A DNA stretch of 54,122 nt from assembly GCA_001782165.1 (NCBI GenBank), contig MFNV01000009.1, positions 1 to 54,122 on the forward strand. Direction: 5' to 3'. Shown here piece after piece: positions 1-54,122 of the stretch. Position numbers and translations under genes: made by a program. Source of the stretch: Candidatus Levybacteria bacterium RIFCSPHIGHO2_01_FULL_41_15. GTDB lineage: Bacteria > Patescibacteriota > Microgenomatia > Levybacterales > UBA12049. Numbering within the stretch: the stretch's first letter is position 1; the number at the start of each line of letters is the position of its first letter. The notes beneath the pieces are model-generated. The model searched no databases. It had not been told where the DNA came from and saw only the letters and a list, made by a program, of their open reading frames with translations.

Positions 1-220
1 CAACTTGTTCTTTTACATTATCAACGGGAATTTCTTTTCTTTCTTCAGCCAAACATTCAATAGCAAGTTCTATTCCTTTTTTTATGCTTTTGAGGACTTC
101 ATCAATTGTGTCGCCATAGTCGGCAACTCCAAGAGTTGGACAAAAAGCATTGTAAACGGTTTTTTTACCTGTCTTTTCCGGCTCAATAATAATTCTGTAA
201 TTTAAAACTTGTGTTTGCAT
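1..220 (-). CDS. hicB: HicB-family antitoxin (3' end runs off the window)
   Basis: Absent from the ORF track. Manual translation from ATG 220 gives MQTQVLNYRIIIEPEKTGKKTVYNAFCPTLGVADYGDTIDEVLKSIKKGIELAIECLAEERKEIPVD..., a HicB-type N-terminal pattern (Y-x-A-x-C-P-x-L-G...G-D-T-x-D-E). Confidence 0.8.
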   Translation of the reverse strand, partial: MQTQVLNYRIIIEPEKTGKKTVYNAFCPTLGVADYGDTIDEVLKSIKKGIELAIECLAEERKEIPVDNVKEQV

Positions 221-226
221 AAGCTT

Positions 227-255
227 ATTATCTCACTTAAATCTTGCAGTGGCAA
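227..255 (-). promoter_or_regulatory. sigma70-type promoter of hicB, apparently leaderless
   Basis: TTGCCA-17 nt-GATAAT on the minus strand, with ATG 6 nt after the -10. Confidence 0.6.
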
Positions 256-299
256 GGAGAAAAATTTAGAATTCGGATTTGATTAGAAATTTTCAGGGA

Positions 300-608
300 T
301 TACATCTTTATCTCTACATTAACTCCGGCTGGTAGTTCAAGATGAGTCAAAGAGTCGATGGTTTTATCTGTAGGAGACATAATATCTATTAATCGCTTGT
401 GGACTTTAATTTCAAAATGATCTCTGGCATCCTTGTCTATAAAAGGGGACTTGTTGACTGCAAAAACACTTCTTTTTGAGGGAAGAGGGATAGGACCTAC
501 GACCTTTGCTCCTGTTCGTATCGCAGTATCTAAGATCTGCTGACAGCAAAGGTCTATAACTCTTGCATCATAACTTTTTAAACGTACTCGTATTCTTCCC
601 TTAGGCAT
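300..608 (-). CDS. rpsJ: 30S ribosomal protein S10
   Basis: RIRVRLKSYD, GPIPLP, HKRLIDI and LPAGV motifs. Confidence 0.98.
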   Translation of the reverse strand: MPKGRIRVRLKSYDARVIDLCCQQILDTAIRTGAKVVGPIPLPSKRSVFAVNKSPFIDKDARDHFEIKVHKRLIDIMSPTDKTIDSLTHLELPAGVNVEIKM

Positions 609-664
609 AAAAATTAACTAATAACTAAAAGTGTAAAACTAAGAACTATTAAAACCAATGGTCT

Positions 665-693
665 ATTTTACAATATAAAAAGGTGTTATACAA
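665..693 (-). promoter_or_regulatory. probable rpsJ promoter
   Basis: TTGTAT-17 nt-TAAAAT with TG just upstream of the -10. Confidence 0.55.
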
Positions 694-700
694 GGGAGAC

Positions 701-734
701 TAAATTGCTGCATTGTTCAATTGCTAAATTGTTA
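701..734. repeat. degenerate 8-bp-period tandem repeat
   Basis: taaattgc-tgcattgt-tcaattgc-taaattgt. Confidence 0.6.
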
Positions 735-786
735 TGAAGAAAATTTCTTAAAGAAAAAATTATTAAAGGAGTAAATATTGGAAGTT

Positions 787-1104
787 TTAAACTTGATCTC
801 CGGGGTCGGTGACTAATTCACCAATAGGCATGGCGCTAGTAGCTTCTGGGGTTTGTACACCTTGCTCAAAAATTACCCCCGCTTCTGCTAGTTTGCCTTC
901 CAATTCAGTGGGGTAATATAATTTTGCTTCACCGAGACGATCTATGTGTGTTTCAAAAACTATCAACATCGGTGCTTTAGTTACACCAACTGTATATCCG
1001 TTGGTATTAGTATCCAATGCTACCCGGATTATACTATCTTTATTTTTTCGCACTAACGCATGGAAAGCCTGCGTTCGTTCTTTTGACAAATATGCTTCTG
1101 GCAT
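787..1104 (-). CDS. hypothetical protein (accessory, between tuf and rpsJ)
   Basis: 105-aa ATG ORF with protein-like composition, 5 nt downstream of the neighbouring ORF. No family recognised. Confidence 0.65.
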   Translation of the reverse strand: MPEAYLSKERTQAFHALVRKNKDSIIRVALDTNTNGYTVGVTKAPMLIVFETHIDRLGEAKLYYPTELEGKLAEAGVIFEQGVQTPEATSAMPIGELVTDPGDQV

Positions 1105-1109
1105 AATTA

Positions 1110-1397
1110 TTATCCTTTCTCTCCTGTTGAGCCATCGTGTCGGGTATGAGTCACTTTTATTCTAGTTCTTACCGTACGTTCATCTTCTATTTCGACGGTA
1201 TCATTTTCTCCTCTTAGAAACATTCTTATTTTGCCTTTTTCTACGTTTCCTTCTGTTGAAACTGTAAAGTCATTAGTTCGAACCGCAAATACCAAATCCT
1301 GACCGGAGAATTCTACTTCAGTTAAATCAAGGTCGTGACATTCAATATTCGTTTTGATTCCTCCAAGCTCAAATTTCTGCGAACCGCCTATACCCAC
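1110..1397 (-). CDS. hypothetical protein; possibly a pseudogene starting at ATG 1451 with an in-frame TAG at 1404-1406
   Basis: 95-aa GTG ORF. An upstream in-frame ATG gives MAPANIKILRGGEEA*TKVGIGG... Promoter-like TTGACT-18-TATAAT at 1505-1534. Confidence 0.55.
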   Translation of the reverse strand: MGIGGSQKFELGGIKTNIECHDLDLTEVEFSGQDLVFAVRTNDFTVSTEGNVEKGKIRMFLRGENDTVEIEDERTVRTRIKVTHTRHDGSTGEKG

Positions 1398-1540
1398 TTT
1401 CGTCTATGCTTCTTCGCCGCCCCTTAAAATTTTTATGTTTGCCGGTGCCATATATTAAATTAAAATTAAGAATTGAAAATTGAAAATTAATTTAAGGTAG
1501 GTGGATTATAGTAGAGATCTAATCCAAAAGTCAAGGGGAA

Positions 1541-1618
1541 TTGGTTAGTTGGTTAGTTCGCAGTTTGGTTATTCGGGGGTAGCAAACGAAAAACGAAGAA
1601 CTAATAACGAAGCTTCGT
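1541..1618. repeat. degenerate 7/8-bp-period inverted repeat
   Basis: ttggttag-ttggttag-ttcgcagt-ttggttat followed by aacgaaa-aacgaag-aactaat-aacgaag. Confidence 0.55.
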
Positions 1619-1626
1619 AAAATTAT

Positions 1627-1697
1627 GCCCCATCCGATCTTACTGTTCGCCTTTTCAATTCTATTCGAATACGGCTCACAGAGCAATTTCGGAGGGA
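1627..1697. repeat. long imperfect hairpin immediately 3' of tuf
   Basis: ccc(a)tccga pairs with tcggaggg; inner pairings ctgt/acag and gcc/ggc. Confidence 0.5.
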
Positions 1698-2879
1698 CTA
1701 CGCAATAATTTTGGAGATTACTCCTGCTCCGACTGTCTTTCCGCCTTCCCGAACAGCAAATCTTACTCCCTCTTCAAGTGCGACGGGAACAATAAGTTTT
1801 ACTGTCATTTTGGTTGAGTCTCCGGGCATTACCATTTCAACTCCCTTAGGAAGCGTAACTTCTGCAGTCACATCTGTTGTTCTTATATAAAACTGCGGTC
1901 TGTAACCTGTAAAGAATGGCGTGTGGCGTCCGCCTTCTTCTTTGGTAAGGATATAAACTTCTGCCTCAAATTCCTTGTGAGGCGTAATTGAGCCCGGTTT
2001 TACAATAACCTGCCCTCTTTCAACATCATCTTTTTCAATACCCCTTAGAAGTAGTCCTACATTGTCTCCTGCTTGACCTTCATCAAGTTGTTTTCGGAAC
2101 ATCTCAACTCCTGTAACAACCGTTGATTTGGTATCTCTCATCCCTACAATTTCAACAGATTCATTTACTTTTACAACTCCTCTTTCAATTCTTCCGGTTA
2201 CAACAGTTCCCCGACCCTTTATAGAGAAAACATCCTCAACAGGCATAAGGAAAGGCTTGTCAACATCTCTTTTGGGAGTTGGGATATCATTATCAACCGC
2301 ATCCATCAATGCTGAGATTTGTTTTTCTGCTTCCGCATCTCCCTCCAAAGCCTTAAGAGCAGACCCTCGAATAATTGTCACCTTGTCTCCGGGATATTTG
2401 TATTTTGTGAGAAGTTCCCGGACTTCCATTTCGACCAGATCCAGAAGCTCTGCGTCGGAAACCATATCGGTCTTGTTGAGGAAAACTACAATTGCCGGTA
2501 CTCCAACTTGATATGCGAGTAAAATATGTTCTCTTGTCTGGGGCATGGGGCCATCCGGCGCAGAAACTACAAGAATTGCACCATCCATTTGCGCAGCTCC
2601 TGTGATCATATTCTTAATGTAATCTGCGTGTCCCGGAGCATCAATGTGGGCATAATGTCTTTTGTCGGTCTCGTACTCAATGTGGGTAATATTAATGGTA
2701 ACCCCTCTTGCTTTTTCTTCGGGAGCATTGTCAATGTCTTCGTATTTCTTAACCTGCGCTTTGCCCTGTTTTGCCAAAACTGAAGTAATAGCAGCTGTTA
2801 ATGTGGTTTTACCATGATCGACATGGCCAATAGTACCAATATTTACATGCGGTTTTGTTCTTTGAAATTTTTCTGCCAT
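1698..2879 (-). CDS. tuf: elongation factor Tu
   Basis: [17 protein letters not shown] and NKTD motifs; full length. Confidence 0.99.
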
Positions 2880-2934
2880 ATTTTAAAAATTTTTACAAGA
2901 AAAGAATACACCTTAAAGTTTTAGGCTAGAAAGA

Positions 2935-2963
2935 AATATACAATATTTTTACGAGTGCGTCAA
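2935..2963 (-). promoter_or_regulatory. probable tuf promoter
   Basis: TTGACG-17 nt-TATATT with extended TG. Confidence 0.6.
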
Positions 2964-2981
2964 GGGGGAAAATAAAAAATA

Positions 2982-3515
2982 TTAATCTGGGATGTGTAGT
3001 TTGTCTCGAGGAATAGACGCTGCGCCTCGCATTCTTACAAGCACAAAAGCAAAATGTCCATCCGTTGATCCTCTATGCAAAGTGTTTGGGGGAACTGTTG
3101 TAAAATTATTGTTCTCGGTAAGCTCAACTTGTGAAGATCCATCCCCTCCTAAGTGAAGAAACATTTTTCCTCGCAACAGATGGTAATCTTCTTCAATTAC
3201 TACGCCTTCGTGAGGATGTTTATGCGAGGAGGTTTTTTTATTTGGGCCCATAAAATATATAAAAATCCAATCGTCACCAATCGTTCCTTCGTATATGTAC
3301 TCTGCTTCAGAATTAGAATTATCGTGTTGTCTTGATGGAAAAATAAGATCTAAAGTTTCCCCCTCTTTAAGAACGCCAATTGAGTAGAGTCTTTCATGTA
3401 AAACAAAGTGATAATTTGGGACGAACATCGAAAGCTCTTCCTGTGTTAGAAATTGAGGGGCTTGCTTTCCGTCTTCGGGATGAAAGCTAAATCCCCTTTC
3501 TGCCGGTGACAACAT
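2982..3515 (-). CDS. cupin-domain protein
   Basis: Cupin motifs TSSHKHPH...EEDYHLLRG and TVPPNTLHRG. Confidence 0.75.
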   Translation of the reverse strand: MLSPAERGFSFHPEDGKQAPQFLTQEELSMFVPNYHFVLHERLYSIGVLKEGETLDLIFPSRQHDNSNSEAEYIYEGTIGDDWIFIYFMGPNKKTSSHKHPHEGVVIEEDYHLLRGKMFLHLGGDGSSQVELTENNNFTTVPPNTLHRGSTDGHFAFVLVRMRGAASIPRDKLHIPD

Positions 3516-3545
3516 AAGTTACTTAAAAAGATATTATAATAAATT

Positions 3546-3578
3546 CTACTGTGCGGTGGCAACCCCTCTGGCAAAGGT
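3546..3578 (-). repeat. diverged duplicate of the fusA 3' end
   Basis: Encodes TFARGVATAQ* versus fus[10 protein letters not shown] (3894-3923); 23/30 nt identical with one codon gap. Confidence 0.75.
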
Positions 3579-3588
3579 ACAGGGAAAT

Positions 3589-3885
3589 TTATTTTTCTTC
3601 ATCTTTATTTTCATCGTCTTCTCCCAAATTAATTCTAATGGGATCAGGTAAAACAGCTGCTCGCGGCGTATCAGAATTCTTAAACCCCAAAGTAGCTGCC
3701 GTAGTTGCTGCCAAAATGTCATCTCCCGGACAAATCAAAATTCTTAAGCCCATTGCTACAACTGTAAATCCTACTCGTACAATAGAAGGAAAGAATCCTC
3801 TCTTAAGCAAGTATCTTGATTTACCACCGTTTTTCTCTGAGCCAACGGAGTCACTGACTGACATGCACTTCAGTTGTTCACGCAT
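3589..3885 (-). CDS. hypothetical protein lying between the two fusA 3'-end copies
   Basis: 98-aa ATG ORF starting 8 nt after the fusA stop; hydrophobic middle and acidic tail. Confidence 0.6.
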   Translation of the reverse strand: MREQLKCMSVSDSVGSEKNGGKSRYLLKRGFFPSIVRVGFTVVAMGLRILICPGDDILAATTAATLGFKNSDTPRAAVLPDPIRINLGEDDENKDEEK

Positions 3886-3893
3886 ATAACTTA

Positions 3894-6038
3894 TTACTGC
3901 GCGGATACCCTTCCGGTAAAGGTCGACTTGGCAAGCATTTGTTCTACAATATTTTTTGGAACTTCCTCATAATGAGATGGCTCCATGTAATATGATGCGC
4001 GTCCCTGAGACATACTACGCAAGGTTGTTGCATAACCAGATAATTCTGCCAAAGGAACCATTGCCAGAACAATAGTCGCCCTTGCTCTTTCCTCGGTTCC
4101 CAGAATCTGCGCTCTTTTTGCGGACAGATCTCCAATAACATCTCCCATAAATTCTGAGGGCGTTGTTACTTCAACTTTCATAATCGGCTCCAAAAGTGTA
4201 AGCCCTGCCTTTTTGGCTGCCGCCTGAAGCGCCTGGCTTGCGGCAATTTTAAAGGCTATATCTGAAGAATCAACTTCATGATAACTTCCGTCATAAACTG
4301 CAACTTTCATATCAACCATAGGATACCCTAATAAAACTCCGTTCTCCATGGATTCCCTAATACCTTTCTCTACAGATGTAATAAACTCTTTAGGGATTGC
4401 TCCACCTTTTATCGCATCTACAAATTCATAACCCTCTCCCCGAGGCTTTGGTTCAAGACGAAGAAAACAATGGCCGTATTGACCCCGTCCTCCAGATTGA
4501 CGAATATATTTTCCTTCAGCTTGAGTTTCTTTCGTTATTGTTTCTTTATAGGCAACTTGGGGCGCTCCAACATTTGCCAGAACTCCAAACTCTCTTTTCA
4601 TTCGGTCCACCATAATTTCAAGCTGAAGCTCTCCGATTCCCGAAATAATTGTTTGTCCTGTCTCATGATTTGTTTTTATCACAAACGTTGGATCTTCTTC
4701 GGAAAGTCTCTTAAGAGCAAAGCCAAGTTTTTCTTGATCGACTTTGGTCTTTGGCTCAATGGCAAGAGAGATAACAGGTTCCGGGAAAGAAATCTTTTCA
4801 AGAACAATTGGTTTTTTCTCATCACATAGAGTATCTCCCGTTGCCGTATCCTTAATACCGACAAGCGCTACTATTTCTCCTGCAAATGCCTCTTTTATCT
4901 CCTCTCTTGTATTTGCGTGCATAAGAAGAATTCGGCCGACTCTTTCCGTAATATTTTTTGTACTATTATATGTATAAGAACCCGATGTTATTTTTCCCGA
5001 GTAAACTCTAACGTAGGTGAGTTTCCCCACATGAGGATCGATCTGGATCTTAAAGGCAAGACCTGAAAAATGCTCTTCAGGCACAAGTTTTCTAACCTCA
5101 TCTCCATTGGTCTTGGGATTTATGCCATGAACCTCCTTAAGATCAAGAGGGGAAGGAAGAAAGTCCACAACAGCATCAAGAAGGGGTTGAACCCCTTTGT
5201 TCCTAAGAGAGGATCCCGCATAAATTGGAACCAGTTTGTAGTCAATAACTGCCTGTCTTAATGCTCTTCTCAACTCATCCACTGAAGGCTCTTCCCCTCC
5301 CAGGTATTTTTCCAAAAGCTTATCATCTGTTTCTGCAATTTTTTCTATAAGCTTATGGCGGTACTGCTCGGCTTGCTTTTTGAGATCTTCCGGAATTTCA
5401 TCGGATATCTCGAATTTCGCGCCAAGTTGATCCGATCCCCAAATATAAGATTTTCTACTTAAAAGGTCAACTATCCCTTTAAATGTTTGTTCGACTCCGA
5501 TGGGCAAAACCATAATCGCAGGATTTGCACCAAGCCTGTCCTCTATACTTTTGACTGTTGCAAGAAAATCAGCGCCTAACTTGTCCATTTTGTTGATAAA
5601 ACAAATTCTCGGAACTTTATATTTATCCGCCTGTCTCCAAACAGTTTCTGACTGAGATTGAACTCCTTCCTCCGCATCAAGAACTGTTATACCGCCGTCA
5701 AGAACACGAAGAGATCTTTCGACTTCTGCTGTAAAATCAACATGGCCCGGTGTATCTATAATATTTATCCGATAAGGGTCCTCTCGCCCCGCGGAGCTTT
5801 GCGAAGTGTGGGTCCAATAAGTAGTTGTTGCGGCAGAAACAATAGTGATACCGCGCTCTTTCTCCTGCGCCATCCAATCCATTTGAGTAGTTCCCGCATC
5901 GATATCTCCGATTTTGTATGTTTTTCCAGTATAAAAGAGAATACGCTCGGTCGTGGTGGTTTTACCCGCGTCAATATGAGCAATAATTCCAATATTTCTA
6001 ATTTTCTCAAGTGGTACTTGTCTTTTTGTTTCAGCCAT
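3894..6038 (-). CDS. fusA: elongation factor G
   Basis: [17 protein letters not shown] and NKMD motifs. Start placed at ATG 6038 (MAETKRQ). Confidence 0.99.
5787..5812. repeat. REP-like hairpin inserted in frame in fusA
   Basis: ccccgcggagctttgcgaagtgtggg encodes part of the extra peptide [12 protein letters not shown] before [11 protein letters not shown]. Confidence 0.55.
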
Positions 6039-6047
6039 AACATAAAA

Positions 6048-6146
6048 AAATTCCAAATCTCAAGCACCAAATCCCAAATAATTTTCTAATTTTCAAAATT
6101 CGAATTTTGAATTTATTTAGAATTTAGGATTTTGGATTTAGAATTT
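6048..6146. repeat. heptamer-period inverted repeat element in the fusA 5' region
   Basis: aaattcc-aaatctc-aagcacc-aaatccc-aaataat ... gaattta-ggatttt-ggattta-gaattt. Confidence 0.8.
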
Positions 6147-6155
6147 ACTATTTGT

Positions 6156-6184
6156 AGTATACCATATTTTCGAAGCTCTGACCA
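6156..6184 (-). promoter_or_regulatory. probable fusA promoter
   Basis: TGGTCA-17 nt-TATACT. Confidence 0.5.
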
Positions 6185-6189
6185 TATAC

Positions 6190-6837
6190 TTAGCGAGGAC
6201 CGAAAATTGTAGCAAAGCGGTTGTCGGGAAGTTTTCTGGATTTTGATTTTCTGTGTGAAAAATAATCAGATGATTCGAAAGTGCAAATTCTTGGATTATA
6301 AATATTTTTCTTTAAAACTTTTAGCCTAGTTAATTCTTTTTCAACTTTTTCCCAAAGATCGATTTCATAATGACATGGTCCAATTGATGGACCAATATTA
6401 ACAACGAGATTTTTGGGATTAATATTAAACTTTTTCTTTAAAGCTTCAATTGTACTCTTGACAATCTTTTTAAGATTGTGTCTTGACACATGAATAAGTC
6501 CAATGGTTTTAGTCTTGGGATCATAAACTGCAATAGGTAAACAGTCTGCTGTTAAAATACTCAAATAAACCTCTTCTCTATTTGAAACTGCCGCATCTGC
6601 TTTTATAACAGTCTTTGTATCTTTTGCACCTCTTCCTAAATCTTTTATTGTTACTGAATAAACTTTATCTTTATGCTGAAGATATAAAACTACAAAATTG
6701 TCTAAATTTAATCCAAATTTTTCTGCAATTTTTTTTCTATTTTTTAATGCTTCTTTTTCTCCCTTAAAGAAAGACATATTCCCATCACCTACTTTTGTCG
6801 TTAGTAAAACTAATGCTGAAAAATCCTCGATTTTCAT
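6190..6837 (-). CDS. pgeF: PgeF/YfiH laccase-domain purine nucleoside phosphorylase family protein
   Basis: TADCLPI, GPSIGPCHYE, ICTFES and FSHR motifs. Confidence 0.9.
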   Translation of the reverse strand: MKIEDFSALVLLTTKVGDGNMSFFKGEKEALKNRKKIAEKFGLNLDNFVVLYLQHKDKVYSVTIKDLGRGAKDTKTVIKADAAVSNREEVYLSILTADCLPIAVYDPKTKTIGLIHVSRHNLKKIVKSTIEALKKKFNINPKNLVVNIGPSIGPCHYEIDLWEKVEKELTRLKVLKKNIYNPRICTFESSDYFSHRKSKSRKLPDNRFATIFGPR

Positions 6838-6877
6838 CCCAGAGATTATATCAAAAGTTAAGTGCTATAATTGTTTT

Positions 6878-7330
6878 ATGAAATTAAAGAAATTGATTAA
6901 GGATTATCTTGAAGAGGCAAAGTTGATGCAACTCTCAACTTGCGTTGATAATCAGCCGTGGGTCTGTCATGTTTGGTTTGCTGCTGATGAAAATTTAAAT
7001 ATTTACTGGTTTTCCTCAACTACAAGGCGGCATTCAAGAGAAGTAATGAAAAATCCAAAAGTTTCTGCTGCAATCGTTCTCCCTCACACTCCGGAAGATA
7101 TTCCGAGAGGACTACAGCTTGAGGGAGATGCGCAGCTTCTTACCGATGAGAAAGATATTCAAAAAGCAAGATCTGTTTATGAAGGACGAATATTTTCAAA
7201 AAAAGTGGTTAATGATTTAATAAAGTCCAAAGACTCACCTCATAAGTTTTATAAAATTAAACCAAGAGCATTTGTACTTTTCGATCTGGTAAACTTCCCG
7301 GAAAATCCCCGACAAGAATTAGAATTCTAA
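6878..7330 (+). CDS. pyridoxamine 5'-phosphate oxidase-like split-barrel protein (YhbP-like)
   Basis: MQLSTCVDNQPWVCHVWF...SSTTRRHS...NPKVS...GLQLEG. Start ATG 6878 follows TATAAT. Confidence 0.85.
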   Translation: MKLKKLIKDYLEEAKLMQLSTCVDNQPWVCHVWFAADENLNIYWFSSTTRRHSREVMKNPKVSAAIVLPHTPEDIPRGLQLEGDAQLLTDEKDIQKARSVYEGRIFSKKVVNDLIKSKDSPHKFYKIKPRAFVLFDLVNFPENPRQELEF

Positions 7331-7331
7331 A

Positions 7332-7361
7332 TTACCACCTGAAGTGGGCGAAGGCGCGGTT
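7332..7361 (-). repeat. diverged duplicate of the rpsG 3' end
   Basis: Encodes NRAFAHFRW* versus rpsG NKAFAHFRW* (8033-8062); 23/30 nt identical. Confidence 0.9.
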
Positions 7362-7392
7362 GACTCTCCAAATTTTTCCTCATGCAAAACTA

Positions 7393-7421
7393 TTGACAGA
7401 CTATAAATCTCTCGTTATGAT
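7393..7421 (+). promoter_or_regulatory. sigma70 promoter of the TrpR-like gene
   Basis: TTGACA (7393-7398), 17 nt, TATGAT (7416-7421). Confidence 0.8.
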
Positions 7422-7449
7422 AAGTCTAATAATCTAAATCATTAGACTT
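7422..7449. repeat. 28-bp palindromic site, copy 1 (operator or dif-like site)
   Basis: AAGTCTAATAA-TCTAAA-TCATTAGACTT. Confidence 0.9.
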
Positions 7450-7456
7450 AATAAAT

Positions 7457-7897
7457 ATGTCTCAGGTTTCGAGAAGAACACTCTCAAAAAACGTGGAAAA
7501 GAAAATGTATTCTATCTTTTTTAATGCATTGGCTCGATTATCAAACCCTTCAGATATTCAAGATTTTATTCTGGATCTTTTAGGACCAGCTGAACAAACA
7601 ATGCTAGCAAAAAGACTTGCAATCGCTGTTCTTCTGGTAAAAGGTTATCAGTATGAAACCATTAAAGATATTCTTAAAGTTTCACAGGAAACTATTGCGA
7701 GAGTAAATATGATGCTCAATTTTAGAGGTAAGGGATACAATATTGCGATTAAAAGAGTGCTTCGAGAGGAAAAGTTAGAAGATTTATTTAAAGTAATCGG
7801 AGATTCAGCCGTTGGAATTCTTCTTGAATCATCTATAAAAAGGTCTCTTAGACGAGAAAGAAAAAGAACAAGGAAACCCAAAACTGCCTTGGGATAA
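7457..7897 (+). CDS. TrpR-like (YerC/YecD-related) helix-turn-helix protein
   Basis: DFILDLLGPAEQTMLAKRLAIAVLL...YETIKDILKVSQETIARV matches the Trp-repressor-like pattern. Confidence 0.88.
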   Translation: MSQVSRRTLSKNVEKKMYSIFFNALARLSNPSDIQDFILDLLGPAEQTMLAKRLAIAVLLVKGYQYETIKDILKVSQETIARVNMMLNFRGKGYNIAIKRVLREEKLEDLFKVIGDSAVGILLESSIKRSLRRERKRTRKPKTALG

Positions 7898-7900
7898 GTT

Positions 7901-7928
7901 TAGTCTAATAATCTAAATTATTAGACTT
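7901..7928. repeat. 28-bp palindromic site, copy 2 (direct repeat of 7422-7449)
   Basis: TAGTCTAATAA-TCTAAA-TTATTAGACTT; 26/28 identical to copy 1; 3 nt after the stop codon. Confidence 0.9.
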
Positions 7929-8032
7929 TATATCGCTATTTATCTACTCAATACCCTTCTAAAAATTCTTCTATCTTTTCTTGTATTTATTAAGTACTAT
8001 GACAGATTGGATTTAAGAAAATACTTTGTGGC

Positions 8033-8506
8033 TTACCACCTGAAATGAGCGAAAGCTTTATTTGCTTCTGCCATTCTGTGGACAACGTCTCTTTTTTTAA
8101 TTGCTTCTCCTTTGTTTTCTAAGGCATCCAGAAATTCTGCTGCAAGTTTTTCAGAAAATGTATGATAGTCTTTGTTGGACCTTCTGCGTGCCGCCTGTAT
8201 AAGCCACCTTATTGCAAGCGATGTTCGTCTGTCCCCTCTTACTTCAACAGGTATCTGATAAGATGCTCCACCCACTCTTCTTGCCTTAACTTCCTGTCTA
8301 GGTTCAATATTTGAGAGCGCTTTTTCAAAAACCTCAAGAGCATCTTCCCCCTGTTTTGAGATGTTTTCCAAAGCATTATAAAAGACTTTCTGAGCAACGG
8401 TCTTTTTTCCATCGCGCATCAAGTTGTTTATGAACTTCGTTGCGAGTTTGCTTCTGTAAATCTTGTCCGGCTCAGCTTGTCTTTTCCCTGCTTTCTTATG
8501 TCTCAT
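8033..8506 (-). CDS. rpsG: 30S ribosomal protein S7
   Basis: GKKTVAQK, RRVGGASYQIPVEV and MAEANKAFAHFRW motifs. Start set at ATG 8506. Confidence 0.99.
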   Translation of the reverse strand: MRHKKAGKRQAEPDKIYRSKLATKFINNLMRDGKKTVAQKVFYNALENISKQGEDALEVFEKALSNIEPRQEVKARRVGGASYQIPVEVRGDRRTSLAIRWLIQAARRRSNKDYHTFSEKLAAEFLDALENKGEAIKKRDVVHRMAEANKAFAHFRW

Positions 8507-8509
8507 CAA

Positions 8510-8598
8510 ATTAAATTAAAAATTAAAAATTAAAAATAAAATTTGAAATATATTCTTTTTTATTTTTGATATGTATTTTTTATATTTTATACTTTATT
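8510..8598. repeat. AT-rich heptamer-period inverted repeat between rpsL and rpsG
   Basis: aaattaa-aaattaa-aaattaa-aaataaa ... tattttt, tatattt-tatactt. Confidence 0.6.
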
Positions 8599-9072
8599 TT
8601 ATCCTGCGGTTTCCGCTGGCGCCTCTGCCGTAGTCTGGGCTTCTGCGGTCGGTTTAGGCGCTGCCTCTCCTCGCTTTGTTCCGTACTTGCTTCTTGCCGT
8701 CTTCCTTCCTTCAACTCCTGCAAGATCAAACTTGCCTCTTACAATATGGTATTTAACACCCGGCAAATCTTTAACTCTTCCTCCCCGCACCAAAACAATT
8801 CCATGTTCTGAAAGCGCATGTCCAATTCCTTGAATATAAGCAGTTACTTCCATTTTGTTTGAAAGCTTAACTCTTGCAACCTTTCGAAGAGCAGAATTAG
8901 GCTTTCTAGGAGTCATTGTTTTAACAAGAGTCACTACCCCTCTTTTTTGAGGAGCTGTTATTGATTTGTAAACCTGGTCTTTGGAATTAAATATTCTTCG
9001 TAGTGCTGTTGACCTGGTTTTTTTAACTTTGCTCTTTCTTCCTTTTCTTGAAAGCTGTGATAAGGTAGGCAT
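8599..9072 (-). CDS. rpsL: 30S ribosomal protein S12 with C-terminal Ala/Glu-rich extension
   Basis: [10 protein letters not shown] and [12 protein letters not shown] motifs. Confidence 0.99.
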
Positions 9073-9088
9073 CGTTTTAAATTTTTTA

Positions 9089-9165
9089 ATTACTAATTTC
9101 TAATTGACCTAAAATTTAGAAATTAGATCAATTAGGTTAATCAGGTTAATTAGGTTAATTGAAGT
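9089..9165. repeat. hairpin plus 9-bp-period tandem repeat between rpoC and rpsL
   Basis: ctaatttctaa...ttagaaattag stem; aattagatc-aattaggtt-aatcaggtt-aattaggtt-aattgaagt. Confidence 0.7.
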
Positions 9166-9169
9166 AGTA

Positions 9170-12100
9170 TTATACATTATCTGCGGAAGGTTGTTCAACT
9201 CCAATTTTATCGGGGTCAACCCCCGTTTGAGGAGGAAAGGGTTCGAAAGATCCCATCTCAAAATCGGTGGAGACTGAATCTGGGGCAACAGGAATCAGTC
9301 TTCCAATAATAACGTTTTCCTTAAGACCCATAAGCCTATCCTCCTGTCCCTGTAAAACAGCCTCTGTAAGAACCTTAGTCGTTTCCTGGAATGATGCTGC
9401 AGAAAGCCAGGAATCCGAGAAAAGTGATGATTTAGTAATCCCAAGAAGAATTTGTCTCGCAGTTGCAGGCTCCCCTCCCTGAGAAAGTGTTTCTGCATTT
9501 ATCTCCTCAAACTTAACTTTTGTTATGAAATCTCCGGGAATAAGAGAAGTGTCTCCGACTGTTTCAATTACCACCTTATCTGACATTTTTCGCAATATTA
9601 CCTCAAAATGTTTATCGTTAATTTCAATACCTTGAAATTCGTAAACTCTCTGAGCTTCTGCGATTATGTACCTTTGAGCGTCAATAATTCCCCTTATTTT
9701 CAGAATGTCTTTTGGATCAAGGTATCCCTGGGCAAGCTGAGACCCTGAGGAGATTGCATCACCGTCTTCTACTGTCAGCTCAGATGCCAAAGGGATAAAA
9801 TATTCTCTCTCTTCAGGAGGTTTAGTTCTTGGATTTCGAACTTTAACAATATATCCGTCCTCTGTTTTTTCGATCTTTATCTTTCCTGCAATATCAGACA
9901 TGGGAGAAAGATTCTTGGGGGTTCTCATTTCAAAAAGCTCCTCAACTCGGGGTAACCCTTGGGTAACATCGGACATTACTACCCCCCCAAAATGTCTTAC
10001 TCTCATGGTTAGCTGAGTCCCGGGTTCTCCAATTGACTGCGCCGCGATAACCCCCACGGGAACCCCTATTTTTACTTTTCTCTTGGTTGAAAAATCCCAA
10101 CCATAACAGGAGGCACATACCCCATATTCTATCTTGCAGATAAGAGGAGACCTTAAGTATACCTCTTCGATGTCACCGGACGAAACAAGATGAGCTTTCT
10201 CCTCATTAAGCTCCCCGCCTTCTTTAACAATTACTTTTTTGTTTTTTTTAGAAACTATATTTGATGCTGCAATTCTTCCCAATATTCTGTCATAAAAGGT
10301 TGCTCTTCTATCAGGCTCCTCTTTTAATACTGCGATTCCGTCTTTTGTTCCGCAATCTTCGCCTCTTATGATAACATCATGAGCAACATCAACCAACCTT
10401 CGCGTAAGATAACCGGCATTTGCAGTCTTTAAAGCAGAATCTGTCAGACCTTTTCTTGAACCCCGCGCACTTGCTACATATTCAAAAATTGATAATCCTT
10501 CCCTGAAGTTCGATTTAATTGGTAACTCAACTATTTTCCCTAGTGGATCTAGGATTAGACCTCTTATTGCAGACAGCTGCTTAACTTGCTCTTTACCTGC
10601 CCTAGCGCCTTCTGAATCAATAATTACCTTGATAGGGTTTTCGGATCTTAAGGAAGCCCAGGTTTTATCCGCAAGTTCATCAGTGATTGCAAGCCATACA
10701 TCATTCTCAAGTCTTTTTCTTTCATCATTTGTAATAAGGCCCTGCTGGTATTCAATCTCAATTTCTTTAATTTTCCTTTCGGCGTCCTGGATGCTTTTAT
10801 CTTTTCCTTCCACCATTTGATTATCAAATACCGAAACTGAAACACCTGATATTGTTGCTCCATAGAATCCGAGAGTCTTTATATTGTCTATAAGTTTCTC
10901 AACTTCCTCCGGGGAATAATTTGCTATAGCATGTGTTACTATTTTTTTGATGCCCGATGCTTTTACGGGGTTGTTTATAAATTCTAAAGTTTTAGGAAGT
11001 TTTTCGTTAAACATTATTCTTCCCACCGTTGTTTCGGTAATTTTGCCATCTATTCTGACTTTTATGGGTTCTCTGAATTTTATTTTGAACAAAGAATGGG
11101 CAAGAATAGCCTCATCTGGTGATCCAAAAACAGACTGAGAATCATTCCTTAAGGTTTCATCAAGACTTGTAAGATAGAATATTCCAACCGCCATTTCTTT
11201 GTTTGGAAGAGTTATGGGACTTCCATCGGCGGGTTTTAAAAGATTGTGCCTTGGCATCATCAGATTCACTGCTTCTTCCTTGGCCATGTTGGACAAAGGT
11301 ATATGAACTGCCATTTGATCTCCGTCAAAATCAGCATTGTAACCGGCACACACGCATGGATGAAGGCTTATTGCTGATCCCTCTATAAGTACCGGGTAGA
11401 AAGCCTGAATTCCCAATTTATGTAAAGTTGGTGCGCGGTTTAAAAGAACTGGATGATTTTTGGTAATTTCCTCAAGAATATCAAATACCTCAGGGGGTCT
11501 TTTTTCAATAAACCTTTTTGCTGATTTTATATTTGGGGCATATCCTCTTACAATTACTTCGCGCAAAACAAAAGGCTTAAACATTTCAAGAGCCATCTCT
11601 TTAGGAAGGCCGCATTCAGAAAGATCAAGTTCTGGACCAACGACAATAACAGATCTTCCTGAATAATCCACTCTTTTACCTAGGAGGTTTTGCCTAAATC
11701 TTCCCTGTTTTCCCCTAAGCATGTCTGATAGTGATCTTAAAGGAGAGGCTACTACCTGTGTTGATCTTTGGGATACATCAATCAATGCATCGACTGACTC
11801 CTGAAGCATCCTTTTTTCGTTTCGTAAGATTATTTCAGGAGCTCCAAGAATTATAAGATGCTTTAATCTGTTATTTCTGTTAATAACACGTCTATACAAA
11901 TCATTAAGATCAGATGTCGCAAATCTTCCTCCTGCAAGCTGTACCATGGGGCGAAGATCAGGCGGGAGAACAGGCAGAACTGAAATAACCATAGAGGAAG
12001 GGGAAACACCCGCCTTTCTCATTGATTCAATAAGTCTTAATCTCTTGATAAGCTTAAGATATTTCTGTCCTTTTGATTTTTCTGCTTCTTTTCGAAGTTT

Positions 12101-12976
12101 AATAATTAAATCGGGGAGGTCAAGTCTGTTAAGAAGCTCAAGTATTCCCTCAGTCCCTGTCCGCATGGTAAAGAAGACAGGAATGTCATATTCAAGAATC
12201 TTAAAGTATTCATCTTCTGAAAGAACCGTCCCTACACGGAGGCTTTTTATAAGCCGAGATAGTGCTTCGTAAATTTCATCTATCTTTTTCTCTTCCTCAA
12301 TCAGTCTTTCCTGAAGGACTGCAATTTTTTGTCTTTCTGTTAAATCAAGTTCCTGATATATAAGCCCTCTCTGCTCTTCTTTTATTTTGGAAGATTCCTT
12401 TTTCTTGACCACTGTTTCCTCTTTTATTTTTTTCTCCTCAGAAAGAATTTCTTGTCGCTGGATTTTCTTTCTTTCTTCAATGTTTTTAAGAAATTTATCA
12501 AGCGCTTCTTTTTTCTTATCCTCGTCAACATCCACAACCAAAAATGAGGCGTAATAAATTACGGACTCCAAACTTCTTTGAGACATGTCAAGAATAAGAG
12601 AAAGGGGAGACGTTGATCCTTTAAAGAACCAAACATGAGAAACGGGTGAGGAAAGATTAATGTGCCCCATTCTTTCTCTTCGAACTCTTGATGTGGTTAC
12701 TTCAACTCCGCATTTATCACAGATAACACCTCTATGTCTTATTCTTTTATATTTTCCGCAGTAACATTCCCAATCTTTGGTTGGACCAAAAATTCTCTCA
12801 TCAAAAAGCCCATCCTTTTCAGGACGCAGCGTCCTGTAATTAATAGTCTCAGGCTTGGTAACCTCTCCGTATGACCAGGAGAGAATATCATCCTTATTAG
12901 CAAGAACAATCTTTAAAGACTTAAAATCCAAAATTGTAATATCTTTCATTTTTTTATTATCAGTTCTGTTATTCAT
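9170..12976 (-). CDS. rpoC: RNA polymerase beta' subunit
   Basis: NADFDGDQM catalytic motif, N-terminal Zn finger, GKRVDYSGRS. Confidence 0.99.
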   Translation of the reverse strand: MNNRTDNKKMKDITILDFKSLKIVLANKDDILSWSYGEVTKPETINYRTLRPEKDGLFDERIFGPTKDWECYCGKYKRIRHRGVICDKCGVEVTTSRVRRERMGHINLSSPVSHVWFFKGSTSPLSLILDMSQRSLESVIYYASFLVVDVDEDKKKEALDKFLKNIEERKKIQRQEILSEEKKIKEETVVKKKESSKIKEEQRGLIYQELDLTERQKIAVLQERLIEEEKKIDEIYEALSRLIKSLRVGTVLSEDEYFKILEYDIPVFFTMRTGTEGILELLNRLDLPDLIIKLRKEAEKSKGQKYLKLIKRLRLIESMRKAGVSPSSMVISVLPVLPPDLRPMVQLAGGRFATSDLNDLYRRVINRNNRLKHLIILGAPEIILRNEKRMLQESVDALIDVSQRSTQVVASPLRSLSDMLRGKQGRFRQNLLGKRVDYSGRSVIVVGPELDLSECGLPKEMALEMFKPFVLREVIVRGYAPNIKSAKRFIEKRPPEVFDILEEITKNHPVLLNRAPTLHKLGIQAFYPVLIEGSAISLHPCVCAGYNADFDGDQMAVHIPLSNMAKEEAVNLMMPRHNLLKPADGSPITLPNKEMAVGIFYLTSLDETLRNDSQSVFGSPDEAILAHSLFKIKFREPIKVRIDGKITETTVGRIMFNEKLPKTLEFINNPVKASGIKKIVTHAIANYSPEEVEKLIDNIKTLGFYGATISGVSVSVFDNQMVEGKDKSIQDAERKIKEIEIEYQQGLITNDERKRLENDVWLAITDELADKTWASLRSENPIKVIIDSEGARAGKEQVKQLSAIRGLILDPLGKIVELPIKSNFREGLSIFEYVASARGSRKGLTDSALKTANAGYLTRRLVDVAHDVIIRGEDCGTKDGIAVLKEEPDRRATFYDRILGRIAASNIVSKKNKKVIVKEGGELNEEKAHLVSSGDIEEVYLRSPLICKIEYGVCASCYGWDFSTKRKVKIGVPVGVIAAQSIGEPGTQLTMRVRHFGGVVMSDVTQGLPRVEELFEMRTPKNLSPMSDIAGKIKIEKTEDGYIVKVRNPRTKPPEEREYFIPLASELTVEDGDAISSGSQLAQGYLDPKDILKIRGIIDAQRYIIAEAQRVYEFQGIEINDKHFEVILRKMSDKVVIETVGDTSLIPGDFITKVKFEEINAETLSQGGEPATARQILLGITKSSLFSDSWLSAASFQETTKVLTEAVLQGQEDRLMGLKENVIIGRLIPVAPDSVSTDFEMGSFEPFPPQTGVDPDKIGVEQPSADNV

Positions 12977-15900
12977 CTCTCGTCTCCCCTTTCTGAATAA
13001 ATTCTTCTTTTATCGTACCCTCACTTACACCCGTTCCTGTCTCTTCCTGAGAGGGAATTCCCTTTTCCCCCATTTCCTCACGAAGCTCTCTTCTCTCTTG
13101 TTCGGTTTTCTCCTGTTCTGCGACTGTTTTCCCTTCGGGTTTTTCTTCCTCTGAAACATCAGGAAGTGCCACATTTACAGACTGAGGTGTATCAACGGTT
13201 ACGCCTTGTGCTATAACATTTATACCAAGGGCGGCAAGTTCTTTTATTAAAACCCGAAATGACTCCGGGACCTTAGGGGTTGGAATATCGGTCCCTTTTA
13301 CGATTGCCTCAAAAGCCTTAGCACGTCCTACAACGTCGTCTGATTTTATAGTTAACATTTCCTGAAGAATATATCTTGCACGATGAGCTTCAAGTGCCCA
13401 GACCTCCATCTCTCCAAGTCTTTGCCCTCCCATTTGCGCCTTTCCGCCTAGGGGCTGCTGGGTAACTAGAGAGTAAGGACCGGTAGATCTGGCATGAGTT
13501 TTATCTTCTACCATATGAATCAGTTTCATAATGTATTCAACTCCTACAACGACTGAATTTTCATAAGCTTCCCCAGTTCTACCATCATAAAGAGTTGTCT
13601 TGCCATTTTCTGGAAGTTTTGCGGTTTTAAGAAGAGAAATAATTCTCTCTTCTCCAACTTCTTCAAAAACTGGTACTGCAACTTTAATATTAAGTTTCTT
13701 TGCCGCCCAACCAAGATGCGCCTCGAGAAGCTGTCCCAAGTTCATGCGAGCCAAAACACTTATGGGGGAAATAATAATATCAACAGGTGTACCGTCAGAT
13801 AAATAAGGCATATCTTCTTGCGGTAGAATCTTTGAGATAACTCCTTTGTTTCCGTGCCGTCCGGCAAGCTTATCTCCGACAGTTACATGACGAAACTGTG
13901 CAACTTCAACAATAATTTTTTTGATAGTTCCCGGCTCAAGCTCATCTCCTTTTTTTTGATCAAGAATCTGAATACTTATAACTGTTCCTCTTTCTCCATT
14001 AGGAACGCGAAGAGAGGTATCCCTCACTTCCCTTGCCTGTTCTCCAAAAATTGCCCTAAGGAGCCTTTCTTCTGCGGTAAGTTCTGTTTCTCCCTTAGGA
14101 GCGATTTTCCCAACTAGGATATCTCCGGGCCCCACCTCGCTTCCCACAACGACAATTCCTTCCTCGTCCAAATTTGCCAGATCTTCTTCAGAAACATTTG
14201 GAATATCTCTTGTTGTTTCCTCAGATCCGAGTTTGGTATCAACAACAGATGCTTCATATTTTTCAATATGAATTGATGAAAGAGTATCCTCCTTAACAAG
14301 CCTGTCCGATATAACAATGGCATCCTCATATCCTAGCCCATCCAGAGAGGCATAGGCGATAATCAAATTTTTTCCAAGAGCTTGTTCTCCGTCACAAGAT
14401 GCAGGTCCGTCGACAAGAATATCTCCCTTTTTCACTTTTTGTCCGGGGAAAACCTTTGCTCTCTGAGTATAAGAGGTTGCCTGAGAACTTCTCTTAAATG
14501 AATTAATTCCAAATTCTTTTTTTTCACTGTTTCTTGATCTTATTATAACTTTATTTGAGTCGACATAGGAAACTGTTCCGTCAATCGGAGACTTGATTAC
14601 TCTTCCCATAACCTGGGCGATTGTGCTCTCCATTCCTGTACCCACAACTGGACTTTCGGGATTTACAAGAGGAACTGCCTGACACTGCATATGAGTACCC
14701 ATAAGTGCCCTGTTCGCCTCATCATGGCTTACAAAAGGAATGAGGGACGCGGCAGATCCGACAACCTGTCTTGGAACAACATCTACATACTCTACGTTCT
14801 CTTTTTCTGTTTCTATAAACTCTCCTTTGTGCCTTACGGGAACACGATCTTCCTGAATAAACCCGTTTTTGTCCAGAACACCTGAATGGGTAATATAATA
14901 ATTTTGTTCATCATCTGCTGTCATGTAAATTGTTTCATCGGTTGCTTTCACTAAAGTCTTTCCCCCGCTTTTGCGAATAGCTGTCTTTCTATAGGGAGTT
15001 TCCAAAAATCCAAATTCATTTACTTTTGCATAAAGAGCAATATAGGTTACGAGTCCAATATTGGGTCCCTCGGGACTTCTTATCGGACAGATTCTTCCAT
15101 ACTGGGAACTGTTAATATCACGAATAGAAAAAGCCGCTCTTTCTCTTGAAATTCCTCCCGTACCCATAACTGTAAGACGATTCAGATTATCTATCTCAGA
15201 AAGAGGATTTGTCTGATCAAGAATTGTTGAGAGCTGTGAAGTTCTGAAAAATTCATTTATAGATGCCATTATGGGTCTTGCGTTTATAAGACCTGCAATT
15301 GTTACGGGAACATCAGGCTGAATAAGACTCATTCTTTCCTTTACGCTTCGCTCAAGTCTTAGAATTCCCACGCGGAAGGCATTAGTTGCAACAAGTTCCC
15401 CCACTCTTCTAACACGTCTATTTGCAAGACTGTCAATATCATCTATCCCATCCTTTCCTTGGGCAAGTTCAATAAGAAAGGCTATTGTTCCTATAACATC
15501 ATCTATGGTGAGTACTCTTTCCTCTGAGAGTTTAAAACCCGGAGCATCTTTGAGTTTTTTATTTATCTTATATCTTCCGACTCTTCCAAGATCATAGCGT
15601 CTTGCATGGAAAAACATCCCATAAAAGCTTTCCTTAATTTTATCAAGAACTATTGGTTCTCCCGGATGCATCTTTCTGAAAATTTCAACAAGAGCTTCTT
15701 GAGAATCGGGGGTTTCATCTTTTTTAAGGGTATTATCTATAAAAGAGGCTTTCCCTTCTTCAGGCTCCTTAAATTTTTCTCTTATATCATCATTTGAGGA
15801 AATCCCAAGGGCTCGCAAAAATGTTGTTGCTAAAAACTTTCTTCTTCTGTCAATTCTCACGGTTATTGTTTCATGTCTTGTTGTTGAAAACTCAAGCCAT

Positions 15901-16409
15901 GACCCATGCACCGGTCTTATCTCGGCAGTATATATTTTTTTTCCCGTAACATTATCTTGTATAACTGTAAAGTAGGCGCCGGGAGATCGAACCAACTGGT
16001 TTACAATAGTTCTCTCGACACCATTTATAATAAAGGTTCCTCTCTCTGTCATTTGAGGGATGTCTCCAAGAAAAACTTCCTGTTTGATGGTCTTATTTGT
16101 TTTTTTGTTAAGAAGCTCAGCGCTTACATACAAAGGCGCATCAAACGTTATTCCTTTTGTTATACAAAAATCAGTGGACTTTGGGGGTTTTCCAATCCTG
16201 TAATCTTTAAATATTAAAGTCCAGTTTTTTTCGGTAAAATCATCGATGGGGGAAATCTCCTGAAGAATCTCTCCAATTCCTTTTTCCAAAAACCAAGCAT
16301 AAGAATCTTTCTGTACTGCAAGAAGGTCAAGTGTCGGTAAGAACGAATATTCTTTCCCCCAGTTTATTCTGGTGTTGTTTCTGTTTATAAACTTGTCAGC
16401 TTTAGGCAT
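12969..16409 (-). CDS. rpoB: RNA polymerase beta subunit
   Basis: GDKLAGRHGNKG and GGQRLGEMEVWALEA motifs. Confidence 0.99.
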   Translation of the reverse strand: MPKADKFINRNNTRINWGKEYSFLPTLDLLAVQKDSYAWFLEKGIGEILQEISPIDDFTEKNWTLIFKDYRIGKPPKSTDFCITKGITFDAPLYVSAELLNKKTNKTIKQEVFLGDIPQMTERGTFIINGVERTIVNQLVRSPGAYFTVIQDNVTGKKIYTAEIRPVHGSWLEFSTTRHETITVRIDRRRKFLATTFLRALGISSNDDIREKFKEPEEGKASFIDNTLKKDETPDSQEALVEIFRKMHPGEPIVLDKIKESFYGMFFHARRYDLGRVGRYKINKKLKDAPGFKLSEERVLTIDDVIGTIAFLIELAQGKDGIDDIDSLANRRVRRVGELVATNAFRVGILRLERSVKERMSLIQPDVPVTIAGLINARPIMASINEFFRTSQLSTILDQTNPLSEIDNLNRLTVMGTGGISRERAAFSIRDINSSQYGRICPIRSPEGPNIGLVTYIALYAKVNEFGFLETPYRKTAIRKSGGKTLVKATDETIYMTADDEQNYYITHSGVLDKNGFIQEDRVPVRHKGEFIETEKENVEYVDVVPRQVVGSAASLIPFVSHDEANRALMGTHMQCQAVPLVNPESPVVGTGMESTIAQVMGRVIKSPIDGTVSYVDSNKVIIRSRNSEKKEFGINSFKRSSQATSYTQRAKVFPGQKVKKGDILVDGPASCDGEQALGKNLIIAYASLDGLGYEDAIVISDRLVKEDTLSSIHIEKYEASVVDTKLGSEETTRDIPNVSEEDLANLDEEGIVVVGSEVGPGDILVGKIAPKGETELTAEERLLRAIFGEQAREVRDTSLRVPNGERGTVISIQILDQKKGDELEPGTIKKIIVEVAQFRHVTVGDKLAGRHGNKGVISKILPQEDMPYLSDGTPVDIIISPISVLARMNLGQLLEAHLGWAAKKLNIKVAVPVFEEVGEERIISLLKTAKLPENGKTTLYDGRTGEAYENSVVVGVEYIMKLIHMVEDKTHARSTGPYSLVTQQPLGGKAQMGGQRLGEMEVWALEAHRARYILQEMLTIKSDDVVGRAKAFEAIVKGTDIPTPKVPESFRVLIKELAALGINVIAQGVTVDTPQSVNVALPDVSEEEKPEGKTVAEQEKTEQERRELREEMGEKGIPSQEETGTGVSEGTIKEEFIQKGETRDE

Positions 16410-16490
16410 CAGATAAATTCAAATTTTTCTACAACAAAAAAAATACACAGGGTTCTCACCCCTTTTTCCAAAATTTGTTGGCGTGGAGAA

Positions 16491-16519
16491 TTTATAGCAG
16501 AAAAGCCAAACCATGTCAA
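16491..16519 (-). promoter_or_regulatory. rpoBC promoter
   Basis: TTGACA-17 nt-TATAAA with TGC just upstream of the -10. Confidence 0.75.
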
Positions 16520-16549
16520 CAGTTAATTCTGATAAAATAAAAAAGGTGA

Positions 16550-17176
16550 ATGAAAAAATCTAGAAGGCAGAAGGCATTAAAGATAGTAAAAGAACTTAAA
16601 AAACTTTTTCCGACTTCAAAAACAGCTCTTGTTTACTCAACTCCCTTTGAACTTCTGGTTGCTGTAATCTTATCAGCAAGAAATACGGACAAGAAAGTGA
16701 ATGAAATTACAAAAAAACTTTTTGAAAAATATGAGACCGTAGATGATTTCAAGAATGCAAATATAAGAGGGCTCGAAAAAGACTTATCCCAACTTGGGCT
16801 CTTCAGACAAAAGGCAAAATTTATTAAAGAGACCGCAAAAATTATTTCTGAAAACTATAGCGGGGAGATTCCGAAGAGAATGGACGAATTAATCAAACTT
16901 CCGGGAGTTGGTAGAAAGACGGCAAACATAATCCTCGGAAATATTTATGGAATCGTTGAAGGAATTGCGGTTGATACTCATGTCACAAGACTTTCTAAGC
17001 TATTCGGGCTGACCAAAAACTCCGATCCAAACAAGATTGAAAAAGACCTAATGGAAATTATTCCAAAAGAAGAATGGTTTGATTTCACCAATCGCATGAT
17101 CGCCTACGGAAGACTCTATTGTCCAGCTCATTGCAGACACACCCAATGTCCTCTAAAAAGATACATTGGAATTTGA
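16550..17176 (+). CDS. nth: endonuclease III
   Basis: PFELLVAVILSA, HhH motif LPGVGRKTAN, IAVDTHV. Confidence 0.95.
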   Translation: MKKSRRQKALKIVKELKKLFPTSKTALVYSTPFELLVAVILSARNTDKKVNEITKKLFEKYETVDDFKNANIRGLEKDLSQLGLFRQKAKFIKETAKIISENYSGEIPKRMDELIKLPGVGRKTANIILGNIYGIVEGIAVDTHVTRLSKLFGLTKNSDPNKIEKDLMEIIPKEEWFDFTNRMIAYGRLYCPAHCRHTQCPLKRYIGI

Positions 17177-17199
17177 AATTTGAAATTTCAAATTTAAAA

Positions 17200-17589
17200 T
17201 TAGAATATGGAGTATGCAATTGCTCTCTCCCGGGGGCCGTTTAGTTCGATTAAAATTACCCTTTGCCAAGTTCCCAGCATTAGTTTTTTATTTTCAAAAA
17301 ACAAAGCCAAGGAAGTTCCGACAATAGATGAAAGAATGTGATCATCGGTATGAGATGGGTCATGGGGATGGCGGTAGGAAATCTTAGGAAGCATTTTTCG
17401 CAAAGCCTCTAAAATATCCTTATCAGTTCCTGGATCCAAATCTGCAGTAGTTAGTCCACAGGTTGTATGAAGTACGTTTAAAACTATTGTCCCGTTTGAC
17501 TCTTTACTTTTTTTAAGAATTTCATTAATTTTATCGGTGATATCCAAAACTTCATCCTTTTCATTTGTTATTATGTCAAACGTATTCAT
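17200..17589 (-). CDS. yjbQ: YjbQ/UPF0047 family protein
   Basis: HTTCGL and LGTWQRVILIELNGPR motifs. Confidence 0.92.
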   Translation of the reverse strand: MNTFDIITNEKDEVLDITDKINEILKKSKESNGTIVLNVLHTTCGLTTADLDPGTDKDILEALRKMLPKISYRHPHDPSHTDDHILSSIVGTSLALFFENKKLMLGTWQRVILIELNGPRERAIAYSIF

Positions 17590-18827
17590 GTTGAAATTTT
17601 CTCAAGTCTTCTTAAGGCTTTGTCTTTTGAGGTAGGATCAATTTTTGTCCGTTTTACCGCTTTTTGCAAAATATTAATAGTAGTATCGTAAGTCTTGGTA
17701 TCAACTGGATAAGGGATTTCATCTTTCCCTCCGTGTGCAAAACTGTATCTTGCAGGATCCTCATATGAAGGGTCAGCGCCATAAATAATTTCGGAAACCA
17801 GCGAAAGAGCCCGAATGGTTTTGGGTCCCACTCCTTCAATAGCAAGCAAACCCTCATAATCTTCAGGGCTTTCGTATGTCGCTTTTTGTAAAATGCGGTC
17901 TAAGTACTTACTTTTGGTAAAGTCCTCGGTGACTACGGGGTGAGTAGTAAAATGCGGATCATTGAGTTTTAGAAAGGTCAACTGTTCCCCATCTCCACCA
18001 GCTTTTTTTGGTGGCATTCTAAAGGATATCATTTGAGAGTAATCAGAAAAATGATTTCTTAAAAGTTGTATATCCTTCATAAGAGTATTGTATCCTGAAG
18101 AAACCAATTCCGAAGAAAGTTCTCTATTCTCTTCGCTTTTTTTATCAACCAGATTTAACACTTTCCTTTCAAAAACCTGTGATGCGATTCCCGAATGAGG
18201 TTCGTCTATAAAATCCTTTCCATATTTTTTATTTTTTATATTTAATCTTTTATCTTGTAGTTCATCATACCAATGGTATCTTCTCGCTGTTGCATTACTT
18301 GTATTCATTCCCTGCTGAACAACTGCCCAGCTTGAGAGAACCGGTGCAGAGTTCCCATTTTTTCTTACCGAGAAAAGGAAGGCATGGTGATAAATTTGAT
18401 ATCCGTCCTGAACTAAACTTGAGTCAACCTTGGCAGCCATTTTTGAGCTGTATGAAAGACTCTCGATCTTTTCGGAATCCAAACTTAATCTTTCTCCCCA
18501 ATCTAAAATTTCATCAGGAGTTTTTCTTGATGTTTTTCCTTTCCCTCCGCAAATAAAAACACCAAGATCTTTTTCTTCTCCCCTTATTGCCTCCTTAAGT
18601 GCCGCAGTTAAAATTGTTGTAAGGCCTGAGGCATTCCAGTCAAATGCAAGAACGGTTCCTAAGGACTGGAACCAGATAGGGTCGGCTATTCTTCTTACAA
18701 ACTCTGTCGGCCCGTATTCTTCAACCAAGACCCTTGTCATCTCTCGTCCCAAAGAAACCATTCTTCTGAAAAGCCATGGAGGACACCGTCCTGTATCAAG
18801 TGTAAAAGTGGCTATCCCTCGTCTCAC
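17586..18827 (-). CDS. DUF763 family protein
   Basis: PPWLF, DWNASGLTT, GGKG, AAKVD, VVQQGMN and SFAHGGKD motifs. Confidence 0.92.
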   Translation of the reverse strand: MRRGIATFTLDTGRCPPWLFRRMVSLGREMTRVLVEEYGPTEFVRRIADPIWFQSLGTVLAFDWNASGLTTILTAALKEAIRGEEKDLGVFICGGKGKTSRKTPDEILDWGERLSLDSEKIESLSYSSKMAAKVDSSLVQDGYQIYHHAFLFSVRKNGNSAPVLSSWAVVQQGMNTSNATARRYHWYDELQDKRLNIKNKKYGKDFIDEPHSGIASQVFERKVLNLVDKKSEENRELSSELVSSGYNTLMKDIQLLRNHFSDYSQMISFRMPPKKAGGDGEQLTFLKLNDPHFTTHPVVTEDFTKSKYLDRILQKATYESPEDYEGLLAIEGVGPKTIRALSLVSEIIYGADPSYEDPARYSFAHGGKDEIPYPVDTKTYDTTINILQKAVKRTKIDPTSKDKALRRLEKIST

Positions 18828-18850
18828 ACACTAACAGTAGCATAGAGGAG

Positions 18851-19372
18851 TTAACTTCTCAAGGATTTTTGGGTAATAATGCTGTAGGTCGCGCCAAGTC
18901 GTGATAACCTTGATTCAAAAAGAGTTATTTTATTTACTTTCATTTTTCGGTTAATTTTAGTTTGTTTTATTCTTGGAAGTTCTAAGATGCCCTTTTCCTC
19001 AAACCTCGCAAGCGTTATGTGAAGATTATATTTTCTCTTTTCCTTTTCTCGTCTGAAGTGTTCATGAAGTTTTTCATGAAGTCTCAAAAGGCTTTTGGTT
19101 GTTTTTCCATTTACCCAAATCATCCAGGGTCTATTGCCGGGAAAATATTTAATTTCCTCAAAAATCAGATCAAAAAACCCTTCGTCAAAATTAAATTTAT
19201 TGAATTTCCCAATAACTTTCTCTATGTTTTCTTCCCAAAAAGGCGGGACAAGCGTAACGTGAAGGTTAGATGATTCAATAAAGCGGACCGGAAGTTTCCT
19301 GTTTTCTTCCTGCCATTTCAAAAAATCTTTTTGGATTTCCCCGGAACATTTTATCCCAATAAAAATTCTCAT
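18851..19372 (-). CDS. thpR: RNA 2',3'-cyclic phosphodiesterase (2H family)
   Basis: MRIFIGI start and two HxT motifs (LHVTL, LHITLAR). Confidence 0.93.
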   Translation of the reverse strand: MRIFIGIKCSGEIQKDFLKWQEENRKLPVRFIESSNLHVTLVPPFWEENIEKVIGKFNKFNFDEGFFDLIFEEIKYFPGNRPWMIWVNGKTTKSLLRLHEKLHEHFRREKEKRKYNLHITLARFEEKGILELPRIKQTKINRKMKVNKITLFESRLSRLGATYSIITQKSLRS

Positions 19373-19384
19373 TCAGTTTCTTTT

Positions 19385-20053
19385 TTATAAACCCGCCGCA
19401 TCAATAACATCATATGCCTCTTTTATTCTCCCATCTAGTAAATAGTGAAGAATTCTTGGTCTTAATTTATAATCAGCAAAGGGTAGTGCCTGCAAAATTC
19501 TAAGATATCTAATATCACTTGGCAGAAAACGACTTGCAAAGTCCTTGATTCTTAAAGTAAATTCATGGCAAAATTCTCTAAGTCTTTCTAGCGTTTCTCT
19601 TTCTTTCCCTATCAATGTTGTTCTAGCATCTTCTGAAATAAACTTTCTGTTTGGGGCATTCTCAACATTTTGTCCTAAAGAATCTGCTCTTTCCTTAAGT
19701 GTTTCTTGGATAAAAAAGGAGGAGATATAGACTAGTTGGGGTGAGTCCATATCCCAATTCATTCTTCTTGAAATGCCTGCTAACTCAAGACCAACCATAA
19801 AAACAAGTGCGTTCTGTCCTCTGTGCCGTTTGGGGTTACCAAATGTGTTTATGCTTAAAAAAGTTATATTATCAAGAGCAAAGTCCCACTCAAGATCTGG
19901 GGCGACCTCGCGTGCATTTAAAACGGTATCACCTGCAACTTTCTTCCTTATCTCAAAACTTTCTATCTTCGCGGTTTTAAAAAATTCGCTGGGAGTCTTA
20001 GGAGTTATGGGATAGTCATACAAACCACCCCTTCTCTCTCTTGCGTCAGTCAT
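19385..20053 (-). CDS. hypothetical protein (accessory)
   Basis: 222-aa ORF with its own promoter, TTGACA-17-TAAGAT at 20065-20093. Confidence 0.75.
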   Translation of the reverse strand: MTDARERRGGLYDYPITPKTPSEFFKTAKIESFEIRKKVAGDTVLNAREVAPDLEWDFALDNITFLSINTFGNPKRHRGQNALVFMVGLELAGISRRMNWDMDSPQLVYISSFFIQETLKERADSLGQNVENAPNRKFISEDARTTLIGKERETLERLREFCHEFTLRIKDFASRFLPSDIRYLRILQALPFADYKLRPRILHYLLDGRIKEAYDVIDAAGL

Positions 20054-20089
20054 AGCAAGAGTGGATCTTATAACTTTGTTACGATAATG

Positions 20090-20494
20090 TCAATTTTGGG
20101 GTTCTTTTGCTTTTTCGAAGTTAAGAGCTAAAGAGTTTATGCAGTATCTTTTCCGCGTTGCTGTTGGACCGTCATCAAACACATGTCCCAAATGTGCCCT
20201 GCAGGTTTTACATTTTACCTCAACTCTTTTCATTCCAAGACTCAAATCATTTTCAAAATCCACATTATCTCCAACCAGCCTGTCAAAAGAGGGCCAGCCT
20301 GTTCCCGAATCAAACTTGTTGTCAGAGTAAAAAAGAGAATTTCCGCAGACAACACAATCATACATTCCTTTGTCGTGGTTATCGGTATATTTTCCTGATC
20401 CAGGCGGCTCGGTTCCCTTTAAAAAACAAATGTTATATTGTTCGGGAGTTAATTTCTTCTTAAGTTCTTCAAGTTTTTCCTTATCCATTTTCAT
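20090..20494 (-). CDS. msrB: peptide-methionine (R)-S-oxide reductase
   Basis: GTEPP, KFDSGTGWPSF, HLGHVFDDGP and RYCINS motifs; two CxxC. Confidence 0.97.
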   Translation of the reverse strand: MKMDKEKLEELKKKLTPEQYNICFLKGTEPPGSGKYTDNHDKGMYDCVVCGNSLFYSDNKFDSGTGWPSFDRLVGDNVDFENDLSLGMKRVEVKCKTCRAHLGHVFDDGPTATRKRYCINSLALNFEKAKEPQN

Positions 20495-20739
20495 CCTAGT
20501 GTTTTTACTTCTACAACATCTTCAAGTGGTACAGCTGCTCCCTCGTGCGCCTCTTTAACCTCTTGGGCAGATTGCGCTTCTGTCTGACAATAGGCAAAAC
20601 CCTTCTCCATGCTAACAACCGCGCCCAAAGGCTTTAGTCCCTTTGCCACTGCCCCCTGTTTATACTTTTCGTAACCTTCCCGGACATCAGTTTCGCTCAT
20701 TCCGGGGACAAGTTTATGAATTCCCAAAAATACTGTCAT
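20491..20739 (-). CDS. DUF4242/SCO4226-like small protein
   Basis: GFAYCQTEAQSAQEVKEAHEGAAVPLEDVVEV pattern; SD AGGAGGTGA (20745-20753) before ATG 20739. Confidence 0.75.
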   Translation of the reverse strand: MTVFLGIHKLVPGMSETDVREGYEKYKQGAVAKGLKPLGAVVSMEKGFAYCQTEAQSAQEVKEAHEGAAVPLEDVVEVKTLG

Positions 20740-20744
20740 TCTTA

Positions 20745-21032
20745 TCACCTCCTTTTCACACTATTATTTTCTGTTCTAAGCTTATCCAATGTTTCTGCTC
20801 TCGCCGTTCCACGGATTCCTCTTTCTGCTATAAGCTGATCTTGCGGATCAAGTACTATTTCGTTACCCTTTGAATCTTTAACTACAAAAGGTCTTGGATC
20901 TTCTGGATCTTCGGTAGGATAAACTCTTACTCTTTTAAAATGGGGACCCTTTCCTTCCCCTTCGGTTTGGATTGACATTTGCATTAAGAATGGTTTTTCG
21001 GGTTTTGACTGCGGGGGTCTTTGTGCTTCCAT
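20745..21032 (-). CDS. hypothetical protein
   Basis: Start moved to ATG 21032 (MEAQRP), 7 nt after TAAAAT, which removes the overlap with the divergent gene. Confidence 0.6.
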   Translation of the reverse strand: MEAQRPPQSKPEKPFLMQMSIQTEGEGKGPHFKRVRVYPTEDPEDPRPFVVKDSKGNEIVLDPQDQLIAERGIRGTARAETLDKLRTENNSVKRR

Positions 21033-21090
21033 ATGCTCTATTTTACCAAAAACTTGATATCTTGTCTTTTTATATATAAAATTGCTTGTT

Positions 21091-22224
21091 ATGCAAAGTA
21101 AAGAAGCGCCGCAAATGGAATTTGATATTGGGAAAGGTAATTCATTTGCCATCATGACTCAGGCAGCAACTAGTCCCGAACAGGAACAAAGAGTACAGGG
21201 CTTAATTAGTTTTTCGGATATTGAAAGAATGATCTATAGACATATCGAAAAAGTCCCTCCAAGAAATACTTTTGATGTAAGCGCTGTTATTGGAGCAGGA
21301 ATCGACTGGTTTTTGGTCCCTGCAAATTTTATCTATAGATACCGCGATGATTATTGCTTTGATCCCGACAGGTTTTATACCGAATGGAATTTACAAACTG
21401 TATTTTCAAGATTTTATCCCACTGGTTTTGGTTTTGATGAATATCTAGAGCTTTTCAAAAACCATCGCAAAAGATTTATCCAAAGCGATCCTCTAAAACC
21501 CGCAAATTTTGCTCTTGAAAGAAGAAATATAAAAAGGGCAATGATCCCATTATGGGAGGAGATTGCAAAAAAGTTTAAGATTGATTCTCTTGAAGTTCAA
21601 GAAATTATGGAAAATGCAAAAGGAGTTGTTTTGCCATCTGGGAGAACCGCATCGGCCGAAACTGTCGGACAAATCGGGCAGAGAATCGTAAGAGAAAGAT
21701 TTGATGCTTTGGTTGATGATGATAAAGATTACACATATATAGCAAAGCCCCGTTGTCTTTTGTCTTTTGAGGTTGACGGAATTACTTTTCAGGTCCAAGT
21801 TGAGCCGGATTACATAAAACGCAAGAGAGAAAAAAGAAAATCGACTATAAAAAGACAAGTCGTTGCAAAACGGATAGTCGGTGATTTTAAAGATTCCGAC
21901 AGACATAATTTAACCGACTATACAACCGCATTTGGGAAAACAATGCTTGTCTACAATTTTCTTTTAAGACAAATTGGGCAGAGATTTGTAGAAAAAGTTA
22001 CATGGGTAAAACTTCCTAACGGGCAGAGACGAAGAGTTTTTATAATAAGAGACAGGGTTTCAAAACCCGTTCCTTCGGATAGAGTCGAGACGGCTTTGGA
22101 ATTTTTGCAGGAAGAGAGCGGGGATATTTTTACACTGATGCCAAGACTTTCGGAAAAAGAAGAAGCTATGGCAAGGAATTTATTAGAACAGGCTCTTCAA
22201 ATTTCAAGGCAGGTTAGGATTTAA
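21091..22224 (+). CDS. hypothetical protein with putative PD-(D/E)xK (RecB-like) nuclease motif
   Basis: Long ORF containing VEPDYI...RIVGDFKDS...MLVY. Confidence 0.65.
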   Translation: MQSKEAPQMEFDIGKGNSFAIMTQAATSPEQEQRVQGLISFSDIERMIYRHIEKVPPRNTFDVSAVIGAGIDWFLVPANFIYRYRDDYCFDPDRFYTEWNLQTVFSRFYPTGFGFDEYLELFKNHRKRFIQSDPLKPANFALERRNIKRAMIPLWEEIAKKFKIDSLEVQEIMENAKGVVLPSGRTASAETVGQIGQRIVRERFDALVDDDKDYTYIAKPRCLLSFEVDGITFQVQVEPDYIKRKREKRKSTIKRQVVAKRIVGDFKDSDRHNLTDYTTAFGKTMLVYNFLLRQIGQRFVEKVTWVKLPNGQRRRVFIIRDRVSKPVPSDRVETALEFLQEESGDIFTLMPRLSEKEEAMARNLLEQALQISRQVRI

Positions 22225-22565
22225 CGAAAGCTTGGGGTTGAAAGACTATTCAATGAATTGGACTCAGGTTTGCAAAGCCTAAATGCAACATGCTGAGTTT
22301 TCTCATCGGTGCCAGTACCTATCATCGTTTTAGCGGGGTTTGGATTTATAAATTTAATAACTTTTCGTCTTAAAAGACCATTCTCCCGTTGATTCCAGAT
22401 CGACTCGGATATATTTGTTTGAAAGTAGGTAACAATTTTACCTTCTTGAACCTGATGAACCAAGCTAATCGTATATCCTCTGGTATCCGGGATAGGAATC
22501 TCATCGGTTACTATCGTGCCTCCTATATCCTTAAGACCTCTTAAGCCTAGTTCTCCCAAAAACAT
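22221..22565 (-). CDS. hypothetical protein
   Basis: 114-aa ATG ORF with TATAAT upstream; convergent 4-nt overlap with the neighbour. Confidence 0.55.
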   Translation of the reverse strand: MFLGELGLRGLKDIGGTIVTDEIPIPDTRGYTISLVHQVQEGKIVTYFQTNISESIWNQRENGLLRRKVIKFINPNPAKTMIGTGTDEKTQHVAFRLCKPESNSLNSLSTPSFR

Positions 22566-22638
22566 ATGGTGATAAAGCCTATAGGTATATTATACACCGT
22601 TTGTCAAAAAATACCCAATAAATTCAAGAATTTAAGAA

Positions 22639-23028
22639 TTATGCTTGAGGCGAGGTGGTTTCGTAAATTTTGTCTCCTGTTTTTATTACAATAGGGCGGA
22701 TGAGGTTAACGCCTATCATTGCAAGTTTATATCCAAAACCTCCGATAAAAGTCATAAGGAGAAAATGGGCAGAGAGATTAAGCGCGCTATCCAAAACGCC
22801 GGGAGGAATTATGTTAAGACTCGGGAGAAGAGCGGATAAATTCGGCTGACCAGTTGAATTTAAAGAATTTAAATCAGTATTGGATGCTGTAGGATAAGTG
22901 CTTTTTGGGATACTAAAGTATGTGGGATGAATTATATTCGTAAATGCGAGAATTACCAGAACTACCGAAAATACCATTATAAAAACTCCAATGCTTAAAA
23001 AAATATATCCCGTGGTCTTTGTGTTCAT
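22639..23028 (-). CDS. two-TM membrane protein
   Basis: Two hydrophobic helices, C-terminal GVNLIRPI. ATG 23028 lies 6 nt after TATCAT. Confidence 0.8.
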   Translation of the reverse strand: MNTKTTGYIFLSIGVFIMVFSVVLVILAFTNIIHPTYFSIPKSTYPTASNTDLNSLNSTGQPNLSALLPSLNIIPPGVLDSALNLSAHFLLMTFIGGFGYKLAMIGVNLIRPIVIKTGDKIYETTSPQA

Positions 23029-23203
23029 AAAATCATGATAAACAACCCCCACGGCATTTGCAACAAAAATTGTCAATCATGCTTAAGAAACTATTTGATT
23101 TGTTATTCTAGTCTTCTCAAGAATTTGAGAATATCAGACTATTTTTCAGTTTTATCAGATATTGCAAGACTTGACAAAATTTTTAAGAATGGGCAGACTG
23201 AAA

Positions 23204-24325
23204 ATGATGATACTTTCAAAATATCCAATCATAATTACCAGTGCGATTATTTTTTTTATTGTCTTTATTTTCAATTTTGCGCCCTTTTCTTATGCAGGTT
23301 CTCCAACAATCTCCAAGATAATTACAACTCAGCTGCACAAAGAGGGCGATCAGGTTCATAAATATCAGCTTGAGGCAGTTGTCAAAAATCCATCCGGAGA
23401 AAGAATTGAAGCATTTTGGAAAGTAGATTGCGGTAGTTTAAATACAGACAGGGGGTTTAAGGTTGTTTTAAGTTATTCCGATGATTGTTCAGATGCTCAA
23501 GTTACGCTAACTGTGGTTAACAATAAGCTGTACGGACAGAAATTAACTCAATATGTTTTTCTCCCCGGAACTCTCCGCATAGTAAATATCAAACCAAAAA
23601 ACCAGGAACCAGAAACCCAAGCAGTTACTACTCCCAAAAATCCCCCACTTTCCCTTATCCCAGCTGTTTCACAGCAGAAAAATTTTGGACAATTTCCATT
23701 TGTGACAAATGGAGTTTTAACAATTGCCGGATTAGTTTTACTTGCTGTCATTTTGTATGCTTTATGGAAAAAGTATTTATCCGTAAAGCTTATATCAACA
23801 GACAGTAAAGAGAAAGAGCAATGCAAATTGGGTGAGACAAGAGACTGTAAATTGATCGGCATGAAGTATTCTATCTACAACAGGAGACCTCATGAAGACG
23901 AAGAACTGGATTTATTCCTTGAGTTTTCTGCAGACGCAACCGACATTGCCAATTGGCTTATCTCAACAAGAGGCACAACTCCAGCGGTAAAAATGCTTCC
24001 GACTTTTCTAAGACAGACGATAGAAATCCATAAAAATATTAACAAAATTGAAAAATTGCGCGACGGGGTGGATATTTGGGGAACCATACAATGGGAAGAA
24101 TGTGAAGAACAAGGTTTTTGGATTTTGGCAAGCAATTCATGGGTACTTAAAACTAAAGATATTAAAATTTCTCCCCCGCTTTACTCATATCAGATGAATA
24201 CTCGAGCATGGAATCCGGAATATATGACGAATCAAAAATTTATCTATAGTAAGTTAAAGGAAATTCTTTCCTATGTCCGCAAAAAAGCCTTAGAGGAATG
24301 CCCGGGAAAACAGAGGGAAATATAA
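23204..24325 (+). CDS. hypothetical exported or membrane-anchored protein
   Basis: Signal-like N-terminus, beta-rich domain, Pro-rich linker, TM helix, then a Cys-containing C-terminal domain. Start approximate. Confidence 0.75.
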   Translation: MMILSKYPIIITSAIIFFIVFIFNFAPFSYAGSPTISKIITTQLHKEGDQVHKYQLEAVVKNPSGERIEAFWKVDCGSLNTDRGFKVVLSYSDDCSDAQVTLTVVNNKLYGQKLTQYVFLPGTLRIVNIKPKNQEPETQAVTTPKNPPLSLIPAVSQQKNFGQFPFVTNGVLTIAGLVLLAVILYALWKKYLSVKLISTDSKEKEQCKLGETRDCKLIGMKYSIYNRRPHEDEELDLFLEFSADATDIANWLISTRGTTPAVKMLPTFLRQTIEIHKNINKIEKLRDGVDIWGTIQWEECEEQGFWILASNSWVLKTKDIKISPPLYSYQMNTRAWNPEYMTNQKFIYSKLKEILSYVRKKALEECPGKQREI

Positions 24326-24352
24326 AATTTCAAACACTTTGAAAATTCTCTA

Positions 24353-24877
24353 TTATTCGTTGGGTGAAATTCTTACATCCAGAAGTTCGATGTCAAAGAC
24401 TAGAGAGGTGTTTGGAAGAATGGCATTTGGTACTCCTGTTTCTCCATACGCAAGGTCAGGAGGAATTATCAAGCGTCTTTTTCCTCCAACTCGCATTCCC
24501 AAAATCCCCTGATCCCATCCGGCAATCACCTTTCCAACTCCTATTTGAACTTGCAACGGCTGTTTGCCCAAAGATGTGTCAAAAACTTTTCCATCGGTAA
24601 ACATTCCTGTATAGTTAACAGTAATCGCATTGCCCGATGCGGCGGGCGTTCCCGTACCAATCTGCGTATCAATAATAGTAAGTTTTGTTATTTGGAAAGG
24701 AGCCTGAGTAGGAGGGGTCGTAGGCAAAGTTGTGGGCAAAGGAGTGGGCTGCCCGTTTGGAATAGAAATTGGAGAAGTGTCAAAAGGATTTATGGGTTTT
24801 TTGGAATTTAAAGAAAGAAGAAAACCAAAAACCAATAAAATTATAAGTCCATATATGATGAGAAACTTATTGTTCAT
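24353..24877 (-). CDS. FKBP-type peptidyl-prolyl isomerase with N-terminal membrane anchor
   Basis: VNYTG, VFDTS, VIAGWDQG and IIPPDLAYG motifs. Confidence 0.96.
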   Translation of the reverse strand: MNNKFLIIYGLIILLVFGFLLSLNSKKPINPFDTSPISIPNGQPTPLPTTLPTTPPTQAPFQITKLTIIDTQIGTGTPAASGNAITVNYTGMFTDGKVFDTSLGKQPLQVQIGVGKVIAGWDQGILGMRVGGKRRLIIPPDLAYGETGVPNAILPNTSLVFDIELLDVRISPNE

Positions 24878-24943
24878 TTTTCTCCCTAATCTTATCAGAA
24901 ATTAAAACGAGATGGTATAATCAGAGAGTAATTTTAAATTTCA

Positions 24944-26938
24944 ATGACAGCGCAGGAAATTATAGGTAAATATATTAAATTTTTTGAAAAAAGAGGCCAT
25001 AAAAGAATACCCAACTCTCCTCTTGTTTTGCAAAATGATCCAACAACTCTCTTCACCTCCTCCGGTATGCAGCCTTTAGTCCCCTATTTTCTAGGAGAAA
25101 AACACCCTCAGGGAAAAAGACTTGTAAATGTTCAGAATTGCTTCAGAGCTGCCGACATTGATGAGGTCGGAGACGATAAGCATACGACTTTTTTCAGAAT
25201 GCTTGGAAACTGGTCTCTTGGTGATTATTTCAAAAAAGAACAATTACCGTGGTATTGGGAGTTTTTGACAAAAGTAATAGGACTCCCAAAAGAAAAACTT
25301 TACATAACCGTTTTCGAGGGTTTCAGTAATACTCCAAAAGATATTGAATCTGAGAAAATTTGGACAGAAATTCTTGAAAATGAAGGACTTGATTCAAAGA
25401 AAAAAATCTTCTCGTACGGAGCAGATAAAAACTGGTGGTCAAGATCTGGGGTTCCCGATGATATGCCCGAAGGAGAGCCCGGAGGACCCGATAGTGAAGT
25501 ATTCTATTTTTTTGAGAATGTAAAACACGATCCCAAATTTGGAACACAGTGTCATCCAAATTGCCAGTGCGGAAGGTTTCTTGAAATTGGAAACTCTGTC
25601 TTTATGGAGTACCAAAAGACCAAGAATGGTTTTAAACCATTGCCGAACAAGAATGTAGATTTTGGAGGGGGGGCTGAAAGACTTCTGGCAGCTGTTGAAA
25701 ACAAAAACGACATTTTTGAGACAAGGTTGTTCTCCCCCGTTATAGACTCCATCGAGAAGATAACAGCCAAGAATTATAAAAAAAATAAAAAAGCAATGCA
25801 GGTAATAGCAGATCATATAATTGCTGCAGTTTTCATAACGGACGCAGGAGTAACCCCTTCAAATAAAGAACAAGGGTATGTCTTGCGAAGACTTTTGAGA
25901 AGAGCTATCCGTTATGGGAAACAACTGGAAGCTTCTGAAACATTTACTGCTTGGATTGCTTCCTCGGTTATTGAAAACTATTCTGATACCGATTCTCAGT
26001 TAATGGATAGAAAAAAAATTATTATCGGGTTGTTTACAGAAGAAGAGGAAAAGTTTAATCAAGCTATTCGAGAAGGGCTAAAAATATCGGAAAAAATATT
26101 TTTGACACGAACCCCGATAGTTCCTGAAGAATATTCAAAAATAATGCAGATTCCGAATAAGAAAGAGTTCTTTAGAAATATATTTAGAAAGAGTGATTTT
26201 AAGGAAACGGCAAATTTTTTATCTGGCTTTGGGGTCTCTCTTACAAAAGCAGATATTGGAAATGCTACGATTTCCGGAAATCAGGCTTTTGATCTGTATC
26301 AATCCTTTGGTTTTCCTATAGAAATGGTTACAGAACTTGCTCAGGAAAAACGTTTATTTGTGGACATTGAGGATTTCAAAAGAGAACTTAAGCGACATCA
26401 AAAAGTTTCAAGAAAAGGGGCGGGGAAGAAATTCGCGGGAGGTCTTGCGGACCATTCTGGAAAAACAATAATGGGACACACCGCAACTCATCTTCTCCAC
26501 CAGGCTCTTCGGGATGTCTTGGGAAACTCTGTCTATCAGACAGGATCAAATATTACAAGCGAGAGAATAAGATTTGATTTTGCATATGATAAGAAATTAA
26601 CGGATGATGAAATTGAAAAAGTTGAAAAAATTATAAATAAAAAAATCGAAGAAAATCTTCCTGTACACTTTGAGATAATGACGCTTGATAAAGCAAAAGA
26701 AATCGGCGCAATCGGGCTTTTTGATGAAAAGTATGAAGATAAAGTAAAAGTTTATTTTATAGGTCCTTCGACTCACTCCGCTGCATCGGGACAACCTCAT
26801 ACGCAAGCGTACTCGGTTGAATTTTGCGGAGGACCCCATGTAAATTTTACAGGACTGCTTAAAAGGTTTAAGATAATAAAACAAGAGAACATTGGGCATG
26901 GGCAAAGACGTGTCTATGCAACAATCAAGGATGTATGA
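24944..26938 (+). CDS. alaS: alanine-tRNA ligase, short form without C-Ala domain
   Basis: DPTTLFTSSGMQP, FFRMLGNWS, HTATHLLH and EFCGGPH motifs. Confidence 0.97.
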   Translation: MTAQEIIGKYIKFFEKRGHKRIPNSPLVLQNDPTTLFTSSGMQPLVPYFLGEKHPQGKRLVNVQNCFRAADIDEVGDDKHTTFFRMLGNWSLGDYFKKEQLPWYWEFLTKVIGLPKEKLYITVFEGFSNTPKDIESEKIWTEILENEGLDSKKKIFSYGADKNWWSRSGVPDDMPEGEPGGPDSEVFYFFENVKHDPKFGTQCHPNCQCGRFLEIGNSVFMEYQKTKNGFKPLPNKNVDFGGGAERLLAAVENKNDIFETRLFSPVIDSIEKITAKNYKKNKKAMQVIADHIIAAVFITDAGVTPSNKEQGYVLRRLLRRAIRYGKQLEASETFTAWIASSVIENYSDTDSQLMDRKKIIIGLFTEEEEKFNQAIREGLKISEKIFLTRTPIVPEEYSKIMQIPNKKEFFRNIFRKSDFKETANFLSGFGVSLTKADIGNATISGNQAFDLYQSFGFPIEMVTELAQEKRLFVDIEDFKRELKRHQKVSRKGAGKKFAGGLADHSGKTIMGHTATHLLHQALRDVLGNSVYQTGSNITSERIRFDFAYDKKLTDDEIEKVEKIINKKIEENLPVHFEIMTLDKAKEIGAIGLFDEKYEDKVKVYFIGPSTHSAASGQPHTQAYSVEFCGGPHVNFTGLLKRFKIIKQENIGHGQRRVYATIKDV

Positions 26939-29274
26939 AATTGCCCCTCAGATTCGGCAAAAAAAAAGAAGAGAAACAATATTTCCTAGCTCTTGTACTT
27001 CGGAATGAGAAAGTGAATGCGGTTTTCTTTGAAGAAGAACTTTCGAAAGTAAAGGTTCTTGCCAGACATTCCGAATATTTTGAAAACTCCATTGAAGAAG
27101 CCTCTTTGGAGGAATTTTTGGATGTTCTGGATAAAGCTGTATCAACCGCGGAACAATCGCTTGTCACGGAACTTGAAACAGTAAAAACTATTTTTGGAGT
27201 TAAAGGAAGCTGGATTGGGGAAAACAAGATAAAAAAGGAGTATCTTTTAAAACTTAAGAAAATAAGTGATGAGCTTGGACTCTTACCCATAGGTTTTATA
27301 GTAATTATTGAGGCAATTTCTCATCTTCTCCAACAAGAAGAAGGGGCTCCTCTTACAGCCATAGTTGCTGAAACCGGCAAAAAATATATTTCTGTTGCCC
27401 ATGTAAAGGGAGGAAGAATTTTGGAATTCAAAACCTCGCAAATTCTGGAATCTCCTGCTCAGACTGTTGATACGATTCTTAAACATTTTTCATCATCCGA
27501 GATTCTCCCTGCAAGAATACTCATCTTCAATGGCGATGAAGATGAAAGTCAGGAATTTATAAATCACAGCTGGAGCAAAAGCCTTCCCTTTCTTCATCTT
27601 CCTAAAGTAGGTATCCTTTCCCCGGATTTTGACGCAAGAGCGGTTCTTTTCGGAGCGGCACAACAAATGGGGTTTGAGATTTTAGGAGATGTGTTAAGTA
27701 TCGAAGAAAAGAAAGAAGATATAGAAGAGCTTTCTAAACCTCCTCAGGAACAAGAAACTTTGCCCACCGGAGAAGCCGAAGAAGAGATTATAAATGAGAA
27801 GATCAAAAATATTCCGCAAGATTCTTCTCTTGAGTATTTTGGGTTTCTAGAGAACAAGGATATTGCCAAAGAGCCCTTGCAAGCTCCTCCAGAAGAAAAG
27901 CCGGAAGAAGAAATTACCGGAGAGAAAATCGAGGACCTGCCTGCTCGCCTCGATTCGGCAAAGCGGGCCGGACAGGCGGGAATTCCGAAGGATATAAAAG
28001 TTGAAGAAGCAGAAAAAAAGGCTCTTCCCATAAATGCATCCTTTGTTCTTACGGGGGTAAAAGTCTTTGCTCCTAGAATTTTGAAGTTTGTTAAGAAAAT
28101 TCCTGCAAAAATTTCTTTTTCAGGATTCGGTTTAACTCAAAGGGGGAAGGTTTTATTAATTCCGATCGTAATTTTCATTTTAATAATTATTCTGTCTCTC
28201 TTTTACTTTTTCTTAAATAAAGCGACTGTTGTTTTATCCCTTACAGGACAACCGTCAGAAAAAACTCAAGATGTAATTTTTGCCGTGGATTCACCGACGG
28301 ACAGTTCTCGGGGCATAATCGGTTCAGACTTTTTGGCAAGTCAAAAGGATGGCAATATTTCAACAAAAGCAACTGGAAAGAAGGAAGTTGGCGATAAAGC
28401 AAAAGGAACAGTAACAATTTTTAATAATTCATCTACAAGTCAAGCTCTTGCCCAAGGGATAACTATTACGTCCTCAAATGATTTGGAGTTTGCTCTTGAT
28501 AAAGGACTTACGGTTGCATCAGCATCCGGCGACATATTCTCCGGCACTACCCCAGGAAAAGTAAATGTCAATGTCACCGCAAAGGCAATCGGACAAGAAT
28601 ATAACCTCCCATCAAATACAAAGTTTTCTATAGGAGGACGTTCATCTGTTGCAGCCAAAAATGACAATGCCTTTTCAGGAGGATCTAAAAAAGAACTTAC
28701 AGTAGTTTCAAAAAATGATATCGTAAAGCTCGAGAGGGATCTTCCCAAAAGCCTTGAACAAAAAGCCAAAGATGATCTAAATAATAAAATTTCACAAGAT
28801 CAGGTACTTCTCCCTGTTTTGGTTTCAGAGGAATTGGTGAAAGGGGATTTCAGCAAAAAAGAAGGTGATGAAACAAATCAAGTTTCTCTAAAAGGGACAG
28901 TTGAGTTTAAGGGAATTGCTTATAAAAAGAAGGATATAGAAAACTTTTCAAATGAAATTCTTAAGAGAGAGGTTTCAGAAAACCTGACAATCGAACCCAA
29001 GAGCATAAAAGTTGATGTTTCGGATGTAAAAACAGAAGAAAGTAAGGTAAGTGCCCAGATCTCTATAAAAGCTCTTTTGATTCCCAAGATAGACTCTAAG
29101 AGTTTAGTAAAACAAATTAAGGGAAAATCTTTCAAAGATGCCGAATCTCTTCTGTCTAAATACTCTCAAGTATCAGATATTCAGATTTCTCTTTCTTTAA
29201 ACTTGCCATTTTTCCCAAAAAGGATTCCACTCTCCGAAAAGAATATTCAGGTAAAAACTTCTATAAATGAGTAA
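26935..29274 (+). CDS. membrane protein with FtsA/actin-like N-terminus and baseplate-J-like C-terminus
   Basis: Actin-fold-like N-terminal region, acidic linker, one TM, then KAKGTVTIFN...VTAKAIGQEYN...FSGG. Confidence 0.7.
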   Translation: MKLPLRFGKKKEEKQYFLALVLRNEKVNAVFFEEELSKVKVLARHSEYFENSIEEASLEEFLDVLDKAVSTAEQSLVTELETVKTIFGVKGSWIGENKIKKEYLLKLKKISDELGLLPIGFIVIIEAISHLLQQEEGAPLTAIVAETGKKYISVAHVKGGRILEFKTSQILESPAQTVDTILKHFSSSEILPARILIFNGDEDESQEFINHSWSKSLPFLHLPKVGILSPDFDARAVLFGAAQQMGFEILGDVLSIEEKKEDIEELSKPPQEQETLPTGEAEEEIINEKIKNIPQDSSLEYFGFLENKDIAKEPLQAPPEEKPEEEITGEKIEDLPARLDSAKRAGQAGIPKDIKVEEAEKKALPINASFVLTGVKVFAPRILKFVKKIPAKISFSGFGLTQRGKVLLIPIVIFILIIILSLFYFFLNKATVVLSLTGQPSEKTQDVIFAVDSPTDSSRGIIGSDFLASQKDGNISTKATGKKEVGDKAKGTVTIFNNSSTSQALAQGITITSSNDLEFALDKGLTVASASGDIFSGTTPGKVNVNVTAKAIGQEYNLPSNTKFSIGGRSSVAAKNDNAFSGGSKKELTVVSKNDIVKLERDLPKSLEQKAKDDLNNKISQDQVLLPVLVSEELVKGDFSKKEGDETNQVSLKGTVEFKGIAYKKKDIENFSNEILKREVSENLTIEPKSIKVDVSDVKTEESKVSAQISIKALLIPKIDSKSLVKQIKGKSFKDAESLLSKYSQVSDIQISLSLNLPFFPKRIPLSEKNIQVKTSINE
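27936..27980. repeat. REP-like nested hairpin inside a CDS
   Basis: cctgcctgctcgcctcgattcggcaaagcgggccggacaggcggg; the first 42 nt are 32/42 identical to 42509-42550. Confidence 0.8.
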
Positions 29275-29998
29275 ATACTATTACGAAAAAGGGGGTAGAA
29301 ACTCAAGAAAAAAATTGGTGAAGCACCTAGGAATTGTCTTTTCGATTATAGGACTAATGACTGCCATATACATTTTCTATCCTCTAATCCTCTGGCAGAT
29401 ATTTTTTGAGGGTACTTTTGCTTCACCAAGCATCCAAGCTCCAATACCCCGAAGCACTGTTGTAAACCCCGAAACTTTGGGAAGTCTTATTTCTCAAGCA
29501 GGAAATTTAATCTCTGGAGTCGACTACACAAATGCTCGAAATTGGTTCCCGGGTTACGGTGTGCCTGGCAGTAAAAAAGCAAAGGTTCCCTACTACTCCG
29601 TGTCAATTCCTAAGTTAAACATCAAGAATGCAACAGTCTCAACTGTGGATACAAACCTTTCTTCTCATCTTGTAAATTATCCGGGAACGCCTGCGCCTTC
29701 CGAGGCAGGAAATGCAGTTGTATTTGGCCACTCTACGCTTCCTCAGCTTTTCAATCCCAATGATTACAAAACAATTTTTGCAAATGCCTATCAACTTAAA
29801 CAAAGTGATATTATTTATGTTAATATCGCAAGTATTACCTATAAATATAGGATTTTTAATATTTCGGTTGTTGATCCAGATAATACTTCTATATTTAATC
29901 AAGACACTAGTGACTCCTATCTTACTCTGGTAACCTGCACTCCTCCCGGGACTGTTTGGAAAAGACTTATAATAAAATCAAAGCTTGAAAAAATCTAA
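29267..29998 (+). CDS. sortase
   Basis: N-terminal TM, GNAVVFGHS, LTLVTCTP and downstream catalytic Arg. Confidence 0.93.
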   Translation: MSKYYYEKGGRNSRKKLVKHLGIVFSIIGLMTAIYIFYPLILWQIFFEGTFASPSIQAPIPRSTVVNPETLGSLISQAGNLISGVDYTNARNWFPGYGVPGSKKAKVPYYSVSIPKLNIKNATVSTVDTNLSSHLVNYPGTPAPSEAGNAVVFGHSTLPQLFNPNDYKTIFANAYQLKQSDIIYVNIASITYKYRIFNISVVDPDNTSIFNQDTSDSYLTLVTCTPPGTVWKRLIIKSKLEKI

Positions 29999-30000
29999 AA

Positions 30001-30150
30001 ATGCAGGAGGAAAATAGGTTTAAAATTATTCTTATTAAAATCTGGCCTACAGTTTATCGAATCATAAACGGATTCCTGTACTTCATTCTTTCTTTAGTTA
30101 AGGGGATAGTTTCTATTGCCATCAGCCAAATAAAAGGAGACAGACAGTGA
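30001..30150 (+). CDS. small hydrophobic protein (49 aa, below the ORF-track cutoff)
   Basis: MQEENRFKIILIKIWPTVYRIINGFLYFILSLVKGIVSIAISQIKGDRQ*; fills the gap and overlaps the next gene at GTGA. Confidence 0.75.
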   Translation: MQEENRFKIILIKIWPTVYRIINGFLYFILSLVKGIVSIAISQIKGDRQ

Positions 30151-31448
30151 AAAAATCCGATCTTTTCAAAAATGAGGAGGAGGAACTCCGAAAGGCACTT
30201 GAAGCAATCCAAAAAAAACTCGTCGGAAAAAGACTCACATACAAAGAGGTCTTTGCCGTAATGGACGAAATCGCAAGAAATAGACTCGGTGATGTCCTTA
30301 CAACTTATTTCGCAGCATCCGGTTTTGCTAAAGGCTTTACCAATAAAGAGCTTTATCATTTAACTCGCTCAATGGTTGATACGGGAGAACGGCTTTCCTT
30401 CAAGGGCATTGTGGCAGACAAACATTCGATAGGCGGGGTCCCAGGATCAAGAACCACTCTTATAGTTGTCCCTATTGTTGCAGCGGCAGGATTTACTGTA
30501 CCGAAAAGCTCATCGCGCGCAATAACATCGCCCGACGGAACAGCAGATGACATGGAAGTCTTGGCTCCTGTTGTTTTGACCCGGGAAAAAATATACAAGG
30601 TTGTTAAAAAAACCAACGGATGTATAGTCTGGGGAGGAAGCTTCGGTATTGCTCCTGCAGATGACATCATGATTAAAGTTGAAAAACCCCTTCTTTTTGA
30701 AAGTTACGATAAAATCCTTGTCTCAATAATGGCAAAAAAGGTTGCTTTTGGCTCAAATCATGTTGTAATTGATCTGCCTTACGGCAAATCCGTAAAGGTG
30801 CATAGATTAAAAGATGCAAAAATTCTTAAAGAAAAATTTCAATATCTGGCACGACAATTTCATATAAAGATAAAGGTGCTTATCCAAAGAACCGATGAGC
30901 CTCTGGGCCGCGGAATAGGACCAGTTCTTGAAACAAGAGAAGCTTTAAGGATTCTTCAACAAAAATCCGAAAGACCGCTTGATCTTGAAGAAAGAAGCCT
31001 TACTCTCGCAGGAGAACTTCTTAAGCTTTGTCTTACAGATGCAAATGTTAATCTAAAAAAAGAAATAAAAAAAACTCACGGGAGCTCTTTTAATTGGGCG
31101 AAAAATATTCTCAAGAACGGTCTTGCTTTTAAAAAAATGCAGGAAATAATAAGAGCTCAGGGAGGAAACCCCAATATAGACAGCGAAGATCTAAAAACCG
31201 GAAAGTTTAAAGATACTATAAAAGCAAAAGAAAGCGGAATCGTAAGAAGAATAAATACCAGAAATCTTACAATGGTTGCAAGAATTCTGGGAGCGCCTGA
31301 ACACAAGACAACAGGAGTTTATCTTAATAAGAAATTAGGTGAAGAAGTAAGGAAAAATGAGACCATCTGTACTTTGTACAGCGAAAACATGTATAATCTT
31401 AAAACAGGAAAAAGATCAGCAATAAGATTTCCGATAATTAGTCTATGA
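30147..31448 (+). CDS. AMP/thymidine phosphorylase family protein
   Basis: DKHSIGGVPG, KSSSRAITSPDGTAD, APADD, SIMAKK and PLGRGIGPVLE motifs (AMP-phosphorylase-type signature). Confidence 0.9.
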   Translation: MKKSDLFKNEEEELRKALEAIQKKLVGKRLTYKEVFAVMDEIARNRLGDVLTTYFAASGFAKGFTNKELYHLTRSMVDTGERLSFKGIVADKHSIGGVPGSRTTLIVVPIVAAAGFTVPKSSSRAITSPDGTADDMEVLAPVVLTREKIYKVVKKTNGCIVWGGSFGIAPADDIMIKVEKPLLFESYDKILVSIMAKKVAFGSNHVVIDLPYGKSVKVHRLKDAKILKEKFQYLARQFHIKIKVLIQRTDEPLGRGIGPVLETREALRILQQKSERPLDLEERSLTLAGELLKLCLTDANVNLKKEIKKTHGSSFNWAKNILKNGLAFKKMQEIIRAQGGNPNIDSEDLKTGKFKDTIKAKESGIVRRINTRNLTMVARILGAPEHKTTGVYLNKKLGEEVRKNETICTLYSENMYNLKTGKRSAIRFPIISL

Positions 31449-32401
31449 GGAGATTAACAATTTTTGTAATTGTCTTAATTGTTGTTATTGCGGGCTCAGC
31501 TTTATGGTGGAAAAATGGCATAAGTTCTTCTGATCCCTCAAACCAAACTCCGAAAATCTTTGTAGTTGCAAAAGGTGAAGGCGTGCGAGAAATAGCCAAT
31601 AAACTTAAAAAAGAAGGACTTATCAGGGATCCGATTGTATTTTTTCTTCTGACTAAAAAGATGGGAATAGATAAAGAAATTCAGGCAGGAGACTTCAGGC
31701 TAAATCCATCAATGAATTTATATCAAATAGTAGAAAATTTAAGACACGGCACTTTGGATATCTGGGTAACCATTCCTGAGGGATTAAGAGCCGATGAAAT
31801 AGCAGGTATGTTTAAGACTTCTTTGCCAAATTATAAACCTGAATGGAGAAATATTCTGGTAGTAAATGAAGGTTATCTCTTTCCCGATACCTATCTTTTC
31901 CCAAAAGATGCAGATATAAATGCGATAGTTGATATACTGAAAAATAATTTTAATAATAAATACGCAACTTTGGGTACCTTAAAGACAAATCTTTCTCAAG
32001 AGGAAATTGTAATAATTGCATCTCTGATAGAAAGAGAGACAAGACACGACGAGGACAGGCCTCTTGTAGGAAGTGTCATCAAAAACAGACTTGAGCTTGG
32101 TATGAAACTTGATATAGACGCAACCATTCAGTATGCATTAGGATATCAGGAAGGAGAGAAAAGATGGTGGAAAAAACTCTTAACAGAAGAGGATAAGCTC
32201 TTAAACTCTCCTTACAATACTTATAAGGTGGCCGGTCTACCCCCGGGACCAATCTCAAACCCCGGTCTTGCAAGCCTAAAAGCTGCAATAAATCCGGCAA
32301 ATACTTCCTATCTATACTATATTACTGACAAAAACGGGATCAATAGATACGCTGAGGACATTAAAGTACACAACGAAAATATAAGAAAGTACGGCCTCTA
32401 A
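31445..32401 (+). CDS. mltG: endolytic transglycosylase
   Basis: TIPEG, EGYLFPDTY, ASLIERE, SPYNTY and GLPPGPISNPG motifs. Confidence 0.96.
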   Translation: MRRLTIFVIVLIVVIAGSALWWKNGISSSDPSNQTPKIFVVAKGEGVREIANKLKKEGLIRDPIVFFLLTKKMGIDKEIQAGDFRLNPSMNLYQIVENLRHGTLDIWVTIPEGLRADEIAGMFKTSLPNYKPEWRNILVVNEGYLFPDTYLFPKDADINAIVDILKNNFNNKYATLGTLKTNLSQEEIVIIASLIERETRHDEDRPLVGSVIKNRLELGMKLDIDATIQYALGYQEGEKRWWKKLLTEEDKLLNSPYNTYKVAGLPPGPISNPGLASLKAAINPANTSYLYYITDKNGINRYAEDIKVHNENIRKYGL

Positions 32402-32500
32402 CTAAATCGTTTTGGGTAAAGGTTTTGGCCGCTAGCAACGTCTGGCGCTTAACATTTGACTATACGGGTAACTACACCGAACTCTTAAACAAAAATGTTA

Positions 32501-32824
32501 TTAGGTGGTTTTTCTTTTGAAGAATCTTCTTGCGGGCTTAGTTTTAACTGGTTCGTTCTCCGAATTACTTTTGGGAACACCGTTTCCATTTGAAGAAGTT
32601 TCTTTTTGGGCAATCCGAGGCTCTTCCGGTATTTCCTCTATCGTCTCCTCATACTCAAGATCATCATCCGCAAGCATTTCTGTCAAATTTTCAAGCCCAT
32701 TCTCTGAAATAGTTTTAAGAAGTTTTTTTCCTTTTTTTGTTGTAAGAAAAAAAACAAGCCCTCCCCCTATAATAGCGCCCCACAAAAACCCCTCGAAAAA
32801 TCTGTTATTGTTTCCGTTACTCAT
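32501..32824 (-). CDS. YtxH-like protein
   Basis: GFLWGAIIGGGLVFFLTTKKGKK pattern. Confidence 0.7.
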   Translation of the reverse strand: MSNGNNNRFFEGFLWGAIIGGGLVFFLTTKKGKKLLKTISENGLENLTEMLADDDLEYEETIEEIPEEPRIAQKETSSNGNGVPKSNSENEPVKTKPARRFFKRKTT

Positions 32825-33089
32825 GTTTTCCTTTCTTTGATGCTCTCTTTTTTAAAAGTCTTGCAACCACTGCTCCTGCTTTTATCCCCGTTGCAAGACT
32901 TGAAAGACCTGAAATAGGACCCGATACGCTTTCGGTTATGACGCCTGTATCATCCAAAACCTTGTTAGCCTTATCAACTGTTTTTCTAAGTTCTCTTAAA
33001 ATAAAAAACACCTGAACGCCTAAAACCAAAAGAAGGATAGTCAAAACTATTATTACCAAAAATAAAGCCGTTTGGGCAGGATCAATCAT
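32817..33089 (-). CDS. YoxC/DUF948-like single-TM protein
   Basis: TM followed by coiled coil (LRKTVDKANKVLDD); adjacent to the YtxH-like gene. Start at 33089 or 33104. Confidence 0.7.
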   Translation of the reverse strand: MIDPAQTALFLVIIVLTILLLVLGVQVFFILRELRKTVDKANKVLDDTGVITESVSGPISGLSSLATGIKAGAVVARLLKKRASKKGKHE

Positions 33090-33278
33090 AGTAATATTAA
33101 ACATAGCATTTAAAAAATGACTATGTCAACAGGATTAAATATAACAAAACAAACCAGAGTTGGTTCGAGCAAAATCCAATGACGATGACGAACGATGACG
33201 ATACGGGATCGTTACCGACGATAGAAGAAATTTAAATCAAGGAAGAAAATTATTTAACGCAGGCGTATTGGAAAAAAT

Positions 33279-33788
33279 CTATTCTTCAATGCTTCGGGTA
33301 TCAGCTATCTCAACCGCCTTATTGAGTCGCTTCGCATTTCTAAGATTATTTACTGTTGCGTGAATTTTTGCAATTGTAAAACTAGCAGCAATCCCTGGAT
33401 CAGCATCGGATAATGCTGTTGCAGCAACATCTATTAATAATGCCCTCTTGCTAAAAAGGAATTGTTTTGAATTTGTGATATCTCCAAGTAATATATTTTT
33501 TTCTAATGGTCCCTCTCTGGAATCAATTCCACTCTGTTGGACTAAATTATCTGCATCAAATCCCTTAACAGAAGAGTATCGATCAGCTAGGTTGCTGATG
33601 AAAAATATTGCCGCACCAACAATATGAGCAGGGACAGAATTTACATGAAAAACTTCTAAATTTGCGAAATATGCGCCTAAAGTAACTGCCATAGTAATAT
33701 TTACATGTGCTCTATGATCTATCTCATACCATGCTCTTGGCACTTCTATCTTTGCTTGATCCATTGGGGACAATATTTCTTTTGACAT
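33279..33788 (-). CDS. hypothetical membrane protein (accessory)
   Basis: 169-aa ORF with hydrophobic segments. Confidence 0.7.
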   Translation of the reverse strand: MSKEILSPMDQAKIEVPRAWYEIDHRAHVNITMAVTLGAYFANLEVFHVNSVPAHIVGAAIFFISNLADRYSSVKGFDADNLVQQSGIDSREGPLEKNILLGDITNSKQFLFSKRALLIDVAATALSDADPGIAASFTIAKIHATVNNLRNAKRLNKAVEIADTRSIEE

Positions 33789-33822
33789 AAAATTTTGCGG
33801 GGCAGAGTTAGAACGAATGCTC

Positions 33823-34452
33823 CTATTTTACCAAAACGCGGCGGGTTACAGCTGTTTCTCTTCCGAAGCGATTAACTGCCTTAACATTAATTGTAGTCTT
33901 CCCGGGAAGGGCCAATATTTCTTTCTTAAATTTTCCATCTTCCCCAACGCTTACTGCGTCATCCCCTATAAAAATCGTTGAGGAAGAATCGGTTTTCCCC
34001 GAGACTGTAATAATTGAAGAGAAGATTGTCTGCCCCTCGGAAGGCGAATCTACATCAAGGGGAGGATTTAAAAATGCGTATCTTCCCTGAAAAAGTATAT
34101 AGCCTATTAAAATAATAAAAATTAAAATTCCTAATACAAAAAATCTTTTTATTTTAAATCTCCTAAGGGGGGCGTCTTTTTTCCCGATAAGCCCCTTAGG
34201 CAGAACCTCATATTCTTTTCTCTCATCAAATTCTCTTTTGAAAAGAGGTAAAATTTCTTTCTCGGGAAGTTCCAAAAATTTCGCGTAGTTTCGGACAAAT
34301 CCTTGAGCATACGCAGAAGGAAGTTTTTGGTATTCCCCCTTCTCTATGGAAGAAAGAAACTCGACCCGGATTTTTGTTGCATTTGAAATTTTTTCAAGCG
34401 AATACCTTTTTTTCTTCCTCTCGTCAAGAAGCCTCTGACTTGCCTTAAGCAT
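33823..34452 (-). CDS. RodZ-like HTH-TM protein with C-terminal Ig-like domain
   Basis: TKIRVEFLSSIEKG...AYAQGFVRNYA, TM, beta-rich tail; directly downstream of ftsK. Confidence 0.85.
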   Translation of the reverse strand: MLKASQRLLDERKKKRYSLEKISNATKIRVEFLSSIEKGEYQKLPSAYAQGFVRNYAKFLELPEKEILPLFKREFDERKEYEVLPKGLIGKKDAPLRRFKIKRFFVLGILIFIILIGYILFQGRYAFLNPPLDVDSPSEGQTIFSSIITVSGKTDSSSTIFIGDDAVSVGEDGKFKKEILALPGKTTINVKAVNRFGRETAVTRRVLVK

Positions 34453-34590
34453 AATACTAAATACTAAGCACTAATTTTTAAATTCTAAATAATATCAAAA
34501 TCACAAATCCAAAATTTAAGACAGTTTGGATTTTAATATTTTGAGAATTGGAATTTATTTAGGATTTAGATATTCGAATTTCGAATTTTT
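34453..34590. repeat. heptamer-period inverted repeat element
   Basis: aaatact-aagcact-aattttt-aaattct-aaataat ... ggattta-gatattc-gaatttc-gaattt. Confidence 0.8.
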
Positions 34591-34593
34591 TGT

Positions 34594-36681
34594 TTATTGT
34601 TGATTGAGACTTGCAATAACCTCTTCAGCATTCCTTACAAGAACATCCCTTGGCTTTGATCCTTCAGCATGTCCTACGATTCCTGCTTCCTCAAGCTGGT
34701 CCAAAATTCTTGCAGCTCTTGAGTAACCAATTGAAAGACGTCTTTGAAGAAGCGACGCAGAAGCTCTATCATGTTGGCATACAACTCTTATCGCCTCTTC
34801 AAAGAATGCATCTCGTCCGTCGCCTCCCGTCTTTCGAACCACCAAAGGACTTGCGGTAACTTCCTCGGTATATTCAACCGGCGGTCCTTTTTCCTTAAGA
34901 TAATCAACAAGCTTTTTAATTTCTTTTTCTGACACATAGGCACCTTGTATGCGTGTCGGTTTTGCCTGATCGGGCGGAATATAAAGCATATCTCCTCGCC
35001 CTAAGAGTTTTTCTGCTCCGGGCATATCAATAATAACCCGGGAATCAACCATAGATGAGACATTAAAGGCAATGCGGCAAGGAATATTTGCTTTTATAAG
35101 TCCTGTAATTACATCAACGGAGGGTCGTTGCGTTGAGAGAACCAAATGAATTCCAGTAGCACGCGCCATTTGAGCAAGCCTCGTAATCGCATCCTCAACT
35201 TCAACCGGCGCAAAAGCCATAAGATCTGCAAGCTCATCAACAAATATTACTATGTATGGGAGCGCCTGGAATCCCGCAAGTTCATTATAAGAATCAATGT
35301 TTCTAACTGTTCTTTCGGCAAATGTTTTATAACGTCTGTCCATCTCATCCATTGCCCATTTCAAAGATGCGAGAATCTTCTCAACATCAACAATTACAGG
35401 CGTCATAAGATGGGGAATCCCGTTGTATCCTGTGAGCTCTACTCTCTTAGGATCTATTAAAATCAACTTCACCTCAGAGGGAGATGTGCGGAATAAAAGC
35501 GATGAGATAAATGAGTTAATAAGAACAGATTTCCCGGAACCTGTTGTTCCTGCTATAAGGACGTGAGGCATTTTCCCGATATCAACAACTACTGGATTGC
35601 CTGAAACATCAAGCCCCAAAGAAACCGTAAGTTTTGATTTGCTTTTTCTCATTATTTCTGCCTCTAGCATTGTTTTAAGCGTTACAATCTCAAGGCTTCG
35701 GTTGGGGATTTCTATTCCGACAAGGTTTCTCCCTGGAATCGGAGCCTCAATTCTTATCTGTCCTGTCGGCGCCTCTGTTGCAAGGGCCAGATCATTGGTC
35801 AAAGAAGTAATCTTAGAAACCTTTGTTCCTAAGGCAATTTCAAGAGCATATTGAGTAACTGCCGGACCAAGATTTACTTCAACAACCTTTGCTCCGATTC
35901 CAAAACTCTGAAGAGTATTTTCTATAACTTGCGCGATATTCTTTATGTCCCCTCGGTCAGCTTTTTGAGCAGTTGAATCAGACAAAAGAGATAGAGGAGG
36001 ATATTCCCAAACACCGTCTGTTGCCAGAGGGTTAGCAACAAGCTTGTCTGATAAAAGAGACTCTTGTTTCTTCGGCTGAGAAATGGTCATCTCCCTATTT
36101 GAGAAGCCCGGTGCTCCGCCCCTTATCATAAGATGTCTATCTTTAAATCCCAAAGGCTTTTTATCTTTAAAGACAGACAGGATTGTTTTTGGGAAAAATC
36201 TTGAGACATTTTTGATCACAAAACCTGCGACTCCAAAAAGCTCATCTATAGATGTATCAAAAAAAACAACAAGTCCAACAAAAATTCCGGCAGTATATAC
36301 AAGATTTGCTCCAATACCAGTTACAAGATCCGAGAGAACTTTAAATAAATACTCTCCTAATATTCCGCCTTTAGTTAAAGCATTAAGGGAAATAAAAAAT
36401 AGTAAAAACCCGATTGAAACATTGGCTCTTGATATAAACATTTTAAGCCTTAGAAAAAGAAAGCCGAAAAATATCAGAACCAAAGGAAAAAGATAAGCAG
36501 AAAATCCAAAATATTTTTTAAGAAGATCGGAAGCTGTCTCAAAAGAGGGTTGGCTTTGGGTGAAGGTAAGAAAAGAGAGCAACCCTGCGATGATAAGGCC
36601 GAAGGAGAAAATAGAATAAATAGTTGTTTTTTTTAGTTTAAGCTTAAACCTTGTTCTTCTGTAATGTCTTCTTCTTGCCAT
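34594..36681 (-). CDS. ftsK: DNA translocase FtsK
   Basis: N-terminal TMs, GTTGSGKS, STQRPSVDV and gamma domain LQRRLSIGYSRAAR. Confidence 0.98.
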   Translation of the reverse strand: MARRRHYRRTRFKLKLKKTTIYSIFSFGLIIAGLLSFLTFTQSQPSFETASDLLKKYFGFSAYLFPLVLIFFGFLFLRLKMFISRANVSIGFLLFFISLNALTKGGILGEYLFKVLSDLVTGIGANLVYTAGIFVGLVVFFDTSIDELFGVAGFVIKNVSRFFPKTILSVFKDKKPLGFKDRHLMIRGGAPGFSNREMTISQPKKQESLLSDKLVANPLATDGVWEYPPLSLLSDSTAQKADRGDIKNIAQVIENTLQSFGIGAKVVEVNLGPAVTQYALEIALGTKVSKITSLTNDLALATEAPTGQIRIEAPIPGRNLVGIEIPNRSLEIVTLKTMLEAEIMRKSKSKLTVSLGLDVSGNPVVVDIGKMPHVLIAGTTGSGKSVLINSFISSLLFRTSPSEVKLILIDPKRVELTGYNGIPHLMTPVIVDVEKILASLKWAMDEMDRRYKTFAERTVRNIDSYNELAGFQALPYIVIFVDELADLMAFAPVEVEDAITRLAQMARATGIHLVLSTQRPSVDVITGLIKANIPCRIAFNVSSMVDSRVIIDMPGAEKLLGRGDMLYIPPDQAKPTRIQGAYVSEKEIKKLVDYLKEKGPPVEYTEEVTASPLVVRKTGGDGRDAFFEEAIRVVCQHDRASASLLQRRLSIGYSRAARILDQLEEAGIVGHAEGSKPRDVLVRNAEEVIASLNQQ

Positions 36682-36745
36682 ATTTTACTTTAATATTATA
36701 TCCCCTAGAAAGTATGACTACAAGCCGATTGGGAAAGATTAAACA

Positions 36746-38413
36746 TTAAACTTCAATCACAACTGGAAGCACAAGAGGACGCCTGTTTAAATGTCTGAGA
36801 ACTGATTTTTCCGCAATCTCTCCGACTCTTTTCCTTATATAAGTCCAGTCGGTAACTCTTCCTCTTTTTTGTGAGAAAGAATTTCTTATGTCTTTGGAAA
36901 CTTTTTGGCTGGCTAGTTTTGCCTCAGAAACAGAAAGGGCCCTTGAGATTATAGTTGGTGTTTCTGTCATCTGTCCGGTTGAGCTGTCAATTTCGGCAAG
37001 AACTATTATTACTCCCTCTTTTGAAATTTTTTGTCTGTCTCTTAAGACATAAGTTTCAACCTCTTCTCCTGAGATCTCATCGACGTAAATATTTTTGGTT
37101 GGGATTTTCCTTCCGATAACCGCACTGCCGGACTTTGAAAAAACTATCTCGTCTCCATTTTCAACAATGAATATGTCTCTATCAAGAAATCCCTGTTTGA
37201 ACGCAAGATTTTTATAGGCGACCATCTGCCGATAAGTTCCTCCGATTGGGACAAGTTTGCGGGGTCTTACCATCTCCATAAGAAGCATAAGGTCGTCTGA
37301 GGAACCATGTCCTGAAACATGAAATTCATCTGTAAGCTGAGAGTAAATTACCTTTGCCCCTTTCTTTGATAGACTGTCTATCATAGAGTTTATTGATATT
37401 TCATTGCCGGGAATTGGATCTGCAGAAAAAACAACCATATCGTTTGGAGAAATAGAAATTTCCCGATGCTCTCCATTGGCAATTCTTGACAAGGCAGAAT
37501 TTTCCTGCCCCTGGCTTCCTGCAACAAGAAGAAGCAATTCCCTACCCTTATATCTTCTTGCTTCAGGAAAACTTACCTCCATTCCTTTCTCAAGATTCAT
37601 ATATCCTAGCTTTTGAGCAATGCTTGCCGCCGTTATTAAAGAACGCCCAACAAATACCACTTTTCTCCCCAATTTTCTTGCCGCTGCGATCGCCTGATTG
37701 AGCCTTGAAATGTTTGACGAGTAGGTTGTAAGAATAAACTTACCCTGACAATCCCTCATCTCTTCCTCTATATTTTGAGCCAAAACCTGCTCTGATCTTG
37801 TAAATCCTTCTTTCTCTGCGCGAAGACAGTCAGACATAAGACACATAACTTTCTGCATGGACACTTTTGCGATTTTTTCAAAATCAGTTTTCTTGCCGTC
37901 AAAAGGTGTTAGATCAAACTTAAAATCACTTGCATGATAAAAATTCCCCAGAGGTGTCTTTATAAAAATATGAGAGCTGTCAGGAATCGAGTGAGTTACT
38001 CTTATAAAAGAAACGGTGAAACTGCCAAGCTTAAATTCGGAAGTTCCATAGTCAACTGTCTCAACCCTTTTGGCGACTCCATATTCTTTCAGTTTTTCAT
38101 TTGCAAGCCCTGCGGTCAAAGCTCCTCCGAGGACTGGAAAATTTTCTCCTTTGGCAATAAGCTGGGGGAGAATAAAAGGAAGCGCTCCGATATGGTCCTC
38201 GTGTCCATGCGTCAAAACAATTCCTCTAATTTTCTTCCCCGAGGATAAAATATAAGAAATATCAGGAAGAAGAAGATCAACTCCAAGGGTCGTTTCATCC
38301 GCAAATCCCAAACCACAGTCAATAATAAGAATCTCATCCTTATATTCATAAAGGTACATATTTTTGGTAACATCCCCTATTCCTCCAAGGGCTATAAATG
38401 AAACTTTATCCAT
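36746..38413 (-). CDS. rnj: ribonuclease J
   Basis: THGHEDHIG, HSIPD, IPGNE and HVSGHG motifs. Confidence 0.97.
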   Translation of the reverse strand: MDKVSFIALGGIGDVTKNMYLYEYKDEILIIDCGLGFADETTLGVDLLLPDISYILSSGKKIRGIVLTHGHEDHIGALPFILPQLIAKGENFPVLGGALTAGLANEKLKEYGVAKRVETVDYGTSEFKLGSFTVSFIRVTHSIPDSSHIFIKTPLGNFYHASDFKFDLTPFDGKKTDFEKIAKVSMQKVMCLMSDCLRAEKEGFTRSEQVLAQNIEEEMRDCQGKFILTTYSSNISRLNQAIAAARKLGRKVVFVGRSLITAASIAQKLGYMNLEKGMEVSFPEARRYKGRELLLLVAGSQGQENSALSRIANGEHREISISPNDMVVFSADPIPGNEISINSMIDSLSKKGAKVIYSQLTDEFHVSGHGSSDDLMLLMEMVRPRKLVPIGGTYRQMVAYKNLAFKQGFLDRDIFIVENGDEIVFSKSGSAVIGRKIPTKNIYVDEISGEEVETYVLRDRQKISKEGVIIVLAEIDSSTGQMTETPTIISRALSVSEAKLASQKVSKDIRNSFSQKRGRVTDWTYIRKRVGEIAEKSVLRHLNRRPLVLPVVIEV

Positions 38414-38420
38414 AAGATTT

Positions 38421-38596
38421 AAATTATAAATTCAAAACACCAAATCCCAAATAAATTCCAATTTTCAAAAATCAAATTCCAAACCGCTTTGAATTTTGGT
38501 TATTTGAATTTAGAATTATTTGATATTTGTCCCGCTGGTAGTTTCCAGTCGGGATCCCGCAATTGCGGTGATTATTTTGGATTTGTGATTTTTTTA
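38421..38596. repeat. heptamer-period inverted repeat element with GC-rich hairpins inserted
   Basis: aaattat-aaattca-aaacacc-aaatccc-aaataaattcc...; contains cccgctgg...ccagtcggg and ccgcaattgcgg at 38531-38568. Confidence 0.8.
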
Positions 38597-39667
38597 TCAT
38601 GTTGGCAGAAATTGTTTGTAATTTTCCGATGTTATGTGTATATAACTTTCCTGAGAAACTTTTCCTTCGACAAAAAGTCTTGCGGTCTTTCTGCAAACTC
38701 CTTCTATGGTTCGCTCCAAACTTCTTATTCCCGCATCAAAACCCAAAGGTCTTATTATGAATGGCCAGACAGATTCATCAATAACAAGCTTCCTTTCGGG
38801 AAGTCCGTTTTGGGATCTTATTTTGGGGAAAAGATAATTTTTGGCAATTTCCATTTTTTCTTGATCTGTGTAAGAAGGCATTTGTACTACCTCAAGTCTG
38901 TCCAAAACCGCCGTTGAGATATTTGTAGTATTGTTTGCGGTTGACACGAATAAAACATGAGAAAGATCAAAAGGATAATCTATATAATGATCTGTGAATG
39001 CCTGGTTCTGCTCAGGATCCAGTAGCTCTACCAAAACACCCATAATATCTGACCTTGCTGCTTCGGTTACTCTATCAAGTTCATCAAGGAGTATAACGGG
39101 ATTTCTTGTTTTTGCATTAACAACTTTTTTAATTATTGCCCCGGGTTCCGCATCAGCAAAGGATCGCGATTGTCCACGAAGGGCGCGGGCGTCCCCCATG
39201 CCGCCAAGAGGAATTCTTTCAAATTTTCTCCCCAAAGCTTCTGCAATCGAATAAGCCAGGGTAGTTTTACCCGTTCCCACGAGTCCTACCAAACACAGGA
39301 TTGGAGCCCTAATTACTCCTTCGGATGTATTATTCTGCATTGTCAAAATTATTGAGGAAAGATATTCCAAAATTCTGTTTTTTACACTTTCAAGGCCATA
39401 GTGATTTTTATCAAGTACCTGCTTTGCGTTGTTTAGATCCAAAATATCTTTTGTTTCATTTGAAAAAGGAAGAAATGTCACCCAATTAACATAAGAGGAG
39501 ACATTTTCAAAATTTATAAAAGAGACGCTCCCCGTTTTTACGCTTGCCCTAAGCAAATTTATCATTCCCCCAACCTTATCCAAAAGCTCAGAAGGTAGAT
39601 TTGCCTGTTTTACCTTCTCTTCAAGTTTTTGAATCTGACCCTCCAATGATGAAGCAGTAACATCCAT
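38597..39667 (-). CDS. Lon-like AAA+ protein lacking the N-terminal and protease domains
   Basis: HYGLESVKNRILEY, GLVGTGKT, NPVILLDELD, LLDPEQN and FDLSHV motifs; ends after the ATPase helical domain. Start ATG 39667. Confidence 0.88.
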   Translation of the reverse strand: MDVTASSLEGQIQKLEEKVKQANLPSELLDKVGGMINLLRASVKTGSVSFINFENVSSYVNWVTFLPFSNETKDILDLNNAKQVLDKNHYGLESVKNRILEYLSSIILTMQNNTSEGVIRAPILCLVGLVGTGKTTLAYSIAEALGRKFERIPLGGMGDARALRGQSRSFADAEPGAIIKKVVNAKTRNPVILLDELDRVTEAARSDIMGVLVELLDPEQNQAFTDHYIDYPFDLSHVLFVSTANNTTNISTAVLDRLEVVQMPSYTDQEKMEIAKNYLFPKIRSQNGLPERKLVIDESVWPFIIRPLGFDAGIRSLERTIEGVCRKTARLFVEGKVSQESYIHITSENYKQFLPT

Positions 39668-39711
39668 GATTACATAATACAAAAATAATGAAGCCACGTA
39701 AACTATGGGAA

Positions 39712-42060
39712 TTAATATGTGTCTTTTCTGAAACGTGGTCTTCTCGGAGGAAAGTTCCTTCTACCGCTTTTCTCTTCTCTTTCTCTTTTGAATTGCCTTG
39801 ATAGGGGGTGCTCTTCTCTTTCTCTTCTTGGAAAATCCTTATCATGTCTTTGAAAATCTCCTCGCATGCGTCTTGCCGGTCTTTGAATTTGCCCTGATTG
39901 AGTTGGGATTGCCCCTGTCATCGGCGGGGTTGAATCTTCGGGTTGTCTACCTCCTTTTTCCTGAAACTTCATTGAAAGATTTATTCTCCCCTGTTCATCT
40001 ATTTCCATTACCCTTACTTTTACTTTTTGTCCTATTGATACTACATCGGCGGGATTCTTAACAAATCCTTCTGCCATTTGAGAAACATGAACCATTCCTT
40101 CTTTGCCGGGAAGAATTTCTACAAATGCTCCAAAGGGAAGAATTCTTTTTACTTCTCCTTCAAATTCTTCTCCTGCCTTTACCTCCCTTGTTAGAGCCTC
40201 GATCCAATGAACTGCTTTCCCGACAGCTTCCTCCGAAGTCCCTGATACAGCAACAGAGCCATCGTCCTCAACATCAACAGTAGCACCAGTCTGAGCAATT
40301 ATATTTCTTATGGTTTTTCCTCCGGGTCCGATAAGCTCTCCGATTTTTTCAACAGGAATATAAATCATCTCAATTTTTGGAGCATATTTTGATACTTCTG
40401 TTCTTGACTTTGGCATTACAGAAAGCATCTTCTCAAGAATAAAAAGGCGGGCTTTCTTTGATTTTTCAAAAACCTCTTTGATCTGATTAAGAGTTAAGCC
40501 GGGAATCTTCACATCAAGCTGTATCCCGGTTATTCCTACATCTGACCCTGCAACTTTAAAATCCATATCTCCAGAAAAATCCTCAAGACCTAGAATATCC
40601 GTCAGGATTACATATTTAGAATCGTCTGACATCAGTCCCATTGCAATTCCCGCAATAGAATTTACGATAGGAACACCTGCATCCATAAGAGCAAGGGTTG
40701 ATCCGCAGGCTGACGCCATAGAAGTAGAGCCGTTTGATGAAAGAACTTCTGAAACTACCCTTATTGTATAGGGGAAAAGTTCCTGTTTGGGAATGACCGG
40801 CAGAAGCGCCCGCTCTGCAAGAGCACCGTGGCCAATTTCTCGCCTTGTTGGATAGCCAATCCTTCCTGTTTCACCGACCGAATACGGAGGCATGGAATAA
40901 TGATGCATATAAGTCTTAACTTCCTCTCCCTCTGCCGATTCTACCAGTTGCTCAAGCTTTGGAGAACCAAGCGTGACAACTGTAAGAACCTGAGTTTCTC
41001 CTCTTTGAAATACTGCAGATCCATGAGTTCTTGGCAAAACAGAAACCTTAGAGCTAATTTCTCGAATATCATCCGCCTTTCTTCCGTCAGGTCTTTTTCC
41101 CTTTTTAAGAATGTCCTCTCTTATAATCTTAAAAAGTACTGTCTCAATTCCTTGCGAGATGAGTTTTTTATCAAGCGGGTTTTGTGGATCTTCCAGTTTC
41201 ATCTGTTCAAATATTTTACCAACGAGGTCCTCAGTTTCTGATCCCGTTGACTCCTTGCCCAACCTTGTTTGAACAAGAGAACTTACCTCATCTTTATATT
41301 CTGTTTGAATCTTTGAAATTAGTTGGGAAAGAGCAACATTCGGGCTAACGATCTCTTTTTTCCTGCCTGCCTTTTTTACAAGATCCTCGATAAGAGCAAT
41401 TACCTTTTTATTTTCGGCATGGGCTTTTCCTATTGCCTCCAAGACTATATCTTCGGGAACTTGTCTTCCCTCTCCCTCAATCATTACGGTTTTTTCTTTT
41501 GTTTGGGTCGCAATAAGATCAAGCTCTGATAATTCAACTTCTGCAGCGCCCGGATTTACAATAAACTCCTTATTGCCGTTGCCTTTTTCCAAAACATACC
41601 CCATTCGAACGGCTGAGACCGGACCGTTCCATGGAACAGAAGATATGCTTAAAGCGGCAGATGTTGCGATAATTGAAAGAATATCAGGTTCATTCTCGCC
41701 ATCCACCGAGAGTACCGTTATGACAACTTGAACCTCTTTCTTAAAGTCCTTTGGAAAAAGCGGTCTTATGGATCTATCGATAAGTCTTGCCGTCAGGATT
41801 GCCTCATCGCTTGGTCTTCCTTCTCTTTTTACCCAACGGCTCCCCTTTATCCGACCTCCTGCATAAAGTCTCTCAACATATTCAACAGTCAGAGGAAAAT
41901 AATCAATGTCTTCCCTCACCTGCCCGACAACCAAAGTTGAGAGAACCATCGTATCTCCAAGACGGGCTAGAATTGAAGATGTAGCTTGTTTGGCAAGTTC
42001 TCCTGTCTCAAGTGTTAAGAGAGTTTCTGCCAGTTCTATACTTTTTGAGGTTTTTTCCAT
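39712..42060 (-). CDS. pnp: polyribonucleotide nucleotidyltransferase
   Basis: RLIDRSIRP, RREIGHG, SNGSTSMAS and GDMDFKVAG motifs; KH and S1 domains. Confidence 0.99.
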   Translation of the reverse strand: MEKTSKSIELAETLLTLETGELAKQATSSILARLGDTMVLSTLVVGQVREDIDYFPLTVEYVERLYAGGRIKGSRWVKREGRPSDEAILTARLIDRSIRPLFPKDFKKEVQVVITVLSVDGENEPDILSIIATSAALSISSVPWNGPVSAVRMGYVLEKGNGNKEFIVNPGAAEVELSELDLIATQTKEKTVMIEGEGRQVPEDIVLEAIGKAHAENKKVIALIEDLVKKAGRKKEIVSPNVALSQLISKIQTEYKDEVSSLVQTRLGKESTGSETEDLVGKIFEQMKLEDPQNPLDKKLISQGIETVLFKIIREDILKKGKRPDGRKADDIREISSKVSVLPRTHGSAVFQRGETQVLTVVTLGSPKLEQLVESAEGEEVKTYMHHYSMPPYSVGETGRIGYPTRREIGHGALAERALLPVIPKQELFPYTIRVVSEVLSSNGSTSMASACGSTLALMDAGVPIVNSIAGIAMGLMSDDSKYVILTDILGLEDFSGDMDFKVAGSDVGITGIQLDVKIPGLTLNQIKEVFEKSKKARLFILEKMLSVMPKSRTEVSKYAPKIEMIYIPVEKIGELIGPGGKTIRNIIAQTGATVDVEDDGSVAVSGTSEEAVGKAVHWIEALTREVKAGEEFEGEVKRILPFGAFVEILPGKEGMVHVSQMAEGFVKNPADVVSIGQKVKVRVMEIDEQGRINLSMKFQEKGGRQPEDSTPPMTGAIPTQSGQIQRPARRMRGDFQRHDKDFPRREREEHPLSRQFKREREEKSGRRNFPPRRPRFRKDTY

Positions 42061-42329
42061 TAATCTTTAAGGCTTAAATCCTTTGCAATTGAAGAGTAAC
42101 GCTTCTTATCAACGCTTTTTAAAAAATTGACAAGTCTCCTTCTTTTGGCGATCATCGATAAAAGTCCGCGTCTTGAATGGGTGTCATGAATATGCGCTTT
42201 GAGATGGTCTGTGAGTTTACCGATTCTATTGGAAAGAAGAGCAATCTGAACTTCAGGACTTCCGGTATCTCCTTCTGTCGTCTGATATTTTTTGATTATT
42301 TCCTGCTTTTGATCTGATGTAAGCGGCAT
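42060..42329 (-). CDS. rpsO: 30S ribosomal protein S15
   Basis: [10 protein letters not shown] and HDTHSRRGL motifs. Confidence 0.99.
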
Positions 42330-42402
42330 AGTTAGTAATTATATCAATTTTTACATTGGCTCTCAATAAGGAAAATCGAGGTGAATTGTTAAATGTAAAT
42401 TG

Positions 42403-43410
42403 TTAAATATTCGTTGAGCCTTTGTAGATTTTGGGTGTCAGCCAATCAACCGGCGGATTTTTTCCCTGCTTGCCCTGAGCTTGTCGAAGGGTTTTACCTT
42501 GCCCCCCGCCCGCCTGCTCACCTCGGCTCGTCGAAGTAGGTTGGACAGGCCAGACAGATTGATCCCTTCTGTCAAATCTCTGTTCTTGTCTTAAATCTTG
42601 TCTTGTTTCTTGTTTTTGAGAAGTTTTAGGAGAAAATATCGAAGCCTCTTCCCCTGAAATTTCATCAGTCCTCTTAAAAGACCTTACAGCACCCTTTTTG
42701 ATAAGCTCTCCTGCCATTTCAAATGCAAGGGGGCTTGTTTTTGCATTTTGAAAGTTATCTGTGGCTTTCTCAATCCCGATTAAAAGATTCTGCGCCGTGT
42801 CTATATCGATAGGAAGACCAAGGGAAATTATAAGATCTGCAATCTTCTCTGAAATTGAAGAATTATCTGGAGAAACAATTGCTATGTCTCCAAATCCCTG
42901 ATTATCAGCTTTGTTATCAATATTTATAACTTGGGTATCTTTAAGAGCCTGAGGATCAAATATCCTTTCAAGATCAGAAAGTCTTGGGGTTCCAATAACA
43001 AAAAGAAGCGTTGGATATCCCTCAGATCTTTTAAAGGCGACGTCCCTTTCTGAGAATGAAAGTCCTTCCTCGCCCGGCTTTACTATGATATTCAAGAAAC
43101 CATTCTCTAGTGTATAAGAAATTTTATCTATTTCCCCTTCTTTATAGGGAAAGGAAACTACCATATCTCCTCCCCCCCCGTCAAAATTATTCTTTACCTT
43201 ATCAATTCCAACTAGCCTTGAATGCTCAACCAAAGCTTCAGTTGGGCAGACAACACTGACATTTTTGTTCTCGCTTTGAAGCACAAGATACAAAGAAAGG
43301 GCAGATGCCATCTCATCCACTCCAGGGTTCTTACCGACAGCTATACCGATAATGGCATTCTTATCGATAAGATCTCTAAGTTGATTTGGAAATCTATTAT
43401 CCATATTCAA
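42403..43410 (-). CDS. degenerate DHH-family (NrnA-like) protein
   Basis: NPGVDEMASA, VINIDNK, LLIGIEKATDNF; canonical DHH motif absent; located after infB. Confidence 0.75.
   Translation of the reverse strand: MNMDNRFPNQLRDLIDKNAIIGIAVGKNPGVDEMASALSLYLVLQSENKNVSVVCPTEALVEHSRLVGIDKVKNNFDGGGGDMVVSFPYKEGEIDKISYTLENGFLNIIVKPGEEGLSFSERDVAFKRSEGYPTLLFVIGTPRLSDLERIFDPQALKDTQVINIDNKADNQGFGDIAIVSPDNSSISEKIADLIISLGLPIDIDTAQNLLIGIEKATDNFQNAKTSPLAFEMAGELIKKGAVRSFKRTDEISGEEASIFSPKTSQKQETRQDLRQEQRFDRRDQSVWPVQPTSTSRGEQAGGGQGKTLRQAQGKQGKNPPVDWLTPKIYKGSTNI
42470..42550. repeat. cluster of REP-like elements in the C-terminal coding region
   Basis: ccctgagcttgtcgaaggg at 42473-42491 plus a 42-bp element at 42509-42550. 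Confidence 0.8.
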
Positions 43411-43412
43411 AT

Positions 43413-44960
43413 TTAACCATGCGATATTAACATATCTCCTATAGTAAAGTCAAGAAAAGGAGATACGATTATCCCTGCTTCATTTCCTTTTTCAGCCTTT
43501 GATATTGGATTTTTTCCTTGCCGCAAGGAGACAACTGCAGTCTCTCCCAAAATTTCGTCATTTCTGACAAGTCTTACCTTATCTCCTTTTGCCATTCGCC
43601 CGTCTGTAATCGTAACACCCATGACTTTAGTCTTTTCATAAGGAAAAGAGGCGACAATTTTAGCTATTCCAAGAATTTCTTCCTCCATAGAAAGTTTTCT
43701 GCCTTCAAGTACGTCTTTTATTTCATCTATGAGTTCATAAATTAAATTGTAATTCTTAAGAAGAACTTTTTCGGTTCTTGCAAGTTTTAGGATTTCAGGT
43801 TTTAATTTTGTGTTAAATCCTATAACAAGTGCTCCGGTTGATTTTGCAAGAATAATATCGGCGGGAGTAATCTCTCCTGTTTTTTTATGGATAACATTTA
43901 TTTGCCCGGGAAGAGCATTTAAGATCGCCTCAAGTGACCCAAATGTATCCGCACAAAGAATCACAGAGAGAAGATGGGTATCGTCTTGGGCTAATGCTGT
44001 AGTTGCTGGTATAGTTTGACGTTTGGCGTTTGACGCAACGGGCTGTAATACCGAATAACCTTTACCCGATTCCTTGTGAGAAACCCCAGCCCCTTTCTTT
44101 TTTACTATTGAACCTACTGCCGGTGCCTTTTCAAATCCCAAAACTTCAACTGGCTCGCCGATCGTGACACTCTCAAGTCTTCTCCCATTTAAGTCATTCA
44201 AACTTTTTACCCTTCCCGATATGCCTTCTGAGACTATCTCATCCCGAATTCTTATGGTTCCGTTTTTGATAACAATTGTTGCAAGAGGTCCTCTTCTTAT
44301 ATCCTGTTTTGAATCAATTACAACTGCTTGAAACTCTCCTTGAGAGCTTTGCCGTGCGTCGCCGAAGGATTTGACGGCGGCGCGGGTTTTATTTTCGGAT
44401 TTAAGTTCATCAACCAAAAGAATCAAACTTAAAAGTTCTTTTATGTTGGTGTTTGTCTTTGCAGAAATTTCTATTATAGGCACATCGCCCCCATAACCTT
44501 CAAGAGCTATCCCCTCCTTCATAAGCTCTCCTTTTACCTTTTCGGGATTTTTTTCGGGCAAATCGGATTTGGTCAACACCACAATAAAGGGGATTTTGGA
44601 GGATTTAAGGACATGAATGCTTTCCTTTGTCTGAGGCATTACCCCGTCAACAGAGGAAACAACAAGAAGCCCGATGTCGGCTGCCATCCCCCCTCTTTCT
44701 CTCATTTTCGGAAATGCTTCGTGTCCCGGAGTATCTATAAAAGTTATGCTTCTAATCTTTCCTTCATTGACGAATTCTATCTTTGAGGCTCCTATGGATT
44801 GGGTTATCCCTCCATGTTCTTTTGAAGCGATATTGGTTTTCCTTATTGCATCTAAAAGGGTAGTTTTCCCATGATCAACATGACCCAATAGGGTTACTAC
44901 GGGAGTGAATATCCGAATAGAAAGGGTTTGTTTTGATAAATTTCTTTTTTGCTTATCCAT
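43413..44960 (-). CDS. infB: translation initiation factor IF-2 (short N-terminus)
   Basis: [22 protein letters not shown] and GVMPQT motifs. Confidence 0.97.
   Translation of the reverse strand: MDKQKRNLSKQTLSIRIFTPVVTLLGHVDHGKTTLLDAIRKTNIASKEHGGITQSIGASKIEFVNEGKIRSITFIDTPGHEAFPKMRERGGMAADIGLLVVSSVDGVMPQTKESIHVLKSSKIPFIVVLTKSDLPEKNPEKVKGELMKEGIALEGYGGDVPIIEISAKTNTNIKELLSLILLVDELKSENKTRAAVKSFGDARQSSQGEFQAVVIDSKQDIRRGPLATIVIKNGTIRIRDEIVSEGISGRVKSLNDLNGRRLESVTIGEPVEVLGFEKAPAVGSIVKKKGAGVSHKESGKGYSVLQPVASNAKRQTIPATTALAQDDTHLLSVILCADTFGSLEAILNALPGQINVIHKKTGEITPADIILAKSTGALVIGFNTKLKPEILKLARTEKVLLKNYNLIYELIDEIKDVLEGRKLSMEEEILGIAKIVASFPYEKTKVMGVTITDGRMAKGDKVRLVRNDEILGETAVVSLRQGKNPISKAEKGNEAGIIVSPFLDFTIGDMLISHG
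44352..44386. repeat. GC-rich hairpin in the infB linker
   Basis: gcgtcgccg-aaggatttga-cggcggcgc. Confidence 0.65.
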
Positions 44961-44969
44961 ATATTTTTA

Positions 44970-45027
44970 AAATTCCAAATTATAATATCTAAATCCCAAA
45001 TAAATTCCAATTTAAAAATTCCAAACT
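44970..45027. repeat. left half of a heptamer-period element
   Basis: aaattcc-aaattat-aatatct-aaatccc-aaataaattcc-aatttaa-aaattcc-aaact. Confidence 0.75.
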
Positions 45028-45039
45028 TCTTAAACATAA

Positions 45040-46227
45040 TTATTCGGAAGTCTTTTGGGATTTTCCTTTATCTACCTTTTTTTTCTTCCTCTTTATTCGC
45101 GAGACGGAGGCGATCTGTCCATTCTCGGGTGAACTGAAAGTCGATTTACTATTTTCTTTTTGATCTTCTTTCACTTGCGGTATTTCATCTTGTTTATCTT
45201 CTAATTTTAGACTAGATGGTTTCTCTTCATTTTTAATTTCATTTTCTTCCCCCTTGCCCTCCAAAACTTTAGTGTCGGAGGGTTCTCCCTCTATCTCAAT
45301 CCTATAACCTGTCAGCTTTGATGCAAGTCTTACATTCTGACCATCTCGCCCAATAGCAAGAGGTAATTCTTCGGCCGGCACAAAAACATGGGCAGTCTTG
45401 TCCTCCTCAGAAACCTCCACCTTCACATTCTTAGCAGGCGAGAGTGCCTGCGCTATAAATTCTTTCGAATCCTCCTGCCATTGAACTATGTCAATTTTCT
45501 CAAATCCTGCAAATTCCTGAATTATTGCCTGGACTCTTACTCCCTTTTGCCCAACGCAGCTTCCCACAGGATCTATTCCCGATTGCCCAGAAAAGACTGC
45601 AACCTTGCTTCGTGAACCCGCCTCTCTTGCAATAACTTTTATAACAACACTTCCCTGTGCCACCTCAGGAACTTCACGTCTAAATAGTCCCTCCAAAAGA
45701 CCGTTGTTTGCTCGTGAAACAATAAGCTCTTCTCCTTTAAGTCCTTCTCTTATTTCCAAAAGATAAACTGCAAGTCTTTGATTTAAATGATACCTTTCGC
45801 TGGGAATCTGCTCAGAAGGAGGCATTATGGCCTCGGTTTTGCCTACATCAACAATCATATTTGGACCTGCAAACCTTAGGATCATTCCGTTCATAACTGT
45901 CCCAATCCTCATTTTATAATCTGACATTATTGCTTCTTTTTCTTTTTCTCTAATTTTTTGAAGAATTACCTGCTTGGCGGTCTGAGCTGCAATTCGACCA
46001 AACCCCGGAGGAGTTACATCCTTATCCTTAAGAAAAATTTTTGCTTCACCCGTATTTGCATCAAGCTCTGCTCTATATTCCTCTACCTCAACTTCGGGAT
46101 GATCTTTCTTATAAGCTGCGAGAATTGCATTTTTTACAGTATCCAAAACCACAGAAATATCAACGCCGCGCTCATTGGCGACTTGATTTAATGCGAGTGA
46201 AAATTCACTTCTCTGCAATGCCGGCAT
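45040..46227 (-). CDS. nusA: transcription termination factor NusA
   Basis: FGRIAAQTAKQ, EVPEV, GSCVGQKG and AIGRDGQNVRLA motifs. ATG 46227 lies 8 nt after TATACT. Confidence 0.98.
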   Translation of the reverse strand: MPALQRSEFSLALNQVANERGVDISVVLDTVKNAILAAYKKDHPEVEVEEYRAELDANTGEAKIFLKDKDVTPPGFGRIAAQTAKQVILQKIREKEKEAIMSDYKMRIGTVMNGMILRFAGPNMIVDVGKTEAIMPPSEQIPSERYHLNQRLAVYLLEIREGLKGEELIVSRANNGLLEGLFRREVPEVAQGSVVIKVIAREAGSRSKVAVFSGQSGIDPVGSCVGQKGVRVQAIIQEFAGFEKIDIVQWQEDSKEFIAQALSPAKNVKVEVSEEDKTAHVFVPAEELPLAIGRDGQNVRLASKLTGYRIEIEGEPSDTKVLEGKGEENEIKNEEKPSSLKLEDKQDEIPQVKEDQKENSKSTFSSPENGQIASVSRIKRKKKKVDKGKSQKTSE

Positions 46228-46295
46228 AGGCAAACAGTATACCAAAATAACCACCAACCTTCAACGGTTGACTATCAAATTATTGAATTGTTTTC

Positions 46296-46354
46296 AGTTT
46301 GGGATTTTGAATTTGGGGATTTGTTTAGAATTTAGAAATTAAGAATTAGAAATT
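46296..46354. repeat. right half of a heptamer-period element (inverted relative to 44970-45027)
   Basis: agtttgggattttgaatttggggatttgtttagaatttagaaattaagaattagaaatt. Confidence 0.75.
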
Positions 46355-48729
46355 GCAACTGTTAATTGGGGATTGTTAACTGTTAATTGCAATTTATCTC
46401 CTCTTCTTATTTCATCCTTTAAGATTTTTTGGGCGATAAGATCTTCAATATTATCCTCTATGTATCTTCTTATCGGTCTTGCTCCATACTGCCGGTCAAA
46501 TCCTTCTTTAATTACCTTTTCAATTACTAAGTTATCAAAAGAAGCCGAAATATCCTGTTCTTTAAGCTTATTTGAAAGTTCCGAAAGAAGAATTTCCGTA
46601 ACCTTTCTTACCTCATCCTCCGAAAGAGGCTTAAACACAATTATCCCATCGAACCTATTTAAAAGTTCAGGTTTGAAGGTTCCCTTTTTTTGAAGAAGTT
46701 CCAAAAGATTCTTTTGAAATTTATTATCAACTGGTGTCCCTTTTTCTACTTCCTCGCGGATAAATTCAGATCCTGCATTTGAGGTTGCAATTACTATCGA
46801 ATCGATAAATGAAACTGTTTTTCCCTTGTTGTCTGTAAGTCTTCCGTCTTCTAAGACCTGGAGGAAAAGATTCAAGATATTAGGATCTGCCTTCTCAAAC
46901 TCATCAAGAAGTACCAGAGAAAAAGGGTTATCTTTTATCTTATCCGTAAGCTCCCCAGGCGTTTCAGTCTCACCAGGAAGAGATCCCAAAAGCCTTTTTA
47001 AGGATCCCTGATTTGAGTATTCGCTCATATCAAGCCTTATCATTTTGTTTTCTCCCCCAAAGTAAAGCCGGGCCAAGACCTTTGCTGTTTCGGTTTTACC
47101 CACTCCCGTTGGACCCAGGAATAAAAATGAGATGGGTCTTTCTTCCGTCGTCAAACCTGCCCTAAGTCTTCTCATGGCTTCTGAAATTTGTGATACTGCC
47201 TCTTTTTGATCAATTACTCTTTGGTGTATTTTATCCTCAAGGTTTAAAAGAAGCTGTTTTTCTTTCCCACTGGGTTTGCCCACTGCTATGTTTGTTTTCT
47301 CTTCAACTTTAGCAATAACATCTTTCTCCTCAACAACTTTTCTGCCCGATAAAACTACAGCGGCCGTGGTATCAGATAAAAGCACGGCAGCTGAACCGGG
47401 AAGAACTTTATCCGGCAGGTATTTTTTGGCAAATTTCAAAGACGCTACTATAGATTTATAAGAAAGAGACGTTTTACTTTTCTCTTCAATCTCATCTGAT
47501 TTTCTAAAAAGCATATTTAAAGCTGTATTGGAATCAGGCTCATCCACCCTTATGATCTCGAAGTTTTCGGCAAAAGTTTTTCTTGTTTCAACAAATTTTT
47601 TATAAGCTTGAGGACTAATAGTACAGATAATCCTTATTGCACCTTTCTCAATATAAGGGGTGAGGACTCCTGAAAGATCAAGCTGAAACGAAGAAGAACC
47701 AAGAATATTTTCAACTGAAGGAATAAAAATAATAATATTTCCTGAATGAGAAACCTCTGCGATTAAAGAGTCTATCCTCGCCTCCAAAGCACCTATATTC
47801 TCCGTCCCGGCAAGAAGAGCATCAACGAGAAGCTGGTAAAATTTCTGATGGTAAAGATTACCCTTTAGGTCACCGATTAAGCTGTAAAAGGAGAGTGCGC
47901 TTGCAATTTCTCTTCTTCCTGATCCTTCTTCTCCTACAAGAAGGGCACTTTTTCCTTTATACATTGCCTCCAAAAGCTGTCGGAACTCTTCCTCCCTTCC
48001 TAAGATTGTTGGTTTTTTTCTAAGGATTTCCCCTGTTAAATCCAGCATGTATTTCCTAGCTTCTATAGTCCAGCCTGTGACCCAATCTTCTGCAATCCCT
48101 AAACCCGGGAATTCTATTCTGAAAGGCTTAGGGTTTTCCTCTTTAGAAAATCTTGCCCTAGTCCATAATAAAATTTGCATAAACTCTTCTTTCTTAAGCC
48201 CTTTATTAAACAAAAGTTTTGTCGCACTTTCGGAAAGAAGCAGATACGATGCAAAAAGATCGGCTGTTGTTATGAATTTTCCGTTAAGTTTTTTGACCGT
48301 TTCAAAAGCAGTTTTGACGATTTGATCTTTGGAAATCTTTATATCTATTATCTCTTCAGGTTTTAATATGTCTGATTTTTCCATAATGAAATCCACAGCC
48401 TCCATCTTCACCATTTTTTTAATCAGCGTTTCTGAATCTTTACTTGTTTGAAAAAGGGCAAGGGCAGGAAGAGTAAATGAATCAAAAATATTTTTGCCCT
48501 GCCTGCCGGCAGGCAGGCCGTCATTTTTTGAAACCTCAAGTTTAGGTGAAATTTTTGAAATCTTGAACCTTAGGAAAACTTCAAAAATCAAAAGAAGTGA
48601 TAAAAAAAATACAAACAGACTGCTCTCCTCTGAGATAATCAGGAAAAATAAAAGAAGGAACACAAAAAGTCTTAAGACTTTCGCTATGGGAAAGTTAAGA
48701 AAAGAAAAAATTCTTGCGTAATCTTTCAT
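46339..48729 (-). CDS. membrane-anchored Clp/Hsp100 ATPase with degenerate first nucleotide-binding domain
   Basis: Two N-terminal TMs; NBD1 Walker A GEEGSGRR and Walker B IFIPSV; intact NBD2 GPTGVGKT and LLDEFEK. Confidence 0.9.
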   Translation of the reverse strand: MKDYARIFSFLNFPIAKVLRLFVFLLLFFLIISEESSLFVFFLSLLLIFEVFLRFKISKISPKLEVSKNDGLPAGRQGKNIFDSFTLPALALFQTSKDSETLIKKMVKMEAVDFIMEKSDILKPEEIIDIKISKDQIVKTAFETVKKLNGKFITTADLFASYLLLSESATKLLFNKGLKKEEFMQILLWTRARFSKEENPKPFRIEFPGLGIAEDWVTGWTIEARKYMLDLTGEILRKKPTILGREEEFRQLLEAMYKGKSALLVGEEGSGRREIASALSFYSLIGDLKGNLYHQKFYQLLVDALLAGTENIGALEARIDSLIAEVSHSGNIIIFIPSVENILGSSSFQLDLSGVLTPYIEKGAIRIICTISPQAYKKFVETRKTFAENFEIIRVDEPDSNTALNMLFRKSDEIEEKSKTSLSYKSIVASLKFAKKYLPDKVLPGSAAVLLSDTTAAVVLSGRKVVEEKDVIAKVEEKTNIAVGKPSGKEKQLLLNLEDKIHQRVIDQKEAVSQISEAMRRLRAGLTTEERPISFLFLGPTGVGKTETAKVLARLYFGGENKMIRLDMSEYSNQGSLKRLLGSLPGETETPGELTDKIKDNPFSLVLLDEFEKADPNILNLFLQVLEDGRLTDNKGKTVSFIDSIVIATSNAGSEFIREEVEKGTPVDNKFQKNLLELLQKKGTFKPELLNRFDGIIVFKPLSEDEVRKVTEILLSELSNKLKEQDISASFDNLVIEKVIKEGFDRQYGARPIRRYIEDNIEDLIAQKILKDEIRRGDKLQLTVNNPQLTVAISNS
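48498..48517. repeat. perfect 20-bp palindrome inserted in frame
   Basis: cctgcctgccggcaggcagg, within the peptide GLPAGRQG. Confidence 0.9.
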
Positions 48730-49052
48730 AAAAAAAGAATCAGAACAGTACCCACAGGCCAGAAAAGAAACGTTATGAAGAATAAGATTTCAAAAATAAG
48801 AATCAAAAAGAATATGAGAAGTTCGGCGCTTATAACAAAAGTCTTGATAAAAATTCCCATGGCGATGGAAAATGCAACCAATCCTTTCCTGTATTCGTTT
48901 TTCCATGGCTTAAAATAAGTTTTTATTAAAAGAGGAAGTGACAAAAGTTGAAGCGTTGAATTGTTTAGCGAAGAAAAAAATCTTATGAGTCCTATCGGCG
49001 CTTCCAAATACCAAAATTTTAAAAAAATTATGGGTATCGATAAGTAAAACAT
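48726..49052 (-). CDS. small membrane protein translationally coupled to the Clp ATPase
   Basis: 108 aa, hydrophobic, KTYFKPWK motif, ATGA overlap with the next gene. Confidence 0.85.
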   Translation of the reverse strand: MFYLSIPIIFLKFWYLEAPIGLIRFFSSLNNSTLQLLSLPLLIKTYFKPWKNEYRKGLVAFSIAMGIFIKTFVISAELLIFFLILIFEILFFITFLFWPVGTVLILFL

Positions 49053-49096
49053 TTTATTATCTTCTTTAGTGTAGGAACTTTTGAACTAAATATCAA

Positions 49097-50800
49097 TTAA
49101 TTACTTGGGGTACAAATTAATTGGCATTGCTGAATAACTTTTTGTGCAGGCGGACAATTTGGATCGACGACACAATTATATGTTTTAATTGGCGTTGGGG
49201 TGGGCGTTGGGCTTGATCCTCCCGAACCTCCGCCTGTTGGCGTAGGCGTTGATTGAGCAGGAGTAGTTGGAGTTGGTGTTACACCAGGTGGTAAAGTAGG
49301 TGTAGGTGTTGGCACTCCAGGTGGTAGAGTAGGGGTTGGGGCACCCGGCGGCGCACCACTTGAGCAAGCTTGTAACGCTTTAAAGACATTTAGTCTTGGA
49401 CCAATCGGTTTATCTGTCGAGATAGGGTCTGCGCTTGCAACTAAACAATCACTGACTTGTTGTGGAGTAAGGTTTGGATAAAGAAATAAAACAAGAGCCG
49501 CTGCACCTGCAACATGAGGCGAAGCCATACTTGTCCCTTGATAATTATAACTGTATCCTCCTCCAGGGACGGTCGAAATGATACAACTTGATACGGTACA
49601 CACCCCACCTGATATTTTTTTATCTCCACCGGGTGCCGCTAACTCAACGACAGAGCCATGATTTGAATAATAAGCCCTTTGGTCATTTGGTCCTGTTGCT
49701 GCCACGGTAACCACTCCACTGCAAGAGGCTGGTGAAAAGCCAGAAGCATCTGCATTACTATTCCCTGCCGCAACTACCACAACTACCCCTTTACTCAATG
49801 CATAATTAATTGCATCTTGATATAAAAAATCGCAGGATCTTGCTCCTCCAAGGCTCATGTTTATGACACGCGCTCCGTTGTCTACCGCGTACCTTATTCC
49901 TTGCACTATCCCACTACTTGGTCCACTCCCACCACTACCCAAAACCTTTACAGCCATAAGTTTTAAATCCCAATTAATTCCACTAACACCTATCTTGTTA
50001 TTAGCTAATGCTCCGATTGTTCCCGCAACATGAGTACCATGACCTTTATCATCTCTTGGATCATCTGAGCCACTAATAAAATTTTTGCCTTTTATTATAT
50101 CGTCTGGTAAATCTTGATGGGTATAGTCAATTCCTGTATCTATCACTGCTGCAGTTACGCTTTTACTTCCCTTTGCTGCATCCCATGCATCACTCATTTG
50201 AATTTTTTGAAGCCCCCACATTTGAGGATAATATAGATCATCTGGAGTAGTTGCGAATATTTCATCAATAAAGTTTGGTTGAGTACCCTCTATAAAGCCA
50301 TACTTCAAATACAGATTTTGGACAATTATAGCATCACTGCCTGATTTAAGTTTTAGTAGATAGTGTCTTCTTAGCATTGGGTCTTTTGAGTCTTTGAATA
50401 ATTTTTCTTTATATGTAACACCTGCCTGTTTGTCTAATTCTTGAAAGAGGGATAAATATTCCTGCGGTGTCATCTGTTTTTGAATATTATCCCGCCAAAA
50501 AATCTTAATCTTTCCACCAATACTTCTTTGTTTTTTTTCTCTTTCTCCTATAGCTTGTTCTAGTTCCCCAGGAGAAAAACCAGCTTTGTATTTTACAATT
50601 ACTTGGCCTGATACATAACTTGCCGGCTCGTAATATTTTGCTGTCCTTTCAGTGACAGCAAGCTTCTGTGGCTTTTTAAATATTGTTACAACTAGTAAAT
50701 AAGCAAAAAAAATTACCAATATCCCTAAAATGATATAAGCTATTTTTTTGGACTGGGAAAAACTTTTAAAACGGTTGAACAATTGCGTTAGTTTCGACAT
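49097..50800 (-). CDS. S8 subtilisin-like serine protease with TM anchor, prodomain, Pro/Thr linker and Cys-rich tail
   Basis: Catalytic motifs VIDTG, HGTHVAG and GTSMASPHVAG; oxyanion AAGN. Start approximate. Confidence 0.97.
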   Translation of the reverse strand: MSKLTQLFNRFKSFSQSKKIAYIILGILVIFFAYLLVVTIFKKPQKLAVTERTAKYYEPASYVSGQVIVKYKAGFSPGELEQAIGEREKKQRSIGGKIKIFWRDNIQKQMTPQEYLSLFQELDKQAGVTYKEKLFKDSKDPMLRRHYLLKLKSGSDAIIVQNLYLKYGFIEGTQPNFIDEIFATTPDDLYYPQMWGLQKIQMSDAWDAAKGSKSVTAAVIDTGIDYTHQDLPDDIIKGKNFISGSDDPRDDKGHGTHVAGTIGALANNKIGVSGINWDLKLMAVKVLGSGGSGPSSGIVQGIRYAVDNGARVINMSLGGARSCDFLYQDAINYALSKGVVVVVAAGNSNADASGFSPASCSGVVTVAATGPNDQRAYYSNHGSVVELAAPGGDKKISGGVCTVSSCIISTVPGGGYSYNYQGTSMASPHVAGAAALVLFLYPNLTPQQVSDCLVASADPISTDKPIGPRLNVFKALQACSSGAPPGAPTPTLPPGVPTPTPTLPPGVTPTPTTPAQSTPTPTGGGSGGSSPTPTPTPIKTYNCVVDPNCPPAQKVIQQCQLICTPSN

Positions 50801-51314
50801 TGTCAACTTCAGAAAGATTTTTTAAGATTGTGATTGCTTGTAATAAGTCACTCCCTGTTTTCAATTTTATTAAATAATAAGTCCTTAAATTGTTGTCTGT
50901 TGTGTCTTTATAAAGTTTTTCCTTAGACAGGACTCCAGCCTCTTTATCTGCTAATTCAATTTCTCTCAATTTAGTCTGGTCCTGTAATTCATCAGGTGAT
51001 TGACCAGGTTTGTATTTTATGATGAGTTGATCAGAAACATATGTGTCTTCGGGGGGGAGAGTGATTGTCGGAATAGATTTTGGTGATGGAGCTTGGATAG
51101 AAGGATTGGCCGCAGGGACAGGAGAAAATTTGGGAGTTTGTTTTATCTTTTTTGATTGTCTAAAAAATATAAAAGGAACGATGATAAAAAGAACTAAAAC
51201 TATTACTGCAAGGCCTGCTATAATTTTTTTTGTATTTAAAAAAACAACTATTCTATCAGATAGATTGGGTTTTGGGACTGGAAAGCCTTGCTGAATTTTA
51301 TTTTCTTCATCCAT
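50766..51314 (-). CDS. membrane-anchored stand-alone subtilase prodomain-like protein
   Basis: TM, Pro-rich linker, then YVSDQLIIKYK...VETNAIVQPF, paralogous to the neighbouring protease's prodomain. Confidence 0.85.
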   Translation of the reverse strand: MDEENKIQQGFPVPKPNLSDRIVVFLNTKKIIAGLAVIVLVLFIIVPFIFFRQSKKIKQTPKFSPVPAANPSIQAPSPKSIPTITLPPEDTYVSDQLIIKYKPGQSPDELQDQTKLREIELADKEAGVLSKEKLYKDTTDNNLRTYYLIKLKTGSDLLQAITILKNLSEVDNVETNAIVQPF

Positions 51315-51321
51315 AAATCAC

Positions 51322-53886
51322 TTAAGCCTTTGGGGACATTTGTGTACCATCGCTTCCCATTGTGAGCGGCGGGTTTGGAATTGAGTTTTGAGTTGGTGTT
51401 CCATTTATTAGCGGCTGGCTAGGAATTTGTTCTCCATCTGAATTTTGAGAACTCTGGACTTGGGGAGGAGCTTTTGAAAAAGTGAATTCTTCTTTTTGAC
51501 TATCATAATTTATCAAAATCTTGTCTCCTGCAACAAAAGTTTTGTTGATAATACGAATTGCAATTGGATTTTCGATTGCGCTTTGAATAAGGCGTCTTAA
51601 AGGTCTTGCTCCATAAACAGGATCATATCCTTCTTTTGCCAGTCTGTCCAATGCTTCTTTTGTTATATCCAGATCAAATCCTTGCTGATTTAAAAGTTTC
51701 TTTGTCGCGTTTATTCCTAACTTTGCGACTTCGGTCATATTCTTCTGAGACAGTGGCTCAAATATTACAACCTCGTCAAAACGGTTTAGGAGCTCGGGTT
51801 TGAAGAATTTTCGAAGCTCGGCGAACAAGATTTTTGAAAGTTCTTCAAATCTTTTAGCTTCTTCCTGCGGGGAAATTTCCTTACCTTGCCCCGCCGAGGC
51901 GGGGTCTTCTTTTTTATTTTGCTCAAGCTGCTGCTGAATCAAAACGCTTCCGATATTTGAAGTTGCAATTATAATAGTATTCTTAAAAGAAATTGTATTT
52001 CCCTTATTATCTGTAAGACGTCCGTCCTCAAGAAGCTGAAGTAGAATATTGAAAACATCAGGGTGGGCCTTTTCTATTTCATCCAAGAGAACAATTGAGT
52101 AAGGTTTTGTTCTAACTGCCTCCGTAAGCTGACCGCCCTCCTCATATCCTACATATCCAGGAGGAGCGCCGATAAGCTTTGCTACTTCATGTTTTTCCAT
52201 GTATTCACTCATGTCAAGTCTAGCCATTGCCTCTTCTTTTCCAAAAAGAAGCTCGGCCAGTGTTTTTGCAAGTTCTGTTTTTCCAACACCTGTTGGACCT
52301 AAGAAAATAAAAGATGCGATGGGCCTGTTTGCGCTGGATAGTCCGATTCTTCCTCGTCTTACAGCTTCTGCAACTGCGGCAACAGCATTTTCTTGATTTA
52401 TTAATTTCTTGTGAATAGTCTCTTCAAGGTGAAGCAATTTTTCACTTTCGTTTTCTGTAAGTTTTGTTATAGGAATTCCCGTCCAACCTGAAACAACTTT
52501 TTCTATATCGCTTTTGGAAACTGAGTTATCAGATCTTTTTCCTGCATTTAATTCAAGCCTTGCCTCTGCTGCTGCCTCATCCAAAAGATCTACTGCCTTA
52601 TCGGGCAAAAATCTTTCTCCTATATACCGCTTTGATAATCGGACAGATTCTTCAAGAGTTACATCGGGCAAAACTATTTTGTGAAAGTTCTCATACTTTG
52701 GTCTTAAAACCTTAAGCATCTCAACTGCGGTTTTTTCATCCGGCTCCGCAATCAGAACCGGCTGAAATCTTCTCTCAAATGCTTTATCCTTTTCAAAATA
52801 TTTTCTGTATTCAGTTGTAGTAGTCGTTCCAATTATCTGAAGCTGTCCACGTGCTAAAAATGGTTTTATTATATTTGAGGCATCCAAAGCTCCCTCTGTA
52901 TCTCCTGCTCCAATAAGCGTGTGGATTTCGTCTATAAAAAGAACTACTGTTCCGCTTGCCGCTTGTGTTTCTTTAATAACATTTCGCAGTCTTTCTTCAA
53001 ATTCTCCTCGGTGAGAGGCGCCAGCGACTAAAGATGACAAATCGAGCTGAATTATTCTTTTTGAAAGCAAATCCTTTGGAGCAGATCCTTCAACTATTTT
53101 CTGTGCAAGTCCTTCTACAACTGCCGTTTTCCCAACCCCTGCTTCTCCTATGATAACCGGGTTATTCTTGGTTCGCCTAAGTAAAATGTGAATTACTCTT
53201 TCTATTTCTGTATCTCGTCCTGCAACCGGGTCAAGTTCTCCATTTTTTGCCTGATCTGTTAAATCTACTCCATAACTTTCAAGAGCCGATTTTCTTCCCT
53301 TTACATAAGTCGAAGATTTGGAAAGTGTTTTCTCTAAATCTTCTTTTTTAATTCCTTCATTTTGAAGAATATTTGATGAAGTTGCTTGGGAGAATAGCGC
53401 GAGCAAAAGATCCTCGGGTGTTATAAACTCAACTCCTCTGCCTTTTACCATTGCGTAAGCTTCATCAAGAATTTTTTTGGTTGTATCGCTTAAAGTCTGC
53501 TCTCCAATAAAATTTCCCATCGTCTGCCTACCCTGAATTTCTTTAACTATTTTTGTTGGATCCTGGGAAAATTGGGAAATTAATTTAAAAATTTCTCCGT
53601 CATATAAAAGACCGGTCATTAGCTGATCTGGCTCTATTAAAGCTTGTTTAATTCTTTTTGCCTCCTGTTGTGCAAGATTTAAGACTTGAGTAGCTCTCGT
53701 ATCTAAATGGGATAAAACCGAAAGTCCCTGTCTGATACTTGGCTCCATAGGAGAAGGTGCGATGTTTACTGAAGGCTGGGAAACAACTGGATTCTGAGGG
53801 GTAAATGCTTGTGACGGCGGCTCTGGACCTTGATGCATTGGATTATCAGCTATATATTTTCTTGAACCGAATAAATTTCCGAACAT
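51322..53886 (-). CDS. ClpA/B/C-family ATPase with two intact NBDs and no extended middle domain
   Basis: Clp-N domain, [32 protein letters not shown] and GARPLRR motifs. Confidence 0.97.
51889..51904. repeat. small GC hairpin inside the Clp CDS
   Basis: ccccgcc-ga-ggcgggg, within the peptide DPASAGQGK. Confidence 0.7.
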
Positions 53887-53891
53887 ATTTT

Positions 53892-53966
53892 TTACTGTGA
53901 ACAGGTAAATGGATAGGTGGCTCCGACAACCGCAACAATAATTAAAATCAATGTTCTTTTATTCAT
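53892..53966 (-). pseudogene. 24-aa signal-peptide-like ORF or gene remnant
   Basis: MNKRTLILIIVAVVGATYPFTCSQ*; ends 5 nt before the Clp start. Confidence 0.3.
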
Positions 53967-54023
53967 ATACTATATACTCATGGTAGCATTTTATAACGCC
54001 TATAACAATTATCAAGGTCAGGT

Positions 54024-54122
54024 TTATTCATTAGTATTTATATCCTCTTTGGAAGAGGGCTTTGATTGATTCTCGGACTCCTCGATTTCTCTTTGTTCTT
54101 CAAGTTCCATTTCTTTGGGTTT
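54024..54122 (-). CDS. 3' end of an unidentified gene (truncated by the window)
   Basis: Open frame ...KPKEMELEEQREIEESENQSKPSSKEDINTNE*. Confidence 0.55.
   Translation of the reverse strand, partial: KPKEMELEEQREIEESENQSKPSSKEDINTNE

Follow-up and report, generated by a model that had tools for sequence, protein, structure and literature searches.

We identified, behind fusA in a 728-kb genome assigned to the Candidatus Levybacteria (G000, the genome under study), a displaced copy of the fusA 3' end that flanks a one-gene insert. Alignments with related genomes showed that this copy is the original end, pushed downstream by a 345-nt segment that recombined into fusA 33 nt before its stop codon. 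Positions below refer to the window, the 54,122-nt stretch of contig MFNV01000009.1 that was analysed; G008, G013 and similar labels denote other genomes, and L060 is a metagenome relative.

The fusA gene encodes a 720-aa EF-G and lies at 3894..6056 on the minus strand according to the ORF list, with EF-G identity of 71-89% in 39 of the 40 other genomes. Its live tail occupies 3894-3923 (minus strand) and is followed by a second stop codon at 3891-3893; the 3' end reads ACC TTT ACC GGA AGG GTA TCC GCG CAG TAA TAA, that is, TFTGRVSAQ and two stops. At 3546..3578 on the same strand, re-reading (ACC TTT GCC AGA GGG GTT GCC ACC GCA CAG TAG) confirmed the TFARGVATAQ-stop that the first-pass annotation had placed there. 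Alignment, shuffles and the tails of relatives mark this scar as the displaced resident fusA end, which is now non-coding. The annotation had also aligned the two ends at 23/30 nt with one codon gap. Our recount reproduced the 23/30 matches, one 3-nt gap and aligned stops, but the codon gap is an artefact because the scar was compared with G000's own live tail, which has a double stop (TAATAA where G075 has CAATAA). Against the ten-codon fusA tails of relatives, the scar needs no gap. A repeat search placed 3562-3578 against 3907-3923 in register, with 14/17 matches and a spacing of 345. The longest run identical in both tail copies is ACCTTT (6 nt), too short to establish an att core; decay of the unselected copy could explain this.

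The inserted segment (3579..3923, minus strand) is absent from relatives, and its edges are ambiguous within the repeat. It comprises, in order, a replacement fusA tail, the double stop, a 5-nt gap, ORF98 and 10 nt past the ORF98 stop. As the annotation had noted, the 98-aa ORF98 (3589..3885, minus strand) is the sole supported ORF between the tail copies; two other-frame ORFs that overlap it (58 aa, minus strand; 112 aa, plus strand) are without support. Neither blastn nor tblastn found a second copy of the insert in the G000 genome, and an Rfam search of 2800-4100 returned one chance-level match only (E=0.89).

Relatives preserve the presumed earlier arrangement. That the gene is an addition agrees with the nearest genomes (G008, G013, G023, G045 and G046), none of which has the insert in the interval from fusA to the ORF177 homologue; in G008, G013 and G023 the fusA stop is followed by 42-48 nt and then the ORF177 homologue. 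Without gaps, the scar matches the real fusA tails of G008 and G046 at 25/33 and 23/33 nt, respectively, and G000's own live tail at 20/33. Past the scar, a 23-nt run, ACAGTAGAATTTATTATAATATC, is identical in G046, with the same spacer and TATAAT box, and a DNA search matched the G046 fusA end to the live tail and also to the scar region. Moreover, an insert-free metagenome relative, about 87% identical in fusA, was found in runs X1, X6 and X10, in a contig whose match to 3551 is separated from its match to 3907 by 10 other letters and which reads TFTGRVAAQQ-stop. The check for a TFARG-like allele in related EF-G ends yielded none. TGR is invariant in 30/30 EF-G ends, so that the odd residues of the scar, in which three invariant ones are altered, reflect decay and not an allele.

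Chance resemblance was assessed by local alignment with the last 36 nt of fusA as the query, for which the observed scar score was 14.5. When the 378 nt as far as ORF177 were dinucleotide-shuffled, none of 2000 randomised sequences reached this score; for the 1014 nt as far as tuf, 3 of 2000 did. Among 3844 windows of 378 nt on both genome strands, only fusA itself and the scar reached 14.5. That the scar merely resembles fusA by chance, within AT-rich intergenic DNA, would draw on the raw scores, which are similar for many AT-rich gene tails (in the genome survey, 47 own-downstream pairs scored at least 14 vs 41 mismatched ones). However, the null is much lower for the GC-richer fusA tail, as seen in the shuffles, in a tail-specific control against 150 other downstream regions (z=5.4; 0/150 reach the scar score) and in the genome-wide comparison (728 kb), where nothing besides fusA itself matched its tail better than the scar. 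The stop codons of scar and tail also align, and the scar is syntenic with the real fusA tails and spacer of relatives. The shuffles, the 150-region control and the gapless alignment to relatives' tails thus refute the chance reading, to which we attach almost no probability.

ORF98 encodes a small protein with the motif LICPGDDILAAT. No family was matched: searches of Pfam, NCBIfam and PHROGs gave no match, including no toxin or immunity family, and the protein atlas gave no usable one. Homologues occur at 89-90% identity, at 78% in L060 and at 47% in G075. Distant members adjoin map/adk in G159 and G160; a scan of species-representative genomes with the ORF98 alignment recovered only two distant map/adk-linked homologues, and a metagenome scan yielded 2 relatives among 104 pattern matches. 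ORF98 follows fusA in three lineages that do not group as sisters in the EF-G tree (G075, L060 and G000), and it has two N-terminal and two C-terminal variants, of which all four combinations exist. These distributions indicate that ORF98 is exchanged between species.

The live tail appears to belong with this cargo. L060 has an identical 26-nt run made up of the last 18 nt of this tail, the gap and the start of ORF98. Between G000 and L060, 241/256 positions agree over 3908-3650, compared with 1641/2139 in fusA and 32/42 in the 42 nt just upstream; at third codon positions, 72/79 agree in ORF98 and 359/719 in fusA. At group-distinguishing sites, G000 agrees with the nearest genus at 3915, 3986, 4052 and 4113 and with the ORF98-bearing genomes at 3905, 3897 and 3891. 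All four informative sites in 3912-4200 are of resident type; these sites are few, and types are mixed further upstream. A second G000-L060 patch, 96% identical, lies at 6581-6780 and shows that short-patch exchange is common; hence the left edge of the ORF98 patch within the fusA tail may be a coincidence. In G075 and L060, ORF98 stands behind fusA with no detectable scar: scar searches found nothing in L060 or G160, and in G075 the sequence behind ORF98 matched that genome's fusA tail no better than background. At the A-rich end of its ORF98, G075 has a 17/24 repeat, which was judged to be at chance level.

Downstream of the scar, ORF177 (2982..3515, minus strand) is a conserved fusA neighbour in the clade, with homologues directly behind fusA in G008 (63%), G013 (46%) and G023 (28%). 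Its only family match is a weak cupin-like one in NCBIfam, far below the cut-off. The next gene is tuf (EF-Tu; 1698..2879, minus strand), assigned from the ORF list and comparison with relatives. A promoter-like site for ORF177 (3533..3562, minus strand) matches the consensus at 11/12 positions, the best in 2850-4000, with a -35 box TTGCCA (3562-3557) inside the scar, an 18-nt spacer and a -10 box TATAAT (3538-3533). Only 61 sites as good exist genome-wide, and 30 of these precede an ORF start by no more than 120 nt, an enrichment in front of genes. The corresponding position in G008 carries TTGAAA-18-TATAAT, and the equivalent -35 box of G046 (TTGCAG; 3/6 matches) is not flagged as promoter-like. 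None of the RNA runs contained this stretch. The scar has probably been kept because it supplies the -35 box of this predicted ORF177 promoter.

The comparison with relatives thus shows the outcome: a segment carrying replacement last ten codons, ORF98 and 10 nt entered fusA 33 nt before the stop, and EF-G stayed intact because the insert brought its own copy of these codons. The old end was displaced downstream while still joined to its spacer and ORF177. The most likely route, we infer, is that a small element or circle with a tail copy of its own recombined with the chromosome by one crossover within the TFTGR codons, which would give the geometry of attL/attR at elements integrated into 3' ends of housekeeping genes. 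According to PMC3240628, the homologous segment is duplicated when a circular molecule integrates by a single crossover. A recombinase acting in trans or since lost, or RecA on 17-33 nt of homology, could have performed the crossover, and the present state would be an integrase-less remnant of the CIME kind. The old end would persist since its GTTGCC part and the TATAAT of the spacer form the ORF177 promoter. For this explanation in its entirety, that a tail crossover inserted 345 nt and the old end was kept as part of the ORF177 promoter, we see about an even chance of its being correct. No integrase was found in or beside the insert, the four PF00589 matches in G000 lying elsewhere, and in five relatives with large fusA-tuf inserts none of 10 integrase matches fell within the fusA-tuf spacer.

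Several known systems resemble this arrangement. The ORF98 insert is flanked by direct repeats containing the 3' end of its target gene and sits directly behind a core gene, as do the attL/attR-bounded streptococcal ICEs/IMEs at rplL, rpsI, rpmG, lysS and guaA. PMC4701971 describes direct repeats of 12-54 bp at integrative elements that hold the gene's last codons, with the gene product kept. The empty site is likewise seen in relatives of G000, and G000 itself has integrase-bearing examples at ftsZ and pepP. Lacking integration genes, the fusA insert also fits the CIME definition, a remnant without integration genes, given in PMC5704250. Unlike ICEs/IMEs, it is only 345 nt long with one gene; it has no integrase close by, and the search of relatives turned up none specific for fusA. 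Its repeats are diverged (23/30, identical run 6 nt), the operon continues beyond fusA, and the host is a CPR bacterium. The C-terminal displacement in rhs, CDI and T6SS effector-immunity loci, where successive insertions leave orphaned 3' ends, similarly inserts a new 3' tip and a downstream gene while the old tip is orphaned downstream; homology-facilitated illegitimate recombination (HFIR) has been put forward as its route (PMC5361080). At fusA, however, the tip is ten housekeeping codons and the protein is unchanged (TFTGRVSAQ as in relatives); there is no toxin-immunity logic, and one displacement is present instead of an array. Integron cassettes are promoterless single-gene units of a few hundred bases that enter a fixed site and are transcribed from upstream, to which the fusA insert can be likened, but no IntI or attI is present there.

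Other routes to the same arrangement have to be weighed against the tail crossover. Homology-facilitated recombination of transformed DNA (HFIR), named as a candidate by the first-pass annotation, would involve linear DNA whose fusA 3' part pairs with the chromosome and whose other side joins illegitimately 33 nt before the old stop, a geometry that works provided that this joint lies before the resident stop codon. HFIR is known from naturally transformable bacteria (Acinetobacter, S. pneumoniae, P. stutzeri). It too adds foreign DNA beside a homologous anchor, and competence genes are present in G000: ComEC and DprA are encoded, and judging from these genes transformation is possible. The near-identical short patches shared with another species show that foreign DNA recombines at this locus, and the fusA site lacks an integrase. 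A second copy of the hisS 5' head, next to the pepP scar, hints that joints have been untidy elsewhere. However, the part of fusA immediately before the tail does not appear imported: these 42 nt match L060 at only 32/42, against 241/256 in the ORF98 patch, and in nearly all 300-nt windows, the last five included, G000 fusA resembles G008 more closely than G075. No donor-type anchor is visible in fusA, and a divergence of about 20% leaves little uninterrupted anchor homology. True HFIR also predicts insertion with deletion, whereas a duplicate that is kept speaks for a single crossover. In the E. coli assays of PMC3240628, it was single crossovers of circular molecules, and not HFIR, that produced duplications. 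We consider HFIR conceivable yet rather unlikely.

The insertion might instead be old, with both tails present in the ancestor of G000, G008, G075, G013, G045 and G046 and ORF98 lost from the insert-free genomes by tail-tail recombination. The clade is an unresolved polytomy with ORF98 in two of its branches, and the pepP scar predates the divergence of G000 and G008 and has persisted through it. The scar is also closer to the live tail of G008 (25/33) than to that of G000 (20/33 ungapped), as a chimeric post-deletion tail would be. At least three precise losses would nevertheless be required, the tail is ordinary in the closest relative without the insert (about 87% identical), and at the third-position divergence of fusA from L060 an unselected 33-mer of that age would be unrecognisable outside the promoter part; we hold this history to be decidedly improbable. 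Direct repeats flanking an insert could also be a target-site duplication, in which the resident 33 nt were copied to either side by a transposon- or casposon-like insertion. In the right half, however, the live copy is of the type travelling with ORF98 and the scar is of resident type, so the copies were probably not identical at birth. Only chance-level AT-rich pairs were found as terminal inverted repeats at the insert, no transposase ORF is present, and 33 nt is far longer than usual target-site duplications. This origin is very improbable. The single crossover within the fusA tail remains our preferred route.

Similar scars occur elsewhere in the genome. The second case claimed nearby, a displaced rpsG end with a one-gene insert, is indeed present: the scar (7332..7362, minus strand), reading NRAFAHFRW-stop, lies 1 nt from the stop of a convergent PNPOx-like gene. 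It matches the live tail of rpsG (ribosomal protein S7; 8033..8509, minus strand, from the ORF list and comparison with relatives) at 21/24 nt with stops aligned (z=5.7) and the real rpsG tail of G008 at 31/33 nt by hand count; in G075 and G045 the rpsG end adjoins the PNPOx-like gene. The cargo is a YerC/YecD-type TrpR-related gene (7457..7897, plus strand; Pfam Trp_repressor, TIGR02531), which was unmatched in the stretches of seven relatives searched, five of them spanning the rpsG junction. A genome-wide survey of tails against downstream regions added cases at pepP, ftsZ and glyA. At ftsZ, a full 365-aa tyrosine integrase gene and an HTH gene lie between the tail and its diverged duplicate, 5.9 kb away. 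When five relatives were searched at the DNA level for the empty ftsZ site, the only match was an 82-nt conserved stretch in G075, which ARAGORN did not recognise as a tRNA. At pepP, a tyrosine recombinase gene is followed by the scar and hisS, an arrangement common to G008; no promoter-like site was found there, so that retention as a promoter does not generalise. Candidates not counted as scars were C8:23564-24574, a GC-rich stretch recurring inside the next ORF; C10:45535-46128, which is AT-rich; and C6:1124-1459 (z=9.9) and C5:53892-55313, with a tandem repeat at the stop.

The first-pass annotation had generalised from the fusA and rpsG cases to a short-homology route that adds single genes behind core-gene stop codons. 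Since the pepP and ftsZ cases enclose tyrosine integrase genes, this route need not be integrase-free, and at the fusA site it was not general: among 30 genomes, only G000 has a fusA-tail scar within 1.5 kb. A broader model is that single-gene cassettes mimicking the last ten or so codons of core genes circulate among co-occurring CPR species and integrate by crossing over within that tail without an integrase of their own; either a recombinase acting in trans or RecA, working on 17-33 nt, would serve. Where the core-gene end overlaps the next promoter, duplication would then split the roles, the upstream copy coding and the downstream copy being freed to become a better -35 box (TTGCAG in G046 to TTGCCA in the scar). 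We regard this model as speculative and unlikely to hold in full.

The kind of event is familiar from integrative elements, to which the fusA scar adds an example and no new principle; a new principle would follow only if an integrase-free cassette route were shown. A narrow literature search found no report on integrase-linked insertion in ribosomal protein operons of the candidate phyla radiation. The locus illustrates that a very small, compact genome can gain a gene inside the str operon with both neighbours undamaged, the incoming DNA supplying a new EF-G end while the old one remains with the next gene's predicted promoter. Such scars may offer a means to read the direction and order of insertions in the str row. 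Along this row (rpsL-rpsG-fusA-tuf-rpsJ), the junction cargo differs in almost every genus of this bacterial family.

Behind fusA (3894-6056, minus strand) lie a 98-codon gene, ORF98 (3589-3885, minus strand), a short segment at 3546-3578 (minus strand) that reads TFARGVATAQ and a stop, and ORF177 (2982-3515, minus strand), the conserved neighbour of fusA in this clade. The segment, hereafter the scar, is a displaced gene end, real and well bounded. As the first-pass annotation stated, it agrees with the live fusA end (TFTGRVSAQ and two stops) at 23/30 nt with one codon gap; in register, 14/17 nt agree at a spacing of 345. The chance match rate, which that annotation proposed to estimate by shuffling, proved low: the final 36 nt of fusA, aligned locally, scored 14.5, a value reached by none of 2000 shuffles of the 378-nt spacer and by 3/2000 shuffles of the 1014 nt between fusA and tuf. 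Among 3844 windows on both genome strands, only fusA itself and the scar attained this score, and the tail-specific z was 5.4 against 150 other downstream regions. Contigs identical to the window cover ORF177, the scar and the ORF98 end in one metagenome run (X1), and the scar and the ORF98 end in another from a separate study (X7); since identical contigs thus exist in public groundwater and soil runs, the assembly is supported. A 15-nt AT-rich inverted repeat (12/15 pairs, 3538-3552 / 3579-3593) encloses the middle 26 nt of the scar and is probably due to chance, because six such pairs occur in 481 nt.

Comparison with related genomes showed that 3546-3578 was correctly read as a displaced fusA end, as the scar and the following 30-nt spacer align without gaps to the relatives' genuine fusA end and spacer. 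In the nearest genomes (G008, G013 and G023), the fusA stop is followed by 42-48 nt and then the ORF177 homologue, without ORF98. Counted on the alignment, the scar is identical at 25/33 nt to G008, 23/33 to G046 and 20/33 to the live tail of its own genome (G000). A 23-nt identical run shared with G046 extends past the stop codon into the spacer with its TATAAT box, and when 194 family genomes were searched at the DNA level, the G046 fusA end matched the live tail as well as the scar region. The codon gap is present against the live tail but gone against the relatives, which have ten codons after the Ser, like the scar. The live fusA carries a double stop, TAATAA, where the related genome G075 reads CAATAA. 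A TFARG-like allele, for which the first-pass annotation proposed to compare EF-G C-termini, occurs in none of the related EF-G ends: TGR is invariant in 30/30 of them, and the scar has ARG. Because TGR is invariant and the odd residues of the scar are absent from relatives, these residues reflect the decay of a copy that has ceased to code. Moreover, in a contig from an insert-free relative (runs X1, X6 and X10), 3551 and 3907 are linked through ten differing letters; the contig reads TFTGRVAAQQ and a stop, then the same spacer as the window, and 42 of the 320 nt in its fusA part differ.

ORF98 belongs to a real protein family. No family was found for it in Pfam, NCBIfam or PHROGs, nor a usable atlas match, but two proteins 89-90% identical to it occur in a 5.8-billion-protein collection and a 78% relative is encoded on a 19-kb metagenome contig, L060. 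Matches by tblastn were obtained in 8 of the 194 family genomes, G000 included; distant members in G159 and G160 adjoin map and adk, with the common motif LICPGDDILAAT. At the six loci examined from these matches, ORF98 lies behind fusA in G075 only, where it begins 9 nt past the fusA stop, is frameshifted and is accompanied by no scar. On L060, ORF98 also follows fusA, with a 26-nt junction identical to that of G000; no scar lies behind it, and the ORF177-like gene is reduced to a 3' remnant ahead of tuf. An EF-G tree of 37 rows placed G000, G008, (G075, G013) and (G045, G046) in a supported (98/95), unresolved clade, with G075 weakly paired with G013, which is without ORF98.

Sequence comparison indicates that ORF98 is exchanged between species. 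Window 3908-3650, which runs from the final 15 nt of fusA through the second stop and the gap to codon 79 of ORF98, is identical between G000 and L060 at 241/256 positions, compared with 1641/2139 for fusA. Third codon positions agree at 72/79 in the ORF98 stretch versus 359/719 in fusA, and the 42 nt of fusA just upstream of the stretch agree at 32/42. In addition, ORF98 has two variants of its N-terminal part and two of its C-terminal part, and each of the four possible pairings is represented (by G000, L060 and the homologues P0001 and P0002). A second 96%-identity patch to L060, with flanks of ~75% identity, lies at 6581-6780 in the 5' part of an accessory Cu-oxidase_4 gene (6190-6837). 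This second patch shows that short-patch exchange between the two lineages is general; it may therefore be by coincidence that the ORF98 patch has its left edge inside the fusA tail.

The insertion occurred 33 nt before the fusA stop and brought a replacement tail. As for the probable route, the right half of the tail goes with ORF98 in the live copy and is of resident type in the scar, an arrangement that corresponds to attL and attR after one crossover in the left 17 nt of the tail (the TFTGR codons). Such a layout resembles that of tyrosine integrases that, as described in PMC4701971, target the 3' ends of conserved housekeeping genes, where direct repeats of 12-54 bp keep the gene product, and that of CIMEs, which PMC5704250 defines as remnants retaining attL and attR after loss of the integration genes. 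Against an integrase at fusA, none is encoded in the insert or in the fusA-tuf spacers of five relatives, and unbroken identity between the tail copies spans only 6 nt. Homology-facilitated illegitimate recombination (HFIR) of transformed DNA, the candidate named in the first-pass annotation, is possible because ComEC and DprA are encoded in the genome. However, HFIR predicts a donor-type anchor in fusA, and none was seen, with relatives standing in for the donor and synonymous sites near saturation. According to PMC3240628, assays built to detect HFIR mostly yielded duplications of homologous segments, which arose when a circular molecule recombined by a single crossover. In a different setting, rhs and T6SS loci have orphaned 3' ends that show the same pattern as the fusA scar (PMC5361080). 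The scar belongs to a known kind of event.

The scar probably survives as the -35 part of a putative ORF177 promoter, as judged by match to consensus. Between 2850 and 4000, the site most like a promoter is a minus-strand TTGCCA, 18 nt, TATAAT (11/12 matches), with the -35 box inside the scar and the -10 box in the spacer, 17 nt ahead of the ORF177 start. Only 61 sites this good occur genome-wide (both strands), and for 30 of them a long ORF starts no more than 120 nt downstream (~6% expected). G008 has TTGAAA-18-TATAAT at the matching place, entirely in its longer spacer; in G046, whose spacer is short like that of G000, the equivalent -35, TTGCAG, overlaps the last fusA codons with 3/6 matches and was not flagged by the scan. 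An insertion right after the fusA stop would split this promoter, whereas a tail-duplicating insertion would spare both genes. The stretch is contained in no RNA run, and no promoter-like site was found at the pepP scar described below.

For each of 752 long ORFs, we matched the final 36 nt against the 1 kb downstream of the same ORF, using 150 other downstream regions as control. Six ORFs exceeded z = 5. Tail duplicates with aligned stops were those of fusA, rpsG and pepP, which confirms a second case, at rpsG; of the remaining three ORFs, one is part of a VR/TR pair and another has a stop codon with a tandem repeat. The VR/TR pair belongs to a diversity-generating retroelement outside the window (G000:C9:74915-75730 and 332-444 nt downstream), and the two copies of its 112-nt repeat differ almost exclusively at positions that are A in the downstream one. 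A 126-nt duplicate at glyA reached z = 4.3, and a survey of 1-6 kb downstream added ftsZ. Besides fusA, tail duplicates are thus present at rpsG, pepP, glyA and ftsZ, but a fusA-tail scar within 1.5 kb was found in G000 alone of 30 genomes (z = 4.0; next highest, 2.2).

At rpsG, the scar (7332-7362) and the stop of a convergent, accessory PNPOx-like gene (plus strand, ending at 7330) are 1 nt apart, the place that the real rpsG end occupies in G075 and G045, and by our own count the scar matches 31/33 nt of the real rpsG tail of G008. Its cargo is an accessory YerC/YecD-type regulator gene (7457-7897, plus strand). Two copies of a 26-nt near-palindrome, AGTCTAATnATTTAGATTATTAGACT, flank this gene (7423-7448 and 7902-7927), of five genome-wide at <=5 mismatches; they may be operators of the regulator or ends of the inserted unit. 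At pepP (G000:C2:9738-10829), the order is pepP, a lone tyrosine recombinase gene by Pfam (8862-9638, frameshifted in G000), a diverged duplicate of the 12 final pepP codons (8798-8834) and hisS. G008 has the orthologous arrangement, with a 296-aa recombinase whose reading frame stops inside the orthologous scar. Directly after the pepP scar (~8746-8789), a short frame beginning MGNIKTQALKGFRD resembles the hisS N-terminus, MTKVEPRTLKGFRD (hisS ATG near 8701), and looks like a displaced 5' head of hisS. The ftsZ duplicates are 5.9 kb apart with an 11-nt identical core. Behind ftsZ (G000:C5:25477-26595), the 5.9-kb island (~19520-25476) carries a full-length integrase adjoining the ftsZ stop, an HTH_3 gene and ORFs without assigned function. 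At its far end, the duplicate forms an ATG-started 14-codon frame, MFDLDIPAFLRQRN and a stop, behind TTGACC-17-TATATT, and could therefore encode a predicted free FtsZ C-terminal peptide. At glyA (G000:C8:14002, +100 to +226), the last ~126 nt of the C-terminal extension recur diverged, with a stop, 100 nt downstream, and the intervening stretch is GC-rich without an ORF. On C2, the last codons of the gene at 2655-3338 recur as a 25-nt perfect copy 1634-1659 nt downstream, behind a methyltransferase-like and a nucleotidyltransferase-like ORF; this copy could be a further tail scar or the end of a paralogue.

The genome comprises 728 kb in 10 contigs, and the window is one end of contig C9. The str row there contains, all on the minus strand, rpsL (8599-9072), rpsG (8033-8509), fusA, tuf (1698-2879) and rpsJ (300-608). 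Among relatives, the fusA-tuf distance ranges from ~670 to 4830 nt (seven measured) and the tuf-rpsJ distance from ~20 to 2290 nt, and the cargo at the rpsG-fusA, fusA-tuf and tuf-rpsJ junctions differs in almost every genus (loci L031-L037, L047, L060 and L062-L066). With these variable genes and distances, the str row is a hot spot for insertions. The rpsG junctions of G008, G013, G023 and G046 carry differing cargo and no scars. Two small ORFs lie between tuf and rpsJ. Ahead of a 95-aa ORF (1110-1397), an in-frame ATG at 1449-1451 is followed by 14 codons and then TAG at 1404-1406; either a longer gene is broken here, or the frame is a short one upstream of the ORF.

Follow-up and report, generated by a model that had tools for sequence, protein, structure and literature searches.

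The window, by which we mean the whole stretch of 54,122 nt analysed here, carries an intact gene for ribosomal protein S7 (rpsG) and, 701 nt from the gene's own end as measured from start to start, a second copy of the rpsG 3′ end that we refer to as the orphan (Table 1). Over their last 24 nt, the two copies on the minus strand agree at 21 positions, and the three differences (two GCT/GCC, one CAT/CAC) all fall on third codon positions; a first-pass annotation of this DNA had described just such a second rpsG end with three synonymous changes, and direct reading of the sequence bears it out. Comparison over 30 nt gives 23/30 with a single amino-acid change, K to R, and the last 12 nt are identical. 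A 24-nt pattern tolerating up to three mismatches matched the 54-kb window twice, each time at one of the rpsG ends, and had zero matches in 100 dinucleotide-preserving shuffles of the window. Upstream of the orphan, local alignment to rpsG in the window scored no better than expected (16; shuffle mean 14.0, sd 2.4), and a longer hidden duplication was rejected, with no significant rpsG similarity 5′ of the orphan in five carriers. The orphan was also rejected as a structured RNA, folding no better than shuffled sequences (z +1.4); Rfam 15 gave no match at the orphan, the cassette or the spacers between positions 5900 and 9300 at E values up to 1, nor, at gathering score, in seven loci of relatives.

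The ORF at 7457-7897, which is the sole one with a family match between the two tails in the window, belongs to the Trp_repressor family of Pfam (PF01371, E 2.1e-14, 53.8 bits at a cut-off of 27) and to YerC/YecD of NCBIfam (TIGR02531, 42.9 bits at a cut-off of 42.2), in line with the earlier view that the interval holds a TrpR-like cassette. Its product would act as a dimer on a palindromic operator, for which the palindromes before the ATG and after the stop are candidate sites. Promoter and first operator (7393-7456) are kept at 62-64/64 positions in the metagenome contigs L144-L146, and the palindrome behind the gene at 24-25/26. The consensus scan behind the terminator-like hairpin of Table 1 returned two such sites as compared to 1.8 expected from shuffles. 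On the other side of the orphan, the convergent PNPOx-like gene likely starts near 6878, homologues in relatives aligning from residue ~57-63; it is absent from L144, where fusA lies ~96 nt past the orphan. The rpsG-fusA gap spans -16 to 2676 nt in relatives. As the first-pass annotation had stated, there is no integrase at the locus.

Table 1 Features of the rpsG-fusA region, with positions in the window.
Feature	Position	Strand	Evidence or remark
rpsG (ribosomal protein S7), intact, 158 aa	8033..8509	-	PF00177, E 3e-57; 79% aa identity to G008
Working rpsG end NKAFAHFRW*, proximal repeat	8033..8062	-	Preceding 60 nt 59/60 vs L144 (closest relative); tail only 25/30
Spacer between rpsG stop and cassette, varies among carriers	7928..8032	.	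86/105 vs L145 (G079-like), only 35/105 vs L144, 34/105 vs L146
26-nt perfect palindrome just past TrpR stop; predicted terminator and/or second operator	7902..7927	.	RNA fold -13.9 kcal/mol, z -3.7
Terminator-like hairpin with T-run, rpsG direction, antisense in TrpR 3′ end	7877..7893	-	Consensus scan only
TrpR/YerC-YecD family gene, 146 aa, cargo	7457..7897	+	PF01371 and TIGR02531
26-nt palindrome between -10 box and TrpR ATG; likely operator, predicted	7423..7448	.	Four genomic copies
Sigma-70-like promoter TTGACA-17-TATGAT of TrpR gene	7393..7421	+	Region's best match, 11/12
Orphan rpsG end NRAFAHFRW*, distal repeat	7332..7361	-	Outside any long ORF, untranslated
PNPOx-like gene, convergent; stop 1 nt from orphan	6698..7330	+	PF01243
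YfiH/Cu-oxidase_4 family gene between orphan and fusA	6190..6837	-	PF02578, E 5e-40
fusA (EF-G), ancestral downstream neighbour of rpsG	3894..6056	-	ORF and homology

Contigs from public sequencing runs reproduce positions 6900-7444 (runs X1, X2 and X3) and 6956-7452 (X7) with zero differences, bearing in mind that the best holders may include the window's own source sample. Because these contigs cross the junction between the orphan and the PNPOx-like gene, that junction is not an assembly join; no exact contig listed bridges the junction at 8033. One low-depth contig of X7 joins 7362 to 8067 with three extra letters, and others join 7362 to 8127, with 25 nt on the sides. Where run contigs join without the cassette, the sides measure 25-31 nt at 90% likeness, and the contigs most likely derive from single-tail rpsG genes of other organisms. 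The holders of this DNA that were listed included no RNA data set.

The orphan had been taken for a scar, but it is no one-off of this genome: the same order of tail, cassette and orphan recurs in the species genome G079 and on the metagenome contigs L144-L147, four in number, of which L145 equals G079 in layout and in both tail sequences and may stem from the same organism. The TrpR-like protein of the window is 95-97% identical at the amino-acid level to its counterparts in G079, L143, L144 and L145, 79% to that in L146, and 63-69% to those in G179, L147, L148 and G038. Between the window and the G079-like carrier, identity amounts to 93-96% in the cassette and ~71% in rpsG. Specifically, cassette segments match L145 at 211/220, 206/221 and 62/64 positions and the orphan at 28/30, as compared to 46/60 in the 60 nt of rpsG before the tail, 70.9% over the whole rpsG and 79.7% in fusA. 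Past the orphan, the next 60 nt match the window at 17-23/60 in all four carriers compared, i.e. similarity ends at the orphan stop codon. Since cassette and orphan are near-identical to those of L145 while rpsG, fusA and the flank diverge, these alignments show that both were exchanged horizontally, with a sharp boundary at the orphan stop. L144 matches at 59/60 up to the tail, 25/30 in it and then 35/105, and L146 matches at 210/221 in the 5′ half of TrpR and 30/30 in the orphan, but only 148/220 in the 3′ half of TrpR; such sharp shifts in identity point to breakpoints in the tails and to mosaic cassettes. A mosaic rpsG body was rejected, as 90-nt windows compared with seven relatives stay at 57-86% identity throughout and the nearest neighbour never switches.

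The orphan matches the working rpsG end of G008 at 29/30 positions and other orphans at 30/30 (L146), 28/30 (L145/G079) and 27/30 (L144). The agreement with G008, together with almost exclusively synonymous differences from the resident end, supports the earlier proposal that it came from a functional rpsG allele. As to which of the tails is the vertical one, the resident end appears vertically inherited, given the 59/60 match of the preceding 60 nt to L144, whereas the orphan travels with the cassette.

The first-pass annotation had tied the copy to the TrpR-like gene, holding that independent variation of the two would speak against it. In the wider group, they do vary independently. G179/L149 and L143 have the cassette but no orphan; in G179/L149 the TrpR module natively lies behind rpsG, and G038, which belongs to another family, has it close to rpsG. 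Conversely, extra tails without TrpR are present in 11 of the 14 order genomes with paired rpsG tails and in 16/16 fetched class genomes, the extra copy or copies of the latter lying 59-127 nt behind the rpsG stop. In a survey blind to large elements split over contigs, the paired-tail genomes make up 14/245 of the order, and 34 of 401 genomes sampled from the class have at least two tail-pattern matches on one strand. The DNA between tails consists of 17-90 nt of structured sequence or of unrelated cargo genes, with inserts ranging from 40-nt hairpins to toxin-antitoxin genes and regulators, and tails stand in tandem up to three, possibly four times. Repeat length differs by event (~24-31, 43, 46 and 100 nt), while the right edge is always the stop codon, at which homology between genomes ends. 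The 10 cargo or flanking ORFs scanned from five other genomes include no recombinase; the families represented were PKD, CarboxypepD_reg, TPR/PMT, AbiEii, AAA_14 with DUF4143 and LigT, plus a Crp-like HTH just past the orphan, and three of the ORFs had no family.

Certain pairs of tails are near-identical, namely those of G229 (31/31), G423 (30/30) and G016 (one mismatch in ~46 nt), as well as tails 1 and 3 of G274 (one mismatch in ~43 nt). Across 37 pairs, which include kin and are not independent, proximal and distal copies differ by 142 synonymous and 17 non-synonymous codon changes, as compared to 132 non-synonymous ones expected from random placement of the same changes; the differences thus look like those between two working alleles. 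Distal copies of G531, G486, G038, G125, G550, G609 and G438 carry stops or missense changes, a decay expected of a relic. By hand count, codons ending in G or C are more frequent in the distal copy in 23 pairs and in the proximal copy in eight, with six remaining. In 30 relatives, GC3 is 0.556 in the last nine rpsG codons vs 0.304 in the rest of the gene, and TTC accounts for 32/65 Phe codons in tails vs 18/135 in gene bodies. For a given spacer type, distal copies from different families share one left edge (AAY... behind type A, CTAAAR... behind type B). Short-spacer forms continue past the stop with the reverse complement of the proximal tail (hereafter 'anti-tail'), which covaries with that tail, and GCYTT in type B spacers is able to pair with either tail.

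Two further leads were rejected. The single-tail congeners G162, G159 and G483 do not qualify as 'empty sites', as their downstream DNA is not collinear with that of double-tail genomes right behind the tail, which leaves the exact insertion edges unreadable in congeners. Mimicry of the S7 site in 16S rRNA by the spacers, a lead taken from the E. coli sequence, was dismissed since nine type A copies scored at the shuffle mean in local alignment against the 16S gene of G274; the genome under study (G000) has no assembled 16S gene. The literature searched, supplements being outside its scope, yielded nothing on duplicated rpsG ends in these bacteria.

Searching this genome for the last 10-15 codons of its genes in the DNA downstream, as the annotation had suggested, returned two more duplicated gene ends, those of tsaD and pepP. 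An adjacent double tsaD end was seen in G000 only among 41 genomes checked. The pepP end is duplicated (28/37 nt) around a gene for a Xer-like recombinase as sole cargo, in a layout conserved in G008 and G079, and its orphan is kept in three genera, overlapping a TATAAT just upstream of hisS. The recombinase has XerD, XerA and XerC as its best profiles, all below their cut-offs, and the match stops at profile position 142 of 172. As the pepP ends bracket this gene, recombinase-linked tail duplication exists in this lineage. Homologues of the recombinase occur in 15/245 genomes of the order (G000 included), and none of these 15 has one at the rpsG position. PF00589 has four matches in the genome, with the nearest on this contig at C9:190649, far outside the window.

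The reading that we favour, albeit tentatively, is that foreign DNA bearing its own copy of the rpsG end was joined to the chromosome by a crossover within that gene's conserved last ~30 nt, through the homologous recombination machinery of the host. The orphan would then be the distal member of a direct-repeat pair of the rpsG 3′ end, and the incoming DNA would have carried its own rpsG end beside a self-contained TrpR/YerC-type module (promoter, operator palindrome, gene, palindrome) such as natively lies behind rpsG in other lineages. A circularised fragment could have entered by a single crossover in the short homology, leaving a complete rpsG end and, beyond the insert, a second copy that would land directly against the recipient's old downstream DNA; alternatively, an ordinary double crossover with rpsG as left arm and a pre-existing orphan as right arm would have the same outcome. 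An element-encoded integrase would be unnecessary. Once formed, the tail-cassette-tail unit may have spread from one related lineage to another through homologous recombination whose breakpoints lay within or at the tails. We infer that the joints were made by host recombination and not by a site-specific recombinase; the orphan of this genome probably has no present function. Several observations sit uneasily with this explanation. Some 30 nt of diverged homology is at the lower limit for RecA-type recombination, and the constant left edge per spacer type is easier to reconcile with a defined site or a single origin than with fragment ends produced at random time and again. The orphan's 30/30 identity to that of L146, next to a TrpR 3′ half at 67%, and the excess of G/C-ending codons in distal copies hint at nucleotide-level constraint or biased conversion, and the pepP/Xer-like case is a point against a recombinase-free reading.

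It is conceivable, if rather doubtful, that the last ~30 nt of rpsG are instead an attB, the inserts being elements or remnants without an integrase that a tyrosine recombinase acting in trans has moved, and the tails attL and attR; host homologous recombination is favoured over such a trans-acting enzyme. The architecture would be the classic one, in which the 3′ end of a gene is restored and the direct repeats run up to its stop codon, and published ICEs and IMEs occupy the 3′ ends of genes for ribosomal proteins, rpsI among them (PMC5090054). The left edges of the distal copies, the sharp end of similarity at the orphan stop in four different contexts, the pepP layout shared with G008 and G079 and the four PF00589 matches all agree with it. 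Yet no recombinase adjoins any rpsG tail in the loci examined, and the pepP-linked one, whose homologues never occupy the rpsG position in the 15 carriers, is matched only up to the profile position given above. Moreover, the two tails seem to have no identical core in common across carriers, the identical runs differing in place (12 nt at the 3′ end in the window, 14 nt mid-tail in G079, 17 nt in L147, and runs of 5-8 nt only in L144 and L146), repeat length varies between events, and inserts of 17-90 nt would be odd as integrative elements. A tandem duplication that arose in situ at the gene end, with subsequent drift, later cassette insertion and no foreign allele, is very improbable: while it accommodates the near-identical young pairs (G229, G423, G016, and tails 1 and 3 of G274), a neutral distal copy predicts mostly non-synonymous changes (17 observed vs ~132 expected), and the orphan resembles another genus's working end (29/30) and other orphans (27-30/30) more than its own gene (23/30). 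That the repeat reflects an assembly chimera or chance similarity can practically be discarded in view of the shuffles, the recurrence in other assemblies (G079, L144-L147) and the exact contigs from four runs, even though no listed exact contig lies over the junction at 8033.

The distal tail might also be kept for a second, nucleotide-level job, be it as a signal for the neighbouring gene, as an overlapping convergent gene end or as an RNA switch with anti-tail hairpins, which we consider unlikely; to the same low degree we credit the related view that insertions at this boundary survive only with a duplicated boundary segment, whose coding copy then drifts. The codon composition of rpsG tails vs bodies, the GC-richer distal copies, the anti-tail covariation in short-spacer forms with type B GCYTT, and the pepP orphan conserved over a TATAAT upstream of hisS are consistent with such a role, as are three individual loci: in G079 the stop codon of a convergent gene lies inside the distal tail, in G274 the coordinates of a convergent ORF and of the third tail overlap over 11 nt, and in G022 fusA starts 2 nt past the rpsG stop, so that the tail's AGGT would be its ribosome-binding site. 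In the window, by contrast, the orphan cannot serve fusA, because the convergent gene ends 1 nt away, and it has neither a stable fold nor an Rfam match; elsewhere, the sequence behind distal tails differs from genome to genome and several of them carry stops or missense changes. A need for the last 9-12 nt alone would, in addition, leave coding-type variation over 24-30 nt unexplained. More speculative still, the rpsG end may be a dedicated cassette-acquisition site of the class, an integron-like hotspot without a cassette-borne integrase, in which tails, anti-tail hairpins and conserved structured spacers would be working parts, either as folded-DNA recombination sites or as an RNA switch responding to ribosomes that complete S7 and adjusting downstream expression.

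Integrative elements that enter gene 3′ ends and bring a replacement end are well known, e.g. e14 and phage 21 in icd of E. coli, or streptococcal ICEs and IMEs at rplL, rpsI and rpmG. As in the present case, foreign DNA lies between direct gene-end repeats, the host gene is left intact, differences in the second copy are mostly synonymous, and a conserved housekeeping or ribosomal gene serves as target; PMC5090054 is the paper on IMESag-rpsI. In contrast, the rpsG inserts examined lack an integrase or excisionase, go down to 17-90 nt, come with tandem tails and have repeats of varying length. According to PMC3630166, fungal mitochondrial mORFs carry a foreign C-terminal gene segment that displaces the native one (atp6 in Allomyces; atp6, atp9, cox2 and nad3 in Glomus). 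There too, an unexpressed C-terminal piece, namely the native one, lies downstream of the insert, and the ends differ strongly in DNA and little in protein. In mORFs it is the native end that matches close relatives, as in several relatives here, whereas in the window the proximal end matches the closest relative. mORFs are driven by LAGLIDADG or GIY-YIG homing endonucleases (same source). The window insert and the scanned cargo hold no such domain.

Campbell-type insertion-duplication and homology-facilitated illegitimate recombination in natural transformation use a short-homology anchor, can duplicate a segment and require no dedicated integrase. Papers on these processes include PMC3240628 and PMC3784515. 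Such recombination was demonstrated in experiments on cultivated bacteria, the anchors being hundreds of bases long, as compared to ~30 nt here for a process that is only inferred. With integron cassettes, the rpsG inserts share small, mostly single-gene cargo at one site, a short boundary containing an imperfect palindrome and the lack of a recombinase in the cassette; they differ in that the boundary is a coding gene-end copy and the TrpR cassette has its own promoter. A transposon or MITE with target-site duplication was rejected, as the repeats are 24-100 nt long and diverged, and the palindromes are internal to the insert, separated from the two tails by 105 nt and 61 nt.

The genomes of candidate-phyla-radiation bacteria are very small and tightly packed, and their ways of acquiring genes are poorly known. 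The rpsG end is a recurrent spot of recombination and insertion in many related tiny-genome groundwater bacteria: the end of the S7 gene, among the most conserved gene ends in the genome, is repeatedly backed by foreign DNA and a coding-like second copy. For annotation, this means that orphan ends and conserved spacers are easily mistaken for pseudogenes or small ORFs. Should a recombinase or an RNA function be involved instead of host recombination, the spare tails would mark an undescribed system. If our favoured explanation is true, short conserved gene ends serving as portable homology arms would offer uncultivated bacteria a simple, general means of gaining genes, and would also account for the odd codon usage at gene ends.

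The interval between rpsG and fusA in the window contains a spare copy of the rpsG end, the orphan, which encodes NRAFAHFRW-stop where the working gene ends in NKAFAHFRW-stop. The two ends are identical at 21/24 and 23/30 nucleotides, K/R is the sole amino-acid difference, and a second match to the tail pattern arose in none of 100 shuffles. This bears out the first-pass annotation, which had claimed a second, synonymously diverged rpsG end. No rpsG-like sequence was found upstream of the orphan. The orphan-side junction is real, because exact contigs from four public runs cover 6900-7444 (one instead 6956-7452) with 0 differences, whereas among the matches listed none bridges the rpsG-side junction. 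The tail-cassette-orphan layout nevertheless recurs in other assemblies.

Features of the window around the two rpsG ends and behind tuf
Feature	Position	Strand	Remark
rpoC		minus	followed by rpsL and rpsG
rpsL	8599-9072	minus	157 aa
rpsG	8033-8509	minus	working tail 8033-8062
26-nt perfect palindrome, second copy	7902-7927		just 3' of TrpR-like stop
TrpR/YerC-YecD family gene	7457-7897	plus	146 aa; PF01371, TIGR02531; in rpsG-fusA interval
26-nt perfect palindrome, first copy	7423-7448		between -10 box and ATG of TrpR-like gene
TTGACA-17-TATGAT	7393-7421		sigma-70-type promoter of TrpR-like gene; region's best
Orphan rpsG end	7332-7361	minus	in rpsG-fusA interval
PNPOx-like gene			convergent; stop 1 nt from orphan; in rpsG-fusA interval
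YfiH-like gene			fourth feature of rpsG-fusA interval
fusA	3894-6056	minus	2 kb beyond rpsG
Type A spacer core	1610-1697	minus	~85 nt, stem-closed, conserved; directly after tuf (EF-Tu) stop 1698-1700

The TrpR-like gene, its promoter and the two palindromes make up a cassette. Within the AT-rich genome to which the window's contig (C9) belongs (728 kb, 98.6% complete, 16S gene absent from the assembly), the palindrome occurs four times, the sites outside the window being C2:60618-60643 and C6:63807-63832. One of these lies 3' of a putative tyrS-like ORF and 5' of a putative recG-like ORF (translations read), the other between two convergent ORFs. The palindrome could be an operator of the TrpR-like regulator, a bidirectional terminator, or both. 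As a separate observation, rpsL has an Ala/Glu/Thr/Pro-rich C-terminal extension past the usual S12 end, and its alignment with relatives reaches only about residue 128-157.

Of the 245 order genomes, G079 has the TrpR-like homolog nearest to the window's (95% aa), and it shares its genus with G008, the closest rpsG relative. G079 has the order rpsG-tail-cassette-orphan, followed not by a PNPOx-like gene but by a convergent Peptidase_S51 family ORF whose stop codon falls inside the orphan. A metagenome scan yielded further cassette carriers (L143-L149). The layout is found in L144, where ~96 nt separate the orphan from fusA, in L146, and in L145, which has the tail sequences of G079 and is not an independent case because it is possibly the same organism; the TrpR of L147 is only 67% identical. 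L143 consists of rpsG-tail, a short structured spacer (type A, below), a second tail and the cassette, and lacks the distal orphan, as does L149/G179; the orphan side of L148 is too short to judge. In L143, a 379-aa ORF (oriented 4602-5741) sits directly behind the TrpR promoter, at the other carriers' orphan position. The spare end and the TrpR-like gene, treated as one event by the first-pass annotation, are linked in G079 and L144-L147, but uncoupled in L149/G179, in L143 and wherever spare tails accompany other cargo.

Identity of the window to four cassette carriers, by segment
Segment	L144	L145	L146	L147
60 nt of rpsG before tail	59/60	46/60	43/60	47/60
Working tail	25/30	22/30	25/30	22/30
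Stop to palindrome 2	35/105	86/105	34/105	43/105
TrpR 3' half	209/220	211/220	148/220	150/220
TrpR 5' half	213/221	206/221	210/221	169/221
Promoter + operator	63/64	62/64	64/64	44/64
Orphan	27/30	28/30	30/30	22/30
60 nt past orphan	17/60	18/60	23/60	17/60

Judged by these segment-wise identities, the cassettes are mosaics. Set against a whole-gene identity of just 70-74% for rpsG (seven relatives) and 79.7% for fusA (G079), the same figures indicate that the cassette moves between lineages. One breakpoint is located inside the window's working tail: relative to L144, near-identity holds up to the tail, differences within the tail cluster in its second half, and the next 105 nt are unrelated. 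By this pattern the working end, at least its first half, is the resident one. Similarity stops exactly at the orphan's stop codon in four differing downstream contexts, and the orphan is 29/30 identical to the working rpsG end of G008; it is part of the travelling block. Contrary to the scar proposed in the first-pass annotation, the end that looks vertically inherited is the working one and not the orphan.

Spare copies of the rpsG end occur widely, with or without TrpR. When all 245 order genomes were scanned with a degenerate AFAHFRW-stop pattern (≤2 mismatches), at least 12, among the matches listed, carried a pair of copies sharing contig and strand; the total with paired tails is at least 14/245, G006 and G016 having been confirmed separately. 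Spacings in these 14 were 41, 55, 57, 60, 76, 112, 118, 283, 683, 695, 701, 947, 1092 and 3938 nt. An even sample of 401 genomes from the class (including the unpublished G310, a single match used in no other claim) gave 34 with two or three same-strand matches. Places were listed for 18: two have copies on separate contigs, and in the remaining 16 the copies are 59-127 nt apart. The first copy was the end of rpsG in 16/16 class genomes inspected. In G274 another copy, its third, follows after 1.8 kb, and three tandem tails occur in G601 and G301, with a degenerate fourth in G601. Cargo between the tails comprises a LigT-like phosphoesterase in G038 (a TrpR-like gene comes after its decayed orphan), an 84-aa ORF and an AbiEii nucleotidyltransferase in G016, an AAA_14/DUF4143 ATPase in G274, PKD, CarboxypepD_reg and TPR/PMT-like proteins in G229, and two ORFs with no family match in G006; no recombinase was found in the gene cargo of these five. 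The rpsG-fusA interval itself ranges in relatives (L035-L042) from a 16-nt overlap to 2.7 kb, its genes differing by genus (putative SDR, PNPOx, toxin-antitoxin-like pairs, hydrolases and cyclophilin-like, from translations read).

Across 37 proximal/distal pairs, which include kin and are not independent, codon differences were 142 synonymous and 17 non-synonymous, as against 132 (sd 5) non-synonymous when equally many changes were placed at random; missense or stop changes are present in seven distal tails. At position 153 (A, G or S) and in the final two residues (R/K, W/F), distal tails carry whichever variant the host has. The repeats of young pairs are near-identical, longer and of differing length (31 nt in G229, ~43 in G274, ~46 in G016, ~100 at 87% identity in G006), every one ending at the stop codon. 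In three genera, the distal copy is closer than the proximal one to a congener's single tail; identity is 23/24 between the G162 tail and the G163 orphan and 22/24 between the G483 tail and the G569 orphan, and the G038 and G049 orphans bear the genus-typical ending. The window is the reverse case, its proximal end being resident; either outcome is to be expected of a crossover free to fall at one end of the tail or the other. Third-position G/C in the last nine rpsG codons is unusually high, 0.556 vs 0.304 for the remainder of the gene (30 relatives), and by hand count it is higher in the distal than in the proximal copy in 23 pairs, lower in 8 and the same in 6.

Three types of short, structured spacer recur across families. 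Type A runs ...ATGAAGTCCC...GGGAC and may or may not include a conserved inner part of ~60 nt; type B reads GCYTTGCG-ATAGTT...AACTAT-CT, then a tail beginning at AAR, its GCYTT being able to pair with AARGC of either tail; the third starts GCCGGARTTTAC. Just 3' of the proximal stop there is often a reverse complement of the proximal tail that covaries with the tail's synonymous codons (G049, G168, G163, G034, G044; a 12+8-bp case in G577/G569). Neither type A nor type B spacers had an Rfam match at the relatives' loci scanned. The type A core also occurs outside rpsG, at three loci each in G274, G049 and G163 and four in the window's genome (C9:1646, C9:212142, C5:26636, between ftsA-like and ftsZ-like ORFs, and C10:39735); one G274 copy lies immediately upstream of a putative RNase P RNA start (read by eye). 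As candidate 16S rRNA mimics, type A copies were rejected, since they did not resemble the 16S rRNA of G274.

A genome-wide check for duplicated gene ends, suggested by the first-pass annotation, was run on the window's genome: with the last 30 nt of 879 ORFs (≥100 aa) sought up to 5 kb downstream, there were 12 matches vs 8 in the upstream control, and besides rpsG only tsaD and pepP were convincing. The last eight codons and stop of tsaD (C7:60051-61145; NPELYFY-stop) are copied 62 nt downstream (pair at C7:61122-61207) with a small hairpin in between; the copies share 21/30 nt over a 30-nt window, with 5/5 codon differences in the shared part synonymous, and among 41 relatives the duplication is confined to this genome. 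The pepP end (C2, minus, ~8800-9850; loci L142, L158-L160) has a 37-nt copy, 28/37 identical, ~940 nt downstream. The sole sizeable gene between them encodes a 259-aa Xer-like tyrosine recombinase (Phage_int_SAM_1 + Phage_integrase, the match ending at profile position 142 of 172), and hisS follows. This order is kept in G008, G180 and G079, with the orphan pepP end at 25/30 in G079, 21/30 in G008 and almost vanished in G180; the final bases of the orphan are shared with a TATAAT that stands a few nt before the hisS start. An orphan gene end can therefore survive in several genera, at any rate if it overlaps signals of a neighbor. Elsewhere (C5:21000-26600), a 365-aa tyrosine recombinase gene converges on an ftsZ-like ORF at its 3' end and adjoins a run of small ORFs, one putatively HTH-like (by eye), possibly an integrated element at another gene end.

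How the joints were made is a matter of weighing. We tentatively favor host homologous recombination, with the conserved gene end supplying a short arm of homology, since repeat lengths vary, the right edge sits at the limit of homology between genomes, no recombinase is present in the cargo examined, and the breakpoints and mosaics show homologous exchange to be at work here. The main rival, a tyrosine recombinase acting in trans, seems rather unlikely, although it has precedent, the pepP case comes from this very genome, and each spacer type has a constant left edge. Gene-end-restoring integrative elements and mitochondrial mORF hybrids (PMC3630166) resemble the rpsG tail pair in architecture, but the enzymes that define each of them are missing here. 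Compatible with either kind of recombination, a role of the distal tail at the nucleotide level would account for distal copies being GC-rich and well kept and for the tail/spacer pairing patterns; it is nonetheless improbable, and for the window's orphan neither a fold, nor a family, nor a neighbor to serve was found.

Full-text literature searches listed no account of rpsG-end duplication in candidate-phyla-radiation bacteria. Whichever machinery acted, the orphan probably arose by recombination within the conserved rpsG end, by which the TrpR module was acquired or subsequently exchanged, as one instance of a process recurrent in the class; and in the window's family the str operon is a hotspot of gene gain.

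Follow-up and report, generated by a model that had tools for sequence, protein, structure and literature searches.

Results

A TrpR-like gene bracketed by two copies of a palindrome

The window analysed here is a stretch of 54,122 nucleotides from the genome of a groundwater Levybacteria (CPR). In the str gene cluster, a gene encoding a helix-turn-helix protein of 146 aa (7457-7897, plus strand), assigned to the TrpR/YerC family by profile matches and predicted structure, is placed antisense between rpsG and fusA. Its convergent neighbour is rpsG (8033-8509, minus strand). The gene is bracketed by two palindromes, hereafter O1 (7422-7449) and O2 (7901-7928), which have the same orientation, are 26/28 identical and start 479 bp apart. 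O1 ends 7 nt before the ATG at 7457, and O2 starts 3 nt past the stop codon TAA (7895-7897), facing rpsG. Upstream of the gene, a TTGACA box (7393-7398) and a TATGAT box (7416-7421) separated by a 17-nt spacer form a sigma-70-type promoter (7393-7421, plus strand) that directly abuts O1. With 11/12 positions matched, it is the top promoter-like match between positions 6000 and 9300, and O1 would span about +1 to +28 of the predicted transcript. A first-pass annotation made from the letters alone had already described the two repeats, their distances to the gene and the abutting promoter, and we could reproduce all of these from the sequence.

When up to 3 mismatches are allowed, the 26-nt core of the palindrome is found at two places only in the window, for 0.00 expected in 100 shuffles. 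The annotation had attributed to the sites the 11-6-11 geometry of dif/Xer sites; arms of 11-12 nt around a 4-nt centre, CTAA (CTAG in the perfect form), fit better. The ATAA-N6-TTAT core that it had also pointed out is indeed present in one copy, but in only one of the five copies that we found in the genome.

Upstream of the promoter lies a relic of rpsG (7332-7367, minus strand), consisting of the last ~11 codons (..NRAFAHFRW) and the stop, which is a direct repeat of the end of the real rpsG (8033-8068). The relic is also present in close relatives. Its occurrence is limited to a clade whose proteins are at least 79% identical, and more distant syntenic loci do not have it; for this reason, it was rejected as an att-like repeat and is treated as a later local event. 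It is the context of the module and not a part of the putative operator system.

The protein belongs to a distinct long subfamily

The annotation of the gene as TrpR-like is borne out by the match of its open reading frame to Trp_repressor (PF01371; E 2.1e-14, 53.8 bits for a cut-off of 27), which is the sole Pfam match of the protein; no catalytic domain was found. The nearest named family is YerC/YecD (TIGR02531), whose cut-off is barely exceeded (42.9 bits vs 42.2), and the score for true TrpR (TIGR01321) is, at 16.7 bits, far under the cut-off of 67.25. A profile built from 20 relatives matches the TrpR-like structures 3frw, 3kor and 3g1c with E-values of 2e-16 to 2e-14. The AlphaFold model is all-helical, with seven helices, a TrpR fold with its helix-turn-helix and a mean pLDDT of 75.8. 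Its best PDB matches in Foldseek are again 3kor, 3frw and 3g1c (target TM-scores of 0.75-0.83; E-values of 2.5e-3 and weaker), followed by E. coli TrpR and the TrpR-operator complex 1tro.

The protein departs from a small single-domain amino-acid sensor of ~90-110 aa by its length and by a C-terminal extension made of a helix and a basic tail (pLDDT <50 for residues 118-146). This extension is common to a long subfamily, in which an N-terminal arm is also conserved as MxQVS[KR] (MSQVSR in our protein). Given its 146 aa and its extension, we classed the protein in a distinct long subfamily of the TrpR/YerC-YecD family, and not as TrpR or HisR proper. PF01371 is carried by 104/151 sampled Microgenomatia genomes, in up to 7 copies.

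The bracket is a trait of the long subfamily across Patescibacteria

We surveyed the TrpR/YerC-like genes of Patescibacteria for flanking paired palindromes, as the first-pass annotation had proposed. One shared element is found at both gene ends in 46/58 loci of the long subfamily, defined by its N-terminal motif, and the bracket is absent from the other 12. For comparison, it was found in 2/33 TrpR-family loci without the motif and in 2/140 neighbouring ORFs. In other classes of the phylum, 5/9 long loci are bracketed; within this class, short YerC-like genes lack the bracket, with 19/19 loci of 85-120 aa scoring at most 10. The bracket scans omitted loci L021-L029 (eight weak short matches, and L026, which has no ORF match). 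From the sample of other classes, 10/30 loci were left out, namely our own locus and nine with in-frame stops, and one locus set of the census was picked from the PF01371 table solely by an open frame of at least 141 aa.

The distance between O1 and O2 ranges from 424 to 639 bp (median 485, 48 bracketed loci). In orthologues at 63-65% identity, both copies of the palindrome are almost unchanged. The gene adjoins rpsG in 8/8 rpsG-bearing metagenome loci (58-97% protein identity), as well as in genomes G038 and G041. More generally, the next gene is co-directional in 30/45 bracketed loci, and in one orthologue group its ATG comes directly after the downstream copy. Thus, O2 may often be merely the operator of the neighbour, a reading that does not suit the rpsG locus.

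In bracketed homologues, a promoter of sigma-70 type is overlapped or directly adjoined by the upstream copy. A TTGAC[AT] -35 box lies within 35 nt before the upstream copy in 18/48 bracketed loci and near the downstream copy in 0/48, and the -10 box is inside the palindrome in many homologues. The position of the upstream copy at the promoter fits autorepression. Moreover, with the -10 box inside the palindrome, the notion of a promoterless cassette behind an external promoter, put forward in the annotation, does not hold for the family. A search of sequencing runs retrieved the locus in 20 DNA runs and in no RNA run.

Each paralogue has its own palindrome

The first-pass annotation had also suggested scanning the genome for further copies. 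In the 728-kb genome, the palindrome has five copies on three contigs. Besides O1 and O2, they are located after tyrS and before recG, upstream of lepA, and between the convergent VTT/GDPD gene pair. The genome also encodes a second paralogue (G000:C10:42820-43251), which lies between copies of another, unrelated palindrome, and both the palindrome sequence and the length of its centre (0, 2, 4 or 6 nt) change between paralogue groups. We compared palindrome similarity with the identity of the recognition helix and with that of the rest of the protein. The partial r is 0.19 in both cases, so that co-variation is inseparable from shared descent. The annotation had recommended this comparison for telling an operator from a recombinase site, the latter being expected to be constant per genome; the palindrome is not.

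Between the two copies of a bracket, out of 672 mirror pairs, 40 have shared and 137 have differing asymmetries; overall, the copies are not generally homogenised, one orthologue group being the exception. In some pairs, the copies agree at 31/31 positions, even the non-palindromic ones, a hint of gene conversion or duplication rather than of selection for binding alone.

Stand-alone copies lie mostly behind stop codons

Among the stand-alone copies in metagenome contigs, 0/49 are within an ORF. The 49 copies represent 26 contexts, with 8 convergent, 2 divergent and 11 tandem cases for a genome background of 103/103/534; the enrichment in convergent contexts (P ~0.006-0.02) is drawn from 21 classified contexts and crude ORF calls. 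In tandem contexts, the site is nearer the stop of the upstream gene in 9/11 cases. Altogether, stand-alone copies are mostly right behind stop codons, often between convergent genes, and they are kept in relatives whose flanking proteins share only 66-79% identity. Features of intrinsic terminators were sought at the palindromes and none were found: a T-tract follows the downstream copy in only 4/48 loci, and the hairpins are weak (mean dG ~-7 kcal/mol). O2, right after the stop codon, is likewise devoid of terminator features, and its candidate role at this locus is that of a roadblock. Finally, the spacing of O1 and O2 shows no 10.5-bp helical phasing (R 0.09, n=48), so that looping gains no support.

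Discussion

The bracket recurs across Patescibacteria and each paralogue has a palindrome of its own, which argues that the palindromes are most likely the binding sites of the TrpR-like protein itself, and not recombination sites. Of the two readings offered by the first-pass annotation, that of paired operators of the TrpR-like protein is the best supported, by the frequency of the bracket, by the two palindromes for two paralogues and by the overlap with promoters. From sequence features, family membership and conservation patterns, we infer binding, repression and roadblocking as follows. The TrpR/YerC-family protein would bind, as a dimer, the two copies of its own operator. Since O1 is located directly behind the -10 box and across the transcription start, the bound protein would repress its own promoter. 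Bound to O2, which separates its gene from the convergent rpsG, it would most likely be a roadblock or insulator against RNA polymerase from both directions; alternatively, O2 may anchor a repression loop whose other end is O1. The three further genomic copies may be a small regulon or a set of boundaries. We consider it fairly probable that the gene encodes such a self-repressing regulator, with O2 as a roadblock/insulator or a loop anchor between its own gene and rpsG.

The trpR gene of E. coli is autoregulated, and its product is a dimeric helix-turn-helix protein of ~108 aa whose palindromic operator has a CTAG-type centre. The Levybacteria protein has the same Pfam family and fold, and its putative operator is also a CTAG-type palindrome overlapping its own promoter. 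It differs from TrpR by its greater length, its MxQVS[KR] arm, its C-terminal helix and its basic tail, and its gene by a second putative operator copy right after the stop codon. In phage lambda, OL and OR, which are triple operators 2.4 kb apart, flank the immunity region, and CI is an octamerising repressor of another family. The TrpR-like gene is likewise placed between two putative operators that a protein-mediated loop could join, but the loci with the TrpR-like bracket show no phasing and no sign of oligomerisation. According to a study of the nearest named family, YerC is HisR, the TrpR-family histidine repressor of Firmicutes, with 20-bp palindromic operators of lineage-specific consensus, and operators of ~20 bp are given for both YerC/HisR and TrpR (PMC9413887). 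By contrast with our protein and its sites, HisR is described there as shorter than 100 aa, with sites in the promoter regions of his genes (PMC9413887). Another study describes how LacI autoregulates lacI from O3, an operator at the 3' terminus of the gene, by stopping the elongating polymerase (PMC3711431). By analogy, we propose for O2 a roadblock by the repressor bound behind the gene that encodes it. LacI is not known to have an operator at the lacI promoter, and O3 is part of the lac promoter next to the gene. The Levybacteria locus differs in being a conserved two-site bracket with a convergent neighbour.

It is unlikely that O2 is an auxiliary operator only, looping with O1 for tighter autorepression and devoid of any roadblock role. 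The two identical sites and their range of distances in 48 loci would suit a loop, and the additional C-terminal helix of the bracketed long subfamily might be able to join dimers. However, this helix is modelled at low confidence, the spacing is not phased, and single stand-alone 3' sites are conserved without a partner. Quite unlikely as well are RNA or single-strand hairpins independent of the TrpR-like protein, such as intrinsic terminators, mRNA 3' stabilisers or REP-like elements, with a 5' copy that would be incidental or a 5' stabiliser. Folding is better than that of shuffles (z -2.9 to -4.6), and stand-alone copies behind stop codons or between convergent genes resemble REP elements, as far as general knowledge of the latter goes. 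Yet, with the predicted start within O1 and the -10 box within the palindrome in many homologues, the 5' hairpin cannot be in the RNA. Besides the scarcity of T-tracts and the weak folding energies, orthologues keep the primary sequence and not just the pairing, and arm position 9 is an A-C mismatch on the sense strand in 3/7 copies (this genome and G041). A hairpin also gives no reason for a separate palindrome per paralogue. REP elements with their RAYT transposases, like the ends of IS200/IS605, combine a gene flanked by cognate hairpin-forming palindromes with more copies in 3' intergenic DNA; the genome studied here holds one IS200-like example. The TrpR-like gene has a similar architecture, with cognate palindromes on its two sides, dispersed 3' intergenic copies and one type per paralogue. 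An indel polymorphism at one site and the concerted evolution of the copies in one orthologue group would also suit a selfish pairing, in which small dispersed elements depend on the gene that they flank and the TrpR-like protein is the specificity factor of a host enzyme. We find such a pairing improbable: Trp_repressor is not accompanied by a HUH/Y1 or any other catalytic domain, a genome has just 0-5 stand-alone copies (three in this one), and the single Y1_Tnp gene of the genome, at C2, is flanked by a different, unrelated GC-rich hairpin. That stand-alone sites are conserved at orthologous positions where proteins are only 66-79% identical suggests a function for the host.

Sites of the dif/Xer type and integron attC cassettes are short imperfect palindromes in direct orientation flanking a gene. 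The other reading of the first-pass annotation was an excisable, promoterless single-gene cassette, whose palindromes would be sites of a tyrosine recombinase of the Xer or integron type and which would re-insert behind a resident promoter. Several observations go in this direction: the direct repeats have an identical 4-nt centre, in some pairs the two copies are 100% identical, in G038 the same palindrome brackets a toxin-antitoxin pair of the PIN/MazE type, and a 53-bp indel distinguishes one stand-alone site from a relative. Four tyrosine recombinase genes exist elsewhere in the genome, none being present in the window, in agreement with the annotation. The order of the module and the rpsG relic is circularly permuted in one metagenome contig, L178, but the boundary of the permutation is the relic and not the palindromes; an ORF upstream of the promoter in this contig, suspected to be a transposase, has no Pfam or NCBIfam match. 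A dif/Xer site is single on the chromosome, constant within a genome and built as 11-6-11 around a conserved core, whereas we found five copies on three contigs, a 4-nt centre, a core in one copy only, centre lengths that vary between groups and unrelated palindromes around two paralogues of one genome. As for integrons, the locus did not display their set of features (intI, attI, Pc, attC of 57-141 bp with extrahelical bases, attC differing between neighbouring cassettes), the palindrome being near-perfect, 26-28 bp long and the same on both sides. The gene remains beside rpsG down to 58% identity, and 0 rpsG loci have a lone site. In Logan contigs of 4 DNA runs, the sites 7422-7449 and 7901-7928 are joined in no contig; this counts for little, as contigs cannot show rare forms, and the missing joint is thus no evidence against excision. 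A joint 7362->8127, with only 25 letters on its short side, occurs in 4/4 runs and is read as rpsG genes of other organisms matching the relic. We judge an excisable cassette very improbable.

The self-repressing regulator with a roadblock at O2 can be extended, tentatively, to the whole subfamily. Long TrpR/YerC-like proteins of Patescibacteria might mark boundaries in a sequence-specific way: with up to 7 paralogues per genome, each would stop RNA polymerase at its own palindrome, at gene 3' ends and between convergent genes, and have its own gene bracketed for autorepression and insulation. This would be a terminator/insulator code specified by proteins, comparable to roadblock termination by mTERF or Reb1. 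The promoter, O1, the gene and O2 may also be moved or duplicated together as one unit; the permuted order in L178 and the 31/31-identical copy pairs are hints of this.

Our literature search, in which supplements were not covered, found no paper on this bracket or on CPR TrpR-like regulators. Regulation in CPR/Patescibacteria is almost unstudied, because these organisms are uncultured. The TrpR/YerC family is widespread in Microgenomatia, and its long members provide ~50 natural pairs of a regulator and its putative sites, from one family, that can be read straight from the DNA flanking the genes. Such a set is a resource for the recognition code of the TrpR family and for orthogonal repressor/operator parts. 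The locus also illustrates that a dif-like look is insufficient for calling a recombination site. Since the putative cognate sites are mainly at gene 3' ends, they would be missed by promoter-centred regulon prediction. Finally, if the roadblock is true, these tiny, densely packed genomes would separate convergent transcription units without classical terminators.

Results

The palindrome pair of the window is real and highly non-random. The two sites reported in the first-pass annotation (site 1 or O1, 7422-7449; site 2 or O2, 7901-7928) are direct repeats in the same orientation, identical at 26 of 28 positions and 479 bp apart, and their 26-nt core has no further match in the window (chance expectation 0). 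They enclose an ORF of 146 aa (7457-7897, plus strand) of the Trp_repressor family (PF01371, E 2e-14), with a TrpR fold and only marginal membership of the YerC/YecD family. The gap from site 1 to the ATG (7457) is 7 nt, and that from the TAA (7895-7897) to site 2 is 3 nt. The promoter abutting site 1 (TTGACA-17-TATGAT, 7393-7421) is the top promoter-like match within 6000-9300, and O1 spans the predicted transcription start. In place of the dif-like 11-6-11 geometry first proposed for the sites, a finer parse gives arms of 11-12 nt around a 4-nt centre, CTAA, which in relatives is CTGA or the fully symmetric CTAG.

Contig C9, whose first 54 kb make up the window, belongs to a 728-kb genome (38% GC, 98.6% complete). 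The same-locus protein of the GenBank MAG Candidatus Levybacteria bacterium RIFCSPHIGHO2_01_FULL_37_33 is 95% identical. Since the protein clusters closest to the regulator come from Levy-, Woese- and Roizmanbacteria, the host is a Microgenomates-type CPR bacterium, its groundwater origin being drawn from the sequencing runs. The regulator gene lies antisense between rpsG and fusA, with the minus-strand order rpoC, rpsL, rpsG, regulator (plus), PNPOx-like gene (plus), Cu-oxidase_4-like gene, fusA. From fusA to a relic of rpsG (6060-7330), relatives carry variable cargo: a Cu-oxidase_4-like gene (6190-6837, minus) plus the PNPOx-like gene (plus) in the window, a peptidase S51 gene in the close relative G041 and almost nothing (~150 nt) at locus L198. 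Thus, the str gene cluster has been interrupted there in the host's own lineage. As listed, the PNPOx-like ORF (6698-7330) starts at a TTG and shares its first 140 nt (6698-6837) with the 5′ end of the Cu-oxidase_4-like ORF on the other strand; because its Pfam match spans only residues 64-190, its true start is probably further downstream than the TTG at 6698. The interval between rpoC and rpsL contains a tandem array of three to four 9-nt repeats (AATTAGRTT-like; 9121-9156).

The relic corresponds to the 3′-terminal ~11 codons of rpsG (..NRAFAHFRW, stop; 7332-7367), lies just upstream of the regulator promoter, and forms with the true rpsG end (8033-8068) a diverged 36-nt direct repeat, 701 bp apart. 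It is common to relatives whose regulator is at least 79% identical and absent from more distant syntenic loci. On one metagenome contig, L178 (regulator 97% identical, rpsG 72% identical in DNA), the relic flanks the module at its opposite end, so that the order of the window is circularly permuted; a circular or tandem intermediate, inter-species recombination or an assembly chimera are possible origins. Contigs from the same samples (runs X1, X2, X3 and X6) hold a second variant of 7332-7930 with ~10 differences per 130-260 nt, and at least two related strains therefore co-occur. This variant has A>G at 7431, by which site 1 becomes fully palindromic, the form also seen in G041.

Homologues of the regulator were found in 25 of 41 related genomes, often several per genome. 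When the flanks of 21 homologous ORFs were read, a palindrome lay 0-15 nt before the start and the same palindrome within a few nt of the stop, its sequence changing between orthologue groups. We then scored 91 TrpR-family loci: these 21, the 30 best Pfam hits of the class, and 40 selected solely for an open frame of 141 aa or more. The score was that of the best ungapped alignment of the start region (-100 to +10) with the stop region (-15 to +100), a bracket being called at 13 or above. Brackets were present at 46 of the 58 loci bearing the N-terminal motif M-x-[QRKHM]-[VILT]-S-[KRQ], at 2/33 loci without it and at 2/140 neighbouring complete ORFs of the same loci (0/140 at 16 or above). None of the 19 short canonical YerC-like genes (85-120 aa) had a bracket, all scoring 10 or less. 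Five of nine long loci outside the class but within the phylum are bracketed too. Of 151 genomes sampled from the class, 104 contain PF01371 itself, the copy number reaching 7 per genome. Literature searches found no paper on this bracket.

A genome scan for further sites, at up to 6 mismatches, recovered exactly five copies of the own palindrome, two being the bracket sites. Of the other three (genes named by Pfam), the first lies between tyrS and recG, 9 nt past the stop of the former and 121 nt short of the latter; the second falls where a VTT-domain gene and a GDPD gene converge, between their stops; and the third precedes lepA by 56 nt. The genome's other TrpR-like paralogue (C10:42820-43251, 27% identical) has a bracket made of another palindrome, which directly abuts the start of that gene (0 nt) and recurs 6 nt past the stop. 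Two more copies of this second palindrome adjoin promoters elsewhere, one of them beside an RHH/YafQ-like toxin-antitoxin pair. The site thus goes with the paralogue and is not constant per genome. Sites of other regulators in part overlap the -10 or -35 of downstream genes and in part lie between convergent genes.

In G041 (L050, G041:C45:23252-26296) an inserted toxin-antitoxin pair (Phd-like/PIN-like, named by eye) separates the conserved palindrome and promoter from lepA, whose first ~12 codons are duplicated; the 123-bp lepA promoter stretch is 95% identical to that of the host genome, against about 72% for its flanks. In the related genome G038 (L037, G038:C1:20494-23519), two copies of the own-locus palindrome 887 bp apart flank a PIN/MazE-like toxin-antitoxin operon, one 12 nt past the toxin stop, the other between an upstream HTH gene (12 nt past its stop) and the antitoxin gene (144 nt ahead of its start). 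At lepA (G000:C9:78830-78912) and at loci of G009 and G019 (L086, L089), only ~7 nt separate a TATAAT-like box from the ATG, and a Shine-Dalgarno sequence is lacking, which suggests that leaderless or near-leaderless mRNAs are common in these genomes. Outside the window, an IS200-like Y1_Tnp gene (G000:C2:34943-35687) has on both sides a GC-rich hairpin, CCACCTGGGAGGTGG then CACCTAGGG, whose only two genomic copies these are; the gene and its hairpins make up an element of the classical hairpin-ended type and have no relation to the palindromes of the TrpR-like genes.

Scanning public metagenome contigs with the own palindrome yielded 66 sites, spread over 56 stretches. A TrpR-like gene (58-97% identical) is present on nine of these; the regulator adjoins rpsG in 8/8 showing both, and no stretch has rpsG with a lone palindrome. 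No stand-alone site falls inside an ORF (0/49). Judged by flanking proteins, 26 contexts comprise 11 tandem, 8 convergent, 2 divergent, 1 mixed and 4 unknown, the tandem/convergent/divergent background of the genome being 534/103/103; in 9/11 tandem contexts the site is nearer the upstream stop than the next start. The tyrS/recG, lepA and VTT/GDPD sites persist in relatives with flanking proteins only 66-79% identical and are therefore under selection.

The gene following the bracket is co-directional at 30/45 loci and convergent at 15/45. In one orthologue group (L104, L108, L117 and L128, from G062, G060, G057 and G116) the ATG of a secreted (signal-peptide) protein gene directly follows the downstream copy, which probably controls it, judging by this arrangement. 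Such control cannot apply at the own locus, where O2 faces the convergent rpsG across 105 nt. Copy pairs of this group are identical at 31/31 or 32/32 positions, including a non-palindromic 3-nt block per arm, yet differ between genomes, suggesting that a promoter-operator-leader block was duplicated or converted. Two other roles for downstream copies were rejected: as intrinsic terminators, since a T-tract follows only 4/48 and the hairpins are weak, and as duplicated promoters, since no consensus -35 precedes any of them at the 48 bracketed loci.

Discussion

The view of the palindromes as paired operators of the TrpR-like protein is supported by the conserved bracket, the paralogue-specific sites, the link to promoters and the sequence kept among orthologues, binding and mechanism being deduced from sequence. 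The protein shares the TrpR fold and belongs marginally to the YerC/YecD family, and HisR and TrpR, as members of this family, are described as binding palindromes of about 20 bp (PMC9413887). A consensus -35 occurs within 35 nt of the upstream copy at 18/48 bracketed loci, and in many loci the -10 is inside the palindrome, with the ATG 0-10 nt on. Both copies are kept nearly letter for letter where the proteins are 63-65% identical (own locus versus G038, L009 versus L011), and it is thus the sequence that would be recognised, not merely a hairpin. At position 9 of the arm and at its partner, R and Y interchange freely and pairing is not kept (A-C on the sense strand in 3/7 copies), which fits a degenerate operator position. 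The palindrome does co-vary with the recognition helix (0/500 permutations reached the observed value), but no more strongly than with the remaining protein sequence (partial r 0.19 in both cases), so that this adds little alone.

The first-pass annotation had also proposed an excisable Xer/dif-like cassette, which we now consider very improbable. In its favour, the repeats are direct, the genome has four tyrosine recombinase genes outside the window, the own-locus palindrome flanks a toxin-antitoxin pair in G038, a 53-bp indel separates the VTT/GDPD site from that of a close relative, and several copy pairs are identical even at non-palindromic positions. However, the site is specific to the paralogue and multi-copy, its centre varies in length, the dif-like core is missing in 4/5 copies, and the locus is stable over deep divergence; among assembled contigs no joined form was found, which is weak evidence.

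As best reading of the paired operators, we propose that the bound regulator marks transcription-unit boundaries. It would repress initiation at its own promoter and block the elongating polymerase at 3′ ends, so that O2 may shield the regulator gene from antisense read-through out of rpsL-rpsG, and rpsG from the regulator's own transcript. Blocking of the kind proposed for O2 has a precedent in LacI at O3, a repressor described as stopping transcription where the gene that encodes it ends (PMC3711431). DNA looping between O1 and O2 is also possible. The O1-O2 spacing ranges over 424-639 bp with no helical phasing, and the long subfamily carries an extra C-terminal helix. What is new is the pairing itself: across the genomes compared, it is a conserved, phylum-wide property of the long TrpR/YerC-like subfamily, whose putative sites favour gene 3′ ends.
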